NCBI GenBank assembly: GCA_964447765.1
Contig: CAYUTO010000004.1
Location: 93,790-157,789 of the forward strand
Source of the DNA: an uncultured Gammaproteobacteria bacterium
GTDB taxonomy: Bacteria; Patescibacteriota; Patescibacteriia; Magasanikbacterales; UBA922
DNA: 64,000 nucleotides
Direction: 5' to 3'
Positions 1 through 64,000 of the stretch are shown one piece after another. The notes below the pieces were generated by a model. It did not search any database, was not told where the DNA came from, and saw only the letters and a list, made by a program, of their open reading frames with translations. The position numbers and the translations under genes were made by a program. How positions within the stretch are numbered: the stretch's first letter is position 1; each line of letters begins with the position of its first letter.

Positions 1-88
1 AAAGCGATAGTCCGAACAACTGATTGGTACAGCAAGTCTTCCATATAGAGGGTAGTGTACCTAAAAGCAACCCAAAGCAAAAGCCCGC

Positions 89-385
89 TTATGAGCGGGC
101 TTCATCTTCGACCAATCCGAGAGGGTTAGTTGGGTTTATTGACATAGATATTGCAGATTTTTCAAATTCTTCAAGAACCCTATCTTCCACAAACATTTTA
201 TCTTCTTCGTAGCGTACTACTTGTTCCCGTGCAATCGTATAGGTTCGATGTAGTAGTGAGGAAACCAGATATTCACGAATTAATCCCGAGTCGAGATCAA
301 ATGAAATATCCTTAACTTTACCTACGTTTTTACCGGACGTAGTATACACATGCATTTTCAAAACCTTTGAACATGCAAGTTTCAT
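89..385 (-). CDS. PRC-barrel domain protein (YlmC/YmxH-like); true start probably the internal MHVYTTSGKNVGKV
   Basis: G-x-VG-x-V-x-D-x-x-FD...G-x-I pattern typical of PRC barrel; a terminator hairpin overlaps the stop codon. Confidence 0.5.
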   Translation of the reverse strand: MKLACSKVLKMHVYTTSGKNVGKVKDISFDLDSGLIREYLVSSLLHRTYTIAREQVVRYEEDKMFVEDRVLEEFEKSAISMSINPTNPLGLVEDEARS

Positions 386-394
386 ATAAATAAA

Positions 395-1174
395 TTAAGA
401 AACAATCTTACCCTCAATAACATTTGAATCTTTTCCACTGCCCGTTGGTGGTGTATCTTTTCTAAACAAAATCCATTGCTGAATTACTGCGAGTAGGGTT
501 CTGAAAAACCAGTACAACACCACACCGGCAGGAAACTGGAAACCAATAATAATAGTCAAAATCGGCATCATATAGAGCATCTGCTTATTCATCATCGCAG
601 CCATACTCTCATCTTTGGACCCTTCACCTGCAACAGCAGGTGGACGCTTGGTCATAAGCATTTTTGTCTGCACAAACTGTGCTGCTCCTGCTAACACCGC
701 AAGTACTGCGCTCTTCCCTGCTAAATTGAAAATTCCCAAACTTACAGGATCAATAGACCCTGGATTCGCAACAAAAGGATACAACAATTCAAACGACGTA
801 TCTTTAAAAGCGTTTTGAAATACATAAAACAACGCAAGAAAAATAGGAATTTGAGCAAGTACTGGAAGACATGATCCAAATGGATTAATCTTGTTATCCT
901 TATACAGCTTCATGGTTTCAGCTGCCAATTTCTGTTGATCCTCCTTGTGCTCTTTTTTAAGCTTTTCAAGCTTTGGCTGCAAATCAGCCATCACCTTTTG
1001 CGCACGGATAGACTTATTATTTAATGGATATAAAAGAAGTTGGAACAAAATAGTAATAAGCAAAATCGCGATTCCTACATCGCCAACCAAATTATAAAAC
1101 CAGACAAAGAGGTTGAATATAGGCTGGTAAATAATAGTCGTAAACAGCTCTTTCATAACAAATAATTTATACAT
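395..1174 (-). CDS. yidC: Membrane protein insertase YidC/Oxa1 family
   Basis: Multi-TM protein with the YidC motif region (KLYKDNKINPFGSCLPVLAQIPIFLALF). Confidence 0.85.
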   Translation of the reverse strand: MYKLFVMKELFTTIIYQPIFNLFVWFYNLVGDVGIAILLITILFQLLLYPLNNKSIRAQKVMADLQPKLEKLKKEHKEDQQKLAAETMKLYKDNKINPFGSCLPVLAQIPIFLALFYVFQNAFKDTSFELLYPFVANPGSIDPVSLGIFNLAGKSAVLAVLAGAAQFVQTKMLMTKRPPAVAGEGSKDESMAAMMNKQMLYMMPILTIIIGFQFPAGVVLYWFFRTLLAVIQQWILFRKDTPPTGSGKDSNVIEGKIVS

Positions 1175-1264
1175 TATTCACTCAGTATAGCACGCGGTGA
1201 GGGCAAAATCAAGCAGTGCTCATAGCCTCCTATGATGAACAGCAACATAGGGTTAAAACAAAAA

Positions 1265-1286
1265 AACTCCCCGATTAAGGGGAGTT
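1265..1286 (-). terminator. Terminator aactcccc-gattaa-ggggagtt downstream of nusA
   Basis: Perfect 8-bp stem with flanking A/T runs. Confidence 0.6.
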
Positions 1287-1315
1287 TTGATTGAATTTTT
1301 TTGCATCAATACTAT

Positions 1316-2620
1316 TTACTCTGCTTTTGGAGCCTCTTCAGTAACAACTTCTTCAGCAGGTGATTCTACAGGTGTCTCAGTCTCTTCAACTTTTTCCACT
1401 TCTGATGCTGCAACTTCACCCTCTACAGGTTTCTCGAGAACCACTTCTCCATCCTCACTCGTTACTACCTGAGTTCCATCTTTTTCAACTACTTTAATTT
1501 TCCAGCCCGTAAGCTCAGCCGCAAGACGTACATTTTGTCCGCCACGTCCGATTGCAAGTGAGAATTGGTCTGATTCTACCTTCACAATCGCTTGCTTATC
1601 AGCTTCGTCGAGCTCGACACTTGCAACTTTTGCAGGAGACAACGCTGCTTTGATATAGTCTGCAGCATTTTCATTGTAAAGAATGACATCAATTTTTTCT
1701 CCAGCGAGCTCATCAATAATCGTCGTAATACGACTTCCACGCTGTCCAACACATGATCCAATTGGGTCAATAGATTCATCATCAGTAGCTACCGCCACTT
1801 TTGATCGATTTCCTGGATCGCGCGCAATACCTTTGATCACCACTTCACCAGAGGTAATTTCGGGAATTTCTTGTTCAAATACAAATGACACCATGCGTTT
1901 GTCTTTTCTCGAAAGAATAATTTCAGGACCACGAATTCCAAGGGCCACTGAAGAAACAAAAAATTTCATTTTATTACCCAGTGTATAGCGTTCACGAAAT
2001 ACGGTCTCACTTTGAGGCAAGATACCGGTAATTTTACCGAGGTCAATTACGTATCCGCCAGTATGACGATCACGTCTCTGTACAATTCCCTGTACAATAT
2101 GTCCTTCTTGTTTTTTGAAATCTTCAAACACTGAACTGCGTTCAGCTTCACGGAGTTTCTGAATAATTACCTGTTTTGCGGTTTGTGCTGCCATGCGACC
2201 AAAATCTCCCGGTACCTCAAGATCAATTTTGAGCGTATCTCCCAATTTCACACTCTTCTTATGCTCTTTAGCCTCACTAATCATGATCTGAGTTTTTGGA
2301 TTAAAACGTACCAAATCAGCAATCTCTTCTTCAGAAAGATCGCGACCTTCTTTTCGTATTTCCTCGCGTCGACGAGTAAGTTCTTCCTGATCATGAAGCA
2401 AGGTTTCCTCAGCAATATCCTCTACCACTTCCTTTTCATCCCACACCTTCATATCCCCTGTTTCAGGATCAAAGACTACCTGGATATTCTGCTGCTTGTT
2501 TCCAAAATCTTTGCGATACGCAGCACCAAGTGCTGACTGAAGAGCCTCCATTACGATATCGTACTGAAGACCTTTCTCGTCACAAATAAACTGAATGCTT
2601 TTACTAATTTCTGATGACAT
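1316..2620 (-). CDS. nusA: Transcription termination/antitermination factor NusA
   Basis: N-terminal NusA domain, S1 and two KH domains, acidic C-terminal tail; terminator hairpin downstream at 1265-1286. Confidence 0.9.
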   Translation of the reverse strand: MSSEISKSIQFICDEKGLQYDIVMEALQSALGAAYRKDFGNKQQNIQVVFDPETGDMKVWDEKEVVEDIAEETLLHDQEELTRRREEIRKEGRDLSEEEIADLVRFNPKTQIMISEAKEHKKSVKLGDTLKIDLEVPGDFGRMAAQTAKQVIIQKLREAERSSVFEDFKKQEGHIVQGIVQRRDRHTGGYVIDLGKITGILPQSETVFRERYTLGNKMKFFVSSVALGIRGPEIILSRKDKRMVSFVFEQEIPEITSGEVVIKGIARDPGNRSKVAVATDDESIDPIGSCVGQRGSRITTIIDELAGEKIDVILYNENAADYIKAALSPAKVASVELDEADKQAIVKVESDQFSLAIGRGGQNVRLAAELTGWKIKVVEKDGTQVVTSEDGEVVLEKPVEGEVAASEVEKVEETETPVESPAEEVVTEEAPKAE

Positions 2621-2746
2621 ACAACACTACTAGTTAATTAAAATAATTTTGAGTTTAAAAAAAGCAGCATTTGATGATGCTACTTACATAGAGAATACTA
2701 CCACAGAAGTAAACTTTTGTCAAGAATAACATGCCCAAACAATAGG

Positions 2747-3133
2747 TTATTTCACTATCTCATAATGAAAAATTTTTTGCTCTTCCCCTTCGCCATAAAT
2801 ACTCACCTGTTCAAACTGTATGGGCGTATGTTCACTATCAACCCCATATTCAATACAATAGGCTTCTGCCCCACGGAGCATATGCAGCTGCTTCTTCCTT
2901 CCTACCGACCGCTCAGCACTTCCGTCATCAGCCGAACGATACTTTACTTCAATAAAACAAAGTGTTCGACCAAAATATGACTTAGTGTGCCAGGCCACAA
3001 TATCAATTTCTCCAAAACGTTTTGCAAAATTACGCCCCACGATTTCATAACCTGCTTGTAACAAAAAATCGGCAGCTATGCGCTCGCCTTTAGTGCCAAT
3101 TTTTCGTTTATCTTCCCTCCTTCTGAAATACAT
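2747..3133 (-). CDS. YraN-family endonuclease (UPF0102)
   Basis: GERIAADFL...YEIVGRNF...GEIDIV...FIEVKYR motif set of YraN/Holliday-junction-resolvase-like PD-(D/E)xK proteins. Confidence 0.7.
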   Translation of the reverse strand: MYFRRREDKRKIGTKGERIAADFLLQAGYEIVGRNFAKRFGEIDIVAWHTKSYFGRTLCFIEVKYRSADDGSAERSVGRKKQLHMLRGAEAYCIEYGVDSEHTPIQFEQVSIYGEGEEQKIFHYEIVK

Positions 3134-3202
3134 ACAAGACTGAAAATTGAAGATTAAAAATACAATCACAATCTTTAATCTTCAGTCTTCAATCTTTCCC
3201 GA

Positions 3203-3757
3203 CTATCCCCGAAACAATACAACTACACGATGGTACGGACCAGTCTTCGCATCTTCCTGAACACCAAAATTATTCTTTCGTGCCCATGAAATAATGTGCG
3301 AAAAATCAACCATGTTATTACTCGAAGGACCAAGTACTGATAATTTTTTTGTCCAATCGGCGACAATAATTCGGCCTTTTTCTTTGAGTACACGAGCAGC
3401 CTCAGCAAGCGGGGTATCGTATGAATCAAAGTGATACAACACGTTGATAAAAAAAGCAGTATCAAGAGTCCCTACAGGAATTGCCAACCCCTGTGTTTGC
3501 CCCAAATCAGCCCACACAGTCTGAACATTGTGAATCGCTTCAGTAGCTGCACGTTTTCGAACAGACTCAAGCACATCTTTGAGTACATCTACCGCATACA
3601 CAACACCGCGATCACCAACCATTTTTGATGCTGGAAAAACGACATGCCCCGTTCGACCACAACCCATATCAGCAATGTGCATTCCTTCGACAATTCCACC
3701 TTTAGCAAGTAGTGCGTATGGATCAATAAGATGTGTTCCCGTATGATATGTCATAGA
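3203..3757 (-). CDS. Class I SAM-dependent methyltransferase
   Basis: Motif I region MHIADMGCGRTGH, VYAVDV, and the downstream acidic/hydrophobic motifs of the Rossmann methyltransferase fold. Confidence 0.7.
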   Translation of the reverse strand, partial: SMTYHTGTHLIDPYALLAKGGIVEGMHIADMGCGRTGHVVFPASKMVGDRGVVYAVDVLKDVLESVRKRAATEAIHNVQTVWADLGQTQGLAIPVGTLDTAFFINVLYHFDSYDTPLAEAARVLKEKGRIIVADWTKKLSVLGPSSNNMVDFSHIISWARKNNFGVQEDAKTGPYHRVVVLFRG

Positions 3758-3834
3758 TAAAAGTCTATAAAGTCTCAAAGTCTATAAAGTCTCAAAGTCC
3801 GACTAGTAATGTATTTACTTTATGACTTTCGCCG

Positions 3835-3853
3835 TGCCTGCCGGCAGGCAGGA
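3835..3853. repeat. Copy of the CCTGCCGGCAGG palindromic element
   Basis: Intergenic, downstream of the small membrane protein gene. Confidence 0.5.
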
Positions 3854-3869
3854 CTTTTAGACTTGCTGA

Positions 3870-4118
3870 CTATTGTGATCCACCAATAAAAAGATTACCA
3901 AAAATTCCCACGATCATCTCACCCAATGCCCCAGTCATTCCAAGTATAGAGCCTACAATAAATATAATCCCTAAGCCTTTATACATTATACGAGTTCCTC
4001 CGCCACCAAATTTTGATTCAGCCCAATCGCTATATCCAAAATTTTCAATAAACCACTGGGTCTTTGCAACCATAAGAGTACCTAATACAATCACGAGAAC
4101 TCCTAGAAAATATTTCAT
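3870..4118 (-). CDS. Small 2-3 TM membrane protein, unknown function
   Basis: Hydrophobic 82-aa ORF followed by a palindromic terminator. Confidence 0.45.
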   Translation of the reverse strand: MKYFLGVLVIVLGTLMVAKTQWFIENFGYSDWAESKFGGGGTRIMYKGLGIIFIVGSILGMTGALGEMIVGIFGNLFIGGSQ

Positions 4119-4124
4119 AAAACC

Positions 4125-5696
4125 TTATTGAAAAGTGACAGGTACGGAATAGGTATAGTCATGCTCTGGAAGACCCGATGGATTATCCTTGATAAAAGAA
4201 ATTTTTCCTGTTGGAGTAGTTGGACTATCGATAAATGAAACAGTCACCGAAAATGGAACATACTCAGTCGTCATCCAATCAGATTGAGCTTGAGCAATTC
4301 CCTGAGCCACGATTGTACCAATATCATCAGTCACCACTACAGGAAAGCTTGCTTCAAAATACATCGTTCCACGTGCTTTTCCCGTAAAAATGATTGACGG
4401 AGCAGAAGTATCGTAGATATACGGTTCGATAATATCAACCGAAATCAAATCAGGTTCCTCAACTTCTGAAGGAATATCAGTTGCACCCATTACTTTATAG
4501 ATAACTCCTGCATGATCATCACTCACATACAATGACCCGTTCATAAATTTCAAATCTACCGGACGACCTAATGATTTTTTCTCCTTCGTCAGCCATCCTT
4601 CCATAAACGGTTCCTCACCTACAATCTGCCCATTTTTATCAAGCATAATACGCTCAATGGAATATCCTACAGGCACGCTTCGATTCCATGATCCATGGTA
4701 TGCAACGAGAAGATCATTCCAGTACTCTTCAGGCCAAAAACTTTCTTCAGGAATAAAGGCGAGTCCCAATGGAGCAACGTGTGCCGGCAAATCATAAAAA
4801 CTGGCGACTGTATGAGCGCACGGATCCATGATATACGTATTTTTATCAAAATTACTGTCATGTATTCGATTACCAAAACACACCGGCCAACCATAATTTT
4901 TTCCTTCCTCAATAATATTAAGCTCATCTGGTGGAATATTATCACCCAACAAATCACGTCCCATCTCAGTTGCCCACACTTTTCCATTTACTGGATCAGT
5001 GGCCATGAATACTGAATTTCTGAGACCGATTGCATAGGGCGTCAATGTCCACGTATCACCATTTTTTTGCAATTTTTGAATTGATGCATTAAGTGAAGAG
5101 TCTTCATTACACACATTGCACGAAGACCCAATTGAGACGAGTATTTCCTGATTCGGAGTATACGCAAGTGAACGAGTATAGTGAATTCCCTTACCTGTCT
5201 GGAGCTCAACCAATGTAGTGAGGTCAGTCGAAGCAAAGGAAACTGGTTCATTAGTACCAGAAACACGAGTAATTTCAATTGAAGAAATTCGATTCTCTTC
5301 AGCAATATAGAGGATATTAGGATTCTCAATACCAAATAATAGTCCATGTGGATTAGTAAGTCCGGTAACGACATCTATAGTTCGTACCGCTTTTCCATTT
5401 TCCACAATAACCGCCGATATCTTCCCCTCCTTAGTACGTGAGACCCACACATTACCAAATTGATCGAAAGCAAGTACGCGAGCGCCACCCAAATCTCGCG
5501 CAAATACTTCAACAGAAAATCCTTCAGGAAAAGTAAGCACCTCCTCGGCATTTGTATCAACCACATCAGCAATAGGATACGGAGGATCACTGATTGCAGG
5601 CCCTACCCCTCGAAGATGCTTATAATAAAAAACACCAATATAAGTGCTGAGTCCAAGCGCCAGAAGTATAGGAACAATGATAAAAATTTTTTTCAT
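4125..5696 (-). CDS. Secreted PQQ-dependent sugar dehydrogenase-like beta-propeller protein (GSDH/YliI family) with C-terminal Ig-like domain
   Basis: Signal-peptide-like N-terminus MKKIFIIVPILLALG; repeated propeller blades (GLAF, GWP, HxxxG motifs). Confidence 0.5.
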   Translation of the reverse strand: MKKIFIIVPILLALGLSTYIGVFYYKHLRGVGPAISDPPYPIADVVDTNAEEVLTFPEGFSVEVFARDLGGARVLAFDQFGNVWVSRTKEGKISAVIVENGKAVRTIDVVTGLTNPHGLLFGIENPNILYIAEENRISSIEITRVSGTNEPVSFASTDLTTLVELQTGKGIHYTRSLAYTPNQEILVSIGSSCNVCNEDSSLNASIQKLQKNGDTWTLTPYAIGLRNSVFMATDPVNGKVWATEMGRDLLGDNIPPDELNIIEEGKNYGWPVCFGNRIHDSNFDKNTYIMDPCAHTVASFYDLPAHVAPLGLAFIPEESFWPEEYWNDLLVAYHGSWNRSVPVGYSIERIMLDKNGQIVGEEPFMEGWLTKEKKSLGRPVDLKFMNGSLYVSDDHAGVIYKVMGATDIPSEVEEPDLISVDIIEPYIYDTSAPSIIFTGKARGTMYFEASFPVVVTDDIGTIVAQGIAQAQSDWMTTEYVPFSVTVSFIDSPTTPTGKISFIKDNPSGLPEHDYTYSVPVTFQ

Positions 5697-5700
5697 ACAC

Positions 5701-6480
5701 TTAGGTTTCAAGAATAAAGCGTCGCAATGCTCGTCCAACAAAAAAGGTAGTTGTAGCACGTGCAGAGAAATGCCCTCCCGTTCGCACCAATCGATGTTTA
5801 CACGGAACGTTGCTAAGAAATTTTTCTACTGCATCATATGACACTATCATATCATCTTTTGCGTGCATAATAAATATTTTCTCTGGGTTATACTCCCCTA
5901 CATGTGTAATAGGATTAAAAAATTGGTCGTCAACTCCGAGCTGATTAAAATCCGAATCAGAAAAACGATACGCTTCTCCAAAGACATTACGTATATATTC
6001 TCGTAAATTTGATAACGGTTCCTGGGGTCGATAAATTTCCTCTTTCCAATCGATCACAGGAGAAACAGCAATCACTTTATCAACTTCAGGATGGAGAGAT
6101 GCGAGTAGAGCGACAGCACCTCCAAAACTAGCCCCAATAATCGTGACATGAGTAATCTTCAAATGATCAGGCAATGAAGATGTCTTTTTTCGTGTGGGTA
6201 TTAAAATCCCATTTTTAATAGTTCGCGCAACCTCCAAAATATCGTTAGTTGGGTCATGATCTAAAAACCTTCCGGAACTCTCCCAGGTGCCTTTATACCG
6301 AGGATGGAACACCCAAAAACCTCGCTTTGACCAATAACCAAGCACATGTCGTTTGGAAGGAACACTCGGCAAACCATCACATACCACAATAGCATGATCA
6401 CTACTCAGACTACGCGGTGGGAGAAATTCAGTAACAATATCAGTATTAATGCGGAGGCGCATTGGTTTCATAGAGATCAA
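5701..6480 (-). CDS. Alpha/beta hydrolase fold protein
   Basis: Nucleophile elbow GASFGG, downstream Asp and His in the order expected for an alpha/beta hydrolase. Confidence 0.65.
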   Translation of the reverse strand: MISMKPMRLRINTDIVTEFLPPRSLSSDHAIVVCDGLPSVPSKRHVLGYWSKRGFWVFHPRYKGTWESSGRFLDHDPTNDILEVARTIKNGILIPTRKKTSSLPDHLKITHVTIIGASFGGAVALLASLHPEVDKVIAVSPVIDWKEEIYRPQEPLSNLREYIRNVFGEAYRFSDSDFNQLGVDDQFFNPITHVGEYNPEKIFIMHAKDDMIVSYDAVEKFLSNVPCKHRLVRTGGHFSARATTTFFVGRALRRFILET

Positions 6481-6542
6481 TTAACAGTTACCGACGAACA
6501 AAAATTCTAATTTGTTAATTGCTAATTACGTATTATTCATTT

Positions 6543-7307
6543 CTAGGTCCGGAGTCTCCACCCAATCGAAAACAATCTCCACACCAATCCTCCAAAGAGA
6601 ACTATGAGACCAATAATAACAAACCAGCCGATGAGAGCACTTCCCTCTCTAATTCCAACCATAGCGTACCGAAGTCCATCAACAAAATAGAAAAATGGAT
6701 TGAATTGCACAAAAATCTGTAATTTCTCAGGGAGCATCGTAATAGAATTGAACACTCCACCAAGAAACGTAAGCGGGGTAATAATAAATACACTCAATAC
6801 CGACAGCTGTTCAAAATTTTGTGCCCACAATGCAACAAGAAGCCCAAGAAGCGAAAAAATAATCGCGACTGCAATCGTATACAAAAGAAATAAACCGAGA
6901 TGACTAATAGTGGCCGCACTAAAAATAAGCGCGATTACATACACGCCAATCCCAACAATCACCCCGCGCGCAACCCCGCCGACTACATAGCCCGTAATCA
7001 TTTCAAAGTGAGAGAGGGGTGCTACCAATACTTCTTCAATATGCTTTGCAAACCGTTGAAAATACAGTGACGATGAAGTCTGAGCAAAAGAAGAACCAAT
7101 AAGATTAAGCATAAGGATTCCAGGAAGCACAAAATCAATATACGTAACTCCTGCAATGAGATCAATGTTACCACCCACAACTACACCAAAAATCAGGATA
7201 TAGAGGAGCGCATTTATCCATGGAGAAAGAAGCGTCTGGATATACACCCGAAACGATCGCTGTATTTCCCGCTCAATAAATGTTTGAAGACCAATAATAT
7301 TCATCAT
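6543..7307 (-). CDS. ABC-2 family transporter permease
   Basis: 6-TM protein with ABC-2 type topology, immediately downstream of an ABC ATPase. Confidence 0.7.
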   Translation of the reverse strand: MMNIIGLQTFIEREIQRSFRVYIQTLLSPWINALLYILIFGVVVGGNIDLIAGVTYIDFVLPGILMLNLIGSSFAQTSSSLYFQRFAKHIEEVLVAPLSHFEMITGYVVGGVARGVIVGIGVYVIALIFSAATISHLGLFLLYTIAVAIIFSLLGLLVALWAQNFEQLSVLSVFIITPLTFLGGVFNSITMLPEKLQIFVQFNPFFYFVDGLRYAMVGIREGSALIGWFVIIGLIVLFGGLVWRLFSIGWRLRT

Positions 7308-7318
7308 AAAAAAAGAAG

Positions 7319-8041
7319 TTATTTTTTCTTTGCAGTAAGCGAAAGAAATTTCGCTTCGAGACTACCGCCATCTTTTACAAAGTCAGACTTAGGAGCATCC
7401 GCAATAATTTTCCCCCCATCAATAATTGCAATTCGCTGGCAAAGCTCCTCAACTTCCTCAAGATAGTGAGAAGTAAACATAATTGTTTTTCCAGCCGCAT
7501 TAATTTTTTTCAAATATTCCCACAATTCAAGTCGAAGTTCCACATCGACTCCCGCAGTTGGCTCATCAAGAATCAGAAGTTTCGGATCATGAATCATAGC
7601 GCGTGCGAGAAGTACCCGACGCTTGAGCCCACCAGAAAGTTGCATAAAAGTCTTTTCTTTGTGAGATTCCAAATCCAAGATTTTAAAAAGTTCTTTTATT
7701 CTGATCTTTCTCTGTTCTTTAGTCATTCCATAATACCCACCTACATACCATAATATTTTCTCTGCAGGAGCAAAAATATCCATATTGAATTCTTGAGGAG
7801 CAAGTCCAACAAGCATTCGAGCTTCTCTATAATCTTTTTCAACATCCTTACCAAACACTTTAATCGTTCCAGAAGTAATCCGACCAATACCCGTAATAGC
7901 ACTAATCGTAGTAGTTTTCCCTGCCCCATTTCTTCCCAAAAAACCAAAAAACTCGCCTGGTTCAACGGTCAGAGAAATATTATCGACTGCAGTAGCTTCA
8001 CCATATTTCTTGGTAAAGTTCGTTATCTCAAGTGCGTGCAT
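7319..8041 (-). CDS. ABC transporter ATP-binding protein
   Basis: Walker A GRNGAGKTT, signature LSGGLKRR, Walker B LILDEPTAGVD; the ORF-track N-terminal extension reads through the palindrome at 8058-8079 and is rejected. Confidence 0.85.
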   Translation of the reverse strand: MHALEITNFTKKYGEATAVDNISLTVEPGEFFGFLGRNGAGKTTTISAITGIGRITSGTIKVFGKDVEKDYREARMLVGLAPQEFNMDIFAPAEKILWYVGGYYGMTKEQRKIRIKELFKILDLESHKEKTFMQLSGGLKRRVLLARAMIHDPKLLILDEPTAGVDVELRLELWEYLKKINAAGKTIMFTSHYLEEVEELCQRIAIIDGGKIIADAPKSDFVKDGGSLEAKFLSLTAKKK

Positions 8042-8057
8042 ACAACAAAATAAAAAG

Positions 8058-8079
8058 TCCTGCCTGCCGGCAGGCAGGA
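8058..8079. terminator. Perfect 22-bp palindrome tcctgcctgccggcaggcagga (bidirectional terminator; member of a repeated palindromic element family)
   Basis: Also present at 3835-3853 (tgcctgccggcaggca) and as a one-mismatch variant at 46381-46401, always intergenic at gene 3' ends. Confidence 0.55.
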
Positions 8080-8169
8080 AAAACACAAAAATAAAAAAAG
8101 AAACAATAGTAAGACTAACTATAGCACCAAAGACATATATAATCAAGCTAAAAAATAGCTCAAATAAGC

Positions 8170-8895
8170 CTACATTTTAACTACTGCCTCGATCAATTTT
8201 TGAGAATTTGGATCATCCTTATACGAATGCTCAGGATGCCATTGCACGCCAAAAATCTGATACTCCTCATGTTCGATTGCCTCAATAATTCCATCAGTAC
8301 TAGTTGCTGAAATTTTGAAACCTTTTCCTAATTTCTTTACACTCTGATTATGGAGCGAGGTGACCCAAATACATGCAGAGTCGCCATAAATACGTGAGAG
8401 AAAAGAATCTGGCTCAACCTGGATCTCATGCGATAATTTCTTTTTTTCGCTATCAGGCTCTCGATGCTGAAGCGTGGAATTCGATTCATAATCATGATGC
8501 AGATTCTGATAAAGGGAACCTCCAAAAAATACATTAATGATCTGCATTCCTCGACAGATTCCAAATACAGGTTTGTTTTCGAGAATTGCAGCTTCGAGCA
8601 GATTGAACTCGATTCGATCGCGATAACTATAGCATTTAATAGTGGGATGTTTCACTTCTTCACCGTACAATTTAGTATCAACATCATCACCGCCAGTAAG
8701 TACCACCATATCAACCATTCGAACCATTTCTCGCAGCTCAGCAGTGGTAAATTCAATTGCAGGCACAATAACAGGAATAGCTCCTTCGGCATGAAACGGA
8801 AACACTTTGTAGTCCTGCACAATGACCGATGGATACCCAAAAAATTTCTCAGCCTCTGCTTCATTATGGTGGGATGTAATAAGAATTTTTTTCAT
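8170..8895 (-). CDS. Class I glutamine amidotransferase-like / peptidase C26 (gamma-glutamyl hydrolase-like)
   Basis: GICRGMQ catalytic Cys motif and HPE His-Glu pair typical of the C26/PuuD family. Confidence 0.65.
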   Translation of the reverse strand: MKKILITSHHNEAEAEKFFGYPSVIVQDYKVFPFHAEGAIPVIVPAIEFTTAELREMVRMVDMVVLTGGDDVDTKLYGEEVKHPTIKCYSYRDRIEFNLLEAAILENKPVFGICRGMQIINVFFGGSLYQNLHHDYESNSTLQHREPDSEKKKLSHEIQVEPDSFLSRIYGDSACIWVTSLHNQSVKKLGKGFKISATSTDGIIEAIEHEEYQIFGVQWHPEHSYKDDPNSQKLIEAVVKM

Positions 8896-8987
8896 AGCTA
8901 AAAAAGAAAAAGCGGCTACTATAAGCCACATAAAACTAAAGATACAAGATGATTATCCCCTTGTCAACGATGACACAGATAAAAAAA

Positions 8988-9530
8988 CTACCGAACAAAA
9001 CAGCCACGACACAAAGGTTCGTAAGTAAACGTGCCATCATCAGGAATGACCGATGGCATCCCACTAGTAAGAGCTTTCCCCAAACTATACACCTGCGTAT
9101 GCGTTGCAGAAAAATTCTTACAATCATTACACACTGCTCGCTTGTACTTCACATCACGAGGACCAAGCTCAAACAATTTTTTAGTCATTTCAAACAACTC
9201 ACCCCGATAATCAGTATCAAGTCCAGAGACAATCACATCAGTGCCTCGAGACAACAGTTCACCAATATATACGGCATCGGACGGATCAAACATGTGTATT
9301 TCATCGATACCCACAACAGAAAAATCCTTAGCCAAAATTTCTTTCAGAGAATGTATTTTTTCAGCTTCAAGAAAAAGCCCACTTCGTGACTCGATTCCAC
9401 TATCACGCACATTGCGAATAGGCTGAAAGAGCCCATACGAAGAAGTGGAATATTTGAGTGGTGAAAAATGACTGATAAGATCAAACGATTTTCCACTTTT
9501 CATGGGACCAAGAATGAGGGTGAGATGCAT
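8988..9530 (-). CDS. tdk: Thymidine kinase
   Basis: P-loop GPMKSGKS, conserved DEIHMF, C-terminal Zn ribbon CxxC...CxxC. Confidence 0.85.
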   Translation of the reverse strand: MHLTLILGPMKSGKSFDLISHFSPLKYSTSSYGLFQPIRNVRDSGIESRSGLFLEAEKIHSLKEILAKDFSVVGIDEIHMFDPSDAVYIGELLSRGTDVIVSGLDTDYRGELFEMTKKLFELGPRDVKYKRAVCNDCKNFSATHTQVYSLGKALTSGMPSVIPDDGTFTYEPLCRGCFVR

Positions 9531-9602
9531 AAAACTTATCTAGATGTTTGAAAAAATAATGCTTTAACAGACCTAGTGTATCATGCCCTATAAATAAAAA
9601 AA

Positions 9603-9621
9603 GTCCCGACTGAGTCGGGAA
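9603..9621 (-). terminator. Rho-independent-type hairpin tcccgac-tga-gtcggga
   Basis: Perfect 7-bp GC-rich stem flanked by A/T runs. Confidence 0.5.
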
Positions 9622-9646
9622 CCAATTTTATTCTTCGATTATTCTG

Positions 9647-9760
9647 CAACCTCTGTTTTTGGTTCTGCAGCCTCTTCAGTTTCTTCAACTTCTGGAGTTA
9701 CTGGGGTTGTTACCTCTTCAGTAGTCTCATCTGTTTTTTGTTCGTCTGTCATATGTAGTA
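9647..9760 (-). CDS. Putative 37-aa acidic small protein (MTDEQKTDETTEEVTTPVTPEVEETEEAAEPKTEVAE)
   Basis: Short ORF (not in the track) with its own downstream terminator hairpin at 9603-9621; weak RBS. Confidence 0.25.
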
Positions 9761-9886
9761 TATGATTGTCTGTCGTTCCAATAGGATAATCGATATACCA
9801 ATTGAATTGTACAGTTGAGTATGATCTTTACTAACCATACTCCCATTAATAGACTCTGTCAACCAAAAAATAAATGTGCGTACGAA

Positions 9887-10654
9887 TTATTTTGGTGGCA
9901 ATGGAATAAACACACTCGTTCGTCTTTTGTACTCAGCAAATTCAGGATGTTGCTCCATTTTTTTCTCAAGCATCGGAATTCCAGAAACTTTAAGAATCAA
10001 AAAAGTTATAGTGAGCGGACCCACAATTCCATACCAACTATAGGTAACACCAAGTGAGATAAGCCAGATTCCCCACCACTGAGTAACCTCACCAAAATAA
10101 TTTGGATGACGCGTATACTGCCACAGACCGTACTGCATTAATTTTCCTTTATTTCGAGAATCTCGTATAAACGCTGCCAATTGAGCATCACCCACAGACT
10201 CAAAAAAGAAACCGATTAGCCATACAAAAACTCCAAGATACCCAAACACTCCAAATGCTCCAATATTCTCACTTTTATTCACCAATAATACGGGTAATAA
10301 AATAAGAAAAAGAAAGAACCCTTGCAAAAAATACACCTGAGCATAGGATCGAAGATAGAACCACTTGCCCCACTCTTTTCGCCAAGCAAGATACCGATAA
10401 TCTTCTGTCTTACCCTTATTTCGCGTATGGATATGCCAGGCAAGTCGCACACCCCAAACAGTTATCAATACGCCCATAACCAACCCATACACACTCGCTG
10501 TATCAGACAATATAAAAGAAACCCATGCAAGAAGAACAAAACCCAGTCCCCACGCAATATCCGCAACATCGTTTCTTTTTTTCAATATCGAAATACCAAA
10601 CCACGCGGTCATGTACACAAACAACACGAGACCAAGCATTACATAATAATTCAT
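9887..10654 (-). CDS. DUF1295 / steroid-5-alpha-reductase-like (ICMT fold) membrane protein
   Basis: Multi-TM protein with the C-terminal RHPNYFGE motif. Confidence 0.6.
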   Translation of the reverse strand: MNYYVMLGLVLFVYMTAWFGISILKKRNDVADIAWGLGFVLLAWVSFILSDTASVYGLVMGVLITVWGVRLAWHIHTRNKGKTEDYRYLAWRKEWGKWFYLRSYAQVYFLQGFFLFLILLPVLLVNKSENIGAFGVFGYLGVFVWLIGFFFESVGDAQLAAFIRDSRNKGKLMQYGLWQYTRHPNYFGEVTQWWGIWLISLGVTYSWYGIVGPLTITFLILKVSGIPMLEKKMEQHPEFAEYKRRTSVFIPLPPK

Positions 10655-11049
10655 ACACTCATTTTAGCAGCAATAAGATACACAATCACTGACACCGAAG
10701 CTGATAACACCGCCCCCCATATAAGATCAACGACGGTTACATTAAGCGGCCAGTCTCTGATTGTAGCAAGATTAGTCAAATCATAGGTGGCATAAGTGAT
10801 AAGACCAAACAATGCTCCATACAGCAGCGCATGCATCCACGATCCTTTGGCAAGCGCAGGAGAAATAACAAATACCACTAATCCGAAAATAAACAGAAGG
10901 TAAAATATAATTGCGGCAATCCAATTAATATTTGTTTTCATAAGAAAACCCAGATGCTCACGATAAAAATTTTTTGCAACCAACCCGAGCCATATCATGT
11001 CGATAGCAAAAAACACAGGCAATGCGATAGCATATAGTTTGATAAGCAT
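10651..11049 (-). CDS. DUF2177 family membrane protein
   Basis: 4-TM 132-aa protein with the characteristic AIDMIWLG...YDLTN pattern. Confidence 0.55.
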   Translation of the reverse strand: MLIKLYAIALPVFFAIDMIWLGLVAKNFYREHLGFLMKTNINWIAAIIFYLLFIFGLVVFVISPALAKGSWMHALLYGALFGLITYATYDLTNLATIRDWPLNVTVVDLIWGAVLSASVSVIVYLIAAKMSV

Positions 11050-11118
11050 ATAAATCAGTATATAAATAATATCAGCATCATATCAAAAAACCGCCCTGTA
11101 GGCGATTTTTTGATATTT

Positions 11119-11535
11119 CTATTTTGTATTCGCTTCAGCAGCAGCTTTCTCATCCATATAGAATACTTCCCACACATGACCATCCAAATCTTGAATATCC
11201 CGAGAATACATCCACCCATAATCTTGTGGGGGCATAGGCTCGGTAGCACCTGCCGCAAGTGCCTTTTCAAGGAAACTATCCACCTCTTCCCTACTTCCAA
11301 CTGAAAGGGCATTCAAAACCTCCACTTGTCGTGCAGCATCAACAATTTCTTTTTTGGTAAAATCCTTAAATCTATTTTCTACCATAAGCATGGCAAAAAT
11401 ATTCTCACCCATAATCATGCAAGTCGCATTTTCATCAGTGAATTGAGGATTGAAGGTGAATCCAAGCTGGGTAAAAAATTCAATCGATTTCTGTAAATCC
11501 TTTACCGCTAAGTTCACAAAAATTTGCTTAACCAT
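11119..11535 (-). CDS. VOC/glyoxalase-like family protein
   Basis: Paired beta-alpha-beta-beta-beta modules, glyoxalase-like sequence; terminator at 11084-11111. Confidence 0.55.
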   Translation of the reverse strand: MVKQIFVNLAVKDLQKSIEFFTQLGFTFNPQFTDENATCMIMGENIFAMLMVENRFKDFTKKEIVDAARQVEVLNALSVGSREEVDSFLEKALAAGATEPMPPQDYGWMYSRDIQDLDGHVWEVFYMDEKAAAEANTK

Positions 11536-11546
11536 ATAGTAAAAAA

Positions 11547-11945
11547 TTAAGAATTGAGTTTTTTGTCTGCAAAAATTGCTCGGTATTTATCCCAATACGC
11601 ATATCCGAGATATGCAGTAAGAACACTCACTATTACTCCCGTAACCACATATTGAGGTGCTACGGTTCCATTATACACAATAACCCCGATACAAATCGGT
11701 GCCAGGAATAACAACGCAAGTGCAGGCAAAAAACCCACAATAAGCATAAGACCCACCACAACCTCAGTGATTTTAATCAATTGAAAAATTCCCATATCCC
11801 ACAACTGCATCATAGTCGGAACCATAGGAGCCGGTACATTCTTCATTTCAGACCCAGCCATAAGCCCACTCACGCCACTAAAAAAAATAAACAACCCAAG
11901 GAGAATTCTAACAGTGACCACTAATTTACGATTTCGAAAATTCAT
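11547..11945 (-). CDS. DoxX family membrane protein
   Basis: Small 4-TM protein with DoxX-like pattern. Confidence 0.55.
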   Translation of the reverse strand: MNFRNRKLVVTVRILLGLFIFFSGVSGLMAGSEMKNVPAPMVPTMMQLWDMGIFQLIKITEVVVGLMLIVGFLPALALLFLAPICIGVIVYNGTVAPQYVVTGVIVSVLTAYLGYAYWDKYRAIFADKKLNS

Positions 11946-11963
11946 AAGCTACAGTATAAATAA

Positions 11964-12701
11964 CTAAAATAATGGATTAAGTACCTTCTCGATTTTCTCA
12001 AACCAGACTCGATACCCCTCGCCAGAAGGATGAAAATGATCGACTGAATAATATCTCGACACATCTTCAAGAAAGATATCATCAACACCTTCTTGAAGCA
12101 AGTCCACATACGTAACTTTCTTTTCAAAAGCAACTCGGAGATACAACTCACGAACCATTCTTGATTGACGACCGAGATACCAATCAATTGGCTCAGGGAA
12201 AATGGGAGCAGTACCAACATCCGCTGAATGTAAAATGATCACTTGTTTTGATTTTTCGGAAGCTACATCGAGAAGATCACTCAAATCTTTTTCAAGTTCA
12301 TCAAGTGGAGTCCGATGAGTAATATCATTTGCCCCAACCTGTATAAGCAAAAGATTATACAGATCAGTGTCCGTAGATACTCCACGCAATTTAGCAAGTG
12401 TATCAACTACTCTATCTCCACTCTTACTAATGTTAGTAATTTCAGCATGTGGGTAGAGTACACCCAGTCTGCCTGCAGTGGATTCTTCTGGCTTTGCTGC
12501 CCCAATTCCAAAGGCAGTACTATCACCTGCCACCAGTATTCGAGAATCTGGGTTAGGGATCTTCCTCTCAAAAGCGATGGTTGAACGGTATATTCCACGC
12601 CCACGATAAAGAAGCATTCCCACTCGCATGGAATGGTATAGGATTAACATAATCACTATTCCAAGAATAATTTTTATAACAATCGAAAAATCATCTTCCA
12701 T
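11964..12701 (-). CDS. SGNH/GDSL hydrolase family protein
   Basis: N-terminal TM helix; block I VAGDSTAFG (GDS), block III GANDI, block V DxxH. Confidence 0.7.
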   Translation of the reverse strand: MEDDFSIVIKIILGIVIMLILYHSMRVGMLLYRGRGIYRSTIAFERKIPNPDSRILVAGDSTAFGIGAAKPEESTAGRLGVLYPHAEITNISKSGDRVVDTLAKLRGVSTDTDLYNLLLIQVGANDITHRTPLDELEKDLSDLLDVASEKSKQVIILHSADVGTAPIFPEPIDWYLGRQSRMVRELYLRVAFEKKVTYVDLLQEGVDDIFLEDVSRYYSVDHFHPSGEGYRVWFEKIEKVLNPLF

Positions 12702-12744
12702 GATACCCCTTTATTTAAAAAAACTCTTGGTAAAAGCCTAACAC

Positions 12745-12770
12745 AAAACACTGGTATATACCAGTGTTTT
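12745..12770. terminator. Perfect palindrome aaaacactggtatataccagtgtttt (bidirectional terminator-like)
   Basis: 10-bp stem, A-run / T-run on either side. Confidence 0.55.
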
Positions 12771-12782
12771 TGATTTGAACTT

Positions 12783-12959
12783 ATGCCCCAAAAGTCTTAT
12801 TACGTGTACGCTTGCCCACAGCTACAGGATCTCGAAATGCTTTGGGAGGTGCTTGTAATTTTCGAGTATCAAAGGCATGTCCAGGCTTGTCTAATGAATC
12901 AGCCTTCAAACCTTCCTTCTTCAAGGCATCAAGATGATTTTTATACCATTTCTTCATAA
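12783..12959 (-). CDS. Putative 58-aa basic small protein (MKKWYKNHLDALKKEGLKADSLDKPGHAFDTRKL...)
   Basis: ORF below the track cutoff, with a perfect palindromic terminator immediately downstream (12745-12770). Confidence 0.3.
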
Positions 12960-13005
12960 AATTGTATTAAAAACTACGAAAACTAACCTACAATATATAT
13001 CACCA

Positions 13006-14313
13006 TTATCTCGCTTTGTCAAGATTGGCATCAAAGGCTTGTTTAAAAGATGACACAATATACGGAATATCACTAATCATAATAGACTCATTATTATTAA
13101 AGAACCCATTCGTACTCCAATTATTGGTACCAAATACCGCAGTATCATCGTCAACAAGTAACAAATGGTGATGTAAAAAAGAATTAAAATCTTCCTCACC
13201 ATAGACTTCCTGAATTTCAAGATTTCGTTTATGGTCAGTAAAAACCTGAAGATTCTCCAAACGATATAACTCTTTTTGAGAATTCAAAAAAGGAAACACG
13301 GAATCAGTCAAAGCATAATTAGAATCATCAGTGAGTATGGTTGTAGGCACACCCTCCTTACTTTTCTGAAGTATTGTCTGAGCAACAGTAGTATCAGTGA
13401 GATTCCAAATCAATACCTCAATTGTTTTTTTAGTGTCAGCAATGAGACCCAAAAAACGTGTACGCAAACCTACACTATTCGAGGGAGCAGGAGTAAACCA
13501 AATTTCGATATAACCTTCAGGATATCTAAGTAATGCGGCATAGGGATTACGATCAGTGAGAGCACCGCCAGTGTATAAACGATTGAATTCCCTACCAAAT
13601 ACATCAATAATTTCAGGACGAGTTGTTTCTAGCACAAAGCTTGGATCAAATTTCTCTTGGAGAGACGTAAAATTATATGAACCAAAAAAAAGTTTTGCCG
13701 ATACAAAGTTCCGATCAATAAGTATAAACTTATGATGCATCGATCCCCGAGAACTCTCAAAACTAGCATCGACGCGTGAAATATTCTGAGGAGGATTATA
13801 AAAAACCAGATCATGAGTTTCTTTTCGCTTCTCGCTCAAAAGCAACTTCACCGCAACACCACGATTGGCTGCACGATAGAGCGCATCTCGTATCAACGGA
13901 TGATCCATCGAATACACAGCGACCTCGATCTGCACCACTGCTTTGTCTATCGCGTCGATAATAAGTGACGAAAGATGTGTTTGCCCAAAATCAGTATTAA
14001 AATATAATTGTCCTGAAAAAGATTCGAGGATATCAATCGTCTCTCGAGGAGTAAACACCGACGACTGAGAAATGGTGTCCGTCGAAGACACTACTTGATC
14101 CAATGGAAGAGTATATTCTACAACACCCTCATCATGAGAACGCATATAGACAAAAGCAAAAACAAGTATCGATGCAAAAAGTAACAAAAATACAGGGATA
14201 AGCCAAACCAAAAAACGAGGAGTTGTTTCGGGAGAATTAAGAGATGGATCTAATTGTGGTGCCAAGTTCATGTCGTTGAGTGTAGGATAAATAATCATTA
14301 CTATTGTTCGCAA
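13006..14313 (-). CDS. Membrane-anchored phospholipase D family protein (two HKD-like motifs; cardiolipin-synthase-like or PLD nuclease-like)
   Basis: N-terminal TM helix; motif 1 HHKFILID...GSYNFT; motif 2 HHHLLLVDDD...GTNNWS, with His where the canonical Lys would sit; overlaps the upstream gene. Confidence 0.7.
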   Translation of the reverse strand: MRTIVMIIYPTLNDMNLAPQLDPSLNSPETTPRFLVWLIPVFLLLFASILVFAFVYMRSHDEGVVEYTLPLDQVVSSTDTISQSSVFTPRETIDILESFSGQLYFNTDFGQTHLSSLIIDAIDKAVVQIEVAVYSMDHPLIRDALYRAANRGVAVKLLLSEKRKETHDLVFYNPPQNISRVDASFESSRGSMHHKFILIDRNFVSAKLFFGSYNFTSLQEKFDPSFVLETTRPEIIDVFGREFNRLYTGGALTDRNPYAALLRYPEGYIEIWFTPAPSNSVGLRTRFLGLIADTKKTIEVLIWNLTDTTVAQTILQKSKEGVPTTILTDDSNYALTDSVFPFLNSQKELYRLENLQVFTDHKRNLEIQEVYGEEDFNSFLHHHLLLVDDDTAVFGTNNWSTNGFFNNNESIMISDIPYIVSSFKQAFDANLDKAR

Positions 14314-16003
14314 ATACCAACATGATTGAGGTTGGTAGTGCTTGATGTAATATATGTATCATATCAATAATGCGTGGGTATTGTAAATCAAGCCAAAAAT
14401 TATCAATAACCAATACCGGACGATGGGTTACTAGAGAATGCAGTGTGTGCAATGCAAAAGCCTGCAGCGGATTTTTGAGTACCCTATTTGCAGAAGTAGT
14501 ATAATTTCCATCGACTGAAACAAGTTCTACAATAGAAGGATACCGATTCATAATAAGCAGTGCCGAAGCAAATTCTTCCGTAGTAATATCATCTTTCACT
14601 TTACCCATAATACACTCCGCGAGAGTGCGATCTACCCGAAAATTGGGATCAAAAAAATACACATCAGTGCACACATTCTGCCAGCCGACAAACTCAAATC
14701 GTTCAGCATCAACCGTAATTTTTATCGCACGCGGATTATACGCAGCAACACCCGCAAATAATTTTGCCAATGAAGTCTTCCCGGTCATATTGGTACCAAA
14801 AAATAATACACGCTCACCCGGTTTAAAATCAAAACGCATATTTCGATAATACTCTCCTTCTGGAAAAAGCTTGGTCTTGTGACTACGGAAACCAAGTGTT
14901 TTTTCTCTCAGGTGAAAAGCCGTGTCTTTCACATAATTCTTACCTGATTGTACCACCGTCAAAAAAAGGCCCAACCGAGCAGGAAAAAGATATAACCCCA
15001 CTCGTGTAGCTTCGTTCAAGGCACGCGAAAAATAAATAAGTAACAATATAAATAAAAATCGTTCACCAATATGTTCGGTACCTAAAAAAGAAAAAAACGT
15101 TGTGGGGAAAAAATGGCTAAAAATCGAAACAACAATCAAGAAAATAAACACCATTTTAAAACCGAGACGTATCCAAATATCTCGACGTATACGAAAATAT
15201 GAATCAAACCAAACCAGCTTATCAAACTTTTCGAGAATGCTCCGCTCCTGCCCAAACATTTTTAAAAAACTAATATTAGTAGCATTGAAATCTATTTCTC
15301 TAATAATTTGAGAATAGAATGTCACCTCTTGCGAAACATAAAATCGAGATACGAGGTACCCACCAAAAAATAGAAGCACTGATGCAAGAATAAACGCGCC
15401 ACTCACCACAAGAACATGGTAATTACTCACATATGAAATCATGAGTATAATTCCCAAATACATGAGCCAGCGCCAAAATCCAAAAAATGTATTAGAGATA
15501 CCCTGTGTAACCAAAGGAATGTGATACGAAATCTTTGCAATAAGACTCGCGTGTTGTTCTGAGGATGTATGCTGAGGTGAACGACCAAGAAAATTCTTAA
15601 AAATACGACGCCTAATACTATTCGTCAAAAGAACGACAAATGATCGCTCATATTTGATAGCAAAAAAAGAATTGATCAAAAATACACCAATAAGTACTGA
15701 AAACAATAATATAAAATGACTGGAGAGCCATAGGCGAGTCCCGTCTGAAATCTGATCGCGACTAAAAATAATCAACGCAGATTCAATAATACCTTGGGAA
15801 AACAACAAAACCAACAAACCAATAATCAACAAAATATGTTTTTTTGAAAAATCCCGAAGATACTGATAATGATCTTTCGTAAATAAAACCTCCCTCCATT
15901 CACGACTCTCTTTTTTCGCCAACCGAAGAAGCCGAGCCTGCTCCTGCATCTTCTTACTAAAGATATGTGTGACTTTGTGTGTATTATTCTCGACCTCGTC
16001 CAT
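14237..16003 (-). CDS. ABC-exporter-like membrane protein with degenerate nucleotide-binding domain
   Basis: About 6 predicted TM helices followed by a Walker A GTNMTGKTS. The ABC signature is absent and Walker B reads VLVIDN, with the catalytic Glu replaced. The start overlaps the RT stop by about 20 nt. Confidence 0.6.
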   Translation of the reverse strand: MDEVENNTHKVTHIFSKKMQEQARLLRLAKKESREWREVLFTKDHYQYLRDFSKKHILLIIGLLVLLFSQGIIESALIIFSRDQISDGTRLWLSSHFILLFSVLIGVFLINSFFAIKYERSFVVLLTNSIRRRIFKNFLGRSPQHTSSEQHASLIAKISYHIPLVTQGISNTFFGFWRWLMYLGIILMISYVSNYHVLVVSGAFILASVLLFFGGYLVSRFYVSQEVTFYSQIIREIDFNATNISFLKMFGQERSILEKFDKLVWFDSYFRIRRDIWIRLGFKMVFIFLIVVSIFSHFFPTTFFSFLGTEHIGERFLFILLLIYFSRALNEATRVGLYLFPARLGLFLTVVQSGKNYVKDTAFHLREKTLGFRSHKTKLFPEGEYYRNMRFDFKPGERVLFFGTNMTGKTSLAKLFAGVAAYNPRAIKITVDAERFEFVGWQNVCTDVYFFDPNFRVDRTLAECIMGKVKDDITTEEFASALLIMNRYPSIVELVSVDGNYTTSANRVLKNPLQAFALHTLHSLVTHRPVLVIDNFWLDLQYPRIIDMIHILHQALPTSIMLVFANNSNDYLSYTQRHELGTTIRSIS

Positions 16004-17210
16004 AATGAAAATTCTTATAATACTGGTACAGTGAAACAATACCCACGCCCCCCATCACTTCCTTCAACAATCGTCGATGCTGCGGAGAATGTTGTCCATA
16101 GTAAAATTCAGTAAGAATATGAAAAAAATGTTCAGACACTATCCTTATTTGATTCACATCATTCACCTGTGATTTATTCTTGATTATCTCCTGAAATCGA
16201 GTATTAAAATTTGTATAGTTGCTACGCATGATATTTTTGAGAATACGTTTTTTCTTTGCTTCCGACTCATGCTTATAAAGCAGTAAACTCTTCCACTCCG
16301 ATTCAATACGGGCAATAAACCCATCTTCAAGACTAATACGTCCATTCGAAAAGCGATATCCCAAAAAAGAAAAAGTGTCTCTAGCAGACCCAATAAACAG
16401 TTTATCATTATTAAGCTTCAACCCCCTTTCATGGAGTTTAATTTTCATCTCTTTCTCTATAACTTTCAATTTTTCTAAATCCGGATCAAAGAGCGCAAGA
16501 TCATCCCCTACTCGTATATAAAAATCAGACTGACTATCATATCTGAAATCAAGGTCTGAAAGATAGAGATTAGCAAACAAGGCGATTAATGGCACACCTT
16601 GCACAATACCCTGACCGATCGTTTGTATCGAACCACGATCATACACCTGATTGAATATAAAAAGCTTCAATACTTCCACTGTTTCAGTATCCGGAAATAA
16701 TACTTGTAATTTTTCGACTAAATAATCCCGATCAATCAGACTCGAATAATTTTGCAAATCAATCACGAGGCAATGGTCCGTGGTAAAACGCCTGCGATAT
16801 CGACGAGCAAATAAATATGACGCGACATGTGGTGGTCTGCCCGGACGATAGGAAAACAAACGATCAGAAAAACTGCGTTCAAAAACGGGCAATACCACAC
16901 GATAAATTGCCTGTGCCTTGATACGCTCCTTGAGCGTATAAATAAAAATCTCACGAGTCTTGGTAGGATTATTTTTCTTTGGAATACGCAATAAAACAGC
17001 CGGTTCAATGGCTTTGGTATTAATTAACTCATCCTGAATAAGGCTTAGAAGATCATGCGAATTGACCTCATAATCCAATATTTTTTTATGGTCGAGGCCG
17101 TAATATCGAGATTCCTTACTGTCTTTGGCAAATTTTTGAACAATCTCTAGATATGCGGCTTCCAAATTACGCTTGGATATGATTTCTCTAAACATACAAT
17201 ATACAATCAC
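15984..17210 (-). CDS. Free-standing reverse transcriptase (group-II-intron-like/DGR-like RT family, no intron RNA context)
   Basis: RT motif 0 NLEAAY; motifs 1-2 IPKKNNPTKTREIFIYTLKERIKAQAIYRVVLPVFERSFSDRLFSYRPGRPPHVA; motif 3 VIDLQNY; motif 4 QGVPLIALFANLYLSDLD; motif 5 YIRVGDDLALF (catalytic DD); motifs 6-7 LKLNNDKLFI...FSFLGYRF. About 120-aa thumb-like C-terminus. Confidence 0.8.
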   Translation of the reverse strand: MIVYCMFREIISKRNLEAAYLEIVQKFAKDSKESRYYGLDHKKILDYEVNSHDLLSLIQDELINTKAIEPAVLLRIPKKNNPTKTREIFIYTLKERIKAQAIYRVVLPVFERSFSDRLFSYRPGRPPHVASYLFARRYRRRFTTDHCLVIDLQNYSSLIDRDYLVEKLQVLFPDTETVEVLKLFIFNQVYDRGSIQTIGQGIVQGVPLIALFANLYLSDLDFRYDSQSDFYIRVGDDLALFDPDLEKLKVIEKEMKIKLHERGLKLNNDKLFIGSARDTFSFLGYRFSNGRISLEDGFIARIESEWKSLLLYKHESEAKKKRILKNIMRSNYTNFNTRFQEIIKNKSQVNDVNQIRIVSEHFFHILTEFYYGQHSPQHRRLLKEVMGGVGIVSLYQYYKNFHYGRGRE

Positions 17211-17218
17211 TCCCTAAT

Positions 17219-17247
17219 ATATCTGACAGAAATCTATCAGATATTGA
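17219..17247 (-). promoter_or_regulatory. Stable hairpin (9-11 bp stem, 4-nt loop) just upstream of the RT ribosome-binding site
   Basis: Inverted repeat taatctgacag-aaat-ctatcagatatt located about 15 nt upstream of the RT start codon region. Confidence 0.4.
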
Positions 17248-17472
17248 TTATTTCCATTGAGGTCTTCCAAATAGCTTAACAACCTATTTGTTCTTTTCCT
17301 AAAATCGTCAAATTTCATGAAGCTAATGCCGATAGCTTTTCTTTTCATGAACCCGGACGACTGCCGACATCCTGAAACTCAGGTTTTAGGGAATGATTGT
17401 AAAGAGCACGTTAACCCCAAGAATAGCATATCTAGAAAGACAGGTAAACGCCAAATCTATGTTTCACACCCT

Positions 17473-17500
17473 TGATTTTTCCAGAAAATCTGCTAGGCTC
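17473..17500 (+). promoter_or_regulatory. Candidate sigma70-like promoter for the PNP gene (TTGATT-16nt-TAGGCT)
   Basis: -35/-10-like hexamers about 60 nt upstream of the AGGAGA RBS. Confidence 0.3.
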
Positions 17501-17558
17501 TCTCCATCACTCTTGCATATAGAGCAACGTGATCACAACCCAATCAGGAGATAGACGC

Positions 17559-18416
17559 ATGAAAAAAGTGTATACGCAGCTTCAGGAAACCGTGACACAC
17601 CTCGGCAAACGCCTCGGTAAGAAGCAAAGGAAACCACAAGTCGGCATCGTACTCGGCTCAGGTCTCGGAGAGTTCGCAAAGAGGCTCAAGGACCCCGAGT
17701 CGTTCCGCTACCAGGACATCCCTCACTTCCCCGAATCCACCGCTCCCGGCCACGCCGGAACCCTGTGGTTCGGCAAAGTCGGGAGTGTGCGAGTGGTCGT
17801 GATGCAGGGACGTCACCACTACTACGAGGGCAACACCCCGGAGCAGTGTGTCTATGGTCTCCGCACCATGATCAGCATGGGCGCGAGTACCATCATTCTC
17901 ACGAATGCGGCAGGCACGATCGATGATCAGGTGAGTCCGGGAGATCTTCGGATCATCTCCGACCACATCAACATGACCGGAGAAAGCCCGCTTCGTGGAC
18001 ACAATGACACGCGACTCGGACAACGCTTCGTGCCCATGAACGGTGCGTACGATGCAGATCTCCGAGCGCATGCGCTGAACACATGGAGTGAGGATCCGAA
18101 TGCAACGAATTCGATCAACCTTCACAGAGACGGTGTCTACGCGCTCATGGCCGGACCCGAGTACGAGACTCCTGCTGAAATCAACCGACTGAGAAATGCC
18201 GGCGCCAACCTCGTGGGAATGTCAACGGTCTTCGAGACCATCGCGGCCCGTCACATGGGCGCTCGCGTGTTCGCGATGTCGTGCGTCACGAACTACGCTG
18301 CAGGTGTGAAAGGCAGTGTACCAAACGAGCAGGAGGTGCTCGACACGGCACAGCAGTCGTCGAAGAAGTTCGTCGACTTCATGACACACTTCGTCGAGAC
18401 GATGCCACTCTCCTGA
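17559..18416 (+). CDS. punA: Purine nucleoside phosphorylase (PNP-I/PunA family), horizontally acquired (GC-rich)
   Basis: PNP family motifs GIVLGSGLG, ILTNAAG, MAGPEYET, GMSTVFE; AGGAGA RBS before the internal ATG at 17559; G/C-ending codons dominate, unlike neighbouring genes. Confidence 0.85.
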   Translation: MKKVYTQLQETVTHLGKRLGKKQRKPQVGIVLGSGLGEFAKRLKDPESFRYQDIPHFPESTAPGHAGTLWFGKVGSVRVVVMQGRHHYYEGNTPEQCVYGLRTMISMGASTIILTNAAGTIDDQVSPGDLRIISDHINMTGESPLRGHNDTRLGQRFVPMNGAYDADLRAHALNTWSEDPNATNSINLHRDGVYALMAGPEYETPAEINRLRNAGANLVGMSTVFETIAARHMGARVFAMSCVTNYAAGVKGSVPNEQEVLDTAQQSSKKFVDFMTHFVETMPLS

Positions 18417-18432
18417 AGTAGGCGGATGGGGG

Positions 18433-18461
18433 GGGGCAGGGTGCAAAAGCACTCTGCCCCC
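18433..18461 (+). terminator. GC-rich terminator hairpin gggggcagggtgc-aaaa-gcactctgccccc followed by an A/T tract
   Basis: 13-bp stem with one mismatch, directly after the PNP stop codon. Confidence 0.6.
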
Positions 18462-18564
18462 ATCAATTCATTATAAAAAAACAGAGCATTGAAGCTCTAT
18501 TTTTATTTTATCTACATTCAATTATTATCAAAGCTCCACGTCGTAGATAATGTTCGAACTTATT

Positions 18565-18897
18565 TTATGTCTTCTTCCACTGACCATCAATAAAGTCTGC
18601 GACATTATGGCCACCGACAGGAAAGCTGTCCGCATCATAAAAAACAACGTTAATAACACTATTTTTAGCTGATCCTTCTTTATAGTTACCTGCTCTCATA
18701 TATGTGTATTCTGATGTAGTACCGTCTTCCTCGGTAGTAGTAAGTTCTAATAAATAAAGACCTTTTTCATCTTCACGTCTTCTCGTTTCTTTATATTCTT
18801 TTTCTCCAATTATTTCTTTAACAATCGAAACTACTTCTTCTGACGAAGGGATATATTCTCTACTTCCTTCATAACCGCTTGGACCTGTTTCAGACAT
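18565..18897 (-). CDS. Hypothetical acidic protein (110 aa)
   Basis: ORF with native low-GC composition; no recognisable domain. Confidence 0.4.
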   Translation of the reverse strand: MSETGPSGYEGSREYIPSSEEVVSIVKEIIGEKEYKETRRREDEKGLYLLELTTTEEDGTTSEYTYMRAGNYKEGSAKNSVINVVFYDADSFPVGGHNVADFIDGQWKKT

Positions 18898-19003
18898 ATT
18901 GCATATATAAATAAATTAGCATGGTATAAATGTATCATACCAACTTAAAATAAAATATACGCTAAAAAAAATAATGACTTATTTAAGCCATTATTTTCAT
19001 CAG

Positions 19004-19075
19004 CTCCCAGACCTGGATTCGAACCAGGGACCCCCTCGTTAACAGCGAGGTGTTCTACCGCTGAACTATCTGGGA
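19004..19075 (-). tRNA. tRNA-Asn (anticodon GUU)
   Basis: Cloverleaf folds by hand: acceptor TCCCAGA/TCTGGGA, D-stem GTTC/GAAC, anticodon loop CTGTTAA, T-loop TTCGAAT; CCA not encoded. Confidence 0.8.
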
Positions 19076-19237
19076 ATATGTAAGAAAGAAAAATCCCGCA
19101 TCTCGCGGGTATTCATGTTCTTCTATTGCACACGAAAACCCATTACTTTCTGAAGTAATTATTGCAATTATTATTGTTATTCAAGTGGATTTTCATAGCC
19201 CATACGTTATATCATGGAGAAAACCTCACTGTCAAGA

Positions 19238-19268
19238 AACAAAAAACTCCCTTCATGGGAGTTTTTTG
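19238..19268 (-). terminator. Terminator hairpin aaaaactccc-ttca-tgggagttttt downstream of the SIMPL-domain gene
   Basis: Perfect GC-containing stem with flanking A/T runs. Confidence 0.6.
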
Positions 19269-19281
19269 TTTTAACGTAAAA

Positions 19282-20004
19282 CTACTTTACCCCAAATGAT
19301 GCACGTACCGTTGCCATCACCTCTTTTTCAATACTCGAAGTATCATATGAACCGTAATCAGATACTTCAATTGAATTTGGTGAGAGTACCTGAACTACTC
19401 CCTGACTTGCAGAGGTAAGAGCCCCTACACGAGAACCACTACTTTCAGCAATTTTTTCTGCTCGAGCTTTTGCATCCTTTACCGCGTCAGAGAGAAGATT
19501 CACTCGAAGATCGGCAAGCTTGGTATAGTAGTACTCCGTAGGAAATGTCGACATGACAGAACCAATAGAAACCTGCGTCTGAATATTTTTTGAGAGAGCG
19601 GTAACATTCTGAATATCAGTAGACTCAACAGTAAGTGTCTGGCGCACCGTATATCGACGAGGTGCATTGGAATCATAGCCATAATCCTGCTCAGTAAATA
19701 CTGATGAAAGCGTAATAGCAGAAGATGGGATGCTGTGATCTACAATCTCAGACTGAACAATAGATATATCTCTACTCAATGCGGTATACGCCTGATTGAG
19801 TTCAGATGCACTGGCTGTGCGAGAAAGCTGAATAGTCCACTTAACCAAATCTGAAGTCACCGAAGTCTTTGCTGATCCTGTAACCGAAAGAATACCCGGA
19901 TTAGCCACACGTGACGCGTAGAAAAAAATCGAAAATACGAGAGATGCTACAACCATCCCCACAGCAACTACTTTTGCCCCTTGCACAGAAATTTGTTCTG
20001 ACAT
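19282..20004 (-). CDS. SIMPL-domain (DUF541) periplasmic/outer-surface protein
   Basis: N-terminal TM/signal anchor, SIMPL-family pattern across the ORF. Confidence 0.65.
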   Translation of the reverse strand: MSEQISVQGAKVVAVGMVVASLVFSIFFYASRVANPGILSVTGSAKTSVTSDLVKWTIQLSRTASASELNQAYTALSRDISIVQSEIVDHSIPSSAITLSSVFTEQDYGYDSNAPRRYTVRQTLTVESTDIQNVTALSKNIQTQVSIGSVMSTFPTEYYYTKLADLRVNLLSDAVKDAKARAEKIAESSGSRVGALTSASQGVVQVLSPNSIEVSDYGSYDTSSIEKEVMATVRASFGVK

Positions 20005-20019
20005 ATACAGCGAATTAAA

Positions 20020-20463
20020 TTAATTAACTTTTTTATGAAAAATAAACCTATCCAATCCCCACCATTCTCCTACGCGCATGGTGAAGAAAAGTAACAACAC
20101 CAGTGAATAAATAACATGCTCGTCAACAATCAAGGCATGTGAATTGGGATAAGGGAAATCAAGAATAGCAAAATAGTACAGGAGCATAAGCAAAATACCC
20201 GGGATCGTACTCCATCGTACCAAAAGCCCAAGGATTAATGAGACACCAAGAAGGGTGAGCCCCCATGCATTGAGAAAATTAACCACAGGCAAAACTACAG
20301 GATGGAGAAACAATTCATACAACCATACAAAATTTTTAGCGCCCTTGATATATCCTTCTGCAGACCACGCAGGATCAAGCACCTTGGTAATCCCCGCATA
20401 AAACATAAACCACCCCATGGTAATACGGAGAACAACAAGTGAAATTTTTTGACGATGCGTCAT
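20020..20463 (-). CDS. DoxX-family membrane protein
   Basis: 4-TM protein with DoxX-like N-terminal helix pattern (ITMGWFMFYAGITK). Confidence 0.5.
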   Translation of the reverse strand: MTHRQKISLVVLRITMGWFMFYAGITKVLDPAWSAEGYIKGAKNFVWLYELFLHPVVLPVVNFLNAWGLTLLGVSLILGLLVRWSTIPGILLMLLYYFAILDFPYPNSHALIVDEHVIYSLVLLLFFTMRVGEWWGLDRFIFHKKVN

Positions 20464-20485
20464 AGTGTAATTGAGATAATTAAAC

Positions 20486-20511
20486 AACCCTCCCTTAATT
20501 AAGGGAGGGTT
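20486..20511 (-). terminator. Perfect palindrome aaccctccc-ttaattaa-gggagggtt downstream of trpS
   Basis: 9-bp GC-rich stem. Confidence 0.6.
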
Positions 20512-20586
20512 GGTAGGGGTCAAGATATGCACTTCTTAATCTCTGCCGATCATCCCCCAATCAAGGGGAAAATCGATTGATGATAC

Positions 20587-21573
20587 TTACCTGATACCGA
20601 TCATTTTCCGTACTTCCTGTAGAGTAGTTTGTGCTGTCATTGTCGCACGCTCCATCCCACTTGTCAATATCTCCGCAACCTCATCATGCCCCTGCATGAG
20701 CTCATCTCGACGAGCTCGAAAATCCGCAAAATACCCACCAATCGCTTTACCAAGTTCACTCTTCAAATCTCCATAGCGAATCGATCCATCTTTTTCTGCT
20801 TTCACAAATTGTGCATGCACTTTTTTATCTCCAAAAATCTTGAGTAATCCAAGTAGATTCTCAACTCCTGGTGAATGTGTTCCGCCCTCGGTCGCTGTTA
20901 CTGCTTTTTTTAATTTCTTCTCAATCACTGCAGGCTCATCCGCAAGCTCAATCACATGTCCTTCACCCAAAGACTTGCTCATTTTTTTCATTGGTTCAAG
21001 CAAACTCATAATTTTTGGAGTTTCCGTAAGGACATGTTTCACTTCAGGAAAAAATGTATCAAATTTTTTATTAAACCATCGAGCAATATCTCTGGTTAAT
21101 TCTACATGTTGTACTTGATCTTGTCCGACAGGAATATGTGTCGCTCGATACAACAAAATGTCTGCAGCCTGAAGAACAGGATACGTAAAAAGTCCAACAT
21201 TAATATTTTTTGCCTGGGTTTCAGATTTATCTTTGAACTGTGTCATACGTTCAAGCTCAGTAATGGGGGTGACGCAATTAAAAATCCAACCCAATTCAGT
21301 ATGTTGAGGAACATGTGATTGTACAAAAAAGGTAGATTTTTTGGGATCAATTCCTGCAGCCAATAATTCAGAAGCGGTTCGAAGAATCTGTGATTTCCTC
21401 TCACTAGCACTTCTTGTACCGGTAAGTGAATGCAGGTCTGCAATAAAAAAATAACAATCGTACTTTCCAGAATTCTGCAGATCTACCCAATTTTTTACTG
21501 CACCCAAATAATTTCCAATATGAAGATTTCCCGTCGGCTGGATACCAGATACAATAACCGGTCGTTTTGCCAT
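20587..21573 (-). CDS. trpS: Tryptophan--tRNA ligase
   Basis: HIGH-type motif TGNLHIGN and KMSKS motif present, class I TrpRS size. Confidence 0.9.
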   Translation of the reverse strand: MAKRPVIVSGIQPTGNLHIGNYLGAVKNWVDLQNSGKYDCYFFIADLHSLTGTRSASERKSQILRTASELLAAGIDPKKSTFFVQSHVPQHTELGWIFNCVTPITELERMTQFKDKSETQAKNINVGLFTYPVLQAADILLYRATHIPVGQDQVQHVELTRDIARWFNKKFDTFFPEVKHVLTETPKIMSLLEPMKKMSKSLGEGHVIELADEPAVIEKKLKKAVTATEGGTHSPGVENLLGLLKIFGDKKVHAQFVKAEKDGSIRYGDLKSELGKAIGGYFADFRARRDELMQGHDEVAEILTSGMERATMTAQTTLQEVRKMIGIR

Positions 21574-21628
21574 ACTAATACTAATTAAGATGAATCAAGT
21601 GTACTATAGTAGAGGCCTGTCTGTAAAA

Positions 21629-22777
21629 TTACTTTTTAAAATAAGTTGAAAGCGCCCGCAATCCACCTACCGTTTCTTCTTTATTTCCGCCATATGACAA
21701 TCGTACATACCCTTCGCACCCAAACACACTACCAGGTACCGTAGCTACTCCTGCTTCCCTCAAAACTCTCTCCGACCAGAAAACGGAAGATTCAGTCGTT
21801 GCACCAAAAATACTCAAAGGCACAAAAACATATAATCCTGCGACTGGCGCTTCAATTTCCACATGAAATAATTCTGTGATCAAACCAACACACATGTCTC
21901 TCCGAAATTTAAATTCTCGATTAATCAACGGACAAATTTCATCCCGATGCTTGAGTCCTTCCAGTAGTGCCCACTGACTAATAGTAGAGACACCACTCAC
22001 ACTTTGACTAAGCAATGCGGTGACTTTTTTTACTATTTCTACATTACCGGCAAGCATTCCAATACGCCATCCCGTCATACCAAAATTTTTAGAGGCGCTC
22101 TGTATAACATATACGCTATCCTGAAATTCTGTAAACGATCCACATGAGACAAACTCTCCTTCATACACCAGCCCACTATACACTTCATCCGAAATAACAA
22201 TTATCCCCTTCTCTTTTGCCCATGCGAGAATTGAGTACAACTCGTCTCGGGTATACAAAACTCCTGTCGGATTTGAAGCATTATTCAATACTAGCATTTT
22301 AGTCTGCGATGAATAAGTCGCTTCAAGTGCTTCAATATTCACTTTCCAATTATCTTCAGGCTGTGTCTCAACAAATTTGGAAATACCACCAAAAATACCA
22401 ATAATCGCAGGATACGATACCCAATAAGGAGAGATGACAAGTACTTCATCATCTCGCTCAAGAATGGTTTGTAACAAAAAATACAAGGCACTTTTTCCCC
22501 CTGGAGTAATCACCATATTTTGAGAATTATATGAACATCCATATGATTCAGATAACCATGACGCAATTTCAGTTCGTAATTCAGGAATACCAGCAGCAGG
22601 AGGATACGATGTTTTATCCTCATCAATTGATCGCTTTGCCGCATCCCTAATAATGTGAGGAGTTTCAATAACAGGCTCCCCTACACTCAAATTATAGATG
22701 GTCCGACCTTCAGCCTTTAATTTCTGAGCCAGCGCATTAATACTAATTGTTGGAGATTCGGGGATAATAAATGGCAT
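21629..22777 (-). CDS. Pyridoxal-phosphate-dependent aminotransferase, class I/II (aspartate aminotransferase family)
   Basis: Fold-type I aminotransferase pattern with the SASKNFGMTGWRIG lysine motif. Confidence 0.8.
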   Translation of the reverse strand: MPFIIPESPTISINALAQKLKAEGRTIYNLSVGEPVIETPHIIRDAAKRSIDEDKTSYPPAAGIPELRTEIASWLSESYGCSYNSQNMVITPGGKSALYFLLQTILERDDEVLVISPYWVSYPAIIGIFGGISKFVETQPEDNWKVNIEALEATYSSQTKMLVLNNASNPTGVLYTRDELYSILAWAKEKGIIVISDEVYSGLVYEGEFVSCGSFTEFQDSVYVIQSASKNFGMTGWRIGMLAGNVEIVKKVTALLSQSVSGVSTISQWALLEGLKHRDEICPLINREFKFRRDMCVGLITELFHVEIEAPVAGLYVFVPLSIFGATTESSVFWSERVLREAGVATVPGSVFGCEGYVRLSYGGNKEETVGGLRALSTYFKK

Positions 22778-22789
22778 AAATGAGTTATC

Positions 22790-22815
22790 AAAAAGCCCTC
22801 GTTGTGAGGGCTTTT
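22790..22815 (-). terminator. Hairpin aaaagccctc-gttgt-gagggctttt downstream of RNase J
   Basis: Perfect stem, flanking A/T runs. Confidence 0.6.
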
Positions 22816-22821
22816 AGTGTA

Positions 22822-24678
22822 TTACACTTCGATGACTACTGGCAAGATCATCGGACGTTTCTCAGTTTTTCCTGCCACATACTGTCCGATCTTATCTCGA
22901 ATGTCATTCTTGATCTGATTAGTATCAGCCCAACTCTTTGGATCTGATTCAGTAACCATTTTTTTAACCCGATTTCGAATTTCTTCGATCAAATCTCGAT
23001 TATCTTTGAGGAATACAAATCCACGTGAAATAATATCCGGGTTCTGGATAAGAGCACCAGATTTTGCATTGATCGTCGTAATCACGACAAGCATTCCGTC
23101 TTCTGCCAACACCTGTCGGTCACGAAGTACAATACTCTGACTATCGCTGATTCCCAATCCATCAACGAATACATAATCACTTGGAACTTTCTTTGCAAGC
23201 ATTTTTGCTCCTTCAGGAGTCACTTCAATAACTGATCCATTATCTGGAACAAATATTTTTTTATCTTCAAATCCATGAGCAATTGCCAGTTTACGAGCTT
23301 CTTTGAGGAAGTAATGATTTGCGTAAACGGGAATAAAATAGGTTGGTTTAACTTGAGTCAATACTTCACGGATATCCTGACGAGTCGCATGACCAGACAC
23401 ATGCACATCCATCAATTGTCCATGGATCACATTGTCACACTGACGATACATATTATCTTTCAATCGCTGAATTGATCGTTCGTTTCCTGGAATAATAGAC
23501 GATGAGAATACTACCGTATCAGTTGTTTTCAGCGTAATTGATTTGTGCTGTCTATTAACGATGCGCATAAGTACTGCATTCTCTTCCCCCTGTGCTCCCG
23601 TACACAAAACGACTACACGATTATCAGGATAATCTGCAATCTTTTTTACATCAATAAGTACTTCAGGTTTTATTTTGATATATCCAAGTTTCTTCGCCAT
23701 CTCTACATTCACCTTCATACTATATCCGTCGAGTGCCACTTTCTTGCCCAATTTTTCTGCAGCATCGAGTACCCATCGGATACGTTCAAGCTGTGAAGAG
23801 AATGTTCCGATAATAATACGCCCTGGCGCAGACGACATAATGCTCTGAAGATTGTTATACATTTCTTCATAGCTTTTTCCTCGGAATTCATGCACAACCC
23901 CCAAACTCTCAAGCATGAGAACGGTAGGTTTGGTAAGGTTTTGAAGCGGAGTATAATCAAGAGTTGGTTTTCCTTCTTTATCACGATCAAGAGTCCAGTC
24001 GCCAGGATGAATTGCAGTACCCGCTGCAGTTTCCACAATAACCCCAACCGCATCCATGATCGAATGTTCTACTTGGAAAAATTTGATCGTAAACGCGCCA
24101 AATTTCAAGACATCATCAATACCCTTAATACGAATCGTTTTCAATTTATCAGCACTACCTTTGCGATAATCTTCCTGCTTATGTTTGATCAACGCAAGCG
24201 TAAGATCGCGTCCAACAATGAGCGGATTATTCAACTGTTCAAGCAAAATTGGCGCAGCCCCGATATGATCCAAATGTCCGTGACTAAATATAACAGCCCG
24301 AATATTTTTCTTTTTATCCTGCAAGTATTTGGTGTTAGGAACGATATAGTCGATACCAGGCATGTCTTCTTCTGGGAATTGAATTCCCATGTCAAGAATA
24401 ATAATATCATCACCATACTCAAATACCGTCATGTTTCGACCGACTTCTTCACACCCACCAATCGGAATAATCCGAAGAGCTTTAGGATTTTTTTCATACC
24501 CCCCACTCTCTTCTCTCTTAAAAGAATTAAACTTACCCGAATTAACGGTTCGTCCGCCTCGAGAGTGCGGACGCCCCTGCGGACGTGAAGAGTTGCCACG
24601 TGTTGTTCGTGGAGCGTATCCACCACCTTGCGGACTTCTTCGTGGACTCTCCGTGCTCTGTGCCTGTGCATTCATCAT
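22822..24678 (-). CDS. rnj: Ribonuclease J with Arg/Gly-rich N-terminal extension
   Basis: Metallo-beta-lactamase HxHxDH motif FSHGHLDHIGA, beta-CASP and C-terminal domain; about 70-aa RG/RS-rich low-complexity N-terminus. Confidence 0.85.
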   Translation of the reverse strand: MMNAQAQSTESPRRSPQGGGYAPRTTRGNSSRPQGRPHSRGGRTVNSGKFNSFKREESGGYEKNPKALRIIPIGGCEEVGRNMTVFEYGDDIIILDMGIQFPEEDMPGIDYIVPNTKYLQDKKKNIRAVIFSHGHLDHIGAAPILLEQLNNPLIVGRDLTLALIKHKQEDYRKGSADKLKTIRIKGIDDVLKFGAFTIKFFQVEHSIMDAVGVIVETAAGTAIHPGDWTLDRDKEGKPTLDYTPLQNLTKPTVLMLESLGVVHEFRGKSYEEMYNNLQSIMSSAPGRIIIGTFSSQLERIRWVLDAAEKLGKKVALDGYSMKVNVEMAKKLGYIKIKPEVLIDVKKIADYPDNRVVVLCTGAQGEENAVLMRIVNRQHKSITLKTTDTVVFSSSIIPGNERSIQRLKDNMYRQCDNVIHGQLMDVHVSGHATRQDIREVLTQVKPTYFIPVYANHYFLKEARKLAIAHGFEDKKIFVPDNGSVIEVTPEGAKMLAKKVPSDYVFVDGLGISDSQSIVLRDRQVLAEDGMLVVITTINAKSGALIQNPDIISRGFVFLKDNRDLIEEIRNRVKKMVTESDPKSWADTNQIKNDIRDKIGQYVAGKTEKRPMILPVVIEV

Positions 24679-24858
24679 ACAAATAAACAATTACATTAAA
24701 TCATGTTACATGAAGTAATATGTACTGACGCTAATTTGCGTCTGTAGTACAAATAAATAAATTTTAAATTAAAGATACAATATACATGGAACAAGATACA
24801 CAATAAAAAAATTAAAGTAGAAATTTTGTATCGTATTCCATGTATGTTGTATCGTCTT

Positions 24859-24943
24859 TGGTGCCGATGGTGGGACTCGAACCCACAAGCCGCGAAGCAT
24901 GCGCACCTGAAGCGCACGTGTCTACCAATTTCACCACATCGGC
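24859..24943 (-). tRNA. tRNA-Leu (anticodon CAG), class II with long variable arm, CCA encoded
   Basis: Acceptor GCCGATG/CATCGGC, 3-bp D-stem, anticodon loop TTCAGGT, long variable arm, T-stem GTGGG/CCCAC; hand folded. Confidence 0.8.
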
Positions 24944-24962
24944 GTAAACCAATCAAAGTTTC

Positions 24963-26999
24963 CTACGAAGCTGGTTCACTAACTTTCTTAGTCCCCCACA
25001 CTTTTTTTTCTTGAATATACCAATCGAGAATATTAGTAAATCGATCAGCCGGCTTAGCAATCCGCTCAACGGAAAAACCTTTTACCTTATCAGTCAAAGC
25101 ATACGTGTAGGTTGGAGTATAGAGAAATACTGCAGGAGTATCAGCTACCAAAATATTTGAAAAATTCGTATACAATTCCGTAAGTTCTTCTGGATTACTA
25201 GAGACTCGAGCTTTTTCAAGTGTCTGATCAATATTCTTATTAGAGTACTGCGACAAATTCAACCCCGGATATCCGATCTGACTTGAATGCCAGAATGGAT
25301 ATTGATCTGGATCACTCCCAATAATAATTCCATATAAAAGCATGTCGTAATTTCGAGAACGAAGCACTTCGCGAGTAATATCCTGTGGATCTACCATTCG
25401 AACAGTCATCCGAATTCCAATTTCTTGAAAATACCCTGCGATAATATCAGCAATTTTTGAATATTCAGGTGTTGCAGCAGTTACCAATTCAAATCCAATT
25501 GCCACTTTCTTGTCTCCTCCTTTTTTATATCGATAAAACAATTGTGCAGGATTTAATTCACGATCCAATTCTTGCGAAATAGCCTCTCGAATTACCTCTT
25601 CATTGGAAAAAGTACTCGTGACAGTGCTCGCTGAATTTTCCGGAGGAGTCGCGGGAGTAGAAGTAGAAATATTTACATTATTTTCAACATTTTCTTGTGC
25701 AATCCGCACAGCAACACGTGCTTCGAGGAGTAGAGAACGATACTCTGCAGCAGATATGCGATCATACAGTTTATCAAGTCCTGTATTTGCTTCTTCAACT
25801 GAAAATTTTGTCGTGGTAGAAGATTCAGTAAATCCTGGGAAACCGGGTAATAATGGACCAGACATGATACGAGCTTCATTATCAAGTACGTCTGCCACAA
25901 TTCGATCTTTATCGATCGCAAGAGATAATGCGGCGCGAACATGTTTGTCCTTCAAAATTTCATTTTTCTGATTAAAGAAAAGTGCAGTGTACTGTGGCAA
26001 TTCAAGAGTATTTAATACAATATGCTTACGGAGAACCTTCTCTCTATACTCATAGGGTACAAAAGAAATTCCATCAATTTTTTGTTCACGAAGTGCCGTG
26101 ATAATACCTTGAGGACCATCGTAATCACTAAAAAATTGAAAAACAACTTCTTTTAAATACGCTGGATTTCGATAAAAATCTGCAAATCGCTCAAGTTCAA
26201 TCGATTCTACAAATCCATCAGAATTTTTTACCAATCGTTTAAACTGAAATCGACCCGTTCCGGTTGGCTGTAAATTCCTCTGCGCCAAACGTACTTGTGA
26301 AGCAGGAATTCCGGACCACGCATGTTTGGGAAGAATACCTACCGTAAGACTGGTTAAAAACGAAGGAAATGGTTCTTCAAGAGTAAACGATACAGTATAT
26401 TCATCAATTGCAGAAACGGTAGCTTTCTGAAATGTCACTCGGAGTGGACTTCCCACTTCTGGATCTTGTATCAACTCAAATGTATGAAGAACATCATCAG
26501 AAGTAAAAGGTTCGCCATCGTGCCAACGCACATTTTGTTTAAGTTCAAAAGTATATGTTTTATTATCCTCGCTCACTTCATACTTCACTGCAAGATCCGG
26601 AACCAATCGTCTTGCATCGTCGTAACGAAGCAATCCTGAATACACGAGAGATACAATGTCTTCGTCAACTTCATTAAGAGACGAAAACAACGGATTCAAT
26701 GATTGAGGAGAGCCAATAATTCCCTCTCGATACGTTCCCGCGACTTTTGGCACCGTAACGCGATATTCATTTGCAGCCACAACTCCAATAAGCCCAAGCG
26801 AACAAACAAACACTAACACTGCAACGAAAAATACGATCCGTTCGCGTATCGAAAGCACGTGACTTATCTGAAACAGTTGACGAGGGGCAGGAAAACGACG
26901 ACTCCGAAGACGTGAAAGCAGAGCTACATCGTGCAAGGAACGCGACTTCTTTTTTCCATTTCCTCCTCGTACTGCCTTTGCATCTTTTAAAAAAGGCAC
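24963..26999 (-). CDS. ABC transporter substrate-binding protein, family 5 (peptide/nickel type), N-terminally membrane anchored; no cognate permease nearby
   Basis: SBP_bac_5-like sequence (NVRWHDGEPFTSDDV...); N-terminal TM helix. Confidence 0.75.
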   Translation of the reverse strand: MPFLKDAKAVRGGNGKKKSRSLHDVALLSRLRSRRFPAPRQLFQISHVLSIRERIVFFVAVLVFVCSLGLIGVVAANEYRVTVPKVAGTYREGIIGSPQSLNPLFSSLNEVDEDIVSLVYSGLLRYDDARRLVPDLAVKYEVSEDNKTYTFELKQNVRWHDGEPFTSDDVLHTFELIQDPEVGSPLRVTFQKATVSAIDEYTVSFTLEEPFPSFLTSLTVGILPKHAWSGIPASQVRLAQRNLQPTGTGRFQFKRLVKNSDGFVESIELERFADFYRNPAYLKEVVFQFFSDYDGPQGIITALREQKIDGISFVPYEYREKVLRKHIVLNTLELPQYTALFFNQKNEILKDKHVRAALSLAIDKDRIVADVLDNEARIMSGPLLPGFPGFTESSTTTKFSVEEANTGLDKLYDRISAAEYRSLLLEARVAVRIAQENVENNVNISTSTPATPPENSASTVTSTFSNEEVIREAISQELDRELNPAQLFYRYKKGGDKKVAIGFELVTAATPEYSKIADIIAGYFQEIGIRMTVRMVDPQDITREVLRSRNYDMLLYGIIIGSDPDQYPFWHSSQIGYPGLNLSQYSNKNIDQTLEKARVSSNPEELTELYTNFSNILVADTPAVFLYTPTYTYALTDKVKGFSVERIAKPADRFTNILDWYIQEKKVWGTKKVSEPAS

Positions 27000-27036
27000 A
27001 CCAAAAGAGAAGTTTAAAACCTAACTAAATAAAATA

Positions 27037-27255
27037 CTAGACGATCACATTAACGAGAGCAATAGCAAAAAACAAAATAGAGAATGCAATAGTCATGTTA
27101 AAGAGGACACGGTCCACACCTCGGCGTGTAGTATACACACCGGTAGTACCCCCAAACGCACCTCCAATACCTGTTCCTTTTTGTTGTAATAAAATCGCAG
27201 TAACGAGTAATCCGGCCACCACGAGATTCGCAATTGAGAGTATAGTCGAAATCAT
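27037..27255 (-). CDS. secG: Preprotein translocase subunit SecG
   Basis: 72-aa two-TM protein with the Gly-rich loop QQKGTGIGGAFGG typical of SecG. Confidence 0.65.
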   Translation of the reverse strand: MISTILSIANLVVAGLLVTAILLQQKGTGIGGAFGGTTGVYTTRRGVDRVLFNMTIAFSILFFAIALVNVIV

Positions 27256-27414
27256 ATAACCATTTTCTAGAAGTATATCAGAATAATTGATCAGACAAAA
27301 CTGTATACCGTAGTCTACCAAAAACGAGAGTCTCTGTCAAGAATTAGAAAATAGAGAGCCCTTGGTAAAAATCAGTAAAAAGTGCTATAGTATGCCTAAC
27401 TTATACCACTTTAT

Positions 27415-28137
27415 ATGACCCCCAAAAGCTTAAAAATACTCGGATACTCCATCCTTACATTCCTAGGAATTATACTAATAATTTTTCTATACTTCTTTAT
27501 CTATTTTACCTGGCAATTAAAATACGGTTCCCCAGAGACCTTAGCCACCCTCACCCGCACTCTTGATGGTAGTTTCAGCAAAGAGGTGAATACAGACGCA
27601 CCGACATTCCGAACCGACTACCGATCCTTTATCCGCTCACACAATCCAACAATGGGTAATCCAGATGCCCCAGTAGAAGTAATTATGTTTATCGACTTTG
27701 AATGCCCCTACTGCCAGGCAAGTTTTCCTGTCTTCAAACAGGTTATGGATTCATTTGGTGATGGGGTGAGAGTAGTATTCAAACAATTCCCTCTTGAAAC
27801 CATCCACCCTAACGCCAGAAACGCTGCCGAAGCGAGTATGTGTGCCGAAGAACAAGACAAATTTTGGCAATTTTACGATCGAGCATTTAGTGTTAAAAGG
27901 CTTGACGAATCGTCACTTTACACGTATGCTGTTGAATCAGGTTTGAATGCGTTCGCTTTTGACGCTTGTTTTAAGGACAAAAAATACGCCAAATCCATAG
28001 ACCAAGACCTCACGGACGGAATAGAGCTCGGCGTACGCGGTACCCCCACCTACATTATCAATGGACAGTTTGTAGAGGGTGTAATCACACTGGATGAATG
28101 GAAAACACTCCTATTAGACATTTTGAATCAAAAATAA
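27415..28137 (+). CDS. DsbA-family thiol:disulfide oxidoreductase (membrane anchored)
   Basis: N-terminal TM helix and thioredoxin-fold CPYC active site (FECPYCQA). Confidence 0.7.
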   Translation: MTPKSLKILGYSILTFLGIILIIFLYFFIYFTWQLKYGSPETLATLTRTLDGSFSKEVNTDAPTFRTDYRSFIRSHNPTMGNPDAPVEVIMFIDFECPYCQASFPVFKQVMDSFGDGVRVVFKQFPLETIHPNARNAAEASMCAEEQDKFWQFYDRAFSVKRLDESSLYTYAVESGLNAFAFDACFKDKKYAKSIDQDLTDGIELGVRGTPTYIINGQFVEGVITLDEWKTLLLDILNQK

Positions 28138-28163
28138 TCATACCTCTTTATCCTTCAGACGCT

Positions 28164-29723
28164 ATGAAAAAAATCTTTTTCATTCTCGTACTTGCTGCAT
28201 TACTCTTCCCCCACTCTTCTCATGCACAGGTCGATGCGCGTTGCTGGTATAAAAATGATTGTATTGACGCTCGCAAAGAATTCAAATCTAATGCAACACC
28301 TGATGAATTAAAAGAAGGATTTATACAAAACGTTGTATCAAATGATTTGTGTAAAGGAGTATATCAAACAGAAGACAATCCAATCGGCTTTTGTCTTCCA
28401 TCAACCAATGCAAAAATCAAAATTGCAATTGGTGGACAAACTGAATTCACCGGATTAGCAGAATTTATCGCGTTTATCTATCAATACGGCATGGGCCTGG
28501 CAGGAATACTTTCAGTACTTGTACTCATCTTCGCAGGAGTACAGTGGATTATCTCAGGTGGGAATGCAGAAACAATCAGTAAAGCAAAACATAAAATCGT
28601 TGGAGCAGTCATCGGCATGGTTATTTTGGCCGCTGCATACACTATTCTCTATACCGTCAACCCTGATTTAGTAAATTTACGCCCCCCAAATGCATGGATG
28701 ATTAACACACTTAATCTCCCCACAAACCCATCGTGCCAAGCGATGACAAAGGGAGAAAAAATTTCACCGACTCCAGCATACAAAACTGGTGAAAAACTCA
28801 ACCAAGAAGATATTAAGAAAAAATTTAGCAGCATTAGTACATGGGTTGCGCCTACCACCACACAGACAAATATTGCTCCACCAAACGCACCCCCTGCACA
28901 TTGTGGACAATCATATTTTGTACAAGGCACAGGAGCTCTCACCTGTACCGGAGATTATTGCCCAAAAGATGCTGCAGGAAATACACAAGTATGTTTTAAT
29001 AAAGATGGATTAGGAGAAAAATGTGAAAAAGCAAATATACTAGGGGAAATTCATACTACAGGCTTGTGGGATCAGTTTAGCGAAGGACTACACTCTGCCT
29101 CCTTTGGTCTAAGTTCTTTTACAGGAGCTGAAGGCTGGACATTTCCTTGGGTTAAAGGTGACGAGGGTGCGGTTGCAGGTCTATTTGGCAGAGCTCCAAT
29201 ATTTTTGTATGCAATTTGTAATGATGGTAATAATAAACGTGTGAACGGTGATGGATTACCAATTGATCCTGAACTATCCATAAATCAAAAAGTGGATGGT
29301 TTAACCAAAAAACAATTATATGGATATATAGTTTCAGATGAAGGATTAACAAACTCATCAAATTCATGTGACAGTGAAGGTGGTCTAAAGGGGTTTCTAT
29401 TGGGAGTATGCCACAGCGAACTCGGAGATCAATATTGTGAACGCCATTTTATTGGAAAAACCCTAGCACCAAATGGTGTAGAAAATACAAGTGGTACGTA
29501 CACATCCTTTGATATTAGCGATGTTCAATCTGAAGGTGATACTAAATGTGTACTTAAAAATACACAAAAATCACACTTTTTTCAAAAAGAAGAAGTACAA
29601 AAAGGTTTTAAATTAAATATAGATGTTTCTAAAACAGCTGACATTGATAATTCAGATGATTGGAAGAAAGCTTATGCAAACCCATCTGGTATTCATCAGT
29701 ACGGCGTAGGATGTCCATCTTAA
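28164..29723 (+). CDS. Secreted Cys-rich surface protein with VirB2/TrbC-pilin-like double-TM hairpin
   Basis: Signal peptide MKKIFFILVLAALLFPHSSHA; hydrophobic hairpin FIAFIYQYGMGLAGILSVLVLIFAGVQWIISGGNAETISKAKHKIVGAVIGMVILAAAY; about 14 Cys in the C-terminal 330 aa; overlaps the end of the dsbA-like gene. Confidence 0.5.
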   Translation: MKKIFFILVLAALLFPHSSHAQVDARCWYKNDCIDARKEFKSNATPDELKEGFIQNVVSNDLCKGVYQTEDNPIGFCLPSTNAKIKIAIGGQTEFTGLAEFIAFIYQYGMGLAGILSVLVLIFAGVQWIISGGNAETISKAKHKIVGAVIGMVILAAAYTILYTVNPDLVNLRPPNAWMINTLNLPTNPSCQAMTKGEKISPTPAYKTGEKLNQEDIKKKFSSISTWVAPTTTQTNIAPPNAPPAHCGQSYFVQGTGALTCTGDYCPKDAAGNTQVCFNKDGLGEKCEKANILGEIHTTGLWDQFSEGLHSASFGLSSFTGAEGWTFPWVKGDEGAVAGLFGRAPIFLYAICNDGNNKRVNGDGLPIDPELSINQKVDGLTKKQLYGYIVSDEGLTNSSNSCDSEGGLKGFLLGVCHSELGDQYCERHFIGKTLAPNGVENTSGTYTSFDISDVQSEGDTKCVLKNTQKSHFFQKEEVQKGFKLNIDVSKTADIDNSDDWKKAYANPSGIHQYGVGCPS

Positions 29724-29752
29724 TTACAGAAGCAAAAAATCAAAACCTGCTT

Positions 29753-32629
29753 ATGAAACAAAACGAAACCATAAAAATAGTTAACGCCCGTGTACATAAT
29801 CTCAAAAATGTCTCACTTGAAATTCCAAAAAATAAGTTGGTAGTAATTACAGGGTTATCAGGATCAGGAAAATCTTCTCTCGCGTTTGATACGATCTATG
29901 CCGAAGGACAGCGTCGTTATGCCGAGAGTCTCAATGCCTACGCCAGACAATTCATGGATATGCAGGATAAGCCTGACGCAGACGAAATATCTGGCCTCTC
30001 ACCAACGATTGCGATCAATCAGAGAAATACCACCCAAAACCCACGTTCAACCGTGGGTACGACGACTGAAATTTATGATTACCTCCGATTACTCTTCGCG
30101 CGCATCGGAGTACAGTGGTGTCCTGCGTGTAATATTCCCGTATCTTCACACAAACCAGGTACGATTATTGAACGTGTACGAACACTCGCCAAAAAATCTC
30201 CCACAAGTTTACTTCTCTCCCCTATCATCCGCCAGGAAACGATCACGAATAAAGAATTAAAACATCGAGTAGAAAAAACAGGATATCCTTCAATCCGCCT
30301 GAATGGAGTTGAAACATCAATCAAACAACTATCAACGATCACACTCAATCCTTCATATAAATATGATGTTGAAGTAATCATTGGGGAATTAAAAAATATA
30401 CTCAAAGAATCATTTGCCAAGCATGTTTTGAAAGCACTGGATTTTTCAAATGGACATATCGTTGTCTACGATCCGGACACTGACGAAGAAACTTCATTTT
30501 CACAAATCCCGGTTTGTAGTTCATGTAAACGTACATTCTCACATATTGAACCACGCTCATTTAGCTTCAATAGCCCTTATGGTGCGTGTCCTCGCTGTAC
30601 CGGACTAGGCAAAACGCTAGAAGTTGACCCAGAGCTCGTCATCCCAAATCAGAAGCTTACCGTAGAAGAAGGAGCAATCCAGCCCTGGACCAGACTGGTG
30701 GGGAATAATACGGGCCTCATGGAGATTTTGACCGAAGTGGCGTTTGCTCACAATTTTTCTCTTTCCCGTCCGATTGAAGAATTACCACAATCAGTCATGG
30801 ATATTATCCTCTATGGAACTGACGGCCAGGAATATCTAGTGAAAGGCAAAAAAACAAATTACGAAGGAGTGATCCCCAATCTCACCGCGCGATATATTGA
30901 GACCAAATCAGAGTATGTAAAAAAAGAAATCGAAGTATACATGCGTGAAAAAACATGTTCAGTATGTGAAACCAAACGTTTGAAGGAAGACAGTTTGAAT
31001 ATCAAAATTTCTGATTATTCTATTGCTGATGTGGCTGAAATGAGCCTTGAGGAATCATATGAAATATTCCAATCATTAGAAAATCAAACCAGTGGTATTG
31101 CAAAAAAACTAAGTGCTGAAGAGAAAACCATCGCAAAACCTATTGCCTTGGAAATTCGACGAAGAATTGAACACTTGATTGATGTAGGACTTGCATATCT
31201 CACACTCGACCGATCATTGAACACACTCTCAGGCGGAGAATCACAGCGCGTACGCCTCTCTACACAGCTCTCGGCAGGTCTGTCTGGTCTTATTTACATC
31301 CTTGACGAGCCTTCAATTGGACTCCACCCGAAAGATAACAGTAAACTCATTACCACGCTGATGTCTCTTCGTGACGCAGGAAATACAGTAGTCGTAGTCG
31401 AACATGACAAAGCTATTATGAAAGCCGCCGACTATCTCATAGATATCGGCCCTGGAGCCGGAGAATATGGCGGAGAGATTATGGCTGCAGGCACTCCTGA
31501 CAAAGTGATAAAATCAGATAAATCCCTCACTGGAAGATATCTTTCAAACGCAGAAGAAATCAAAGCTCCTGGCAAACCAAGAAAAGGAAGTGGTAAAAAG
31601 CTTACCATTCTTGGTGCCAAGGCAAACAATCTCAAAAATATTGATGTTGAAATTCCACTTGCCATGTTTGTCAGTATTACCGGCGTATCTGGATCTGGAA
31701 AATCTACACTCATCTTGGACATTCTCGGTAAATCACTGGAGAAAAAATTCTACCGTGCAAAAGATGAACCAGGTGCACATGATGATATCAAAGGATTATC
31801 AAATATCGACAAAGTAATAGCAATCGACCAGACCCCCATCGGAAGAACTCCCCGAAGTAATCCAGTAACCTACACGGGCATATTCACGATGATTCGAGAT
31901 CTCTACGCTGAGCTCCCTGAGTCAAAATTGCGCGGATACCAGGCAGGCACCTTTAGTTTCAATGTAAAAGGTGATGGCCGCTGCGAAGCATGTGGTGGAG
32001 AAGGATATGTCACGATCCCCATGCATTTCTTGAACGATGTATTTGTAGAATGTAGTGAATGTCATGGAACAAGGTATACGAGAGATGTACTAGAAATCCA
32101 TTATAAAGAAAAAAATATTGCCGAAGTACTCAAAATGACGGTTGAAGAAGCATTCAAATTTTTCCAAGGCAAGCAACCAATTACGGACAAACTCCAAATT
32201 CTCCGAAATGTGGGATTGGGCTATGTACAACTAGGCCAACCTGCTACTACGCTATCAGGTGGAGAAGCACAGAGAATCAAGCTCGCAACTGAGCTCTCAC
32301 GCCGATCAACGGGTAAAACTATTTATATCCTGGACGAACCTTCGACTGGTCTTCATTTTGAAGATATCAAAAAACTGCTTCATGTCTTGAATCAGCTTGT
32401 GGACAAAGGAAACACCATACTCGTAATCGAGCATAACCTTGATATTATCAAATGCTCAGACTGGATCATTGATTTGGGTCCAGGGGGCGGAAAACATGGC
32501 GGACAAGTAGTCGCATCAGGCACACCTGAGCAAGTAATCAAAGCAAAAAATAGTCTCACTGGTGAGTACCTCAAGCTAGAGCTTGCTGCAACAAGTAAAA
32601 ACGAAAAAGTAAAAAGTAAAAAGAAATAA
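29753..32629 (+). CDS. uvrA: Excinuclease ABC subunit A
   Basis: Two ABC ATPase modules (GLSGSGKSS / GVSGSGKST), Zn-finger CxxC pairs, two LSGGE signature motifs. Confidence 0.9.
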
Positions 32630-32633
32630 AAAT

Positions 32634-33062
32634 ATGTTACCTGACGAAAATAATAAACGTTTTGTCGCCATCCTCAATAGAAAAATTGAAACAGGAAAAT
32701 TAATGAATGCGCTTGGACATTGTACGGCAGGTCTTACCGGTTCAACAGAAGACCAAGAGAATCTATGCCTACTCCCCTATTCTGATAAAGAAGGCGGAGT
32801 ACATGGAAAAATCTCACACTACCCGTTTATTATCCTCAGAGCAGAAAACTCAAATGAAATTCGCAAAATCAGGCAAGAATGTGTGAACAGAACTATCCCC
32901 TTTTCCGACTTTACCAACACAATGACACTTGGTACTAGTGAAGAACAGATGAATGCGACCTATGCAGCAACAGAAGCAGATTTAGAGTATTACGCTATTG
33001 TACTGTTTGGATCAACCGAAGAGATCAAACAATTTACCAAAAAATTCTCACTATTCAAATAA
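32634..33062 (+). CDS. DUF2000 family protein
   Basis: MNALGHCTAGL motif region typical of DUF2000. Confidence 0.55.
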   Translation: MLPDENNKRFVAILNRKIETGKLMNALGHCTAGLTGSTEDQENLCLLPYSDKEGGVHGKISHYPFIILRAENSNEIRKIRQECVNRTIPFSDFTNTMTLGTSEEQMNATYAATEADLEYYAIVLFGSTEEIKQFTKKFSLFK

Positions 33063-33072
33063 CTAGATAAAA

Positions 33073-33097
33073 AAAATCCGCCTCATCGGCGGATTTT
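33073..33097. terminator. Bidirectional terminator aaaatccgcc-tcat-cggcggatttt between convergent DUF2000 and rplS genes
   Basis: Perfect GC-rich stem, A/T runs both sides. Confidence 0.65.
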
Positions 33098-33101
33098 TAA
33101 T

Positions 33102-33446
33102 TTACTTTTTTTCTTCAGCTCCTTTTACTTTTACTTCTTTCAACTTTTTCTTATAATCACGTAGGAAGTAAGGTCGAGACTTTCGAACATGCATTGCACG
33201 TACGAGTTCAATCTTTTCTACAACCGGGGAATTGATTGGAAAAATTTTCTCTACTCCGACACCGTCTGATACTTTTCGAACAGTGATGGTGGCTCCAGCT
33301 TCAGTTCCATGCTTTTGAGCAAGAACCATTCCTTCGAAGATCTGAATACGCTCTTTTTCCTCACCTTTAGTATTCAATTCTTTAATCTTTTGATGAACCT
33401 TTACGATCATCCCTGATTTAACTTCATGTCTGATATCTGCTGACAT
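33102..33446 (-). CDS. rplS: 50S ribosomal protein L19
   Basis: bL19 sequence pattern across the whole ORF (VKVHQKIKE...VRKVSDGVGVEK...RRAKLYYLR-like C-terminus). Confidence 0.85.
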   Translation of the reverse strand: MSADIRHEVKSGMIVKVHQKIKELNTKGEEKERIQIFEGMVLAQKHGTEAGATITVRKVSDGVGVEKIFPINSPVVEKIELVRAMHVRKSRPYFLRDYKKKLKEVKVKGAEEKK

Positions 33447-33521
33447 AGGTAAATGTTTAATCGAGAGGTTGGACACTATTGTACGCCAACGTCGTATATA
33501 ATATGTAGTGGCAACACTGTA

Positions 33522-34097
33522 CTATACTGTTTCCTTTTTGTCAAGAATCGCCTCTATAAGCTGGGAGACCGTGTGATCAAATCGACCCTGTTCATTCACA
33601 ATCTGGAGATCATAAATTCCTGCCTCAGCTATTTGCTGCTTTGCAATCAGAAGCCTCTCATCCACCTCTTCACGAGTAAGCCCTCCCCGCGCAGTAATCC
33701 GATCACGTAGAACGTCCAAATTCTCCGGCATAAGAAAAACAGCAAAATGAGGAATGTGTAGACGATCAAACGCACGTTTACCATTAATTTCTACCTGAGT
33801 ATATACGACCTCATGATTCAAAAGTGTATATTCAAGCACACTCTTCTCAGTACCATAATAATTACCCGCATACACATTGTACTCTACAAACTCATCATGA
33901 GAAATTTTTTTCTTAAACTCTTCTTCTGAAACAAAATGATAGTCCACACCTTCAACATTGCCTGGACGTGGTGGTCGAGAGGTCGTCGTGAGACAGCGAG
34001 AAGAATGAGGGATGCGCTTACTAAGCGCCTTAATAACAGAGTCTTTACCACCACCTGAGGGTGAAGAAATAACAACCAGTAATCCCTTTTGTGTCAT
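33522..34097 (-). CDS. gmk: Guanylate kinase
   Basis: P-loop SSPSGGGKDS, guanylate kinase TTRPPR and YHFVS motifs. Confidence 0.85.
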   Translation of the reverse strand: MTQKGLLVVISSPSGGGKDSVIKALSKRIPHSSRCLTTTSRPPRPGNVEGVDYHFVSEEEFKKKISHDEFVEYNVYAGNYYGTEKSVLEYTLLNHEVVYTQVEINGKRAFDRLHIPHFAVFLMPENLDVLRDRITARGGLTREEVDERLLIAKQQIAEAGIYDLQIVNEQGRFDHTVSQLIEAILDKKETV

Positions 34098-34106
34098 ACA
34101 CTAAAC

Positions 34107-35069
34107 TTAAGTTAACGCATCAAGATATGCAGTGAGCTCTTCGGGAAGTGGAGCTTCATAGGAAACCTTTTTATTTTCAAGAGTGGTAAAGCCGAGCTTC
34201 GAAGCGTGCAAGAATAAGCGCCCAAGCAATGGATCATTTTTTTTGAAATACGCTTTTTGGTAATAGAGCATATCCCCTACCACTGGCTGATTAAACGCAT
34301 ACATATGCACACGAATCTGGTGCATACGCCCCGTATGGAGCCGCACCGAAAGCAACGTATAACGCGCAAAACGTTTGATAACATCAAATTCAGTCAAAGC
34401 TTCTTTGCCACTTCGATCTTCCTTTACATTCTTAAGCGTCATCTGGGTATTAGGACGCGCAATCATCTTCCCCTCTTTACCACGATCAATAATAAAATTA
34501 ATCGTACCATGCTCAGTTGCCGTATTCCCATATACGAGAACCGTATAATTCTTATCAACCGTACGATTCTTAAATTGATCTTTCAAATGCTCAAACATTT
34601 TCTGTGTGCGCGCAACAACAAGTAATCCGGAAGCTTCTTTATCCAATCGATGTACGATACCTGGTCGAATAGTTGAATCACCGACACCTGCTACATCAGG
34701 ATATTTTGATACAACCCACGAAGCAAGAGTAATCTTCTCTTTGGCTTCAGTAGGATGCACAATCAATCCTGCAGGCTTCATGACCACTATATACTCTTTG
34801 TCTTCATGGATAAGTTGTACTTTGCTATACAGCTCTTCAGATTCTTCAAGAATGACTTCTGCGGTTTTTTCAACCTCTGGTACCTCCTGCATTTCAATAC
34901 TCTCTCCTTCTTGTACCCGATATGAAGATTTCATACATACAGTACCATTAACAGCGACGAGTCCGCGATCAATTGCTCTCTGGACCAATGTGCGCGTACC
35001 AAATCCATTCTCGGCAAGAAAAGCATCAATTCGTTTTTTAGTAAGTTGTTCTGGAACGGTAATATTCAT
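34107..35069 (-). CDS. RluA-family 23S rRNA pseudouridine synthase (RluD-like, S4 domain)
   Basis: N-terminal S4 domain and catalytic HRLDKEASGLLVVART motif. Confidence 0.8.
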   Translation of the reverse strand: MNITVPEQLTKKRIDAFLAENGFGTRTLVQRAIDRGLVAVNGTVCMKSSYRVQEGESIEMQEVPEVEKTAEVILEESEELYSKVQLIHEDKEYIVVMKPAGLIVHPTEAKEKITLASWVVSKYPDVAGVGDSTIRPGIVHRLDKEASGLLVVARTQKMFEHLKDQFKNRTVDKNYTVLVYGNTATEHGTINFIIDRGKEGKMIARPNTQMTLKNVKEDRSGKEALTEFDVIKRFARYTLLSVRLHTGRMHQIRVHMYAFNQPVVGDMLYYQKAYFKKNDPLLGRLFLHASKLGFTTLENKKVSYEAPLPEELTAYLDALT

Positions 35070-35083
35070 AATCTAAAATAATG

Positions 35084-35157
35084 TAGGCCTAGATGGACTT
35101 GAACCATCGACCCCAACGTTATAAGCGTTGTGCTCTAACCACCTGAGCTATAGGCCC
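35084..35157 (-). tRNA. tRNA-Ile with anticodon UAU (AUA-decoding)
   Basis: 74 nt, hand folded: acceptor GGGCCTA/TAGGCCT, D-stem GCTC/GAGC, anticodon stem CAACG/CGTTG with loop CTTATAA, T-stem GATGG/CCATC; body closely resembles canonical tRNA-Ile(GAU). Confidence 0.7.
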
Positions 35158-35242
35158 ATGTAAATGAATCCATACTAACAAAAAAAAAGGTTAAAATCAA
35201 GGACTTGAGCAAAACAAGATTTTTAGATATACTTATTGCCAT

Positions 35243-35968
35243 ATGATCGATTCCAAGCATAAATTCATGGTACAAAAGGCACGCGAACTCATGAAATTGT
35301 CGAAAGACCCTATTCATGACCTATCCCACGTAGAACGCGTAGTCGCAAATGTAAAAAAAATCGCCCCTTCACTAAATCTCTCAAAAAAAGAAACAGAAGC
35401 AATCGAACTTGCAGCGTGGTGGCATGACGTAGCTCGAGTACTCACTAAACAACCTTCGTTTGTGTGGATGGCATGTATTGACGATGCAGTATCAGCACTC
35501 ATGCTCTGTCTACATAGCATTCGGTATGGTTTTTGGAGACAGAGCGGTGGAATAGCCACAAAACTAATACTTTGTAAGACATTTGCCACCGGAACCGTAC
35601 TTACCAAACTTCTCCTATCAAAAAAAGAACGCCTAATGATGCATGTGTTAAGAGACGCGGATCAATTGGATATAATGAATGCAGAGCGTCTTGCCCTCGT
35701 ATGTGAACTTTCAAAGACTTCAAGAAAATATTTCTGGGGACTACAGTGTCTCATGTTGTACAACACACGCGAGTCAGCACTACAAATGAAAACAAGTGCA
35801 GCTAATATATACTTAGCAGAAGGAGTTGAAGGAATTTACCACTGGATATGCGAACACCGAAACGATCCTTCATATGTAAATTTCTTTGGACAAGTCTGGA
35901 TCGACAACTCAATTGAAAAATTTGCAAAACTTCGTCAAAAAGTCACACCCGTAAAAGAAACTTTATAG
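35243..35968 (+). CDS. HD-domain phosphohydrolase family protein
   Basis: H...HD...D metal-binding motif set (HDLSHVERV, WWHD, DADQLD). Confidence 0.65.
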   Translation: MIDSKHKFMVQKARELMKLSKDPIHDLSHVERVVANVKKIAPSLNLSKKETEAIELAAWWHDVARVLTKQPSFVWMACIDDAVSALMLCLHSIRYGFWRQSGGIATKLILCKTFATGTVLTKLLLSKKERLMMHVLRDADQLDIMNAERLALVCELSKTSRKYFWGLQCLMLYNTRESALQMKTSAANIYLAEGVEGIYHWICEHRNDPSYVNFFGQVWIDNSIEKFAKLRQKVTPVKETL

Positions 35969-35979
35969 AATTAAACCAA

Positions 35980-36005
35980 AAAAGAAGCGACGAGCTTCTT
36001 TTTTG
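35980..36005 (+). terminator. Terminator aaaaaagaagc-gac-gagcttcttttttg
   Basis: Hairpin + T-run after the HD-domain gene. Confidence 0.6.
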
Positions 36006-36334
36006 ATATAAAAAAATAAAATGTAGTGATGAAAAAAATAATTTAAAGAAAAAAAATCTTTTGTAATCAAAAAATAATTTTGAGTATTTATTTTTATCAA
36101 AAAAGTTATTCACAGGTAAAAACAAAAAAAGTGCATTTACTATTCAATAAAACATGAAAACAATCTATACTAATGTCAAAGGTCGTGTAAATCTGCAAAT
36201 TTATTTTTACGTCAATGCTTGTCATGTAAAAAAATTTGCATCATCGTATTTGTGTGACACTCTGGTGTGCACCATGGTCACATCATCATTAACAAGTACG
36301 TCTATCTTAATCTGAGAGGAGGTGTACAATAAGT

Positions 36335-36454
36335 ATGCCAGCAAAAAGAAAAAAAGCAGTTGCAAAGAAACGCGCTCCTGCAAAGAAACGCGCTCCTGCA
36401 AAGAAACGCGCTCCTGCAAAGAAACGCAAAACTGCAGCTAAGAGAAAAAAGTAA
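36335..36454 (+). CDS. 39-aa lysine-rich basic protein with tandem APAKKR repeats (histone H1/Hc1-like nucleoid protein candidate)
   Basis: Strong RBS GAGGAGG 8 nt before ATG; 18-bp coding tandem repeat gcaaagaaacgcgctcct x3; strong terminator follows. The track's 36222..36419 minus-strand ORF is its antisense artefact. Confidence 0.55.
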   Translation: MPAKRKKAVAKKRAPAKKRAPAKKRAPAKKRKTAAKRKK

Positions 36455-36471
36455 TATTTTTCTCTAAGTAC

Positions 36472-36498
36472 AAAAATCTCCCGTAAGGGAGATTTTTG
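36472..36498 (+). terminator. Terminator aaaatctccc-gtaa-gggagatttt
   Basis: Perfect stem + T-run. Confidence 0.65.
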
Positions 36499-36512
36499 TT
36501 TTACCTAAGATT

Positions 36513-37805
36513 TTATTCCACACCCAACTCCAGAGGTATTTGAGAGGATAAACCTCTAGATTCATGTTCTTCAAAAACCTTTACTATTCCAAATTCCCCA
36601 TCATACCCAGGGCGGATGTAAATATTTCCAGACCGAACTCGCCCGATCGCTCTCGCAATAGTTTCATTTGTTGCTTTTTGTATCTCTTCAAGCGCTGCAT
36701 CAATCAAAATATGAAATTCAGTTCCGAGATGCGTTATCAATGTTTCATATTCAGTCATTACTTTTTTAGACGACACTCCCATATCATATACATCAGCAAT
36801 AATCTCAGGAAGAGGAACTAATGATTTAAAAGGAATGCGTTTTGTACGTAATGCATAATTTTTTGCTTCATCACTCGTACGGTCCGCGAGTTCATGTACC
36901 CGATATTCCACCCCAATCGTCAAATTTTTTCCACACACTGGACAAATCCCCTTTCGTTTTTTAGTTTCCTCAGGCGCGCAATAAAATGTACAATCACGAT
37001 GCCCATCATAATGATATTTTCCTTCTTCAGGATAAAATTCTATGGTATGCAAAAACTTTTTCTTATCGCCCTCTTCGATGATACGCATTATTTCAGTGTA
37101 GGTTATCTCACTCTCTGAATTGAACTGTAACACATTTGCTTCGCGACCTAGTTTTTGAAGGCTATGCGCATCAGAATTAGAGACAAGGGTAATATTATCA
37201 AGATGACTCCATCGCCAATTCATAAGAGGATCACTCGAAAGCCCTGTTTCAATTGCACGAATATAGGGACTCAAGTCTTCAAACGCCTCATCAAGCGAGG
37301 TATAACCTCCTTTAGAACCAAAAACACCAAACCAGGGAGTCCAAGCATGAGCAGGAATCATTTTCATACGTGGATCAACCTCAAGCATAAGCTCGAGTAT
37401 CTGTTTTGACGTAAGCCCGATAATAGGGCGACCATCAGAGCGAATATTATATCCTCGATCCTCGAGAGCCTGATTAAATTTCTCAGTTACTTCAAGGCTC
37501 GGCGAGAAAATAAGTAAATGAACACGGCGTGTCTGATCATTATGTTTTTTGATTGAAGCAATTTCTGTTCCAATGATAAATCTCGTCTTGCTTTCATGAT
37601 TTTTAAGCTTATACACTCCTTCGGTATCGAGGATAAGCTCACTTTTCATATGGTCAAACCACTTTGGGTGTGTAAAATCACTCGTAACTACGATATCAAT
37701 CCCTCGAATTTCACATGCTTTCGCAATTTTAGGCAATTCCAAATCCTTGGAGCATGCTCGCGAATATTTTGAGTGTGCATGGAGATCAAGAATCTTCTGA
37801 ATCAT
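36513..37805 (-). CDS. PHP-domain protein with CxxC zinc ribbon (endonuclease Q-like)
   Basis: N-terminal LDLHAHSKYS PHP motif, further His/Asp metal ligands, CPVCG zinc-finger; size and layout resemble EndoQ. Confidence 0.5.
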   Translation of the reverse strand: MIQKILDLHAHSKYSRACSKDLELPKIAKACEIRGIDIVVTSDFTHPKWFDHMKSELILDTEGVYKLKNHESKTRFIIGTEIASIKKHNDQTRRVHLLIFSPSLEVTEKFNQALEDRGYNIRSDGRPIIGLTSKQILELMLEVDPRMKMIPAHAWTPWFGVFGSKGGYTSLDEAFEDLSPYIRAIETGLSSDPLMNWRWSHLDNITLVSNSDAHSLQKLGREANVLQFNSESEITYTEIMRIIEEGDKKKFLHTIEFYPEEGKYHYDGHRDCTFYCAPEETKKRKGICPVCGKNLTIGVEYRVHELADRTSDEAKNYALRTKRIPFKSLVPLPEIIADVYDMGVSSKKVMTEYETLITHLGTEFHILIDAALEEIQKATNETIARAIGRVRSGNIYIRPGYDGEFGIVKVFEEHESRGLSSQIPLELGVE

Positions 37806-37843
37806 AAAAATAGAATACGTAGTACGCGGTATTGTAGAAAAAA

Positions 37844-38173
37844 TCAAATAAGTGAAGATAAATGTAGACAAACACGAAAAACTTTATCTACAACAACTTT
37901 AGGATTAGCTGAAACTTGCGTAGGAGAAAAATATAATAATGTATAACCTTGGGGTAGTAACCACTGTTCTTTTTCTGCGCCGAGAGCATAAGATGTATCA
38001 ACGACTTCCACGACCAATTTTAATTCATCACAATAATAATCAACAACATACCGATGATCAAGTTGAACAGACCGTTTGAATCTATATCGCAAACTTCTCG
38101 TATCAAGCTCCGACCACAGCACATCAAGCACCTCTGATGATTGCGGTATATTACTCGATTGAAATATACTCAT
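37844..38173 (-). CDS. DUF559 (Vsr/Mrr-like) endonuclease-domain protein
   Basis: YVVDYYCDELKLVVEVVD motif characteristic of DUF559. Confidence 0.55.
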   Translation of the reverse strand: MSIFQSSNIPQSSEVLDVLWSELDTRSLRYRFKRSVQLDHRYVVDYYCDELKLVVEVVDTSYALGAEKEQWLLPQGYTLLYFSPTQVSANPKVVVDKVFRVCLHLSSLI

Positions 38174-38195
38174 ACCCCCTCCGTATTAATACACG

Positions 38196-38918
38196 CTAAA
38201 TAAATTCAATCTCATTCTCTTCAAGTCTTCGAATACCCACATCATTTACTCGTTCTTCATAGATATGAGCAAGAAGCCCCTGGATTCTTCCCATAAGAAA
38301 AATCATATTACCGATTTTTGCATCCACACCCATATCACACAGAATCGCTGCAAGTGCACCATCGACATTAAGTGGAAGGGGTTTTGAAGAAACTGCATTT
38401 AGTTCTTTTTGAACTACACCAGCAAATTTACAATATTTTCCAAGAATCTTTTGTCTTTTAGCAATATCAAATAAAGTGATTGAACGTGGATCCACTTTAG
38501 TAAATACTTTATGTCCAAACCCAGGCAATCTCACTTTTCTCTCTTTCAAATCTTTAATCTTAAATCTTAAATCTTTTTCCCCTACATTATCATAAAAAAA
38601 CTTCATTGCAGCTTCAACTGCCATACCATGTCGTTCACCGAATCCAAGGATTCCTGCAGCAAGCGATGCATGCACGGGGTTTCCAGCTGAAGCAGAAATA
38701 CGCGCATTAAGAGTGGACGTTGTTCCAGGCCCATGATCAATAACACTGATCAATAGCGCATTAAACATTATTTCTTCATTCTTTTTTGGCAATCGGTTAA
38801 ACAATAATAAAAAAATAGTCGAAACAAATGATTGTTTTTTTATCAAAGACTCAAGAGACTTGCCTCGAATAATTTCTTTATCATCTTTGATCTGAGTAAT
38901 TGACGTTTTAATTTTCAT
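38196..38918 (-). CDS. Citryl-CoA lyase (citrate-synthase-like C-terminal domain of ATP-citrate lyase, stand-alone)
   Basis: Citrate synthase signature GFGHKVFTKVDPR; LNVDG and GRIQGLLAHIYEE motifs align with the ACLY C-terminal domain. Confidence 0.6.
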   Translation of the reverse strand: MKIKTSITQIKDDKEIIRGKSLESLIKKQSFVSTIFLLLFNRLPKKNEEIMFNALLISVIDHGPGTTSTLNARISASAGNPVHASLAAGILGFGERHGMAVEAAMKFFYDNVGEKDLRFKIKDLKERKVRLPGFGHKVFTKVDPRSITLFDIAKRQKILGKYCKFAGVVQKELNAVSSKPLPLNVDGALAAILCDMGVDAKIGNMIFLMGRIQGLLAHIYEERVNDVGIRRLEENEIEFI

Positions 38919-38927
38919 ACAAATAAA

Positions 38928-39824
38928 TTATATCGAAGGTTTAATCAAATTAACCAATTCTTCATAGGTATCTGCAATCATAACGCCAACTTCTTTAAGC
39001 GCACCTTCTTTTTCAAGCGCACCTTTCCCCCGTTCAACAATCGCTCCAGCATGACCCACATTCATTCCCTCAGGAAGAATACTTGCAAACTTACCTCCGA
39101 TATATATTGCGAGTGGTTTGGTATAACCTTTTCTATTAATCAAATCAACGATTTCAAATTCATACGACCCCCCATGCTCACCAAAAATAATTACCACTTT
39201 GGTTTGAACATCAGCCTCAAACAAGGTAAGCAAGTCAGCGTAGGTAGTACCCATCAGCAAATCTCCACCCACATGCACCGCGCTACTTTGACCTAGCCCT
39301 GCTTTCCGTACCTGCCACGAGAGCTCATTGGTCATACCGCCTGAACGGGAAATAATTCCAACAGGGCCTGGAGTAAAAATCTGATCTGCTTGTAATTTTG
39401 GTCCCCCTACTACTCCAATACGCCCCACCCCAGGAGTAATATACCCAAGAGAACTTGGTCCGATAATTCTAATATTTTTTTCTTTTGCAGCAGCGAGGCA
39501 ATATGCTGTATCCTTAATCGGAATACGTTCAACAATTGCATTAATCTGTGGAATCCCTGCTTCAATCCCTTCAAGAATTGCGGCCTTCGCCGCAAATGGA
39601 GGAACAAAAACAGTAGTAACTGAGATATCAGGATGCGTTGCGAGGGCTTCGGAAATATTATTAAAAACAGGAACACCGTCTACCAATTCTCCACCTTTGC
39701 CAGGACGAACACCACCAACTACATTAGTTCCGTACTCTCTCATCGCAGCAGATGCCTTCTGCCCCTCTTTTCCCGTAATCCCTTGAACCAATACTTTAGT
39801 TGTAGACGTAAGTAGTATTCCCAT
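38928..39824 (-). CDS. Succinyl-CoA-synthetase-alpha-like subunit (CoA-binding + CoA-ligase domains; citryl-CoA synthetase/ACL alpha N-terminal part)
   Basis: Rossmann CoA-binding VQGITGKEG and phospho-histidine loop GHAGAIV. Confidence 0.75.
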   Translation of the reverse strand: MGILLTSTTKVLVQGITGKEGQKASAAMREYGTNVVGGVRPGKGGELVDGVPVFNNISEALATHPDISVTTVFVPPFAAKAAILEGIEAGIPQINAIVERIPIKDTAYCLAAAKEKNIRIIGPSSLGYITPGVGRIGVVGGPKLQADQIFTPGPVGIISRSGGMTNELSWQVRKAGLGQSSAVHVGGDLLMGTTYADLLTLFEADVQTKVVIIFGEHGGSYEFEIVDLINRKGYTKPLAIYIGGKFASILPEGMNVGHAGAIVERGKGALEKEGALKEVGVMIADTYEELVNLIKPSI

Positions 39825-39860
39825 ATCTCTTAAATTTGTATTTATCTTTTACCTTCTTTG

Positions 39861-40799
39861 CTACCATCTACCAGAAGCTCCCCCACCACCTGATGACCCT
39901 CCTCCAAACCCACCAAAACCTCCACTTGATTTTCCACTTCCCCCACCAAAACTACCTCCTCCAAACCCACCACTTCGAGGAGGCCAATTATTTTTTCTAT
40001 CTTTTTTTTGTTGCAAAGCTTTTTGCCTAAATTTCTGGAATTCTGGTGATCGAGATACCGCCCAATCGACAACTGCGCCAAATATAGTACCCAACACACC
40101 ACCAATAAAGGCACTTCCTACGATCAAACCCATAAGTGACCCAAACACACCTCCCACAATACCTCCAGCAACAAATGATTTTGATTTGGAAAGCTCGAGT
40201 ACCACTTGAGAAAATATTGCAAAGCCAATAAAACCTACAATTGAAAGAATAATCAAGGCTCCAATCCAGCCCATTACTCCATCGTCATAGGGTGCAATCT
40301 CTGAAGAATACTCCCCTTCTACTGCAGCAACGATCGCAATAGTCGCCTCATCTATTCCTTCACTATAGTTATTCTCCTTAAATGCAGGAATAAGAATATT
40401 ATCGATAATCTGAGAAGATTCGATATCAGTTAGCGCACCTTCGAGCCCATATCCCACCTCAATTCGTACTTCCCGCTCATTAGGCGCAATCAACAGCAGT
40501 ACACCATTATCCTGCTTTGCCTTACCTACTTTCCAATACTCAAATAGCTCGAGAGCATATTCCTCGATAGTAAGGTCTTCAAGAGATGACACAGTAGCCA
40601 CCGAAATCTCGCTCGTAGAAGTCGCTTCAAGCGCACTAAGACGCGCAGTGATGCGCGCCTCAATAGTATCATCGATGATATTAGCTTGGTCTACGACAAA
40701 TCCTGCTGGTGCGGGATACGTCGGAGCTGCATTGGCAGAAGAAAACCATGCGAAGGATAAGAAAATAATAAATGCAAAAGCATATACAATCCGTCGCAT
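39861..40799 (-). CDS. TPM-domain protein (TLP18.3/Psb32/MOLO-1 phosphatase family) with TM helix and Gly-rich tail
   Basis: TPM domain pattern, downstream TM, GGFGGG repeats at the C-terminus; partner of adjacent LemA. Confidence 0.7.
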   Translation of the reverse strand: MRRIVYAFAFIIFLSFAWFSSANAAPTYPAPAGFVVDQANIIDDTIEARITARLSALEATSTSEISVATVSSLEDLTIEEYALELFEYWKVGKAKQDNGVLLLIAPNEREVRIEVGYGLEGALTDIESSQIIDNILIPAFKENNYSEGIDEATIAIVAAVEGEYSSEIAPYDDGVMGWIGALIILSIVGFIGFAIFSQVVLELSKSKSFVAGGIVGGVFGSLMGLIVGSAFIGGVLGTIFGAVVDWAVSRSPEFQKFRQKALQQKKDRKNNWPPRSGGFGGGSFGGGSGKSSGGFGGFGGGSSGGGGASGRW

Positions 40800-40810
40800 A
40801 GGAGAATAGG

Positions 40811-41407
40811 TTATGAACCGATATTAAATTCAACTTTTGGAGCAGTATTTGCACCTTCAGCAGCTTCAAATAAGAGACGTTCTTTATCAAATCCAAACAA
40901 TGAGACAAAGAATACACCAGGAATTCCCTTAGCTTTTACATTGTACGTTCGCACGACTTCATTGTAGCGCATACGCTCAGTTGCAATTCTGTTTTCAGTT
41001 CCTTCAAGTGAAGTCTGTAATGCCATGAAATTTTCATTTGATTTCAAAACAGGGTAATTTTCAGCAACAGCCATCAAGCGAGAAAGCGCTGAAGACAACT
41101 CACCTTGCGCCGCTTGAAATTGCTGGAATAATTGAGGATTACTTAATACCTCTGGAGTTATAGTCAATTGACCTACTTTTGCACGAGCATCCGCAACTCC
41201 CACAAATACCGCCTGTTCTTGTTTTGCAACGGCCTGCACAGTAGAAACCAAATTTGGAATGAGATCATAGCGTCTCTGGTACTGATTCTCTACCTGAGCC
41301 CACGCAGTCGACACGTCTTCGTTCAAACCAACAAACGAGTTATACGTACCCACAAGCCACATTACGATAACCACGAGGATTCCTCCCCCAATAAGCCATG
41401 ACTTCAT
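40811..41407 (-). CDS. LemA family protein
   Basis: N-terminal TM helix + LemA pattern (NSFVGLNEDV...QVENQYQRRYDLIPNLV). Confidence 0.8.
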   Translation of the reverse strand: MKSWLIGGGILVVIVMWLVGTYNSFVGLNEDVSTAWAQVENQYQRRYDLIPNLVSTVQAVAKQEQAVFVGVADARAKVGQLTITPEVLSNPQLFQQFQAAQGELSSALSRLMAVAENYPVLKSNENFMALQTSLEGTENRIATERMRYNEVVRTYNVKAKGIPGVFFVSLFGFDKERLLFEAAEGANTAPKVEFNIGS

Positions 41408-41551
41408 ACAAAGAAGATAAGAATAAAAATATAAATTACTTGACTATATACTATACCATTCATCCAATTTTTGCCAGTTTTCAGGTCTAATCTTGTAAAA
41501 ATGAAAAAAAAATGATATAACTGTGCCATATATTGTTTAATTATATCTTTT

Positions 41552-41914
41552 ATGATGACGAAGCGTTACCACTGGATTTTCGACGCAGAAAATATACCAA
41601 ATGATGTGGGAACTAACACCGTATTGGTCGAAAAAGCCCTGAGAGATATCGCCGGGTTATGTGGTATGACCATTGTAGGCGGACCACTCGTACTCAAAGG
41701 AGTACCTGAAAATCCTGGTGTTACAGGAATTTGCGTGGTTGATTTTTCTCACATATCAATACACACCTTCTCAAATCCAGGCGAAGCATGTATTGATGTG
41801 TTCTCTTGCAAACCTTTTGATCCGGAACTCATCCACGACTATCTCAAAAAAACATTTCAAGTAACGGACGAAGATGCGGTATACGTTGAAGTAAAATACC
41901 CGGGCGAAAAATAA
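41552..41914 (+). CDS. speH: S-adenosylmethionine decarboxylase proenzyme (class 1 SpeH/SpeD type)
   Basis: Pyruvoyl-forming FSHISIHTF serine motif, about 120 aa. Confidence 0.7.
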   Translation: MMTKRYHWIFDAENIPNDVGTNTVLVEKALRDIAGLCGMTIVGGPLVLKGVPENPGVTGICVVDFSHISIHTFSNPGEACIDVFSCKPFDPELIHDYLKKTFQVTDEDAVYVEVKYPGEK

Positions 41915-41915
41915 T

Positions 41916-43061
41916 CTAGACAACCATAGTCGCAAGAATACCAGCTGTTTCAGACATGCTGGTTTCTTTTCCAAATAATTTCATATTGAGATTATTCCGT
42001 TCTGCGCACTCACGCATTAATTCCATTCCCTCTACTTCATAAGGACCAGCTCGACGTACCACGATTGGATATGTCGGTTTTATCTGATCAAGAGCATCTA
42101 CAATTCCATTAAACGTTTCTTGCACATTAGTAAAATTTGCGACCCCACCTGCAATCCACAAACCTTTTAGTCCTGGCTTTGATAATACGATTTTTGCCAA
42201 ATCTCTCACTTTTTCTCGAGGGGGATTCCCTGAATATTCGGTATAATTTGCAGGCTTCAATCCAGTTTTGATAAGCGCATCCATATTTGCAATACTCGCT
42301 CCCCCGCCTGAAAATAAAATCGCAATATCCCCATCCATCTCAATATATTTTCCCGCAGTACCTCGATAATAATCCTCACCAGCATCAATTGCCGTAACTT
42401 CTTTTTCTCTATCAGTTGGCAATCTTCCCATCATAGTGCGCGCTTCAAAATTTTTCCATGTTTCATGGCGATAAAATGCATCGTCATCAAGTGCTACTTT
42501 TGCGTCAGCAGCAATCCACTTGTTACTAGTAGTTTTGACCAATGGATTAATTTCCACTTGGCGTGCATCTTCCACTAGAAAACAATTCCATAATTCCTGT
42601 GCAAACGGAATATCAGCAAAATCTAATTTCTCATTTCGTATATCGAGCCTTTCTTTTCGAATATCTTTTTCCCCTACCTCCTCAATATCTACTCCACCCT
42701 TTGTAGAATAAACTAAAACAGGCTGGCGAATCTGACTATCATAACTGATCGACAAATAATGTTCTTCTGCAATTGCCAATTTTTCTTCAATTCGAATAGC
42801 TGCAACATATTGCCCTCGGACCTGCATCTGAAATATCTCTTCACATGCATGCACTACCTCTTCGACTGAAAAACAAAATCGTATCGCATTATTTTTACCC
42901 CGTTTCCCGGATAATACTTGAGCTTTTACTACAACTTCTTCTACCCCGAGTGCGGTATACGCATCGAGAACATTCTCTCCACGACGGACCACAATACCTT
43001 TGGGTACTGCAATTCCATGTGTTGCAAATAATTCTTTTCCTTCAAATTCATAGAGATTCAT
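41916..43061 (-). CDS. Succinyl-CoA-synthetase-beta-like ATP-grasp subunit (citryl-CoA synthetase/ACL beta)
   Basis: ATP-grasp N-terminus (MNLYEFEGKELF...KAQVLSGKRGK) and CoA-ligase C-terminal domain. Confidence 0.7.
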   Translation of the reverse strand: MNLYEFEGKELFATHGIAVPKGIVVRRGENVLDAYTALGVEEVVVKAQVLSGKRGKNNAIRFCFSVEEVVHACEEIFQMQVRGQYVAAIRIEEKLAIAEEHYLSISYDSQIRQPVLVYSTKGGVDIEEVGEKDIRKERLDIRNEKLDFADIPFAQELWNCFLVEDARQVEINPLVKTTSNKWIAADAKVALDDDAFYRHETWKNFEARTMMGRLPTDREKEVTAIDAGEDYYRGTAGKYIEMDGDIAILFSGGGASIANMDALIKTGLKPANYTEYSGNPPREKVRDLAKIVLSKPGLKGLWIAGGVANFTNVQETFNGIVDALDQIKPTYPIVVRRAGPYEVEGMELMRECAERNNLNMKLFGKETSMSETAGILATMVV

Positions 43062-43066
43062 AATGA

Positions 43067-43711
43067 TTAATTAAAATCAGCAGACTCAATAATAACGATC
43101 CGCTCTCCACTTACCGGCTGATCAAATTCTAGTCTTACTGCCGCAAGAGCAAGAGCACCCGCCTGATAGGTCGCTTTCGATCCATACTTGTGATCCCCAA
43201 CAAGAGGATGTCCGATATGCGCAAATTGTGATCGAATCTGATGTGAACGACCAGTTTTGAGCTCAATCTCAATTATCGTATTTTTGTCTTTCGATCCAAT
43301 AACTTTATACGACAACTCCGCCATTTTTGCATCCCCACGTGGAGTATCATACACCGCCACAAAATTTCTTTCAGCATCTTTCAAAAGATAGTTAACCAGA
43401 GTGCCTGTATTTTTCTCGAATTTCCCTTCTACTAATGCATGGTATATTTTTTTCACCGTATGCATTCGGAATTGTTCGCTCAATCTAGAAGCTCCCTTGC
43501 TTGTTTTACCAAAAATAACGATCCCTGCTACAGGACGGTCAAGCCTATGAATAAGCCCAAGAAAAACTGCACCTGGTTTCTGGTATTTTTCTTTCAGATA
43601 CTCTTTGACCATATCCATAAGACTTACGTCCCCCGATTCATCCCCCTGCACCGGAGTACGAGCTTCTTTCCATACCGCAATTACATGATTGTCTTCGTAG
43701 AGAACTTTCAT
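43067..43711 (-). CDS. RluA-family pseudouridine synthase
   Basis: Catalytic HRLDRPVAGIVIFGKT motif. Confidence 0.8.
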   Translation of the reverse strand: MKVLYEDNHVIAVWKEARTPVQGDESGDVSLMDMVKEYLKEKYQKPGAVFLGLIHRLDRPVAGIVIFGKTSKGASRLSEQFRMHTVKKIYHALVEGKFEKNTGTLVNYLLKDAERNFVAVYDTPRGDAKMAELSYKVIGSKDKNTIIEIELKTGRSHQIRSQFAHIGHPLVGDHKYGSKATYQAGALALAAVRLEFDQPVSGERIVIIESADFN

Positions 43712-43714
43712 ACA

Positions 43715-44590
43715 TTATACAGAGCTCCAGCGTGAGAATATTCCACACGGCAATAATTTTTCTGATTTTGATTCTTCAATTGCTAATTCTCCTTTTTCAA
43801 AACTCCCACCAAATTTGTGTAACAATTGCTTTAGATTATTTTCATACGCGATTGATGAATATCCTGACGCATAACCATTAATCAGAAAAAATACCGGTTT
43901 GTCTGATACAATCTCAGTACACAATTTCAAAAGCTCAGGTAAATGATCTTCAATTTTCCATAATTCTTTTTTCGGCCCATGACCAAATGCAGGAGGATCA
44001 AGCAAAATTCCCTCATACTTATTTCCACGTTTAATTTCCCGTTTTACAAATGTTCGCGCATCATCAAGAATCCAACGTATTGGCTTGTCTTCTAGTCCTG
44101 AAGCATGTGCATTATCTTTCCCCCACTGGATTGCGACTTTTGACCCATCAACATGTACGACCGATGCTCCAGCCTGAGCAGCAGCGAGCGAAGCGCCTCC
44201 GGTATACCCAAATAAATTCAATACGCTCACCGGTCTCTGTGCTGCAGTAATTTTTTCTCGCATCCAATCCCAATTCGGAAGCTGCTCAGGAAAAAGACCT
44301 GTATGTTTAAAAGACGTTGGGCGAATCCACAATTTCAAATTCCCAAATTCGATTTGCCAACGCTCAGGTATATTTCCTTTCAAATTCCAATCACCTTTTT
44401 TACCATCACGATTAAACGAAGCTTGGGCTTTATTCCACTCCTGAATATCACGACTCTTCATCCAGAGCGCCTGTGGATCGGGTCTTCGAAACACCACTTT
44501 TCCGTATCGTTCCAGCTTTTCTCCAACTCCACTATCCAAAAGCTCGTAATCTTTCGAAGGTTTAGTGATTGCAAGTGTAATATCTGACAT
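43715..44590 (-). CDS. Class I SAM-dependent (rRNA) methyltransferase, RlmI/YccW-like
   Basis: Motif I LNLFGYTGGASL and LLDPPAFG motif IV. Confidence 0.65.
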   Translation of the reverse strand: MSDITLAITKPSKDYELLDSGVGEKLERYGKVVFRRPDPQALWMKSRDIQEWNKAQASFNRDGKKGDWNLKGNIPERWQIEFGNLKLWIRPTSFKHTGLFPEQLPNWDWMREKITAAQRPVSVLNLFGYTGGASLAAAQAGASVVHVDGSKVAIQWGKDNAHASGLEDKPIRWILDDARTFVKREIKRGNKYEGILLDPPAFGHGPKKELWKIEDHLPELLKLCTEIVSDKPVFFLINGYASGYSSIAYENNLKQLLHKFGGSFEKGELAIEESKSEKLLPCGIFSRWSSV

Positions 44591-44597
44591 AATAATG

Positions 44598-44942
44598 TTA
44601 ATTCAATTCCATTCTAAATTCATATCCGAACTTTTCAAACCCTTTCCGTACATACCACGCATGAACCTCTTCTCGTTCAGTCCGGGACGTTGCAAGAATC
44701 TTATAGCATCCGCGTTCAGTCGCGAGTTTAATCGCTTCAGTAAGAAGAGTATTTCCCACACCCTTACTCCGCTCACTTACAATCACACACAAATCCTCAA
44801 AAAGTGCATACGGCTGATCATGTAAATCATTGGTAATAAAAAATACATATACATGCCCCACTTCAACTCCCATAGTCCCAGTCAATGAAACCCGCACACC
44901 AAGTGTATTCACCTCTGCATACGAAACTTGATACTCCTGCAT
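44598..44942 (-). CDS. GNAT family N-acetyltransferase
   Basis: Acetyl-CoA binding motif VSERSKGVGNTLL. Confidence 0.7.
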   Translation of the reverse strand: MQEYQVSYAEVNTLGVRVSLTGTMGVEVGHVYVFFITNDLHDQPYALFEDLCVIVSERSKGVGNTLLTEAIKLATERGCYKILATSRTEREEVHAWYVRKGFEKFGYEFRMELN

Positions 44943-44943
44943 A

Positions 44944-45903
44944 TTAGCTTTGTTTCAGATAATCATGAATTAACTGTCCAAGAACCGTAGGATCAAGTCC
45001 GCCCTGAGGAAGCTCAAACGGTGCTGAGATTATAGGCACCGATACTTTTTCGGTATCAATACGTATCCTTTTCCATCCTTTTTCTTGGTAATACTCTTGC
45101 TGTCTCGAATCAAGCTCATGAGTATTAGAAATTACCATATCCACCTCTCGAGGTAAATAGGTATGTAGTATATCAATAATATCACTTGTACACGTAGGCC
45201 CGGTCTCACCATTTCCCTCAATTGCATTCCCTGAGACAAAAATAATCGAAGCTTTACTCTCTTGAAGAACTTCCTTCATTCCCCGAGGTAAAAGGGTTGC
45301 AATAATACTCGTATAAAAACTACCCGGACCAATAATAATCACATCAGCAGTAAGAATCTCACGTTGTGCACGTTCATACATATCTACACCAGGTTCGAGC
45401 CAGGCACGCGTGATCGTAATTGAGCGGTCCCACTGTGGCCGATCAATTTCATGTTCACTTTTTACAATAACTCCATCAGTCAATTCCACACAGAGATCTG
45501 TTTGATTGAGTGTAACGGGAAATACTGGTCCAACTGCGTCAACAGCTTGAGCCAGCGCTCGAATTGCATCAATAATCCCACCATTATATTTTTCCACCAA
45601 AGCAAGAAAAAGATGTCCAATTCCAAATCCTTGCAATTTTCCATGCTCGGAATATCTCGTATCATAAAAAATACGTTTGAGCATATCATACTCATACGTA
45701 CTCATCGCAAGAACTGCCCGTAAAATATCACCTGGTGGTAGAACTCCTAATTCTTGACGCAATTTTCCACTTGAACTTCCGGAATCGCTCATGGCAATAA
45801 TTGCAGAAATCGAATACTGATCGGAAAATTGTTTCATTGCGCGAATAGAAATTGATCCACCATTTCCTCCACCAATAATTACTACTTTTTTCTTTTGTTC
45901 CAT
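44944..45903 (-). CDS. YvcK/CofD-family gluconeogenesis factor (UPF0052)
   Basis: VVIIGGGNGGS N-terminus and GPGSFYTSIIATLLP motif. Confidence 0.75.
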   Translation of the reverse strand: MEQKKKVVIIGGGNGGSISIRAMKQFSDQYSISAIIAMSDSGSSSGKLRQELGVLPPGDILRAVLAMSTYEYDMLKRIFYDTRYSEHGKLQGFGIGHLFLALVEKYNGGIIDAIRALAQAVDAVGPVFPVTLNQTDLCVELTDGVIVKSEHEIDRPQWDRSITITRAWLEPGVDMYERAQREILTADVIIIGPGSFYTSIIATLLPRGMKEVLQESKASIIFVSGNAIEGNGETGPTCTSDIIDILHTYLPREVDMVISNTHELDSRQQEYYQEKGWKRIRIDTEKVSVPIISAPFELPQGGLDPTVLGQLIHDYLKQS

Positions 45904-45904
45904 A

Positions 45905-46357
45905 TTATGAAAATAACAAACGATTCAACGTATCGTCATATAAATCTTTACATACATATATTGCGGCAGGATGAGCTGCCCCTCTAATCAATATTGAGGA
46001 CATCCCAGCTGTAGTAGCTCCTTCAATCCCACTCACCGAATCTTCAATTACTACACAGTCCTGCACATCAACCCCCAAATTTTCAGACACTCGTAAAAAC
46101 ATGTCTGGTGCAGGCTTACCAATATAGTCTACCTGATCAATCCCTACAATCGTGTCAAAATACTGAAGCAAATCATTCTTCTCCAATCGCTCAATAATTG
46201 AAACATTCGATGTATTTGATGCAATTCCTAATGGTATTCCCGAACTATGCAGCTTATAGATCAACTCTCGCGCATCGTCATAGACTTTTCTCCCATGAAC
46301 AATCGTTCCTTCAAAATCAAAAATTACCGCCTTAAATTTTAAATTAGATTGATTCAT
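45905..46357 (-). CDS. HAD-superfamily hydrolase (short)
   Basis: Motif I DFEGT and C-terminal Asp pair (VIEDSVSG). Confidence 0.55.
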   Translation of the reverse strand: MNQSNLKFKAVIFDFEGTIVHGRKVYDDARELIYKLHSSGIPLGIASNTSNVSIIERLEKNDLLQYFDTIVGIDQVDYIGKPAPDMFLRVSENLGVDVQDCVVIEDSVSGIEGATTAGMSSILIRGAAHPAAIYVCKDLYDDTLNRLLFS

Positions 46358-46380
46358 ACATCCGTACTAATCCGTTAAAT

Positions 46381-46401
46381 CCCTGCCTACCGGCAGGCAA
46401 G
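46381..46401 (-). terminator. Palindromic element cctgcctaccggcaggcaagc (one-mismatch variant of the CCTGCCGGCAGG element) downstream of glmS
   Basis: GC-rich inverted repeat in an intergenic gap. Confidence 0.5.
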
Positions 46402-46425
46402 CGTATCATCTGTTTTCTATTCAAC

Positions 46426-48273
46426 CTACTCTACCGTAACACTTTTTGCCAAATTTCTCGGACGATCCACATCTCGCCCCAGCGCCACTGCAATTTCATA
46501 AGCAAAAATCTGAAGCGGAAGTGTATTCACGAGTGGTTGCAACAATTCCATAGTTTCAGGAACATAGATTACGTCATCAGCAAGCGCTTTCGCAGATTCA
46601 TCTCCCTCTGTTGCAATCAAGAGTAGACGAGCTCCTCGCGCGCGAACCTCTTCAACATTGCTTCTCATTTTTTCATACAGCTGATCCTTGGTCATAATAG
46701 CCACCACCGGAAAATCTTTAGTCAAAAGTGCAATCGGACCATGTTTCATTTCCCCACCCTGATATCCTTCACTATGAATATACGCAATTTCTTTAAGTTT
46801 GAGGGAACCTTCGAGCGCAATCGGATAATTGATACCTCGTCCCAAAAAATACATGTTATGATAATCTTTGTACGAAAGCGCTAATTGCTTAATTTTCTCT
46901 CTGGTTTCAAGAACCGCATTCATTTTGCGAGGTACTTCGAGCAATGCTTTGAGTACTCGCTGTCCAGTAGCAGGTGTCAGCCGTTTGAGTCGACCAAACT
47001 GAAGTGCGTAGAGTGTAAGAATCGCAACCATATTCGTATACGCTTTGGTAGAAGCCACTGCAAGCTCAGGGCCCGCATGAATATATGTTCCCCCATCGGT
47101 TTCGCGAGAAATTGTTGACCCAACCACATTTACAATTCCACGAACAAACGCGCCTTTTCGTTTTGCTTCACGAAGTGCGGCAAGTGTATCTGCAGTTTCT
47201 CCCGATTGTGAAATTCCAAACACCAATGTTTCGTTATCAATGATTGGATCACGATATCGAAATTCGCTTGCCACATCAACTTCAGTTGGAATTCCAGCTA
47301 AGCGTTCAAACGCATATTTGCCTGCCATTCCAGCATACGACGCAGTACCACAGGCAATCAGAATAATACGTTTAACACTTCGCATCTGAGCTTCAGTCAT
47401 ATTGAGTCCTCCGAGTCGCGCTGTGCCTTCGTCGAGATCATATCGTCCACGAATCGCGTCTTCAAAAACAGTCGGCTGATCAAAAATTTCTTTGATCATA
47501 AAATGTGGATACCCGCTCGTCTGCGCTTCTGCCTCACTCCACTCAATCGTCGTTACTTCTTTTTCCACATGTGTATGAGTCTTTGAAAAAGTCTCAAATG
47601 AATCTTTTGAAATAACGGCAACTTCTCCATCATCAAGAAATACCATATCAGAAGTATAAGGCAATAATGGCGTCGCATCGCTTGCAACAAAATGTTCTCC
47701 TTTTCCCACTCCAATTACCAAGGGACTTCCCATACGTGCGGCCACAATCATGTCTGGGTGGTCAGCGTGAATAGCAACAAGTCCATACGTGCCTCGTACG
47801 CGCTTGAGTGCTGCCTCCACAGCAGATACAAGATTTCCAGAGTAGAGAGATCCAATAAGATGCGCCAATACTTCAGTATCTGTCTCAGAAACAAATTGGA
47901 ATCCTTTTTTCTCAAGCTCAATCTTTAACTCTCGGTAATTTTCAATAATTCCATTATGACAAATCGCAAGTTTACCATCGAGTGACACATGCGGATGCGC
48001 ATTTTCTTCTGTCACTCCCCCATGAGTTGCCCATCGCGTATGCGCGATACCGACAGTACTTGTTAAATCAAAATCTTTCACTTTTTCAGCAAGCTTATCA
48101 ATCTTACCTACCGATCTAACACGAATAAGCTCAAAGGAATCTCTCTCAATCTTTTGACTTTTGAGGACGGCTATGCCGGCCGAATCATACCCACGATATT
48201 CAAGTCGACGTAATCCTTGAACAAGTACAGGCAGTACCTCCTTTTTTCCAATGTATCCAATTATTCCGCACAT
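46426..48273 (-). CDS. glmS: Glutamine--fructose-6-phosphate aminotransferase
   Basis: N-terminal MCGIIGY Ntn amidotransferase start and two SIS domains. Confidence 0.9.
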   Translation of the reverse strand: MCGIIGYIGKKEVLPVLVQGLRRLEYRGYDSAGIAVLKSQKIERDSFELIRVRSVGKIDKLAEKVKDFDLTSTVGIAHTRWATHGGVTEENAHPHVSLDGKLAICHNGIIENYRELKIELEKKGFQFVSETDTEVLAHLIGSLYSGNLVSAVEAALKRVRGTYGLVAIHADHPDMIVAARMGSPLVIGVGKGEHFVASDATPLLPYTSDMVFLDDGEVAVISKDSFETFSKTHTHVEKEVTTIEWSEAEAQTSGYPHFMIKEIFDQPTVFEDAIRGRYDLDEGTARLGGLNMTEAQMRSVKRIILIACGTASYAGMAGKYAFERLAGIPTEVDVASEFRYRDPIIDNETLVFGISQSGETADTLAALREAKRKGAFVRGIVNVVGSTISRETDGGTYIHAGPELAVASTKAYTNMVAILTLYALQFGRLKRLTPATGQRVLKALLEVPRKMNAVLETREKIKQLALSYKDYHNMYFLGRGINYPIALEGSLKLKEIAYIHSEGYQGGEMKHGPIALLTKDFPVVAIMTKDQLYEKMRSNVEEVRARGARLLLIATEGDESAKALADDVIYVPETMELLQPLVNTLPLQIFAYEIAVALGRDVDRPRNLAKSVTVE

Positions 48274-48286
48274 ACAAAATAAGAAA

Positions 48287-49495
48287 TTAAGAAATTATTC
48301 CATACCTCTTCCCCAACTTTACAAAAGCTGCGACCAAGGTATCGATATGTTCCTTGGTATGGATTGCAGAAATCTGTACTCGAATTCTTGCCTTACCCAT
48401 TGGAACTACAGGGTAGCTGAATCCAATTACATAAATTCCTTCATCCATCATATCCTGCGCCATATCACTCGCTATACGACCATCACCAAGCATGATCGGT
48501 ACAATTGGATGAACTGACTCGGAAACCACAAAACCAGCACCTGACATCTGTTCACGAAAATAATAAGTATTCTCCCATAATGTCTCTCGTAATTCAGGAT
48601 GCGCATCAATAAAATCAAGTACAAACATGGTAACTGATGCAACCACCAGAGGTAGCGTGTTGGTAAATAATGTCGTTCGTGCACGCTGATGTAATACATC
48701 AATAACTTCTTTCGAACCAGCAATCACACCTCCATTTGCACCACCCAATGCCTTACCGAATGTGGTCGTAATAATATCCACCCGATCAAGTACCCCACAT
48801 GCCTCAACCGTTCCTCGACCAGTATCCCCCATAAATCCAGTAGCATGAGAATCATCAACAACCACAAAGGCATTATATTTCTCCGCCAAATCACACACTT
48901 CTCGAAGTGGAGCAATGTGACCATCCATACTAAACACCCCATCAGTCACTACACATCGCATACGATTACTCTGAGTCTCCTTCAGTCGCTCCTCAAGATC
49001 AACCATATCCATGTGCTTATACACGTGTCGTTCAGCTTTACACAGGCGTACACCATCAATAATACTCGCATGATTGAGTTCATCAGAAATAATTGCATCA
49101 GCATCAGTGAGTAGTGTTGCAAAAACAGCCTCATTCGCATCCCAACACGACGTAAATACGATAGCAGCTTCTTGATGTAAAAATGCTGCTACTTTTTTTT
49201 CAAGATCAACATGCACCTGATGTGTACCGCAGATAAATCGAACCGAAGACATGCCATAACCACATGCTTCAAGCGCCTCTTTTCCAACATCTACCAATTC
49301 CTGTCGTCCTGCAAGACCCAAATAATTATTTGCACAAAAATTAATCAAAGTTTTCCCATCAGCCTGAATCACACTCCCTTGTCGAGAAGTAATAATACGT
49401 TGTTTTTTAAACAAGCCAGCATTAGATATCTCATCAAGCATACCCTTTGCTGCTGTACGTACAAGTTGATTCATATAATTAATGTTGAATATCAA
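48287..49495 (-). CDS. kbl: Glycine C-acetyltransferase (2-amino-3-ketobutyrate CoA ligase) / 8-amino-7-oxononanoate synthase family
   Basis: Alpha-oxoamine synthase pattern with PLP lysine in TFGKALGG; overlaps and precedes the threonine dehydrogenase gene. Confidence 0.75.
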   Translation of the reverse strand: MIFNINYMNQLVRTAAKGMLDEISNAGLFKKQRIITSRQGSVIQADGKTLINFCANNYLGLAGRQELVDVGKEALEACGYGMSSVRFICGTHQVHVDLEKKVAAFLHQEAAIVFTSCWDANEAVFATLLTDADAIISDELNHASIIDGVRLCKAERHVYKHMDMVDLEERLKETQSNRMRCVVTDGVFSMDGHIAPLREVCDLAEKYNAFVVVDDSHATGFMGDTGRGTVEACGVLDRVDIITTTFGKALGGANGGVIAGSKEVIDVLHQRARTTLFTNTLPLVVASVTMFVLDFIDAHPELRETLWENTYYFREQMSGAGFVVSESVHPIVPIMLGDGRIASDMAQDMMDEGIYVIGFSYPVVPMGKARIRVQISAIHTKEHIDTLVAAFVKLGKRYGIIS

Positions 49496-50657
49496 AAAGT
49501 ATTTTCGGATGCACTTTCATGCGTTCTTCCATTAATTCAGGTGTATAGTGTGAAAGCGGTAAAATCGTTCCATCACCCTCTTTAAGAATATGTTTCCAAA
49601 TCGCTTCCTGGATACCATTGGTGTTATCCGATAATACTCGCTGAGCAATCTGCCAAGTTTTGAAAATCTGACGACCAATAACATTATGCAACGTAAAACC
49701 TTTTACGATCATGCGAGAAAAATTGGGAATAATAAAATCTCCATCTTTAATACCAAATAAAATAATATTTCCACCGTAACGTGTTGCTTCAATGCAATTA
49801 TTCACTGAGGAATTAAATCCAGCCATCTCAAGACTCACGTCCACTCCCTTTCCATAGGTCAAAGCCTTGATTTGTTCAATCACCGAAACATCAATATCAT
49901 AACTATTTTTTTTCTGAACGTTTGGATCAACTAGAATGGTCTCATGTGCTCCAAGTTCTCGAGCAATCGTAAGGTTATGAGGATTCGTATCAATCGCAAT
50001 TACTTTTGCTGCGCCAAAATGTTTTGCCAAAAGTACTGCAAACAAACCAATTTGACCACAACCAAAAATTGCAACACGACTACCGCGCATATCAACTTTG
50101 GTAAGTGCATGCACCGCATTACCAAATGGATCATAAATCGCACAAATTTCTGGTCGCACACGATTGAAGTCGACTGCCCACAAATTTTTTGCAGGAATCT
50201 TCACATACTCTGCAAAAATCCCATCAATACTAATTCCCAAAATCGCCTGATCCTGACACACCTCTTCTTCCCCGAGCCGACATTGGTAACATTTACCACA
50301 CGTTACATGAGAATCTCCAGAAACCATACTTCCTACCCGAATATCATAGGTCGTTGTTTCAACCAGTGAACCTACTTCTACCACTTCACCCACAAACTCA
50401 TGCCCAAGAACACGAAGTGTCTTACCTTCTTTTACAAGCGCACCCTTAAACATTTCAGTAAAAGCACTTCTGGTCCAAATACCACGATCAGAACCGCACA
50501 CACCCGCATAAGATACTTTGACAATAACCGAAAGCGCATCACGCACATCTTTCTTTTCATCAAGTTCGGGTCGAGCAATCTGTCTCTTGAAAAATCCCCG
50601 AGACGTTTCCCATCCTTCTTGTGCCAGGTCGAGTGTAAGTGCATTAATAGTATTCAT
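49479..50657 (-). CDS. tdh: L-threonine 3-dehydrogenase (Zn-dependent MDR family)
   Basis: GVCGSD and GHEFVGEVVEVG zinc motifs, Rossmann GxGxxG; paired with kbl. Confidence 0.8.
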   Translation of the reverse strand: MNTINALTLDLAQEGWETSRGFFKRQIARPELDEKKDVRDALSVIVKVSYAGVCGSDRGIWTRSAFTEMFKGALVKEGKTLRVLGHEFVGEVVEVGSLVETTTYDIRVGSMVSGDSHVTCGKCYQCRLGEEEVCQDQAILGISIDGIFAEYVKIPAKNLWAVDFNRVRPEICAIYDPFGNAVHALTKVDMRGSRVAIFGCGQIGLFAVLLAKHFGAAKVIAIDTNPHNLTIARELGAHETILVDPNVQKKNSYDIDVSVIEQIKALTYGKGVDVSLEMAGFNSSVNNCIEATRYGGNIILFGIKDGDFIIPNFSRMIVKGFTLHNVIGRQIFKTWQIAQRVLSDNTNGIQEAIWKHILKEGDGTILPLSHYTPELMEERMKVHPKILFDIQH

Positions 50658-50667
50658 ACGAAAAAAA

Positions 50668-51426
50668 TTATAAACTCCGAGCAGTCTGCAAATCTTCAGC
50701 AGTATTAATCCCAATAGCTTCTTTGGGTTCAATTGAGATTGAAGAAATTTGAACTCCTTCGTCAATTCCCATTCCAATTAAATCAGTAAGATAATATTCT
50801 TTCTGCGAATTTTCATTCTTAAGATTTTTAAGTGACTTCCAGAGCCATGATGCTTCAAAGCACCATACGGAAGGATTCAGTTCGAGAATACCAAGCTCAT
50901 CTTCTGTAGCATCTTTTTTTTCCACAATCCGCGCAATGTGTCCATTAACACCCCTCACAATTCTACCAAATCCCACGAAAGCCTGATTTTCATTCTCAAA
51001 ATGAGGAACCGTAACCGTCATCATGGTAATCGTATTTTTTCTCTCAATATGCCGAGCCAAAAGGCGTTTAATTGATTCCGCGGAAACAAAGGGCATATCA
51101 CCATTAAGAAATACTACATGTGACACACGGTCTGTGAGTATTGTTTCTGCCATTGAAGCTGCATGCCCGGTGCCCAGCTGTTCACTTTGCACCACATACT
51201 GAGCACGATCACCTAGATGATCCTGTACCATGGTGTGTTTTGCAGATACTACAATAAGTGGTTTTCCTATTCCCACTTCTTCTACATGCTGCACCACATG
51301 TTCAACCAATGGTTTTTGATTAAGCTCGTGCATCATCTTTGGAAGTGAACTTTTCATACGTTTACCATCTCCCGCTGCAAGGATTACTACTCCAACCTTA
51401 TCTGTTTTTTTGTTCGATGTATCCAT
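50668..51426 (-). CDS. Sugar-phosphate nucleotidyltransferase (GlmU N-terminal-domain-like)
   Basis: VVILAAGDGKRM nucleotidyltransferase motif. Confidence 0.6.
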   Translation of the reverse strand: MDTSNKKTDKVGVVILAAGDGKRMKSSLPKMMHELNQKPLVEHVVQHVEEVGIGKPLIVVSAKHTMVQDHLGDRAQYVVQSEQLGTGHAASMAETILTDRVSHVVFLNGDMPFVSAESIKRLLARHIERKNTITMMTVTVPHFENENQAFVGFGRIVRGVNGHIARIVEKKDATEDELGILELNPSVWCFEASWLWKSLKNLKNENSQKEYYLTDLIGMGIDEGVQISSISIEPKEAIGINTAEDLQTARSL

Positions 51427-52036
51427 ATATTTCGGTAAGTGTTTTGAAATACGGTAAATTACTTTGTCTGTATTCTTCTTCACCAATTGACGCTGATTTC
51501 TTGAGGACAATATGCAGATTAGGAAATGCATTTTTAATAAGCAAACTCTCTCCTACTTTGTCATTGATAAACCACGTCTCTTCTAGCTTTTCCCCTACTG
51601 ATACAAGTTCGTGGATAATATGCTCTTTACTATCCTGTACCATAAACATTCGGTCAAAATACTCTGAAACTCCCGACCCTTTTACTTTTAATTCCTGAAA
51701 ACTTGCTTCACCGAGACTGAGAAGCACCAATGGATGTTTCAGATCTTGTAACTTTTGCATAAATTCTACCGTATCAAGAAATAGAAACTCACGCAATCTC
51801 TCCCCTGTAGTTTCCTGTAATGCAGCAAGTACTTTTTCTTTTGAATATCCTCTGAGAGCAAGCAATTCAACATGTCGTTCATTGGAATAGGAGAATAAAT
51901 CATTCTTTTTCGAGGCTTCGATATAGGTTTCCTGATAATCATGCTCAGATACTCCAGCTTTCAACAATGATTCAATCCGCGATTTCTTGAAATCATGAGT
52001 ATTAAAAAGCGTATCATCAAAATCTATGATAAACAT
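51398..52036 (-). CDS. HAD-superfamily hydrolase
   Basis: Motif I FIIDFDDTLFNT. Confidence 0.55.
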   Translation of the reverse strand: MFIIDFDDTLFNTHDFKKSRIESLLKAGVSEHDYQETYIEASKKNDLFSYSNERHVELLALRGYSKEKVLAALQETTGERLREFLFLDTVEFMQKLQDLKHPLVLLSLGEASFQELKVKGSGVSEYFDRMFMVQDSKEHIIHELVSVGEKLEETWFINDKVGESLLIKNAFPNLHIVLKKSASIGEEEYRQSNLPYFKTLTEIYGYIEQKNR

Positions 52037-52040
52037 ACAG

Positions 52041-52775
52041 TTAAATTTTTTCCCACAATGAATCAAATACTGATTTTTCAGTTCGATAAATTCCTTCATT
52101 CTCAATCACCACTCCCACAGGTTGTTTCTTTGCATCAATCGAGATAAACGCCGTTTTCCCTGGATAGATAATAATATACGTAGATAATTCTTCGCTTGAG
52201 GGAAGTTGTTTGCGCTGATCAAGGCCGCGCAATTCTCCCCTCTCTCCAATCGCAATTGCTCGAACCGAAATTCCTTTGGCAATCCGCGCATCACTAAAAG
52301 TGGGAAACTGTTCGTACAAAAATTCTTTTACACCTTCAGCCGAATAAATCCGATACATTTTATCTTCACTCTGTTCACACGTGGTAAGCACATCTTCGAG
52401 AATACTATTAAGCTCGCCTGCTGGTACATAGCGAGCGACCGGACGATCACCACCTTTGTGATGCAACGCAGCAAGTTCGGGTATCATTTTCTCAAGCTCT
52501 TTCTCAGCCCGCTCAGCTACCTGCTTTTGTTCGCGGACAAGTGACATGAGATGGTCTGGATGTTCAGCTACAAAATACTGTTTAGTATCCTTGTGATAGA
52601 AGGTCACAAGCCCGTGTTCCTCAAGCCACTTGAGCGCATCATAGGTACTCCCCCTATTTAAGCCACTATGAAGAGCAATCGAGCGAACTGAACTAGGGCC
52701 CAAAGATAACAAAGATTGATAGATTTGGGCTATTTTGTCAGACATTCCTAATTTTTTGAATATTTCAGTGTTCAT
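52041..52775 (-). CDS. TrmB-family transcriptional regulator
   Basis: N-terminal winged HTH (IYQSLLSLGPSSVRSIALHSGLNRGSTYDALKWLEEHGLV) plus C-terminal TrmB-like domain. Confidence 0.6.
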   Translation of the reverse strand: MNTEIFKKLGMSDKIAQIYQSLLSLGPSSVRSIALHSGLNRGSTYDALKWLEEHGLVTFYHKDTKQYFVAEHPDHLMSLVREQKQVAERAEKELEKMIPELAALHHKGGDRPVARYVPAGELNSILEDVLTTCEQSEDKMYRIYSAEGVKEFLYEQFPTFSDARIAKGISVRAIAIGERGELRGLDQRKQLPSSEELSTYIIIYPGKTAFISIDAKKQPVGVVIENEGIYRTEKSVFDSLWEKI

Positions 52776-52858
52776 AAATACAATACACTTAGCATAATTT
52801 AAAGTATACAAGTTGTCAATTTTTTATCGACACTACATGTTAATAAGGTACGAAATAC

Positions 52859-52887
52859 TTGACAAAATGGCTTATTTATGCTATACT
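52859..52887 (+). promoter_or_regulatory. Consensus sigma70 promoter TTGACA-17nt-TATACT
   Basis: Perfect -35 and near-perfect -10 hexamers with a 17-nt spacer, about 165 nt upstream of the GC-rich ORF. Confidence 0.6.
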
Positions 52888-52894
52888 CTGCTGT

Positions 52895-53051
52895 TTACTA
52901 AAATACAGAACTTTACAAAAAGCTATAGATTAGTCCGTTTCCCCTGGAGTATCCGGTAATACTACGGGGTACAGCAGGGAAAACGGACAGGTAGACGGGA
53001 TTCCCCCGTGCATACCTACACATGGTAGCTAGTCCCGATAGGGAGGTGTCT
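52895..53051 (+). promoter_or_regulatory. GC-rich structured 5' leader; long imperfect hairpin plus SD-sequestering hairpin (candidate riboswitch/attenuator, class unknown)
   Basis: Outer stem gtccgtttcccctg/cagggaaaacggac (13 of 14 bp) enclosing agta...tact and cccc...gggg pairings; acggg-attcc-cccgt hairpin; ucccgauaggga hairpin overlapping the GGGAGG RBS. Confidence 0.4.
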
Positions 53052-53456
53052 ATGGTCGCTCAGCAGTACCAGTTCCAGATCCAGGCCACCGGCAAGAAGG
53101 TGGAGCTCAAGGACCTCGAGAACCGCACGAACGCCAAGCGCAACGCCTTGGCCAAGCGCGACGAGAACAAGCGGACGGGGCAGAAGCCCCGGGAGCTCCG
53201 ACTGCCCCCGCAGCTCGAGCCCAGGGGTCCCTACATCGACCGTGAGCTCATGAAGCCGCCGCTCGAAGGCGCCCTCGGCAAGGCGATCAAGCAGGCGGTC
53301 GTCGAGACCGCCAAGCAGGTCGCCCCCGACCTCGAGGAGGTGGGACGCATGGCCACGGCGGGCCGGGACAAGAAGGGTCACTTCGTGCCCCGCGAGACGA
53401 AGACCAAGGCCCAGGAGGCCTACGAGCTCTTGAAGCTCACCCGCCTCGCCGAGTAG
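53052..53456 (+). CDS. Hypothetical lysine/glutamate-rich protein, horizontally acquired (very high GC3)
   Basis: GGGAGG RBS 7 nt upstream of ATG; nearly every codon ends in G/C, while the opposing-strand ORF is L/G/R-rich antisense noise. Confidence 0.5.
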   Translation: MVAQQYQFQIQATGKKVELKDLENRTNAKRNALAKRDENKRTGQKPRELRLPPQLEPRGPYIDRELMKPPLEGALGKAIKQAVVETAKQVAPDLEEVGRMATAGRDKKGHFVPRETKTKAQEAYELLKLTRLAE

Positions 53457-53587
53457 ATCAGCCGCAACATCACCACATCCGAGACCTAGGAGACCTCGGA
53501 CCAGCTTGGCCACTGACTTGCAAAAGTTCAGTGGCCATCATCTCAGGATCACATCAAAATTGGTGGATCGTGAGATGAAAAATAAAA

Positions 53588-53614
53588 AAACAGCTTAATT
53601 AAATTAGGCTGTTT
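53588..53614. terminator. Bidirectional terminator aaacagc-ttaattaaattag-gctgttt
   Basis: Perfect 7-bp stem, A-run/T-run flanks; between convergent genes. Confidence 0.55.
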
Positions 53615-53651
53615 TATTTTTTCATTACTAGACAACCAGAAAACCAGATAA

Positions 53652-54728
53652 CTATGCAACCGTCACTTCCTTACACAAATACACATCCTGAATCGCGTTC
53701 AATATTTCAACTCCTTCTTTCAGAGGTTTTTCAAATGCTTTTCTTCCGGCAATAATTCCCATTCCCCCTGCTCGCTTATTAATGACAGCCGAACGAACTG
53801 CCTCTCGCAAATCAGATTCACCATTACTCTCTCCTCCAGAATTAATCAGTCCAATTCTGCCTGCATAGGAATTGAGCACCTGATATCGACACAAATCAAT
53901 CGGATGTTCAGTCGCAAGCTCTGTGTACATTCGAGGATCATACTTTCCAAAGCTGCTCTTGCCTTTATTAAGGGCAAGATACCCCCCATTCAACGTTGGT
54001 AATTTTTGCTTCACAATATCAGCGCCAATAGTCGCTCCCAGATAATTTGCCTGGCCCGTAAGATCAGCTGATGAGCTATAATCTACTTTACCTACCGTAA
54101 ATCCAGCATTCCGCACATAGCACCACAGTACCGTAAACATTCCTTTTTCATGTGCCGCTGCAAATGCTTCAGACACTTCAGTAATCTGTCGCTTGGATTC
54201 AGGGGAACCAAAATAAATCGTTGCACCAATTCCACGCGCCCCCATCTCATGAGCTTTTTTTACAGTTGTAAACATGGTCTGATCGTAGTCATTCGGAAAA
54301 CGAAACAGATCATTGTGATTCAGCTTCACAATAAATGGAATTTTACTCGCATATTTCTTACTAAGGATTGCAAGTGTACCGTACGATGAAGCAACTGCAT
54401 TACATTTTGCTTCAAGCGCAAGTTTCACAATATTCTCTGGATCAAAATAATCTGGATTCGCAGAAAAACGCGCACCCGCAGTATGTTCAATCCCCTGGTC
54501 TACAGGTAAAATTGATAGGTATCCTGTTTTTTTCAATCTTCCAGACTTTCGTAAATGAATCAGATTATCAATCACCTTGTGCGATCGATCAGAAATAGAA
54601 AAAGTGTTGTAAAAAAAATGTTTCGAAGGAATATGCAATTTTTCTTTTGCAATTTTTGGAGTAGAAAATTTGAGCAGGCTCTCTGCTTCGTCTCCGAGAA
54701 TGTCAGAAATACGAGAAATGTCGAGCAT
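53652..54728 (-). CDS. Class I fructose-bisphosphate aldolase (archaeal-type DhnA/FbaB family)
   Basis: DeoC/LacD-type TIM-barrel aldolase pattern with Schiff-base lysine region (FIVKLNHND, GARGIGATIYFGS). Confidence 0.7.
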   Translation of the reverse strand: MLDISRISDILGDEAESLLKFSTPKIAKEKLHIPSKHFFYNTFSISDRSHKVIDNLIHLRKSGRLKKTGYLSILPVDQGIEHTAGARFSANPDYFDPENIVKLALEAKCNAVASSYGTLAILSKKYASKIPFIVKLNHNDLFRFPNDYDQTMFTTVKKAHEMGARGIGATIYFGSPESKRQITEVSEAFAAAHEKGMFTVLWCYVRNAGFTVGKVDYSSSADLTGQANYLGATIGADIVKQKLPTLNGGYLALNKGKSSFGKYDPRMYTELATEHPIDLCRYQVLNSYAGRIGLINSGGESNGESDLREAVRSAVINKRAGGMGIIAGRKAFEKPLKEGVEILNAIQDVYLCKEVTVA

Positions 54729-54793
54729 AAAAAAATGATAGTACATATATACTATCATTTTTTATCGTTTTCTACAAAATAAAATACACAACA

Positions 54794-55060
54794 TTATTCA
54801 GTATCTTCCACACGTGCTACCGCATGCGCCCACATTTCATCCAATTCATACTCCAATTGCAATTCATCAGAATGATCCGCAAACCACTGTTCAAATGCCA
54901 CTTTCAATTCATCAACATCAGAAGCATTTTCAAGCGCGTCTTCCAAAAGCGCGTATTTCTCTTCATGCGACCGAGCTAGCCCATCTTCGATTTCTTCAAA
55001 TGTTTCTCGAACATGATCAAGGATAGCGGTCTTTACGGTATCGTATTGAAAATCAGACAT
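54794..55060 (-). CDS. Hypothetical acidic 88-aa protein
   Basis: ORF with native composition; no recognisable domain. Confidence 0.4.
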   Translation of the reverse strand: MSDFQYDTVKTAILDHVRETFEEIEDGLARSHEEKYALLEDALENASDVDELKVAFEQWFADHSDELQLEYELDEMWAHAVARVEDTE

Positions 55061-55143
55061 AAAAATATTTTAAATAATCAAAGCAGGTCACAATATACCA
55101 CACTGACTGAACTTTGCAAGCCCTCCCCAGATGTGGATAATAA

Positions 55144-55177
55144 TATAATAGAGACAGGTCACAGCCTGTCTCTATTA
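55144..55177 (-). terminator. Terminator ataatagagacagg-tcacag-cctgtctctattat downstream of znuA
   Basis: Perfect 14-bp stem. Confidence 0.6.
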
Positions 55178-55179
55178 TA

Positions 55180-56094
55180 TTATTTTTGATTCTCTACAAT
55201 GGTCTGTACATTATACCCGATCATATCAAGATAGCTGGCCCGCTCACCCGATCCTTCAGGATCAAGGGTCGCGATTGTGAGCCCATTATCATTCGCAAAT
55301 GTTTCAATTGCTGATGCTGAAAATTGTGGTTCAAGATAGAGAGTATTTACTTCATGTTCGAGAACTTCTTCTTTCAAATCAATCAGATATTGTGGAGTTG
55401 GCTCACGTCCAGGGAAAGGTTCAAATGTAGCAACAATCTCGAGCCCATATCGGCGTGCAAAATATTGAAACGCGTCATGAAACGTTACTAACTTTCTATT
55501 TTGTAATCCAGACAACGCTCTAATCCATTCAAAATCTTTGCGCTCAAGCTCATCTTTAAAAATTTTTGCACGAAGCGCAAAGTCGTTTGCATGTTCAGGA
55601 CTAATGAGTGTAAGTTCTTCGACAATAGTATCGACCATAATATAGGCATTGGTCGGATCCAACCAATAATGAGGATCAATCAACCCATGTCCATGATCAT
55701 CGTGTTCTCCCTCTACCTCTTCGCCCTCATGTTCATGAAATTCAGCTGTAGGATACAATTGAATATTCCGATCAAGAGTAATTGTCTGAACATCAGGAAG
55801 AGAAGCAACGAGTGATGACACCCATGAATCGAGCCCATGACCAACCTGGAAAATACGTGATGTATCTTTAAGGGCCTTAATTGAAGACGGTGTCGGCTCA
55901 AACGTATGAGGACTTGCCCCAGGAGGTACAATCAAAACAACCTCTACATCTTCACCACCGACAATTCGAACGAGATCGTAAATAGGAAAAATAGTTGCCG
56001 CAACTTTTGGCTTATCAGAGCCAGCAATACTACAACCCGCGCCAGTGAACAAAAAAACTACAGCAAAAAATAAAAAAATACGCATCTTATTCAT
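55180..56094 (-). CDS. znuA: Zinc/metal ABC transporter substrate-binding lipoprotein (ZnuA/TroA family) with His-rich loop
   Basis: Lipobox-like LFTGAGCS; His/Glu/Asp-rich loop HEHEGEEVEGEHDDHGHG; cluster-9 SBP pattern. Confidence 0.8.
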   Translation of the reverse strand: MNKMRIFLFFAVVFLFTGAGCSIAGSDKPKVAATIFPIYDLVRIVGGEDVEVVLIVPPGASPHTFEPTPSSIKALKDTSRIFQVGHGLDSWVSSLVASLPDVQTITLDRNIQLYPTAEFHEHEGEEVEGEHDDHGHGLIDPHYWLDPTNAYIMVDTIVEELTLISPEHANDFALRAKIFKDELERKDFEWIRALSGLQNRKLVTFHDAFQYFARRYGLEIVATFEPFPGREPTPQYLIDLKEEVLEHEVNTLYLEPQFSASAIETFANDNGLTIATLDPEGSGERASYLDMIGYNVQTIVENQK

Positions 56095-56135
56095 ACTAGT
56101 AAAAGATTAAATGGCTATTCGCCTAACCTATAATA

Positions 56136-56226
56136 ATGCAATTCATTCTCAATTGCAAATAGATTGCTGTGGATAAACAGTTGATTTATTATCTATTCCT
56201 GTTATACTTGCAACAACATTTGCAAT
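56136..56226. promoter_or_regulatory. Candidate Zur/Fur operator sites in the divergent znuA-zur promoter region
   Basis: Inverted repeat TGCAATT-n7-AATTGCA (56136-56156) and direct TTGCAA-n6-TTGCAA (56207-56226). Confidence 0.35.
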
Positions 56227-56232
56227 TACTAT

Positions 56233-56634
56233 ATGCAACAAAATTGGCTACTAGACGAACTCGTAAAACACAATCACAAAGCAACTACCCCCCGCCGAGT
56301 GATCACCGAATATCTCATAAAACAAGAAGGATTATTTTGTGCGATTACCATGGCACGCAAACTCACCAAAGTAGACCGAGTGTCAATTTACCGAACACTC
56401 GACACTCTGAAAGAATTGGAGCTCATTAATCCAGTGGTGAATATCGATGGTCAGCAGTTTTATGAAAAAAATGGAGACAATGATCATCATCACCATATCA
56501 TCTGTACGCACTGCAAAAAAACAAAATGTGTTGAGTGCATTCATGAAGAATTGCCAAAAATTTCAGGTTTTTCGCATGTTCGTCACTCATTTATCCTCAC
56601 TGGACTCTGTACCGTATGCAAAAACAAAGTATAA
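56233..56634 (+). CDS. zur: Fur-family transcriptional regulator (Zur-like)
   Basis: Fur winged-helix N-terminus, HHHH...CTHC...C metal sites; adjacent to znuACB. Confidence 0.75.
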   Translation: MQQNWLLDELVKHNHKATTPRRVITEYLIKQEGLFCAITMARKLTKVDRVSIYRTLDTLKELELINPVVNIDGQQFYEKNGDNDHHHHIICTHCKKTKCVECIHEELPKISGFSHVRHSFILTGLCTVCKNKV

Positions 56635-57347
56635 CACCCTATATCGAAGTCAAAGGAGTAAGTCACCACTACAATGGGATGACCGTACTTGACCGTGTGT
56701 CATGTACCATAGAAAAAGGATCAATTACCGCCATAATCGGCCCCAATGGCTCAGGGAAAACAACCCTAATCAGGGCAATACTAGGACTACTCTCCCCAAC
56801 CAAAGGGGTAATTACGATTGAAGGGAAATCTCCATCTGAAATGCGTACGCACATTGGATATGTCCCACAACAACTACAGTTTGACCGCACACTTCCCATT
56901 ACAGTCAATGAATTTCTGAAAACGTACCAATGCAAAGACCAAAAACATCGATACAAAAATATTGCCCAAGTGTTGAAAGAGGTTGGACTAGGTAATCAAA
57001 TCCACCAAAAAATTGGAACCCTCTCTGGAGGTCAATTCCAACGAGCATTGATTGCACGCGCTATATTTCATGAAAAAGATATTCTCGTATTAGACGAACC
57101 ATCAGCAGGAATTGATATCGAAGGAGAGCAGAGTCTCTACGAATTAATCGAGCATCTACATGATGAACATGGTACGACCTGTATTATTATTTCACACGAT
57201 GTGGCTATTGTGCACCGATTTGCAGATTCCGTAATCTGTCTTAATAAGAAAAAAATCTGCCAAGGAACCCCCTCTTCAACTATCACCCCCGAAGTGCTAA
57301 AACAACTCTACGGAACAGACGCAGGAGTGTATCATCACCATCATTAA
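56616..57347 (+). CDS. znuC: Zinc ABC transporter ATP-binding protein
   Basis: Walker A GPNGSGKTT, LSGGQFQR, Walker B LVLDEPSAG. Confidence 0.85.
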   Translation: MQKQSITPYIEVKGVSHHYNGMTVLDRVSCTIEKGSITAIIGPNGSGKTTLIRAILGLLSPTKGVITIEGKSPSEMRTHIGYVPQQLQFDRTLPITVNEFLKTYQCKDQKHRYKNIAQVLKEVGLGNQIHQKIGTLSGGQFQRALIARAIFHEKDILVLDEPSAGIDIEGEQSLYELIEHLHDEHGTTCIIISHDVAIVHRFADSVICLNKKKICQGTPSSTITPEVLKQLYGTDAGVYHHHH

Positions 57348-57352
57348 TTCCT

Positions 57353-58159
57353 ATGCTCGAACTACTCTCATACCCCTTCATGCAACGCGCGCTCATATCT
57401 GGAATCATGATTTCCTTGGTATTAGGTTGGATAGGAACATTCCTTGTATCCAGAAAAATGAGTTTTATTGGAGATGGAATTGCGCACGCTTCTCTTGGAG
57501 GAATTGCACTCGCAATCATATTAGGGATCGCCCCACTGCCTACTGCACTCGTATTTGGTGTTATTCTCGCCATTATCCTTTTTTTCATCGAACGAAAAAC
57601 AGATCTAAGCCAAGATACTACTATCGGGCTCCTCTTCACAACTTCAATGGCAGTGGGCATTATCCTGATGCATTTTCACGAAGGATACCAGCCTGAGCTC
57701 ATGAGCTACTTATTTGGGAATATCCTCGCGATCAATACCACCGATCTCTGGACCATCGGCGGGGTAGGTGTCGCCGTACTCTTACTTCTCTCAATATTCA
57801 ATCGCCAAATGACTTTTATCACCTTCGACAAAGACGGAGCATACCTCTCGGGAATCTCCCCTGCTCGATATGACCTCATCTTCTATATCATGACGACACT
57901 TGCAATTATCGCGAGTGTAAAACTTGTAGGTATTATTCTCGTCAGCGCACTTATTATTACCCCAAGTGCTGCTGCAAAATTAATCGCACGATCATTCTCA
58001 TCATTCCAAAAAATCGCAATGATAATTGCACTCACCATGACGATCGCAGGACTCGTATTATCATACTATCTCGATCTACCCTCTGGCGCATTGATTATTC
58101 TCGTAGGCTCAGCCATCTTTATAATACTCAGCCTATTTTTTAAACAAAAAAAGAGTTGA
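57353..58159 (+). CDS. znuB: Zinc/manganese ABC transporter permease (ABC-3 family)
   Basis: 8-TM ABC-3 permease pattern. Confidence 0.8.
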   Translation: MLELLSYPFMQRALISGIMISLVLGWIGTFLVSRKMSFIGDGIAHASLGGIALAIILGIAPLPTALVFGVILAIILFFIERKTDLSQDTTIGLLFTTSMAVGIILMHFHEGYQPELMSYLFGNILAINTTDLWTIGGVGVAVLLLLSIFNRQMTFITFDKDGAYLSGISPARYDLIFYIMTTLAIIASVKLVGIILVSALIITPSAAAKLIARSFSSFQKIAMIIALTMTIAGLVLSYYLDLPSGALIILVGSAIFIILSLFFKQKKS

Positions 58160-58201
58160 AATTTCTTTTAACTTTTGCATTTTACGTTTTTACTTTGAAA
58201 T

Positions 58202-58984
58202 ATGTTCATCAATAACCTCAACCCCGTATTCGTTGAATTCGGACCATTCGCCATTCGTTGGTATGGACTTATGCTCGGGATTGGAGTCCTTGCATGTCTT
58301 ACAACCTACTACTGGCTTGCCAAAAATGACAAAGAAAAACTAAACACTCTCTACGACCTATCCGTCTGGCTAATTATCGGAGGGCTTATCGGCGCACGTC
58401 TCGGACACATCCTATTTTACAATTTACCCTATTTTTTGGCTCATCCTAGCGAAATAATCTTTATTAATCACGGAGGACTCTCGAGCCATGGACTCACCAT
58501 TGGATTACTTCTTACTGCCTGGATCTATCAAAAGGTAAAAAAAATAGACCTACAAAATTATCTCGACCTCATGGTCGTACCCATTCCCTTTCTCGCTGGA
58601 TGTATCAGAATGGGGAATTTTTTTAACTCAGAAATAATTGGAAAAGCAACCGATGTTCCCTGGGGTGTATATTTTGCTCAAGTCGATGCTGCAGTAATCA
58701 TGCGTCATCCACAGCAACTGTACGAAGCATTTACCTGCTTTATTATTTTTGGAATCACCTTGTTTGTCTATAAAAAAATCCAACCAAACCAGCCGCGTCT
58801 TTTGACCTTCTACTTTTTCCTTTTAACTTATTTTACTACACGCTTCCTACTCGAATTCACCAAAGAACCTCACAACCTCGAAGGTTTTTTCCTCACCACC
58901 GGACAGATGCTCAGTGTTCCGTTTATTGTATGGAGTGGATGGTGGTTGTTAAAAAAAATAAAAAATAATAATATTAAAGTATGA
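58202..58984 (+). CDS. lgt: Prolipoprotein diacylglyceryl transferase
   Basis: Lgt signature region GPFAIRWYGLMLGIGVL...GGLIGARLGH. Confidence 0.85.
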   Translation: MFINNLNPVFVEFGPFAIRWYGLMLGIGVLACLTTYYWLAKNDKEKLNTLYDLSVWLIIGGLIGARLGHILFYNLPYFLAHPSEIIFINHGGLSSHGLTIGLLLTAWIYQKVKKIDLQNYLDLMVVPIPFLAGCIRMGNFFNSEIIGKATDVPWGVYFAQVDAAVIMRHPQQLYEAFTCFIIFGITLFVYKKIQPNQPRLLTFYFFLLTYFTTRFLLEFTKEPHNLEGFFLTTGQMLSVPFIVWSGWWLLKKIKNNNIKV

Positions 58985-59190
58985 ACAAATTAAAAGAAAA
59001 CCTATGGGGTTTAGTAGTAATTATTGGGGTAATTGTTACTGGCTACAGCCTATTAAGCAAAAGATTGGTTAACTATGATTGTACTACAGGAAGTAGAGGT
59101 ATGTGCTGGTACTCTGAATGGTACATTTACTTATGGGCAGTAGGCTTTGCGTTGATTATGATTGGCTTTTACCTGAGTCACAAAAAATAA
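58981..59190 (+). CDS. Small 2-TM membrane protein
   Basis: 69-aa hydrophobic ORF overlapping the lgt stop. Confidence 0.4.
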   Translation: MNKLKENLWGLVVIIGVIVTGYSLLSKRLVNYDCTTGSRGMCWYSEWYIYLWAVGFALIMIGFYLSHKK

Positions 59191-59196
59191 ACCACT

Positions 59197-59610
59197 ATGG
59201 AAAATAGACCAAAAGTGGGTGTTGGAGTAATTGTGATTAAAGAAAACAAAGTGCTTTGTGCCAAAAGAAAAAATGCCCATGGTGAAGGTACGTGGCAATT
59301 CCCAGGCGGTCATCTAGAATTCAAAGAATCTTGGGAAGATTGTGCGCGACGGGAAGTAATGGAAGAAACTGGAATATCTATAAAAAATATTAGATTTGGT
59401 ACCGTAAGCAATGATATATTCGAGGGAGAGAATAAACACTACATTACCCTGATTATGATTGCAGACCATAATACAGGAGAACCACAAATTTTAGAGCCTG
59501 AAAAATGCGCGGGTTGGAAATGGTTCAAATGGGAAGAGTTACCAGAACCTCTTTTTCTTCCAATAGTAAATATAGTTAAAGCGGGCTTTAATCCTTTTGA
59601 TGTAAATTAG
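59197..59610 (+). CDS. NUDIX hydrolase
   Basis: Nudix box GGHLEFKESWEDCARREVMEETG. Confidence 0.75.
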   Translation: MENRPKVGVGVIVIKENKVLCAKRKNAHGEGTWQFPGGHLEFKESWEDCARREVMEETGISIKNIRFGTVSNDIFEGENKHYITLIMIADHNTGEPQILEPEKCAGWKWFKWEELPEPLFLPIVNIVKAGFNPFDVN

Positions 59611-59639
59611 TAAATAAAAAAATTTAAAATTACAAAAAA

Positions 59640-60209
59640 ATGAAAATAACCGAATTTATTAAAAAAACATTAATTGAAGATATAGAAAAAATACAACAAG
59701 TACACGGGTATGCTTATATTTCTTTTAGTCTTATCAGCCAAGGCATCGAATTATTAGGAAGTCTCATAGACAGTTACGACTTTACTGAACCCAATAAAAG
59801 CAAAAAAAGATTTAATAACGCTCTAAAAGAATTTTTTCCTGAAAAATATAAAGACAAAAATCTTTATGATAACTTAAGGTGTGGTCTTCTACATATTTTT
59901 TTACCACAAAAAGATTTGGTACTTAGCGAACAAAAAGAAACTATTCTTAAGAATCAAAAAAACTTAAAAAAATATAAACAGAAGGAAACGGGGCAAGAAG
60001 TTACGCTGATAATTGCCGAAGATTTTTTCAATGATTTTAAATACGCTTGTAATACTGTAATCGCTTTAATTGAATCTGAAGAGATTTTTGACAAATATAG
60101 TGATTTAAACAAAGCGTCAGAAAATAAAAAAAATATTCTGCTTTTAAAGCATGAAATCTTAAATACAGAAATAAAATTAACAAAAATTTCAAAAAAGAAT
60201 ATTAATTAG
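59640..60209 (+). CDS. Hypothetical Lys-rich protein, extremely AT-rich coding sequence
   Basis: 189-aa ORF with noticeably lower GC than its neighbours; no recognisable domain. Confidence 0.4.
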   Translation: MKITEFIKKTLIEDIEKIQQVHGYAYISFSLISQGIELLGSLIDSYDFTEPNKSKKRFNNALKEFFPEKYKDKNLYDNLRCGLLHIFLPQKDLVLSEQKETILKNQKNLKKYKQKETGQEVTLIIAEDFFNDFKYACNTVIALIESEEIFDKYSDLNKASENKKNILLLKHEILNTEIKLTKISKKNIN

Positions 60210-60584
60210 TTTAGCATCATCCGATAATCTATCGCCATATTTATTCTTGACTTCATTGCCACGAGCAAAAAATAAATAAAAAACTAATACTAAATTAGCA
60301 ATTGGAATAAACAATCCTAAAGAAACCCAACCAGATTGATTTAAATCATGTAATCTGCGAATAACAAGGGAGAGGAAAATAAAAAAATAAACAATGGCTG
60401 GAATAATAATTATATTTTCAATTGTACCTTCAGAAAAAGAGGTATATTTTTTTAAAAGAAAATCAAGTAAAAAAAACAAAAGTGATCCTAATATTAAAAT
60501 CACAAAACCTTTCAAATATTGTTTTCGAGTAACTCTCCCTCTAAAAGAGTTCTGACTTACTTTTCCATCTTCAATTTCCTGCAT
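60189..60584 (-). CDS. DUF805 family membrane protein
   Basis: RRLHDLNQSGW motif and 3-TM layout typical of DUF805. Confidence 0.65.
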   Translation of the reverse strand: MQEIEDGKVSQNSFRGRVTRKQYLKGFVILILGSLLFFLLDFLLKKYTSFSEGTIENIIIIPAIVYFFIFLSLVIRRLHDLNQSGWVSLGLFIPIANLVLVFYLFFARGNEVKNKYGDRLSDDAKLINILF

Positions 60585-60688
60585 ATTTAATATTAAAATA
60601 TCACAGCATCATCTTAACACTAAGTTTAAATAAATACAAAAAGCCACTTTTTAAGAGGCTTTTTTGACAAACAAAAAACTGAGTACAG

Positions 60689-60805
60689 AATCTAGGCGCC
60701 GACCTACTCTCGCCTTGCGACTACCATTGGCGCTGAAGGGCTTAACTGCCGTGTTCGGGATGGGAACGGGTGGACCCCCTTCGCAAAAAGCACCTAGATT
60801 CTATA
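60689..60805 (-). rRNA. rrf: 5S ribosomal RNA
   Basis: Reverse complement reads ...gtccacccgttcccatcccgaacacggcagttaagccc...ggtagtcgcaaggcgagagtaggtcggcgcc with pairing 5'/3' ends. Confidence 0.75.
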
Positions 60806-60874
60806 CTCAGTTATAATTTTGAAGTAATAAACACAATAATTGCAGTAGCATTCTTCGAAACACAACTCTGTGTT

Positions 60875-64000
<3,126 letters not shown>

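Follow-up and report, generated by a model that had tools for sequence, protein, structure and literature searches.

On the minus strand of the 64-kb window (the whole stretch of DNA analysed), a CPR bacterium, Ca. Magasanikbacteria, carries a so far undescribed, stably inherited gene set that runs in the order putative promoter, structured ncRNA of about 200 nt, reverse transcriptase (RT), pseudo-ABC membrane protein and predicted surface PLD protein. The set, whose ABC-exporter-like member is apparently catalytically dead, is chromosomally fixed and restricted to Patescibacteria. The reading that we favour, at a probability of about 40%, is that the RT uses the ncRNA as its template and that what it makes governs an output module in the membrane, with immunity as the probable role. 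The literature searched contained no account of a system combining an RT with ABC-like and PLD proteins, as the preliminary description of this DNA had supposed.

The three minus-strand reading frames, which that description had placed correctly, encode the RT (17195-15984), an MsbA-fold membrane protein (16003-14237) and a double-PLD protein (14271-13006). The RT stop overlaps the ABC-like start by 20 nt in the window and by ~14 nt in most loci, while the overlap of the ABC-like stop with the PLD start (35 nt) is kept across loci at ~35 nt. Gene order was the same wherever the contig was long enough (~60 loci, all of them from Patescibacteria), and collinearity persists down to 32% RT identity. 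The recurrence of these three genes in one constant order, at all loci where the sequence extends far enough, shows that the arrangement is not a product of chance. Pairwise-identity matrices of the three proteins are moreover tightly correlated (r=0.91-0.94; 0/999 permutations in a Mantel test). Collinearity, retained overlaps and co-divergence support the earlier suggestion of a single functional unit made up of these three genes.

The module sits in core, syntenic chromosome settings rather than in defence islands or phages, next to genes such as those for TrpS, thymidine kinase, RNase III and NusB and, in one locus (L006), directly upstream of the 23S rRNA gene. Synteny persists down to 56% RT identity, with a divergence that parallels that of housekeeping genes. 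Among the 150 nearest flanking proteins there were no restriction, CRISPR, toxin-antitoxin or Abi neighbours; these proteins gave generic ATPase and helicase matches and one MBL family. A single family member was found among 2.9 million viral contigs. The module is single-copy and syntenic, without mobile context; in several genomes two diverged paralogous modules occur together.

The gap of 318 nt upstream of the RT, previously given as 320 nt and taken as too small for group II intron RNA domains, contains a conserved structured ncRNA (17401-17202) that had been missed and that was delimited here by covariance model R1, covariation and folding. It is a multi-branched junction with a pseudoknot, closed by the 15-bp helix P1 (17401-17387 with 17216-17202) and enclosing a P2 hairpin, a P4-P5-P3h arm, a variable P6 hairpin and an 11-bp P7 hairpin (17244-17234 with 17229-17219), as well as the conserved single-stranded stretch CCUCAAUGGAAAUAAUCA (17262-17245). 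The pseudoknot pairs 17370-17365 with the P3h loop (17331-17326). Model R1 scores 216 bits at the window ncRNA (E about 1e-52), and at 30 loci it detects the RNA immediately 5' of the RT. Across 27 sequences 93.1% of cells are paired, versus 72.6% in shuffled and 36-47% in slid alignments, the observed value being reached by none of 500 shuffles; compensatory double changes occur in 47 of 56 pairs. The pseudoknot helix, which is absent from the model, is 99.3% paired with compensatory changes in four of its six pairs, and the window ncRNA folded alone adopts the same structure (z = -7.1). No Rfam family matches it. Each of the three RT clades carries its own variant of the RNA, clades B and C sharing the architecture of clade A, and the seven matches of a metagenome scan with the RNA motif alone all lie ~100 nt 5' of this RT. 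With the ncRNA as a fourth component, the mechanistic picture shifts to an RNA-RT pair of the retron/DRT kind.

A putative sigma-70-type promoter of the module may lie at 17425..17454 on the minus strand (-35 TTGGCG, 17454-17449; -10 TATGCT, 17430-17425), ~24 nt before the ncRNA. A consensus scan did not list this site, which matches at 8 of 12 positions; the -10 hexamer (TATGCT/TATACT) is kept in the five closest loci, and locus L007 has a clearer promoter, TTTCCA-17-TATAAT, at the same relative place. At the other end, a minus-strand ORF for a small basic protein of 58 aa (12781..12957) begins 48 nt downstream of the PLD stop. Its conservation as a coding sequence, with synonymous changes, is confined to the window and its closest relatives (L009, L001 and L011); it is a called gene in L001, has no match in Pfam and is a candidate for a fifth operon gene specific to this clade. 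The transcription unit ends at a terminator-like hairpin on the same strand (12745..12771; AAAAACACUGG-UAUAUA-CCAGUGUUUU) that shows compensatory changes in the same four loci, and a minus-strand scan found no terminator-like site inside the RT-ABC-PLD block.

The RT was previously given as a 408-aa ORF at 15984-17210. The ORF is there, but the family alignment sets the real start at MFREIIS (ATG 17195), leaving a protein of 403 aa (15984..17195, minus strand) with motifs 0-7, including every motif quoted earlier, and a thumb-like C-terminal domain; endonuclease and DNA-binding domains are lacking. It matches Pfam RVT_1 at 1.2e-14. Residues D151, G235-D236-D237 and K270 and the LGY motif are invariant in 37 homologues, and since the catalytic residues D151 and D236-D237 are among these the RT should be active. 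With PADLOC scores of 130 bits (generic RT), 118 (RT_UG26), 95 (RT-Cas1) and 91 (UG17), it belongs to a divergent UG26/group-II-like lineage and by profile is not of the DGR type. Its family comprises roughly 50 clusters at 50% identity. RT_UG26, RT-Cas1 and UG17 are the best profiles in the defence library, and the next-nearest relatives in a global search were RT-Cas1 and AEP-TOTE conflict-system fusions.

The ABC-like protein (14237..16003, minus strand, ATG 16003; 588 aa, identical to predicted protein P0121) comprises six TM helices and a degenerate NBD. Matches to Pfam ABC_tran and ABC_membrane and to NCBIfam all fall far below their cut-offs. The whole length of the AlphaFold model (pLDDT 82.5) can be superposed on MsbA, TM287/288, PglK and TAP (top Foldseek matches ~570 columns, E about 1e-17, 13-17% identity), a fold of the MsbA exporter type. 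Walker A reads GTNMTGKTS and Walker B VLVIDN. In alignment A2 the NBD retains the A-loop Tyr, Walker A Lys, Walker B Asp and D-loop and lacks LSGGQ, the Q-loop Gln and the H-loop His, the catalytic Glu being replaced by Asn; with binding residues kept and catalytic ones gone, the domain is predicted, in line with the preliminary description, to bind nucleotide and to be unable to hydrolyse ATP. Invariant residues lie mostly in TM1 (Q70, E74) and in the cytoplasmic helical extensions (N128, R131, Y160, E226, D267, R271, R274).

The PLD protein (13006..14271, minus strand, ATG 14271; 421 aa) starts with a short N-terminus, followed by a single TM helix and a pair of PLD domains (Pfam PLDc_2 x2, 3.5e-32). 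The membrane anchor and the HKD and HxH-variant motifs noticed earlier are borne out: the first domain carries HxKx4D and the second HxHx4D, both invariant in the family (H179/K181/D186/N200 and H367/H369/D374/N384). By sequence it matches NucT, DrmC (3.5e-17 with DISARM DrmC profiles), Nuc and Zucchini-type proteins; its AlphaFold model (pLDDT 89.5) matches the bacterial PLD 7e0m, vaccinia F13, PLD3/PLD4, PLD1/2 and PssA in Foldseek. Lys plus Arg residues average 4.4 before and 2.1 after the TM helix, with the N-terminal side richer in 31 of 39 proteins, and the protein is predicted to be type-II-anchored with its domains facing the outside of the cell; for the window protein itself the positive-inside rule is ambiguous (1:1). 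The preliminary description made no such prediction of outward-facing domains.

Several other explanations of the module have to be weighed. The ncRNA might be a cis-acting leader that controls translation of the operon, either as a riboswitch or as an RT-binding autoregulatory site of the kind that group II introns have in DIVa, with the RT working on other templates, for instance in repair as the G2L4 RT does. At every locus the RNA is indeed a 5' UTR element on the operon strand; the 3' strand of P1 stops, in clade A, 7-10 nt ahead of the AUG and contains the sole Shine-Dalgarno-like element (GGGAG/GGGGA), paired with CCUC/UCCC. However, the 13-14 nt between GGGAG and the AUG make a long spacing for a Shine-Dalgarno sequence, and in clades B and C the RNA ends 35-70 nt from the AUG, with an intervening terminator that does not overlap P1, unlike a riboswitch expression platform. 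Tandem ncRNA copies in L018 and L030 and, in L019, two pilin genes between ncRNA and RT likewise speak against a leader, as do the RNA variant proper to each RT clade and the finding of the ncRNA before no other gene family (743 kb searched and the metagenome scan). The tandem copies and the clade B/C terminator accord better with an RNA acting in trans than with a plain leader, and we regard the leader as unlikely. A decayed mobile retroelement, whether group II intron remnant or retron, is suggested by the solved structures nearest to the RT (GsI-IIC and Roseburia/Eubacterium group II RTs) and by the likeness of long-range P1 to the retron a1/a2 pairing, and yet is highly improbable: the NCBIfam group II RT/maturase score is 114 bits against a cut-off of 300, retron RT profiles match weakly (1e-4), the junction after P1 (AAAAC) has no conserved branching G, and the module is not in a mobile context. 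Group II intron RNA families of Rfam had no match across 10 kb (E<=1) or within the gap (E<=10), and the overlap of the RT stop with the following gene leaves domains V/VI no room; group II intron identity was thus rejected, as it had been earlier. CPR genomes are rich in DGRs (PMC8632793), and a diversity-generating module acting on the PLD protein or another target had been proposed. That idea is now barely credible and DGR identity was rejected: no TR/VR-type repeat occurs in 11-21 kb, where repeats of <=33 nt at 67-90% identity are at chance level, and no part of the RT upstream region has a second copy in the 64-kb window. Besides the RT type, the even purifying constraint on the PLD and ABC-like proteins, with their invariant motifs, argues against it.

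A strong alternative, if in our view somewhat less likely than the favoured reading, is an envelope-spanning machine for the export or handling of nucleic acids rather than immunity. An RT-ncRNA particle would synthesise DNA, or a hybrid of RNA and DNA, for threading or flipping through the exporter-fold protein; the surface PLD would trim or release this product or transfer it to an acceptor, directionality coming from polymerisation instead of ATP hydrolysis. In reverse, the surface PLD nuclease and the channel would take up foreign nucleic acid for the RT to copy. Either might serve host attachment, a DNA matrix or the nucleotide economy of an episymbiont unable to synthesise nucleotides. 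Vertical, syntenic inheritance in core-genome settings outside defence islands and phages, strict co-divergence, the full exporter fold and extracytoplasmic parts in two of the three proteins and in a fourth protein of clade B are all in its favour. So are the sister RTs outside CPR, which lie tail-to-tail with orthologous true ABC exporters, and the PLD protein, which has its type II anchor and two-domain layout in common with the ssDNA/RNA 5' exonucleases PLD3/PLD4 and also matches NucT, the transformation and purine-salvage nuclease of H. pylori. Recurrent neighbours include type IV pilins (11 loci), PilB, DprA/ComM, thymidine kinase, PNP and NrdD; these themes are, however, weak and partly those of one syntenic lineage, and CPR genomes are rich in pilins anyway. 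Against such a machine stand the NBD, which should be unable to hydrolyse ATP, and the fact that substrate and topology of the PLD are predictions. We know of no system in which nucleic acid leaves or enters the cell by way of a type IV ABC fold, and all RT systems with an ncRNA and accessory proteins characterised to date are, to our knowledge, immune systems.

In the RNA-templated response that we favour, the ncRNA would form the 5' portion of the operon transcript or, in some clades, be made separately, ending at its own terminator (as between ncRNA and RT in clades B and C). By analogy with retrons, DRT2, DRT9 and DRT10, in which the RT binds its own RNA partner and reverse-transcribes a portion of it into cDNA, the RT, with its intact polymerase centre, would do the same here. 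A homodimeric MsbA-fold protein may then read the RT-RNA-cDNA complex on its cytoplasmic side; its NBDs would bind nucleotide without hydrolysis, and its conserved, Arg-rich cytoplasmic helices are its most constrained part. Together with the outward phosphodiesterase of the PLD protein it would form an output device at the envelope. Type I-A retrons, where an RT-ncRNA is paired with an ABC-type ATPase and a nuclease, are a precedent for such a logic. The closest characterised analogue is DRT10/UG17, in which a structured ncRNA and an RT are joined by a SLATT membrane effector and cDNA is the signal (bioRxiv 10.64898/2026.04.29.721553). Unlike the shuffled RT/SLATT pairs reported for DRT10 (bioRxiv 10.64898/2026.04.29.721553), the three proteins of the module have co-diverged strictly, a contrast that counts for the export or handling machine.

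We favour the view that the response amounts to surveillance or immunity of the abortive-infection type, in which phage attack would change the level of cDNA and thereby switch on the membrane/PLD module. The defence role suggested by the preliminary description is unproven. The kinship of the RT with conflict systems, in profile matches as in its RT-Cas1 and AEP-TOTE relatives, speaks for it, as do the DISARM DrmC match of the PLD protein and the paired paralogous modules of several genomes; the lack of a defence-island signature, the core contexts, the vertical synteny and the near absence from viral contigs speak against it, as would the predicted position of the PLD domains, since a nuclease outside the cell cannot reach replicating phage DNA. 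The module probably turns an RNA signal into an envelope response. If this is true, a tiny symbiotic CPR bacterium has an RNA-RT signal that acts at its cell envelope.

Three overlapping genes were found on the minus strand of the window, exactly at the positions that the preliminary description had assigned to a reverse transcriptase (RT), an ABC-like membrane protein and a PLD-family protein. The start of the RT gene, whose ORF occupies 15984-17210, was placed at the ATG at 17195 because all 37 RT homologues share in their alignment an N-terminus equivalent to MFREIIS; the location and the motifs originally quoted for this ORF stand, and its length is corrected from 408 to 403 aa. The RT stop overlaps by 20 nt the ABC-like gene (16003-14237; 588 aa, identical to database protein P0121), which in turn overlaps the PLD gene (14271-13006; 421 aa) by 35 nt. 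The annotations of close homologues are limited to "hypothetical protein", "ABC transporter ATP-binding protein" and "DUF1669 domain-containing protein". The window organism is a Candidatus Magasanikbacteria MAG; the record title 'uncultured Gammaproteobacteria bacterium' on many module-bearing MAGs (loci L009, L012-L016 and others) looks like a placeholder mislabel, since gene content and the module itself point to Patescibacteria.

Homologues of the RT form approximately 166 clusters, each of about 400 aa, and come exclusively from Patescibacteria (Candidate Phyla Radiation, CPR). Exact protein look-up returned eight contexts in which the RT is followed by a ~570-aa protein and a ~400-aa PLD protein, and the same RT/ABC-like/PLD order was seen in 51 loci from a one-genome-per-species scan and in seven further loci reached only through the RNA described below. 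This order is kept wherever the contig is long enough, down to 32% RT identity (Peribacteria), between flanking genes that are otherwise unrelated and with conserved overlaps of approximately 14 nt and 35 nt. Matrices of pairwise identity, computed for each of the three proteins over 43 non-redundant loci, are correlated at r = 0.91-0.94 (Mantel test, 0/999 permutations), and several MAGs harbor two diverged copies of the module, e.g. L025 and L038 on one contig. Collinearity, conserved overlaps and co-divergence bear out the earlier proposal that the overlapping genes form a functional unit: the module is real, conserved and inherited as one unit. Literature searches on the RT, ABC and PLD combination, on CPR RTs and on UG26 returned no description of it, and it is a new architecture, including a new RNA class, within the known class of RT-ncRNA-effector systems.

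The RT start is separated from the preceding ORF by approximately 250-330 nt in nearly all loci, an unusual spacing for compact CPR genomes. Taken to be empty in the preliminary description, this gap contains a structured RNA of approximately 200 nt (17401-17202 in the window, minus strand), apparent from alignments as a conserved block ending just 5' of the ATG with obvious compensatory changes. A covariance model built from eight sequences (R1) matches directly 5' of the RT in 30 loci with E-values of 1e-8 to 1e-54; the window match spans 17193-17402 and scores 216 bits. A 15-bp helix, P1 (17401-17387 paired with 17216-17202), closes a junction containing hairpin P2, an arm composed of P4, P5 and P3h, a hairpin of variable length (P6), the conserved single strand CCUCAAUGGAAAUAAUCA and an 11-bp hairpin (P7). 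Standard pairs fill 93.1% of the cells of a 27-sequence model-based alignment, as against 72.6% upon shuffling (a level reached by 0/500 shuffles) and 36-47% with slid partners, and 47 of the 56 pairs show changes on both sides. The junction following P2 further forms with the P3h loop a six-pair pseudoknot that is 99.3% paired, four of its pairs being compensatory; since it is absent from the model, it supports the structure independently. Folded alone, the window sequence yields the same helices (z = -7.1). Of the three RT clades, B and C were analyzed with MAFFT and RNAalifold; the same architecture emerged de novo in clade B (45/55 pairs compensatory) and is also present in clade C.

Rfam 15 searched at permissive thresholds contains no family matching this ncRNA; the RT-associated RNA motifs RT-1 to RT-19 of Weinberg 2017 (PMC5737381), which we take to be among the Rfam families, were rejected as candidates on that basis. 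When metagenomes were scanned for the RNA pattern only, seven matches were retrieved, each of which precedes an RT gene of the family by approximately 100 nt on the same strand. R1 gave no matches on distant clades or on the non-CPR loci of sister RTs, where upstream regions are GC-rich and structured-looking and homology to the ncRNA could not be shown. A DRT10-like template bounded by two direct repeats within the conserved single strand was also considered, the window clade displaying UCAAU...UCAAU, and was dismissed upon inspection of the alignments as the copies do not covary across clades. Tandem ncRNA copies precede a single RT at L018 (6522-6709 and 6825-7005) and at L030 (6646-6817 and 6827-7018), and the upstream copy at L018 even includes the ATG context of the RT start.

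That the RNA acts purely in cis, as a regulatory leader of the RT gene, strikes us as improbable. In clade A, the 3' strand of P1 stops 7-10 nt 5' of the AUG and holds the sole Shine-Dalgarno-like run, so that some translational control is plausible; the GGGAG, however, lies 13-14 nt away from the AUG. In clades B and C, moreover, the RNA comes with a promoter-like site of its own, and between it and the RT stands a hairpin that resembles an intrinsic terminator and is separate from P1. Because of these features, of the tandem copies in L018 and L030, of the two pilin genes intervening between RNA and RT in L019 and of the existence of a separate RNA variant for each RT clade, we read the RNA as the trans-acting cognate RNA of the RT, by analogy with those of retrons, DRT2, DRT9 and DRT10, and infer that it would serve as a template.

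The window RT matches Pfam RVT_1 and contains all of the motifs initially listed; the 37 homologues show no variation at the catalytic residues D151 and D236-D237, at K270 or in the LGY of motif 7. The deviations first pointed out at motif 4 (QGVPLIA versus QGxxLSP) and motif 5 (R-V/I-G-D-D versus YADD/YIDD) are genuine. Motif 5 (residues 233-237, approximately 16487-16501) reads R-V-G-D-D in the window, its second position being V, I, L or C in the family. A G-D-D core is typical of viral RNA-dependent RNA polymerases, RTs typically having Y-x-D-D. We note that one homologue bears a precomputed match to the Bunyavirus RdRp family of Pfam (PF04196) and that a distant tandem-RT relative matches RdRP_1; proteins P0324, P0326 and P0336 (834-858 aa), distant relatives retrieved by profile search, are tandem RT-RT fusions with GIIM-like thumbs.

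PADLOC profiles score the window RT at 130 bits (generic RT), 118 bits (RT_UG26), 95 bits (RT-Cas1) and 91 bits (UG17); RT_UG26, the best named profile of this defence library, aligns over positions 14-319 of 398. The group II RT/maturase model TIGR04416 of NCBIfam reaches 114 bits against a cut-off of 300, and the closest solved structures by sequence are group II intron RTs (6ar1 at 1.2e-16, 5hhj and 7uim). An exhaustive profile search of 1.84 billion representatives delineated a compact family of approximately 50 clusters scoring from 547 down to about 230 bits, beyond which came a few full-length sister RTs (140-230 bits), followed by RT-Cas1 and AEP-TOTE conflict-system fusions that match the RT core only. 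The sister RTs, which are from non-CPR bacteria, match RT_UG26 over its full length at 157-185 bits. On these profile comparisons the family is best described as a divergent relative of UG26, between class-2 UG/Abi and group-II-like RTs; it is a relative rather than a demonstrated member because scores to UG26 are no higher than those to generic or group II profiles, and the family is a demonstrated member of no named group.

Better-known classes of RT elements were rejected. A group II intron, already deemed absent in the preliminary description, finds no room 3' of the RT given the 20-nt overlap of the RT stop with the next ORF, and neither Intron_gpII nor group-II-D1D4 of Rfam was detected in 11000-21000 (E<=1) or in 17100-17560 (E<=10). 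The diversity-generating module envisaged at the same time is not borne out: a repeat finder run on 11-21 kb yielded only repeats of at most 33 nt, at chance level, with no template/variable pair, and low-stringency BLAST revealed no second copy of the RT upstream region in the 64-kb window. The long-range, covarying closing helix P1 resembles the a1/a2 pairing of retrons; the junction that follows its 5' strand is a conserved AAAAC, with no conserved branching G. By its clade the RT is not that of a retron; the best retron profile among the 25 PADLOC matches listed, RT_II-A, reaches 1e-4, as against 1e-33 to 1e-38 for generic, UG26 and group II profiles.

The AlphaFold model of the ABC-like protein (pLDDT 82.5) consists of a six-TM exporter transmembrane domain followed by a nucleotide-binding domain, and superposes over approximately 570 columns on MsbA, TM287/288, PglK and TAP at 13-17% identity (Foldseek E-values of about 1e-17, TM-scores of 0.6-0.7). 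The nucleotide-binding set, consisting of the A-loop Tyr (Y385), Walker A G408-K409 and Walker B D534, is kept in at least 90% of sequences and the D-loop is retained, whereas the Walker B consensus of the family, IIIDN, has Asn throughout in place of the catalytic Glu, and the Q-loop Gln, LSGGQ and H-loop His are absent at the aligned positions in 42 sequences; Pfam scores stay under the gathering thresholds, that of ABC_tran being 22.6 for a cut-off of 25. In agreement with the degenerate domain originally described, and judging from the residues kept and those lost, the protein should bind nucleotide and not hydrolyze it. Conservation is strongest at Q70 and E74 in TM1 and at the charged set N128, R131, E226, D267, R271 and R274 in the cytoplasmic helical extensions. 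The protein shares with type IV ABC exporters its full-length fold and the residues retained in the A-loop, Walker A, Walker B and D-loop; it differs from them in that both nucleotide sites of a presumed homodimer would be degenerate and in that its gene invariably has an RT gene on one side and a PLD gene on the other.

The PLD protein contains two PLDc_2 domains (111 bits, cut-off 27), the first with the canonical HxKx4D motif and the second with a variant, HxHx4D, that is invariant in the family. Its AlphaFold model (pLDDT 89.5) displays a two-domain PLD fold resembling, by Foldseek, bacterial PLD, vaccinia F13, PLD3/PLD4, PLD1/2 and PssA; matches by sequence are to NucT, Nuc, Zucchini and DrmC. 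Lys and Arg residues average 4.4 before the TM segment versus 2.1 after it and are more numerous on the N-terminal side in 31 of 39 PLD proteins (the window protein being uninformative), from which, following the positive-inside rule, the catalytic domains are predicted to reside outside the cell. Such an N-terminal anchor with predicted non-cytoplasmic catalytic domains is reminiscent of PLD3/PLD4, which are type-II-anchored ssDNA/RNA exonucleases; unlike these and the Nuc/NucT/Zucchini/DrmC branch, however, the second motif is HxH rather than HxK. True phospholipases and PssA were retrieved at similar Foldseek scores, so the substrate may be nucleic acid or lipid.

The module lies between TrpS-DoxX-SIMPL and thymidine kinase in the window, L001 and L002, and the synteny is kept to 56% RT identity. 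Compared with L001/L002, its divergence (RT 83%/56%, ABC 78%/46%, PLD 72%/48%) parallels that of thymidine kinase and SIMPL, albeit somewhat faster. In L006 the module is directly upstream of the rRNA operon, since the 3.5-kb stretch without called genes after PLD (12486-15741) corresponds to the 23S and 5S rRNA genes. Restriction, CRISPR, toxin-antitoxin and Abi genes were not encountered among the 150 nearest flanking proteins, which gave only generic helicase/ATPase matches and a metallo-beta-lactamase (MBL) family in four syntenic loci; the features expected of a defence system (defence neighbours, mobile elements, patchy distribution) were not observed, a result still compatible with a role in defence. 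A phage origin was dismissed, a single family member occurring in the 2.9 million viral contigs of IMG/VR.

Immediately downstream of the module in the window, 48 nt after the PLD stop, is a basic 58-aa ORF (12781-12957, minus strand; MKKWYKNHLDALKKEG...KRTRNKTFGA) with no Pfam match and whose coding is conserved only in the closest relatives, L009, L001 and L011. It is followed by a terminator-like hairpin (12745-12771, minus strand) and a gene for a membrane-anchored GDSL/SGNH lipase-esterase (11964-12701, minus strand; Lipase_GDSL_2, 4.6e-20), a second envelope hydrolase beside PLD that is not conserved near the module in other loci. Nucleotide-salvage genes are found on both sides: a purine nucleoside phosphorylase gene (17529-18416, plus strand; PNP_UDP_1, 2.7e-48) divergent from the putative RNA promoter, and the thymidine kinase gene (8988-9530, minus strand) approximately 3.5 kb downstream. 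Thymidine kinase is also close to the module in L001 and L002, and NrdD/NrdR in L004.

Recurrent neighbours include type IV pilins, true ABC exporters, ECF sigma factors, giant surface proteins and a fourth gene proper to clade B. Pilin-like genes occur within 6.5 kb of the module in 11 of 43 loci; an N_methyl pilin gene immediately precedes the ncRNA in L004 and L020, and two type IV pilin paralogues separate the ncRNA (4823-5004) from the RT (at 7016) in L019, with a third just upstream. A competence/pilus theme was set aside as too dependent on shared synteny and on the richness of CPR genomes in pilins. The clade-B gene (12173-12769 in L008; also in L040-L044, L046, L049, L053, L055 and L059) begins 60-90 nt after PLD and encodes a protein of approximately 195 aa in which a TM helix at the N-terminus is combined with two helical repeats (NAAIxQAIxxGDYxxW...), whose Pfam matches are all weak and sub-threshold. 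Divergently upstream of the RNA in L006 (6849-7712, minus strand), and also present in L036, L037 and L039, is a gene for a TM-anchored MBL-fold protein of one syntenic sub-clade, which matches the PADLOC profile 'RTasMBL' at 1e-23; RTasMBL is the MBL that accompanies a UG9 RT variant and Avs1. In L007 (clade C), the module is followed at 12430-16789 by competence-related genes, namely ComM (Mg-chelatase-like), DprA and NERD/UPF0102, flanked by IS200/IS605-type Y1 transposases.

Outside CPR, the UG26-like sister RTs P0327 and P0349 of GC-rich bacteria (L060, 1059-4134; L064, 13-3297) are convergent, tail-to-tail, with a true ABC exporter gene, with an overlap of 30-92 nt and no PLD gene. The two exporters are orthologous (47% identical) and carry the signature FSRGE; that of L064 has lost the H-loop His and has DD at Walker B. 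The pairing of sister RTs with orthologous, partly eroded true exporters suggests that RT and ABC proteins were linked before the CPR module arose.

The closest characterized analogue is DRT10/UG17, in which a SLATT membrane effector works with an RT and a structured ncRNA, the ncRNA templating a cDNA that serves as the signal (bioRxiv 10.64898/2026.04.29.721553). Both associate a clade-specific structured ncRNA with an RT of approximately 400 aa without extra domains and a membrane-protein output, both show tight gene overlaps, and the UG17 profile matches the window RT at 2e-26. The membrane partner differs, a 588-aa ABC-exporter fold taking the place of the two-TM SLATT protein, and a surface PLD comes in addition; no SLATT-5 gene is found beside the RT, whose neighbours in every locus are the ABC-exporter-fold and PLD proteins. 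The proteins of our module have co-diverged, whereas in DRT10 the RT tree disagrees with the SLATT tree (bioRxiv 10.64898/2026.04.29.721553); the module resides in the CPR core genome and DRT10 in defence islands or P2/P4 hotspots, and the module RNA has no conserved tandem-repeat template motif. UG26 RTs, of class 2 UG/Abi, are similar in size to the window RT and likewise lack fused domains; a YcjD/Vsr endonuclease accompanies them in 9/35 cases, with no ABC-like protein, PLD or ncRNA reported (PMC9226505). With group II intron RTs such as GsI-IIC and G2L RTs such as G2L4, the window RT has in common the RT0 motif and a maturase-like thumb, and, as for G2L, its gene is free-standing without intron RNA, which is the definition of that group. 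G2L4 acts alone, in double-strand-break repair, whereas the module RT is paired with an ncRNA of its own, encoded upstream, and with two constant membrane partners. Type I-A retrons combine RT-msDNA with the ABC-type ATPase PtuA and the HNH nuclease PtuB. They resemble the module in their RT, upstream ncRNA with a long-range closing helix, ABC-type nucleotide-binding protein and nuclease-family protein. The module RT, however, falls outside the retron clade and its RNA has no conserved branching G; its ATPase-like protein is a membrane exporter fold and appears catalytically dead, and its nuclease-family protein is a PLD predicted to be extracellular.

Of the functions that can be envisaged for the module, we favor, with a probability of roughly 0.4, one in which the RT would copy the ncRNA and the resulting product would control the membrane/PLD output module in an abortive-infection-like response. 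This immune reading is the best single explanation in view of the analogy with DRT10/UG17 and because, to our knowledge, all RT systems with an ncRNA and accessory proteins characterized so far are immune. A non-immune, envelope-spanning machine dedicated to the export or handling of nucleic acids fits almost as well, and we rate it only somewhat below the immune reading. In its favor are the location of the module in the core genome and its vertical inheritance, the strictness with which the three proteins have co-diverged, the exporter fold of the ABC-like protein, the predicted outward orientation of PLD and the sister RT-exporter pairs outside CPR. In a more specific and more doubtful form of this idea, the module would be the first RT-driven envelope conduit: an RT-ncRNA particle docked on a dead exporter-fold channel may pass nucleic acid out of the cell for the surface PLD to trim, release or transfer to an acceptor or, in the reverse direction, foreign nucleic acid may be taken up and copied by the RT. 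Were such a conduit to exist, episymbiotic CPR bacteria would have a dedicated means of displaying, secreting or acquiring nucleic acid where they meet the host, and the association of non-CPR sister RTs with true ABC exporters would represent the ancestral form of the same coupling.

RT-ncRNA pairs such as retrons, DRT2, DRT9 and DRT10 have each yielded unexpected biochemistry and become genome-engineering tools. To these the module adds an RT lineage whose active-site box, R-V-G-D-D, is unusual, a ~200-nt RNA class built on a pseudoknotted multi-branched junction, and a partner set unseen before, that of an exporter-fold pseudo-ATPase and a PLD protein predicted to face outward. CPR organisms have few known immune systems, lack nucleotide and lipid synthesis and live attached to hosts. 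If immune, the module would provide them with a defence specific to CPR, whose output is at the membrane or surface and which is retained vertically in the manner of a housekeeping gene; otherwise, it may represent the first coupling of an RT to envelope transport.

Follow-up and report, generated by a model that had tools for sequence, protein, structure and literature searches.

A GC-rich gene in an AT-rich genome

The 64,000-nucleotide stretch of DNA analysed here (the window) encodes on its plus strand, at 17559-18416, a purine nucleoside phosphorylase (PNP) of 285 residues. The gene is part of a cassette of about 1.07 kb, running from 17468 to about 18560, that is self-contained: it holds a putative promoter, a leader, the PNP gene, a 3' hairpin and an intrinsic terminator. 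Neighbouring genes encode an RT, an ABC-like protein, a PLD nuclease, a GDSL lipase, an ORF without matches, SIMPL and DoxX. The features of the cassette and of its immediate surroundings are:

17472-17499, plus strand: putative cassette promoter, TTGATT, 16 nt, TGcTAGGCT (extended -10); read from the sequence
17506-17533, plus strand: 5'-UTR stem-loop ATCAC-(TTGC...GCAA)-GTGAT; compensatory changes in the alignment
17546-17551, plus strand: Shine-Dalgarno sequence AGGAGA, 7 nt ahead of the ATG; read from the sequence, kept in all four loci
17559-18416, plus strand: PNP gene, 285 aa, trimeric PNP-I/PunA type; PF01048, NF006054, TIGR01697 and PDB matches
18432-18461, plus strand: GC-rich 3'-UTR hairpin GGGGGCAGGGTGC AAAA GCACTCTGCCCCC, without a U-tail; fold and covariation
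18462-18482, plus strand: AT-rich conserved spacer ATCAATTCATTATAAAAAAAC; almost invariant in all four loci
18483-18509, plus strand: canonical intrinsic terminator, probably bidirectional, with an A-run, AGAGC-ATTGAA-GCTCT and a T-run; terminator scan
18533-18557, plus strand: tRNA-Asn 3'-end-like repeat GCTCCACGTCGTAGATAATGTTCGA, right boundary of the cassette; one copy in the window, 0 expected by chance
19003-19075, minus strand: tRNA-Asn (GTT), anchor of a variable region; ARAGORN and Rfam

The PNP coding sequence has a GC content of 0.573 and a GC3 of 0.689, the corresponding values of the window as a whole being 0.40 and 0.34. The other 60 long ORFs average 0.41 GC and 0.34 GC3 (sd 0.09), which puts the gene about 3.9 sd away. 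A GC profile taken 200 nt at a time rises from 0.32–0.42 to 0.51–0.61 across about 17500-18500 and then returns to 0.34; the rRNA operon aside, just one other stretch of the window (52900-53650) exceeds 0.50. The compositional anomaly is therefore confirmed as real, with sharp borders. A first-pass annotation made from the sequence had described a GC-rich gene in low-GC surroundings, and the per-gene GC and GC3 values across the window bear this out. Its further remark that almost every third position was G or C caught the enrichment but not its extent, which is 69% rather than about 100%.

The anomaly is not a general property of PNP genes. These ordinarily have a GC content close to that of their own genome (r = 0.94), and the gene-minus-flank difference over 136 PNP loci is +0.03 (sd 0.036), compared with +0.17 for the gene in the window and +0.17 to +0.19 in its clade. 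Nor does it reflect a general expression-linked bias, since GC is not raised in the ribosomal genes or in other core genes that the window contains. Preference for C over T is 0.70 in the PNP gene (host genes, 0.18) and for G over A 0.65 (host genes, 0.39); a translational preference for NNC codons only was dropped because G over A is enriched too. Head-on orientation was likewise discarded as a cause, as other plus-strand genes in the window have a normal GC3 of 0.35–0.44. GC12 and GC3 of the gene both imply a source at 54–57% GC.

The same locus in related genomes

In related AT-rich genomes, the three closest homologues of the protein (94, 89 and 66% identity) all occupy the corresponding locus next to tRNA-Asn, and in each of them the gene is equally GC-rich and as anomalous as it is here. 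One of these loci, L055, belongs to a MAG named Candidatus Magasanikbacteria at NCBI and is collinear with the window, at 89.6% identity over 7.9 kb. This match points to a Magasanikbacteria-like host and not to a Saccharibacteria-like episymbiont of Actinobacteria, which the first-pass annotation had raised as a condition; the argument from Saccharibacteria living on Actinobacteria therefore does not apply. That all three closest homologues come from low-GC CPR relatives is, taken literally, the outcome that the annotation had named as refuting its proposal, yet the gene is no less anomalous in those genomes.

An assembly artefact, whether a chimera or GC-rich contamination joined wrongly to an AT-rich contig, would account for the sharp change in composition and for nothing more. 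The same GC-rich gene, AT-rich flanks and junctions recur in three independent assemblies from different sources (the NCBI MAG L055, Logan L057 and ENA L056), and non-coding DNA at the cassette junctions is conserved among the related loci. Chimerism at 17.5/18.5 kb, which had been flagged for checking, is therefore excluded for all practical purposes.

The neighbours on either side of the cassette differ between relatives. Other GC-rich cassettes are present in the same region of L055 and L056; we found no similarity among these and island 2 of the window, the second GC-rich gene at 53052-53456.

Non-coding parts of the cassette

The putative promoter is almost invariant across the four related loci, even though L056 and L057 carry unrelated sequence beyond 17468 on the upstream side. 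Its predicted transcription start is at about 17505. A consensus promoter scan did not include 17472-17499 among its predictions because the -10 element is weak. The 91-nt segment at 17468-17558 accompanies the PNP gene in L056 and L057 despite a different upstream neighbour, and putative promoter and leader are therefore the cassette's own; the proposal that the gene had integrated behind a host promoter does not survive this comparison. Within the leader, the inner stem of the 5'-UTR stem-loop reads TTGC/GCAA in the window, ATGC/GCAT in L056 and TTGT/GCAA in L057, with compensatory changes. CUCUCC upstream can pair with the Shine-Dalgarno sequence, and the leader may have a regulatory role; the minimum free energy fold pairs UCUCC with GGAGA, at a z-score (just -1.0) that is not significant.

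Downstream of the gene, the GC-rich hairpin has a 13-bp stem, one G-U pair included, closed by an AAAA loop, and the fold of 18414-18515 reaches -41.7 kcal/mol (z = -5.8). Compensatory changes preserve the stem in L056 (GAGGGCAGAGTG/CACACTGCCCTC) and in L057. The adjoining AT-rich spacer is almost unchanged even in L056, whose protein is only 66% identical. The first-pass annotation was right that such a hairpin exists, but this is probably not the gene's terminator itself, because it has no U-tail and a canonical terminator follows at 18483-18509. At the equivalent place L056 has a different hairpin and T-run. An Rfam search with the leader, the 3' hairpin and the island-2 leader gave no credible match.

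An intact phosphorylase under purifying selection

Profile searches place the protein firmly among purine nucleoside phosphorylases, as first annotated. It matches PF01048 (165 bits), NF006054 over residues 3-281 (320.5 bits, cutoff 218) and TIGR01697 (PNPH-PUNA-XAPA; 292.5 bits, cutoff 197.1). The more specific models do not reach their cutoffs: TIGR01700 (the PNPH equivalog, inosine/guanosine-specific PNP I) scores 275.2 against 293.35, and the actinobacterial-type TIGR01698 (PUNP) scores 235.8 against 302.6, also below the 275 of the PNPH model. The best PDB match is 8swu (E = 3e-71, 243 bits), with bovine and human PNP at E = 1e-60 to 4e-63 (mammalian structures 209–217 bits) and alignments running through GSGLG, RxH, NAAG, YET, MST and TN. 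The PNPs of M. tuberculosis (1g2o, 146.7 bits) and Cellulomonas (1c3x, 119.5 bits) are the weakest matches. The protein thus resembles trimeric PNP-I/PunA/mammalian enzymes (8swu, bovine 1a9o, human 1pf7) in being full-length and above the NF006054 and TIGR01697 cutoffs, and departs from them in falling below those of TIGR01700 and TIGR01698, in its identity of at most 53% to any sequence outside its clade, and in one active-site residue.

That residue emerges from a comparison of 12 active-site positions (mammalian numbering: Ser33, His64, Arg84, His86, Tyr88, Ala116, Phe/Tyr200, Glu201, Met219, Ser220, Asn243, His257), 11 of which keep the canonical residue. All four clade members have Glu at the position equivalent to His257, a residue that contacts the ribose 5'-OH in the mammalian enzyme; no other sequence among the 143 aligned does so, and 123 of the 143 have His. 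The change could mean altered or reduced activity. Asn243, the 6-oxopurine determinant, is kept, and specificity for inosine and guanosine is expected for this reason. With a dN/dS of 0.14–0.21, the gene is intact and under purifying selection.

An enzyme of this family would be expected to convert inosine or guanosine (and their deoxy forms) plus phosphate into the free base and (deoxy)ribose-1-phosphate, products that a CPR bacterium, presumably reliant on scavenged nucleosides, would channel into purine salvage and pentose catabolism. Family membership and the neighbours of related genes both suggest such a salvage role. A PGM/PMM-type mutase adjoins the related PNP genes in L059 and L062, rpiB/rpe that in L144, a pyrimidine-nucleoside phosphorylase that in L060 and a cytidine deaminase that in L145. 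The window itself also encodes guanylate kinase, a DeoC/LacD-family aldolase and tdk, the last correctly reported before (8988-9530, PF00265). For an organism that is expected to scavenge nucleosides, a salvage gene of this kind is ordinary.

We also considered an anti-phage role. Anti-phage effectors with PNP domains share the PF01048 fold, and an RT/PLD island lies nearby in the window; this protein differs in being a stand-alone, full-length PNP of housekeeping type, and no defence-system model in PADLOC matched it. As the gene is moreover present in L056 and L057, which lack the RT island, this reading was rejected.

The gene predates the split of the sampled relatives

The gene has diverged together with its surroundings. 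Between the window and L056, amino-acid identity is 65% for PNP, 69% for SIMPL, 70% for DoxX and 78% for TrpS, and divergence at four-fold sites is 1.3 for PNP versus 0.9–1.8 for the native flanks. Between the window and L055 the corresponding values are 0.21 and 0.24–0.38. Because gene and flanks have diverged to the same degree at synonymous sites, the gene was present before these lineages split and is not a recent arrival. Any transfer is therefore ancient, and the relatives already had the gene. A recent acquisition does not fit a gene that each of the three relatives found carries at this locus and that has co-diverged with its flanks at both depths. In the scenario we favour, the cassette would have arrived before the split of the sampled Magasanikbacteria-like genomes and would have been inherited vertically since, under purifying selection.

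No donor in the collections searched

A search of a 5.8-billion-sequence protein database returned nothing donor-like, the best match outside the four-member clade having 53% identity. Nothing above 53% identity outside the clade appeared in a one-genome-per-GTDB-species set, JGI metagenome contigs, IMG/VR, plasmids or phages. P0004, a candidate close relative, was set aside, its high score coming from a tandem or duplicated PNP at 42–43% identity. In a neighbour-joining tree with 60 bootstraps the four-member clade was monophyletic in 60 of 60, no sister group exceeded 15% support, and CPR PNPs formed no supported clade. With no donor and sister support of at most 15%, the case for transfer rests on composition and location and not on phylogeny.

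The first-pass annotation had proposed a high-GC, actinobacterial-like donor. Spelled out as a recent gain, the model has the gene coming from the actinobacterial host of a Saccharibacteria-like episymbiont and integrating behind a host promoter. A GC-rich composition and a 3' hairpin that is GC-rich as well agree with this idea, and its nucleoside-salvage logic is reasonable. Nevertheless, actinobacterial PNPs are the poorest matches, with the TIGR01698 score below cutoff, the actinobacterial structures weakest in PDB and the PNP of an Acidimicrobiia genome only 38% identical. The source implied by composition is at about 54–57% GC, not at 65–70%. Moreover, the host is Magasanikbacteria-like, the gene has co-diverged with relatives to dS ~1.3, and the promoter is the cassette's. 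We consider a recent actinobacterial gain highly improbable. What stands of the original proposal of horizontal acquisition is the foreign-like composition and the position in a variable tRNA-Asn region; an actinobacterial donor, a Saccharibacteria-like host, a recent date and integration behind a host promoter lack support. A source lineage would more plausibly be moderately GC-rich (~55% GC) and non-actinobacterial, and could be another CPR.

A variable array beside tRNA-Asn

The tRNA-Asn gene lies 586 nt downstream of the PNP gene in the window and 105 nt downstream in L057; the same tRNA also follows the gene in L056. Genomic islands linked to tRNAs arise when integrative elements insert at the 3' end of a tRNA gene, leaving direct repeats behind. 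A 27-nt motif resembling the tRNA end, located at cassette borders, occurs once in L055 and in three identical copies in L056, each after a terminator hairpin. Its opening 16 nt follow the pattern of the 3' end of tRNA-Asn, GCTCCnnnnnnTGGAY, in a moderate and partial likeness that covers about 11 of 17 positions plus TCGAAC. In L057 the sequence upstream of the motif continues directly into the true tRNA, and the cassette of L056 sits exactly between the two copies of a 65-nt direct repeat that are 94% identical.

The cassette thus shares with tRNA-linked islands its place beside tRNA-Asn, its deviant composition, the variable gene content around it and tRNA-end-like repeats with terminators. 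It differs from them in its size (a single gene of about 1 kb), in the partial match of the repeats, in its stability across deep divergence and in having no integrase or excisionase: the ORFs scanned in and beside the cassette included no integrase or other mobility gene, and IMG/VR contained no exact copy of the motif that would mark it as a phage att site. We infer that the cassette most likely came by an old integration into a variable array adjoining tRNA-Asn and bounded by tRNA-end-like repeats.

The GC excess has not decayed

Streamlined Patescibacteria/CPR genomes have been described as gaining metabolic genes and islands horizontally (mSystems 2025, PMC12455944), and in this respect a transfer into a CPR genome has documented precedent. 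The same paper cautions that compositional detection misses old transfers, an expectation for which it cites Lawrence and Ochman 1997. The PNP gene, if an old transfer, departs from that expectation in being still compositionally obvious.

GC4 of the gene is 0.66 in both lineages compared, and that of the flanks 0.31. The flanks yield a decay factor of 0.30 per lineage (CI 0–0.44), so that even an ancestor at 100% GC would now stand at 0.52–0.62; this upper-bound expectation of 0.62 comes near the observed 0.66, in a two-state model with near-saturated sites and about 100 four-fold sites. Polarised third-position changes comprise 22 GC>AT and 13 AT>GC, against a neutral prediction of 81–84% GC>AT (P = 0.002–0.008). 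The GC excess has thus not undergone the decay predicted by neutral amelioration, which is unexpected and implies that some gene-specific force favours G/C. Weak selection, acting at synonymous sites or on the mRNA, might be this force, as might GC-biased conversion; the force would have a scaled strength of about S = 1.5. An excess that is actively maintained loses much of its value as evidence of transfer.

An alternative explanation involves no transfer at all: in it the PNP gene is an old resident of the CPR lineage and its GC excess, upheld by selection or biased conversion, is uninformative on origin. Several observations suit it. The excess is stationary in four lineages, and the 5.8-billion-sequence database holds no donor-like sequence. 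A GC-rich PNP, 53% identical, occupies a different locus in L144, where it exceeds its flanks by +0.235; L144 is itself Magasanikbacteria-like, its neighbouring TrxB being 64–71% identical to named Magasanikbacteria proteins. The PNPs of the next-nearest relatives, L059 (Uhrbacteria), L062 and L053, exceed their flanks by +0.10 to +0.12. However, the close tracking of genome GC by ordinary PNP genes means that the enzyme itself demands no GC, the core genes of the window are not enriched, and CPR PNPs form no supported clade. In the Uhrbacteria locus the gene is no outlier, its GC3 of 0.81 lying within the 0.71–0.82 of its neighbours, and a variable, repeat-bounded array beside a tRNA is typical of acquired DNA. 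We judge this explanation unlikely. We found no non-coding cassette elements common to the window and L144 or L062.

Recurrent import or allele replacement would account for the persistence differently. A GC-rich pool (a host organism, another CPR or an unsampled element) would renew the gene through the cassette flanks or repeats, and the gene would stay GC-rich because its residence is too short for amelioration. Repeats do bracket the cassette, the 65-nt repeat of L056 among them; further GC-rich cassettes lie in the same region of L055 and L056; and L144 is an example of a GC-rich PNP entering an AT-rich relative at a different locus. Moreover, a second GC-rich ORF in the window, at 53052-53456, is fast-evolving and mosaic, with conserved flanks and a far more divergent interior, as allele swapping would give. 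Yet the agreement of PNP and flank synonymous divergence at two depths would then be a coincidence, and in the protein, genome, metagenome, viral, plasmid and phage collections no GC-rich allele that could have been the source exceeds 53% identity. The conserved unit also includes its AT-rich flanks with promoter and terminator, so that any donor would need to possess this unusual mosaic too. We regard recurrent import as distinctly unlikely.

For the PNP gene, then, the choice is between an old acquisition and a gene-specific compositional constraint. On balance we lean, by a narrow preference, towards an old integration of the cassette from a moderately GC-rich, non-actinobacterial lineage, followed by vertical inheritance, with its GC content held by a gene-specific force.

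Compositional outliers in CPR genomes

Whichever origin is correct, the striking GC anomaly at this locus neither means recent transfer nor points to the organism's host, and is therefore of no use for guessing the partner of an episymbiont-like bacterium. The puzzle is that it outlasts near-saturating synonymous divergence in several lineages, against the standard amelioration model.

A broader and more tentative possibility is that AT-rich Magasanikbacteria-like genomes harbour a few discrete GC-rich transcription units whose composition has long been maintained by a gene-specific force, which may be mRNA or codon selection, or GC-biased conversion against an unseen pool of GC-rich alleles. 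Compositional outliers in such genomes would then not be simple transfer fossils. If the behaviour is general, composition-based detection and dating of horizontal transfer would mislead in CPR genomes, and the nucleotide composition of particular transcripts would be under a constraint that has gone unrecognised. PNP would be one maintained unit, in two versions at two loci, stationary at the equivalent of ~55% GC across dS ~1.3. The 53052-53456 ORF would be another: encoding 134 aa at a GC3 of 0.95 (range 0.95–0.99), it displays a more extreme form of the same compositional behaviour within the same window.

A GC-rich gene in AT-rich surroundings

The purine nucleoside phosphorylase (PNP) ORF at 17559-18416 (+) has a GC content of 0.573 and a third-codon-position GC (GC3) of 0.689, against means of 0.41 and 0.34 (sd 0.09 for GC3) in 60 other long ORFs of the window. 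Measured in 200-nt windows, GC rises from 0.32-0.42 to 0.51-0.61 across ~17500-18500 and then falls to ~0.34; with the rRNA operon (60691-64000) set aside, it exceeds 0.50 elsewhere in the window only at 52900-53650. All synonymous classes are GC-enriched, four-fold sites included, with C over T at 0.70 (vs 0.18 in host genes) and G over A at 0.65 (vs 0.39). The first-pass annotation was right about this contrast, though its statement that G or C occupies almost every third position was too strong for a GC3 of 69%. It had also asked whether the assembly is chimeric, which the identical junctions of four independent assemblies exclude.

The top protein match (94% identity) carries the NCBI name Candidatus Magasanikbacteria and lies on L055, a contig of an NCBI MAG that runs collinear with window 10679-18558, the two being 89.6% identical in nucleotides; this match does not support an earlier framing of the host around Saccharibacteria. 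Further matches lie on L057 (Logan assembly, 89%) and L056 (ENA assembly, 66%), beyond which identity is at most 53% and hits spread over many phyla. In all three contigs the gene shares its chromosomal location, with tRNA-Asn, SIMPL, DoxX and trpS downstream, and its GC3 of 0.69-0.70 among AT-rich neighbours is an anomaly equal to that of the window gene.

Identity and proposed role of the enzyme

The protein was correctly named: it passes NCBIfam NF006054 'purine-nucleoside phosphorylase' (320.5, cutoff 218) and TIGR01697 (292.5, cutoff 197), matches Pfam PNP_UDP_1 at 165 bits, and falls under the cutoff of equivalog TIGR01700 (275, cutoff 293). Its best match among solved structures is 8swu (E = 3e-71), with bovine and human PNP at about 1e-60 to 4e-63. 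Eleven of 12 canonical active-site residues are kept, including the 6-oxopurine-specifying Asn. Residue 257, the equivalent of the conserved mammalian His257 that contacts the ribose 5'-OH, is Glu (motif VPNEQEV) in 4 of 143 aligned sequences, exactly the window and its three relatives. Across these four clade members dN/dS is 0.14-0.21, which points to a functional and constrained gene.

Family membership and context suggest a metabolic role, and anti-phage system models gave no match to the protein. PNP expressed from the cassette (the gene with its conserved flanks) would convert scavenged nucleosides to hypoxanthine or guanine plus (deoxy)ribose-1-phosphate. The window also encodes a guanylate kinase, a DeoC/LacD-family aldolase and, as first annotated, a thymidine kinase; related PNP genes are linked to pentose mutase, rpiB/rpe, pyrimidine-nucleoside phosphorylase or cytidine deaminase. 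The feature falls into classes already known: it is a PNP-I enzyme, and its gene is one of deviant composition beside a tRNA.

Age and source of the gene

The gene has diverged in step with its native neighbours. Window and L056 proteins are 65% (PNP), 69% (SIMPL), 70% (DoxX) and 78% (TrpS) identical in amino-acid sequence, and at four-fold sites PNP has diverged by 1.3, the flanks by 0.9-1.8; for the window and L055 the corresponding divergences are 0.21 and 0.24-0.38. Co-divergence at both depths indicates that the common ancestor carried the gene at this locus, so it is not a recent import.

All 60 bootstraps recover the four-member clade as monophyletic, with no sister above 15% support, and JGI metagenomes, IMG/VR, plasmids and phages contain no PNP closer than 49%. 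As a scale we took the relation of PNP codon-position GC to local genome GC at 118 ordinary loci (positions 1+2, r = 0.88; position 3, r = 0.97); by it the implied source genome has 54% (positions 1+2) to 57% (position 3) GC. Typical high-GC Actinobacteria lie well above these values. The protein also scores 236 against a cutoff of 303 for the actinobacterial-type TIGR01698, and the PNPs of M. tuberculosis (147 bits) and Cellulomonas (120 bits) are its lowest structure matches. A foreign origin is reasonable; an actinobacterial donor and a recent arrival are not supported. Among the closest sequences outside the clade, several lie in GC-rich contexts; one of them is from an Uhrbacteria (CPR) genome, where the PNP gene is compositionally at home and adjoins a PGM/PMM-type mutase.

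Persistence of the GC excess

The standard amelioration model predicts that foreign genes drift toward host composition, synonymous sites fastest. In the PNP gene this has not occurred; only the persistence of its unameliorated composition, which a second GC-rich gene in the window echoes, would be of interest to a specialist. Between the window and L056 genes, four-fold sites have been almost fully re-randomised (p = 0.60, saturation 0.72), and both genes nevertheless have a four-fold GC (GC4) of 0.66, where the flanks have 0.31. With a decay factor of 0.30 per lineage (CI 0-0.44), derived from the flanks, even an ancestor of 100% GC4 would now stand at 0.52-0.62. Polarised third-position changes on the window and L055 branches number 22 GC>AT and 13 AT>GC, a deviation (P = 0.002-0.008) from the 81-84% GC>AT expected under host-like neutrality; stationarity is not rejected (P = 0.09). 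Moreover, the source GC implied by position 3 is at least that implied by positions 1+2, the reverse of partial amelioration. From the equilibrium shift we infer that G/C is weakly favoured, with S near ln 4.3 = 1.5.

What keeps the gene GC-rich may be selection specific to it, or biased conversion. Alternatively, PNP alleles may have been imported repeatedly from an unsampled GC-rich pool, a scenario opposed by the concordance of PNP divergence with that of the flanks. Ordinary PNP genes follow their genomes (gene-minus-flank GC +0.03, sd 0.036), so a high GC is no requirement of the enzyme. A GC-rich PNP also occurs, independently, in an AT-rich relative, on L144 (GC 0.34), a second Magasanikbacteria-like contig: the neighbouring TrxB shares 64-71% identity with proteins named as Magasanikbacteria. 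The L144 gene (3039-3881), 53% identical to that of the window, has a GC of 0.56-0.57 and an excess of +0.235, larger than the window's; it occupies a different locus with different flanks, between rpiB/rpe/trxB and another gene, and has its own AT-rich promoter region.

Anatomy of the cassette

The homology shared with L056 and L057 has a sharp left edge at 17468. Upstream of it, the window and L055 both carry RT, ABC-like and PLD genes; L056 and L057 have different genes there. The conserved 91 nt before the gene comprise a Shine-Dalgarno sequence and two further elements:

17472-17499, putative promoter (TTGATT, 16 nt, TGcTAGGCT)
17506-17533, small leader stem-loop with compensatory changes in relatives

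Because the putative promoter sits in this segment, kept where upstream neighbours differ, it would belong to the cassette, rather than to a host gene behind which the cassette had been thought to integrate.

The upstream genes (13006-17210 (-), right junction 17467/17468) have the look of an inserted defence-type island. All three share one orientation and are missing from this position in L056 and L057. One encodes a PLD-family nuclease that PADLOC shows as DrmC-like, another a 600-aa membrane protein that matches ABC ATPases weakly, and the third a reverse transcriptase matching the PADLOC generic RT model at 130 bits and RT_UG26 at 118. On the group II RT/maturase model this reverse transcriptase reaches 114 (cutoff 300), and Rfam gives no group II intron RNA.

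Downstream, four conserved elements follow: a GC-rich hairpin, a 21-nt AT-rich spacer, a terminator and a short motif. The hairpin (18432-18461), originally read as the gene's own terminator, is real and very stable (z = -5.8), its stem preserved through compensatory changes in relatives, but it lacks a U-tail; a canonical A-run/stem/T-run terminator follows at 18483-18509. The motif recurs in the relatives as a 27-nt repeat:

18533-18557, conserved tRNA-Asn-end-like motif GCTCCACGTSGTRGAYRATGTTCGA
18533-18557 in the window, 7852-7876 in L055, and 2590-2641, 3433-3484 and 5192-5243 in L056, 27-nt repeat GCTCCACGTGGTGGACGATGTTCGAGC

The repeat holds two palindromes, CCACGTGG and GTTCGA[A/G]C, and occurs once in L055 and three times in L056, every copy following a terminator hairpin at a cassette border near tRNA-Asn. 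That the L056 copies are identical over 27 nt despite differing surroundings suggests a functional site, perhaps for recombination. IMG/VR contains no exact match to it, and the scanned window ORFs include no integrase. Over its first 16 nt the motif resembles the tRNA-Asn 3' end; in L057 the same upstream sequence leads directly into the true tRNA-Asn, and the PNP cassette of L056 lies exactly between the copies of a 65-nt direct repeat (94% identical).

Between motif and true tRNA-Asn the window carries a ~460-bp insert (18541-19002), missing from L057 and replaced by different DNA in L055; its 110-aa ORF (18565-18897 (-)) has no family match. The relatives' tRNA-Asn regions hold other GC-rich segments (GC 0.54-0.59), without Pfam match and related neither to each other nor to the window's second island:

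L055 8001-8573 (-), GC-rich segment
L056 1625-2146, GC-rich segment; frame or strand of the called ORF may be wrong
L056 2797-3291, GC-rich segment

The picture is of an accretion zone beside tRNA-Asn.

A second GC-rich island

The second island (52925-53540) contains a 134-aa ORF (53052-53456 (+), GC 0.67, GC3 0.95) with no Pfam match and only 2 homologues in 5.8 billion protein sequences. A consensus-like promoter (TTGACA...TATACT, ~52859-52889) and a conserved GC-rich leader of ~120 nt, without Rfam match, precede it; a TrmB-type regulator and a DeoC/LacD-family aldolase flank the island. Compared with L143, a related contig, the non-coding flanks differ by 11-12%, and the ORF (GC3 0.99 in L143) has dN 0.37 and dS 0.41 in a mosaic divergence pattern. 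Ten of the 12 synonymous differences are G<->C exchanges.

Follow-up and report, generated by a model that had tools for sequence, protein, structure and literature searches.

A probable citrate-cleavage system of the citryl-CoA synthetase/citryl-CoA lyase type in a Magasanikbacteria genome

The three genes described here, which encode a ligase beta subunit, a ligase alpha subunit and a stand-alone lyase, probably specify an ATP-dependent system for citrate cleavage, with two enzymes made of three polypeptides, of the citryl-CoA synthetase (CCS) plus citryl-CoA lyase (CCL) type. Most likely, the system would use ATP to convert citrate reversibly to acetyl-CoA and oxaloacetate. This assignment is based on homology and domains, on residues conserved at the catalytic and substrate sites, on the linkage of the genes in an operon and on lineage-wide conservation; the substrates, activity and physiological direction of the system are inferred. 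The two-enzyme, three-polypeptide form had been claimed before in a sequence-only reading, and it is now supported by scores, trees and residues. For the analysed stretch of DNA, the 64-kb window, homologues with up to 86% identity, named Candidatus Magasanikbacteria by NCBI, support a CPR origin.

The same reading had called such a system unexpected in a CPR genome. This was too strong a word, as conservation of the system extends across Magasanikbacteria and to other CPR, the NCBI and JGI pipelines already name some of these CPR genes, and a 2022 preprint lists one Magasanikbacteria sequence under ATP-citrate lyase (ACL). The CPR citrate-cleaving system is already partly recognised by databases and one preprint, and the novelty is modest. 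The ACL-like beta motifs and gene order may represent the new element, since they hint at a pre-fusion ACL.

Gene layout and operon history

Three ORFs of 240, 298 and 381 aa had been predicted at this locus, and all are intact on the minus strand at the expected positions, with the motifs quoted for the lyase and alpha present in the translations (Table 1). The alpha stop codon (TAA) and the ATG of the lyase gene are only 9 nt apart. The beta gene, located upstream, had been described as nearby at 2 kb; the distance is real (2,091 nt from the beta gene end to the alpha start), but the gap is a secondary insertion into an ancestrally contiguous operon. The order beta-alpha-CCL was found in about 55 related CPR genomes, and on one strand in about 50 CPR species-level genomes. 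Among the other CPR loci, roughly one in two has the three genes contiguous, the remainder having unrelated insertions, and alpha and CCL are adjacent or overlapping at many loci. LemA and TPM genes separate beta from alpha in the five closest relatives (L003-L007) and nowhere else, and AdoMetDC is limited to two of these (L005 and L006). Judged by this gene order, the segment 39861-41914 is a lineage-specific insertion that split an ancestral beta-alpha-CCL operon, and the oppositely oriented gene within it means that co-transcription of beta with alpha and CCL has been lost here. The CCS/CCL-type system is ancestral and vertically inherited in Magasanikbacteria and exists also in several other CPR lineages.

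Table 1. Genes of the putative citrate-cleavage system and selected other genes in the window
Gene	Coordinates	Strand	Remarks
Beta subunit	41916-43061	-	381 aa; CCS/ACL-type ligase, N-terminal ATP-grasp and C-terminal citrate-binding domain (predicted)
Alpha subunit	38928-39824	-	298 aa; CoA-binding and phosphohistidine domains (predicted)
Stand-alone citryl-CoA lyase (CCL; predicted)	38196-38918	-	240 aa
TPM domain	39861-40799	-	Pfam; between beta and alpha, outside the enzyme system
LemA	40811-41407	-	Pfam; between beta and alpha, outside the enzyme system
AdoMetDC	41552-41914	+	Pfam; between beta and alpha, outside the enzyme system
Aspartate-aminotransferase-like	21629-22777		Possible user/source of the system's products
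Kbl (glycine C-acetyltransferase) and Tdh-like	48287-50777		Possible user/source of the system's products

The ligase subunits and the lyase

The domain content of the three predicted proteins is well beyond chance. For beta, the Pfam scan returned ATP-grasp_2 (127.8 bits, E=5e-37) and Citrate_bind PF16114 (108.2 bits, E=4.5e-31) and no match to Ligase_CoA. An ordinary SucC was ruled out by the NCBIfam cut-off (228 < 370), by the best PDB match, which is the biochemically characterised CCS large subunit of H. thermophilus, 6hxq_B (208 bits vs 139.5 for SucC and 139 for AclB), and by the position of beta inside a clade of CCS, ACL and CPR sequences in 100% of the bootstraps. All trees are distance-based NJ trees with bootstraps, comprising few reference sequences transcribed from HMMER alignments. 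Moreover, beta G278, N309, T311 and R337 are the equivalents of G309, N346, T348 and R379 in human ACLY (numbering checked against 3mwd_A), which we take to be the citrate-contact residues described with the 3MWD structure. These four beta residues are invariant across 45 Magasanik-like homologues; where beta has N309, T311 and R337, the SucC residues are R, D and V/L.

In alpha, Pfam identified CoA_binding (E=1e-20), Ligase_CoA (E=3e-10) and Succ_CoA_lig; the predicted phosphohistidine is H258 in the GHAGA loop (NVGHAGAIV), and SucD Glu208 has its counterpart in E216. Its PDB scores amount to 235 bits for archaeal SCS-alpha, 203 for CcsB and 140 for AclA, with the CCS small subunit as third-best match. 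Three signatures of the CCS/ACL type that are absent from SucD were found in alpha, namely a GGPKLQAD insertion, a 3-residue insertion ahead of the His loop, and SGG replacing SGT. It branches with CcsB/AclA-type alphas in 98% of the bootstraps when a deltaproteobacterial relative is included, and specifically with AclA in 2% only. Neither alpha nor beta scores over any NCBIfam cut-off, and no CCS-subunit model occurs among their NCBIfam matches.

The locus could alternatively be read as an ordinary SucCD beside a citrate synthase gene that is truncated or degenerate, since the top NCBIfam models for alpha and beta are SucD and SucC, SCS alpha chains head the PDB matches of alpha, and several beta homologues are called 'succinyl-CoA synthetase beta subunit' by JGI. 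However, alpha, like beta, remains under its curated cut-off (264 < 336 for SucD), beta has Citrate_bind in place of Ligase_CoA, and genuine SucCD paralogues (Nitrospirae loci, E. coli) fall into separate clades at 98-100%. The lyase also speaks against this reading, because at least 55 species conserve both its length of 240 aa and the complete active site, and it matches a characterised CCL over the full length. Taken as a whole, this alternative is effectively refuted.

The translation of the 240-aa protein contains GFGERHG, GFGHKVFTKVDPR, LNVDG and GRIQGLLAHIYEE. Its Citrate_synt domain (Pfam, E=4.6e-39) covers positions 167-353 of the 357 in the citrate synthase profile, which is the C-terminal part. 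The top solved-structure match, by a wide margin, is the CCL of Hydrogenobacter thermophilus (6hxp_A; E=6.8e-53, 183 bits), which aligns end to end over residues 4-239, and citrate synthases reach 66 bits at most. The protein exceeds the cut-off of NCBIfam NF004869 'citryl-CoA lyase' (241 > 212), scores far under every citrate synthase cut-off, and clusters with stand-alone CCLs and the ACL module apart from citrate synthases (99-100% bootstrap). A citrate synthase was ruled out by the PDB scores, cut-offs and tree position. The phylogeny proposed earlier as a check came out in favour of the sequence-only reading for lyase (99-100%), beta (100%) and alpha (98%). All eight citrate synthase active-site residues, as listed in PMC13147460, are retained (H62, H97, H136, R145, D186, F207, R211 and R231); in the 55 Magasanik-like homologues, seven of these never vary and R231 occurs in 53, the other two homologues being gapped there.

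It is possible, though doubtful, that the three proteins form a non-covalent ACL-like holoenzyme with a CCL tetramer core and channelled citryl-CoA, i.e. a pre-fusion or secondarily split ACL and not two independent enzymes. The order beta-alpha-CCL is that of aclB-aclA if aclA is divided at the domain boundary, and the narrow spacing of alpha and CCL here, together with their adjacency or overlap in many CPR loci, is consistent with such an origin, as is the filing of a Magasanikbacteria sequence under ACL in the preprint. Moreover, beta carries NYxEYSG and ANFT, motifs of the ACL type which read DIGG and ANNT in CcsA, and in 86% of the bootstraps CPR beta joins the three references for ACL beta, vs 5% for Aquificae/Nitrospirae CcsA. 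This NJ position could, however, be a long-branch effect, and raw similarity places beta equally far from CcsA and ACL. Furthermore, the lyase is much nearer to the stand-alone Aquificae CCL than to the ACL CCL module (183 vs ~63 bits) and retains His97, which is Phe in C. limicola AclA, while alpha groups with AclA so rarely and is without the C-terminal linker extension.

Proposed reaction, substrates and direction

In the preferred CCS/CCL-type system, ATP bound in the beta ATP-grasp domain would phosphorylate alpha-His258, and citrate held in the beta C-terminal domain would be activated, such that citryl-CoA is formed by the alpha-beta ligase. The separate lyase would then cleave citryl-CoA to acetyl-CoA and oxaloacetate via the His/His/Asp machinery of citrate synthase. 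It is very unlikely that a different hydroxy-di- or tricarboxylate, or 2-methylcitrate/propionyl-CoA, is used instead of citrate/acetyl-CoA. Uncharacterised branches exist in the family, and a deltaproteobacterial beta-alpha-CCL cluster (L068) is without the citrate-site residues, having A, Q and I there; specificity therefore varies within the superfamily. However, the four citrate-site equivalents of beta agree with both ACL and CCS and do not vary within CPR, and the lyase keeps every His, Arg, Asp and Phe listed for citrate synthase in PMC13147460.

Under standard 1 mM conditions, -5.9 +/- 3.9 kJ/mol has been given for CCS, -2.1 +/- 3.9 kJ/mol for CCL and -8.0 kJ/mol for ACL (PMC13147460). 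Since the CCS and CCL reactions are near equilibrium, the system could feed acetyl-CoA and oxaloacetate from scavenged citrate, or it could run in reverse, yielding ATP. In the reverse mode, which we regard as rather unlikely, the same enzymes would convert acetyl-CoA (e.g. from threonine via Tdh-Kbl) and oxaloacetate via citryl-CoA to citrate and ATP, and would provide a fermentative CPR cell with substrate-level phosphorylation and CoA recycling. Besides the near-equilibrium steps, it is favoured by the acetyl-CoA-producing Kbl (566 bits > 460 cut-off), which is encoded 5 kb from beta and adjoins a Tdh-like gene; the pair lies within 10 kb of the operon also in L008 and L042, yet this makes just 2/~59 CPR loci. 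The ATP-citrate lyase of Desulfobacter postgatei reportedly runs in the ATP-forming direction. Against the reverse mode, sequence features indicating direction were not found, and the overall reaction is ~8 kJ/mol uphill under standard 1 mM conditions (PMC13147460). Counting against the preferred citrate-cleavage system, neither a citrate transporter nor a downstream TCA enzyme was found within the 64-kb window.

Comparison with known systems

SucCD shares the fold family and the phosphohistidine mechanism with the CPR alpha-beta pair, and alpha is close to archaeal SCS alpha. Unlike SucCD, the CPR subunits form a separate clade and score under the curated cut-offs, and beta has N/T/R in the acid-binding loop instead of R/D/V-L and Citrate_bind instead of Ligase_CoA. 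With citrate synthase (GltA, type II CS), the CPR lyase has the catalytic His/His/Asp and active-site Arg residues in common, but its 240 aa represent the C-terminal part of the profile only and score far under the CS cut-offs. The overall chemistry is presumably the same as that of ACL (AclB/AclA of Chlorobium limicola, 6HXJ, and Methanosaeta concilii, 6HXI; eukaryotic ACLY), and the CPR system resembles ACL in the aclB-aclA gene order, the motifs of the beta citrate-binding domain and the alpha insertion pattern. It differs in that a stop codon and the 9-nt spacer keep alpha and CCL separate, and in that CCL, with about 60-63 bits to the ACL module, has kept the His replaced by Phe in C. limicola AclA.

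The same three-polypeptide architecture is found in CcsA/CcsB plus Ccl of Hydrogenobacter thermophilus, other Aquificaceae and Leptospirillum/Nitrospirae (6HXQ, 6HXP). Over the full length, the CPR lyase and Aquificae CCLs share 40-43% identity and the same catalytic residues; beta, likewise to CcsA, combines ATP-grasp with a citrate-binding domain bearing the N/T/R/G citrate-site residues, and alpha shares with CcsB the GHAGA loop and two insertions that SucD does not have. However, CPR beta is shorter than CcsA (381 vs 429 aa) and has the ACL-type EYSG and ANFT, and alpha is shorter than CcsB (298 vs 353 aa), the C-terminal extension of which is absent. The three CPR genes make up one beta-alpha-CCL operon, whereas the Aquificae loci have no CCS genes within 10 kb of ccl, and a distance of 2-3 kb lies between ccsAB and ccl in Nitrospirae. 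Finally, the host here is no rTCA autotroph but a small-genome and probably non-autotrophic CPR bacterium.

The three-gene region and other features of the window

The ORF list and the Pfam matches agree on three intact minus-strand genes coding for a SucC-like large subunit (beta), a SucD-like small subunit (alpha) and a citrate-synthase-like protein (the lyase), at the positions and with the motifs that the sequence-only reading had described. The beta start follows the stop of an upstream pseudouridine synthase gene after 5 nt, and a 9-nt spacer lies between the alpha stop codon (TAA) and the lyase ATG. Scanning of positions 37700-43900 gave 21 promoter-like sites versus 16.4 +/- 4.1 in shuffled sequences and 3 terminator-like sites versus 3.7, both at the shuffle level. 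An exact-sequence cluster look-up returned no public names for the window's own proteins.

Coordinates of features in the window
Feature	Position	Strand	Remarks
Beta gene	41916-43061	minus	381 aa, SucC-like; intact ORF
AdoMet-decarboxylase (AdoMetDC) gene	between beta and alpha	plus	Pfam
LemA gene and TPM-domain gene	between beta and alpha		Pfam
Alpha gene	38928-39824	minus	298 aa, SucD-like, carries NVGHAGAIV; intact ORF
Lyase gene	38196-38918	minus	240 aa; motifs GFGERHG, GFGHKVFTKVDPR, LNVDG, GRIQGLLAHIYEE; intact ORF
DUF559 gene	37844-38173	minus	109 aa, endonuclease-like; between lyase and TIGR00375 genes
TIGR00375 / MJ0043_C gene	36513-37871	minus	PHP family, about 430-450 aa, CxxC motif
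Kbl (glycine C-acetyltransferase) and Tdh-like genes	48287-50777	minus	Kbl 566 bits, above the cut-off of 460
Reverse transcriptase	15984-17210	minus	PADLOC: generic RT model, RT_UG26 118 bits, RT_UG17 91 bits
P-loop protein	14237-16039	minus	600 aa; weak ABC_tran and mad8 matches; overlaps reverse transcriptase
Mostly non-coding stretch	12702-14236		1.5 kb, almost without ORFs
tRNA-Asn(GTT)	19003-19075
tRNA-Leu(CAG)	24859-24943
tRNA-Ile, anticodon TAT (UAU)	35083-35157	minus
5S rRNA	60691-60797	minus	rRNA model match
23S rRNA	60872-64000	minus	rRNA model match; cut by window end

In many CPR genomes, the TIGR00375/PHP-family gene directly follows the lyase gene, and it is present in 36 CPR loci; this adjacency may simply be conserved gene order. 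Outside the window, the DUF559 gene was found only in the closest relatives (L004-L007), and it seems to be a further small insertion. PADLOC returned zero matches for LemA, TPM and DUF559, so that the insertion does not count as a recognised defence island. Elsewhere, the best PADLOC matches of the reverse transcriptase include RT_UG26 and RT_UG17, which are defence-associated DRT classes, and together with the overlapping P-loop protein it could form a defence module that is followed by the stretch nearly free of ORFs.

The window also holds housekeeping genes. The 23S rRNA match covers 3,129 nt over model positions 132-2925 and is about 335 nt longer than the model, which suggests an insertion or intron, as has often been reported for rRNA genes of CPR bacteria; the ORFs at 61101-63599 are spurious, being located within the rRNA. 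The tRNA-Ile(UAU) reads AUA directly, not via a lysidine-modified CAU tRNA.

Family assignment of the three proteins

Among all PDB sequences, the 240-aa protein is most similar to the citryl-CoA lyase (CCL) of Hydrogenobacter thermophilus (6hxp_A, E=6.8e-53, 183 bits, residues 4-239 aligned with residues 6-244), compared with at most 66 bits for citrate synthases and about 60-63 bits for the CCL modules of ATP-citrate lyase (ACL), so that an assignment to the ACL-type module failed. It passed the cut-off of the NCBIfam model NF004869 'citryl-CoA lyase' (241 > 212) and reached none of the citrate synthase cut-offs (25-92 bits against 330-620). The Pfam domain Citrate_synt was detected with E=4.6e-39 over profile positions 167-353 of 357. 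A full-length citrate synthase of about 370-430 aa was rejected because of the length, the partial profile and the scores below all citrate synthase cut-offs. According to the residue list for the E. coli citrate synthase (PMC13147460), all eight active-site residues are kept: H62, H97, H136, R145, D186, F207, R211 and R231 align with H229, H264, H305, R314, D362, F383, R387 and R407. Seven of them are invariant in 55/55 Magasanik-like homologues, while R231 occurs in 53 of the 55 and is gapped in the remaining two. In neighbour-joining (NJ) trees the stand-alone CCLs were separated from citrate synthases with 99-100% bootstrap, irrespective of whether the ACL module was included. Collectively, these data clearly assign the protein to the stand-alone type of CCL.

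The beta subunit carries ATP-grasp_2 (PF08442) and the 'ATP citrate lyase citrate-binding' domain (PF16114, 108 bits), and Pfam gave no match to Ligase_CoA (PF00549). Its best PDB match is the large subunit (CcsA) of the citryl-CoA synthetase (CCS) from H. thermophilus (6hxq_B, 208 bits), compared with 139.5 bits for Thermus SucC and 139 bits for C. limicola AclB, and it stayed under both SucC cut-offs (228 < 370). For the NJ tree, ACL references recovered from the PDB alignments were added, and in-genome paralogues from Nitrospirae loci, which carry CcsAB-like and SucCD-like pairs, were used as controls; CPR, ACL and CcsA sequences formed one clade with 100% bootstrap and every SucC was placed outside. 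Furthermore, beta G278, N309, T311 and R337 align with G309, N346, T348 and R379 of human ACLY (numbering checked against 3mwd_A), which we take to be the citrate contacts in the 3MWD structure. These four positions do not vary among 45 Magasanik-like sequences and are constant in other CPR, ACL and CcsA sequences with one exception, a Nitrospirae CcsA-like copy with Ser at the N346 position. In SucC proteins, N346, T348 and R379 are replaced by R, D and V/L. A ligase/lyase pair acting on a different substrate appears improbable.

The alpha subunit contains the Pfam domains CoA_binding, Ligase_CoA and Succ_CoA_lig. Its overall PDB scores are highest with archaeal succinyl-CoA synthetase alpha subunits (235 and 215 bits), followed by CcsB, the small CCS subunit (203 bits), but it missed the SucD cut-off (264 < 336) and shares three signatures with CcsB and AclA that are missing from every SucD examined, namely an insertion (GGPKLQAD) behind the GxxGG motif, another of three residues right before the phosphohistidine loop, and SGG instead of SGT. 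In the tree, alpha grouped with CcsB, AclA and a relative from a deltaproteobacterium with 98% support, a value that fell to 62% if this relative was left out. From sequence and alignments, H258 within GHAGA is the equivalent of the phosphohistidine, and E216 that of SucD Glu208 and ACLY E599. Despite the higher score against the archaeal proteins, alpha is thus best described as CcsB/AclA type rather than SucD type.

The trees therefore bear out the proposal of the sequence-only reading that alpha and beta do not belong to ordinary SucCD and that the 240-aa protein belongs with CCLs rather than bona fide citrate synthases. The SucCD identity was rejected on account of both missed cut-offs, the lacking PF00549 on beta, and N, T and R in place of the SucC residues. 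A plain SucCD pair next to a citrate synthase fragment is opposed by cut-offs, trees, indels and residues alike and can be regarded as extremely improbable.

Conservation and gene order in CPR genomes

A homologue scan in which each GTDB species was represented by a single genome yielded about 58 CPR loci, mostly from Magasanikbacteria, and in addition from Uhrbacteria, Minisyncoccota, Curtissbacteria and 'Patescibacteria group' genomes. Beyond CPR, it ranked Aquificales/Aquificaceae, Nitrospirae/Leptospirillum, one planctomycete and one deltaproteobacterium. The closest lyase homologues with a source name (52-86% identity) come nearly all from Candidatus Magasanikbacteria. The CPR operon also turns up, with synteny and 50-83% identity to Magasanikbacteria, in dozens of MAG records under the title 'uncultured Gammaproteobacteria bacterium' (L003, L004, L007, L013 and others); because these loci are syntenic with the named ones, the title appears to be a wrongly applied placeholder.

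In about 50 CPR loci, beta, alpha and CCL follow each other in this order on the same strand, and approximately half of these loci are strictly contiguous or overlapping. Besides the window, only its five nearest relatives (L003-L007) carry the LemA and TPM insertion, and only L005 and L006 share the AdoMetDC gene on the opposite strand. The inserts in other loci (L009, L014, L018, L019, L024, L033, L038-L041, L043-L045 and others) are different and unrelated, lie at either operon junction and measure 0.4-3 kb; they include genes for small membrane proteins, for a protein of 743 aa, and HAD, NUDIX-like, GNAT, methyltransferase and further genes. Hence, the distance of about 2 kb between beta and alpha noted in the sequence-only reading is correct, but it does not represent the original arrangement, since the gap is secondary. 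The inserted genes were rejected as conserved metabolic partners, because they are heterogeneous across CPR loci and none is widely shared. The beta-alpha-CCL operon is an unusual hotspot of gene insertion within an enzyme operon.

The wider neighbourhood, in the order GlmS, HAD, CofD-like, GNAT, RluA, beta-alpha-CCL, TIGR00375/PHP, an HD protein, RluD, Gmk and L19, is kept in 20-36 loci, which indicates vertical inheritance within the class. A beta-alpha-CCL cluster also exists in the deltaproteobacterial MAG (L068, about 7485-10756). Its beta has A, Q and I in place of the citrate-site residues N, T and R, and its alpha is devoid of the second insertion; this cluster may code for a related ligase/lyase pair with another substrate.

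Possible function and relation to ATP-citrate lyase

From the observed homology, conserved residues and linkage we infer activity, substrate and direction of the CPR system, and these features together make it probable that the three proteins act as a CCS/CCL system in citrate/citryl-CoA chemistry. The view of the sequence-only reading, i.e., a separate CCS plus CCL, is supported by them. A putative two-step citrate cleavage is the best-supported reading: ATP bound in the ATP-grasp domain of beta would serve to phosphorylate alpha-His258, citrate would then be activated on beta to citryl-CoA, and the separate lyase would split citryl-CoA into acetyl-CoA and oxaloacetate. The reported reaction energies of -5.9 (CCS), -2.1 (CCL) and -8.0 kJ/mol (ACL overall) are near equilibrium (PMC13147460). 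Operation in the reverse, ATP-yielding direction is a serious alternative, although a rather unlikely one.

TCA enzymes were not seen within the 64-kb window. It contains an aspartate-aminotransferase-like gene (oxaloacetate to aspartate), and GlmS and a small GNAT gene adjoin the operon. Only 5 kb from the beta gene, Kbl and the overlapping Tdh-like (threonine-3-dehydrogenase-like) gene represent a route from threonine to glycine and acetyl-CoA; the Tdh-like product scores under its cut-off and is extended N-terminally by about 80 aa. This pair also occurs near the operon in two other CPR loci (L008 and L042). All these genes could relate to substrates or products of the system, and none of them proves its direction.

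CPR bacteria have been described as fermentative symbionts without TCA cycle, and therefore their sources of acetyl-CoA, needed for instance to acetylate amino sugars during cell-wall synthesis, and of C4 acids are poorly understood. Because the operon is conserved across Magasanikbacteria and occurs in genomes of Uhrbacteria, Minisyncoccota and Curtissbacteria as well, it is a concrete candidate for the conversion of scavenged citrate to acetyl-CoA and oxaloacetate, or for ATP gain in reverse. If true, organisms thought to be TCA-less would possess a conserved central acetyl-CoA/oxaloacetate node or an ATP-yielding citrate synthesis.

At the annotation level, the finding is no surprise. The NCBI pipeline names the Magasanikbacteria lyase 'citryl-CoA lyase', and a preprint from 2022 reported that some CPR/DPANN 'SCS' or 'CS' sequences are monophyletic with CCS or CCL (bioRxiv 10.1101/2022.10.25.513756). 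In Supplemental Table 1 of that preprint, Candidatus Magasanikbacteria MSU75130.1 is entered under ACL, CCS/CCL, SCS, CS and IDH are marked as absent in Magasanikbacteria, and BLAST matches in various MAGs are given for MDH, aconitase, fumarase, oxoglutarate:ferredoxin oxidoreductase and fumarate reductase. In a groundwater study from 2025, aclAB was enriched in Saccharimonadia MAGs. Our literature search found no paper on the three-gene operon, its class-wide conservation, its residue-level features or its biochemistry. The public beta names are inconsistent ('hypothetical protein', 'ATP-grasp domain-containing protein' or 'ATP citrate lyase citrate-binding domain-containing protein', and at JGI 'succinyl-CoA synthetase beta subunit' or 'citryl-CoA synthetase large subunit'), which gives the assignment immediate practical value for annotation. 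The operon is assigned to the CCS/CCL kind, here in an unusual host, and is a useful, testable lead for CPR carbon metabolism and the origin of ACL.

Compared to the known CCS/CCL loci, the CPR operon differs from those of Aquificae, where no CCS gene occurs closer than 10 kb to ccl, and from those of Nitrospirae, in which ccsAB are situated 2-3 kb from ccl. In ACL, AclA unites the alpha domain with the CCL module, whereas alpha and CCL are separate ORFs in the window, divided by the stop codon and the spacer, and in all CPR loci examined; therefore, the system is placed in CCS/CCL and not in ACL. It is nevertheless conceivable, although doubtful, that it represents a stage before the ACL fusion, in which an ACL-type beta and an alpha directly upstream of a still separate, still citrate-synthase-like CCL possibly form an ACL-like complex. 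In distance-based trees with few reference chains transcribed from alignments, CPR beta grouped with three ACL references in 86% of the NJ bootstraps and with Aquificae/Nitrospirae CcsA in 5%, and it has the motifs NYxEYSG and ANFT in common with ACL. However, its raw similarity to CcsA is equal to or above that to ACL, its N-terminal domain is of the SucC/CcsA type, and alpha showed no specific pairing with AclA in its tree. The lyase likewise speaks against this stage by its stand-alone type; CPR and ACL lyases grouped at only 2% bootstrap (NJ), and C. limicola AclA has Phe (PRFGGA) where the window's lyase keeps His97. If the pre-fusion stage were true, Magasanikbacteria and related CPR would permit a direct experimental test of the fusion from CCS/CCL to ACL and shed light on the evolution of the citrate synthase/ACL relationship. 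The CPR order with alpha directly upstream of CCL is that of aclB-aclA, and this order, with a 9-nt alpha-CCL spacing and ACL-type beta motifs, is what would be expected just before the ACL fusion, so that the CPR arrangement could anchor studies of the CCS/CCL-to-ACL transition.
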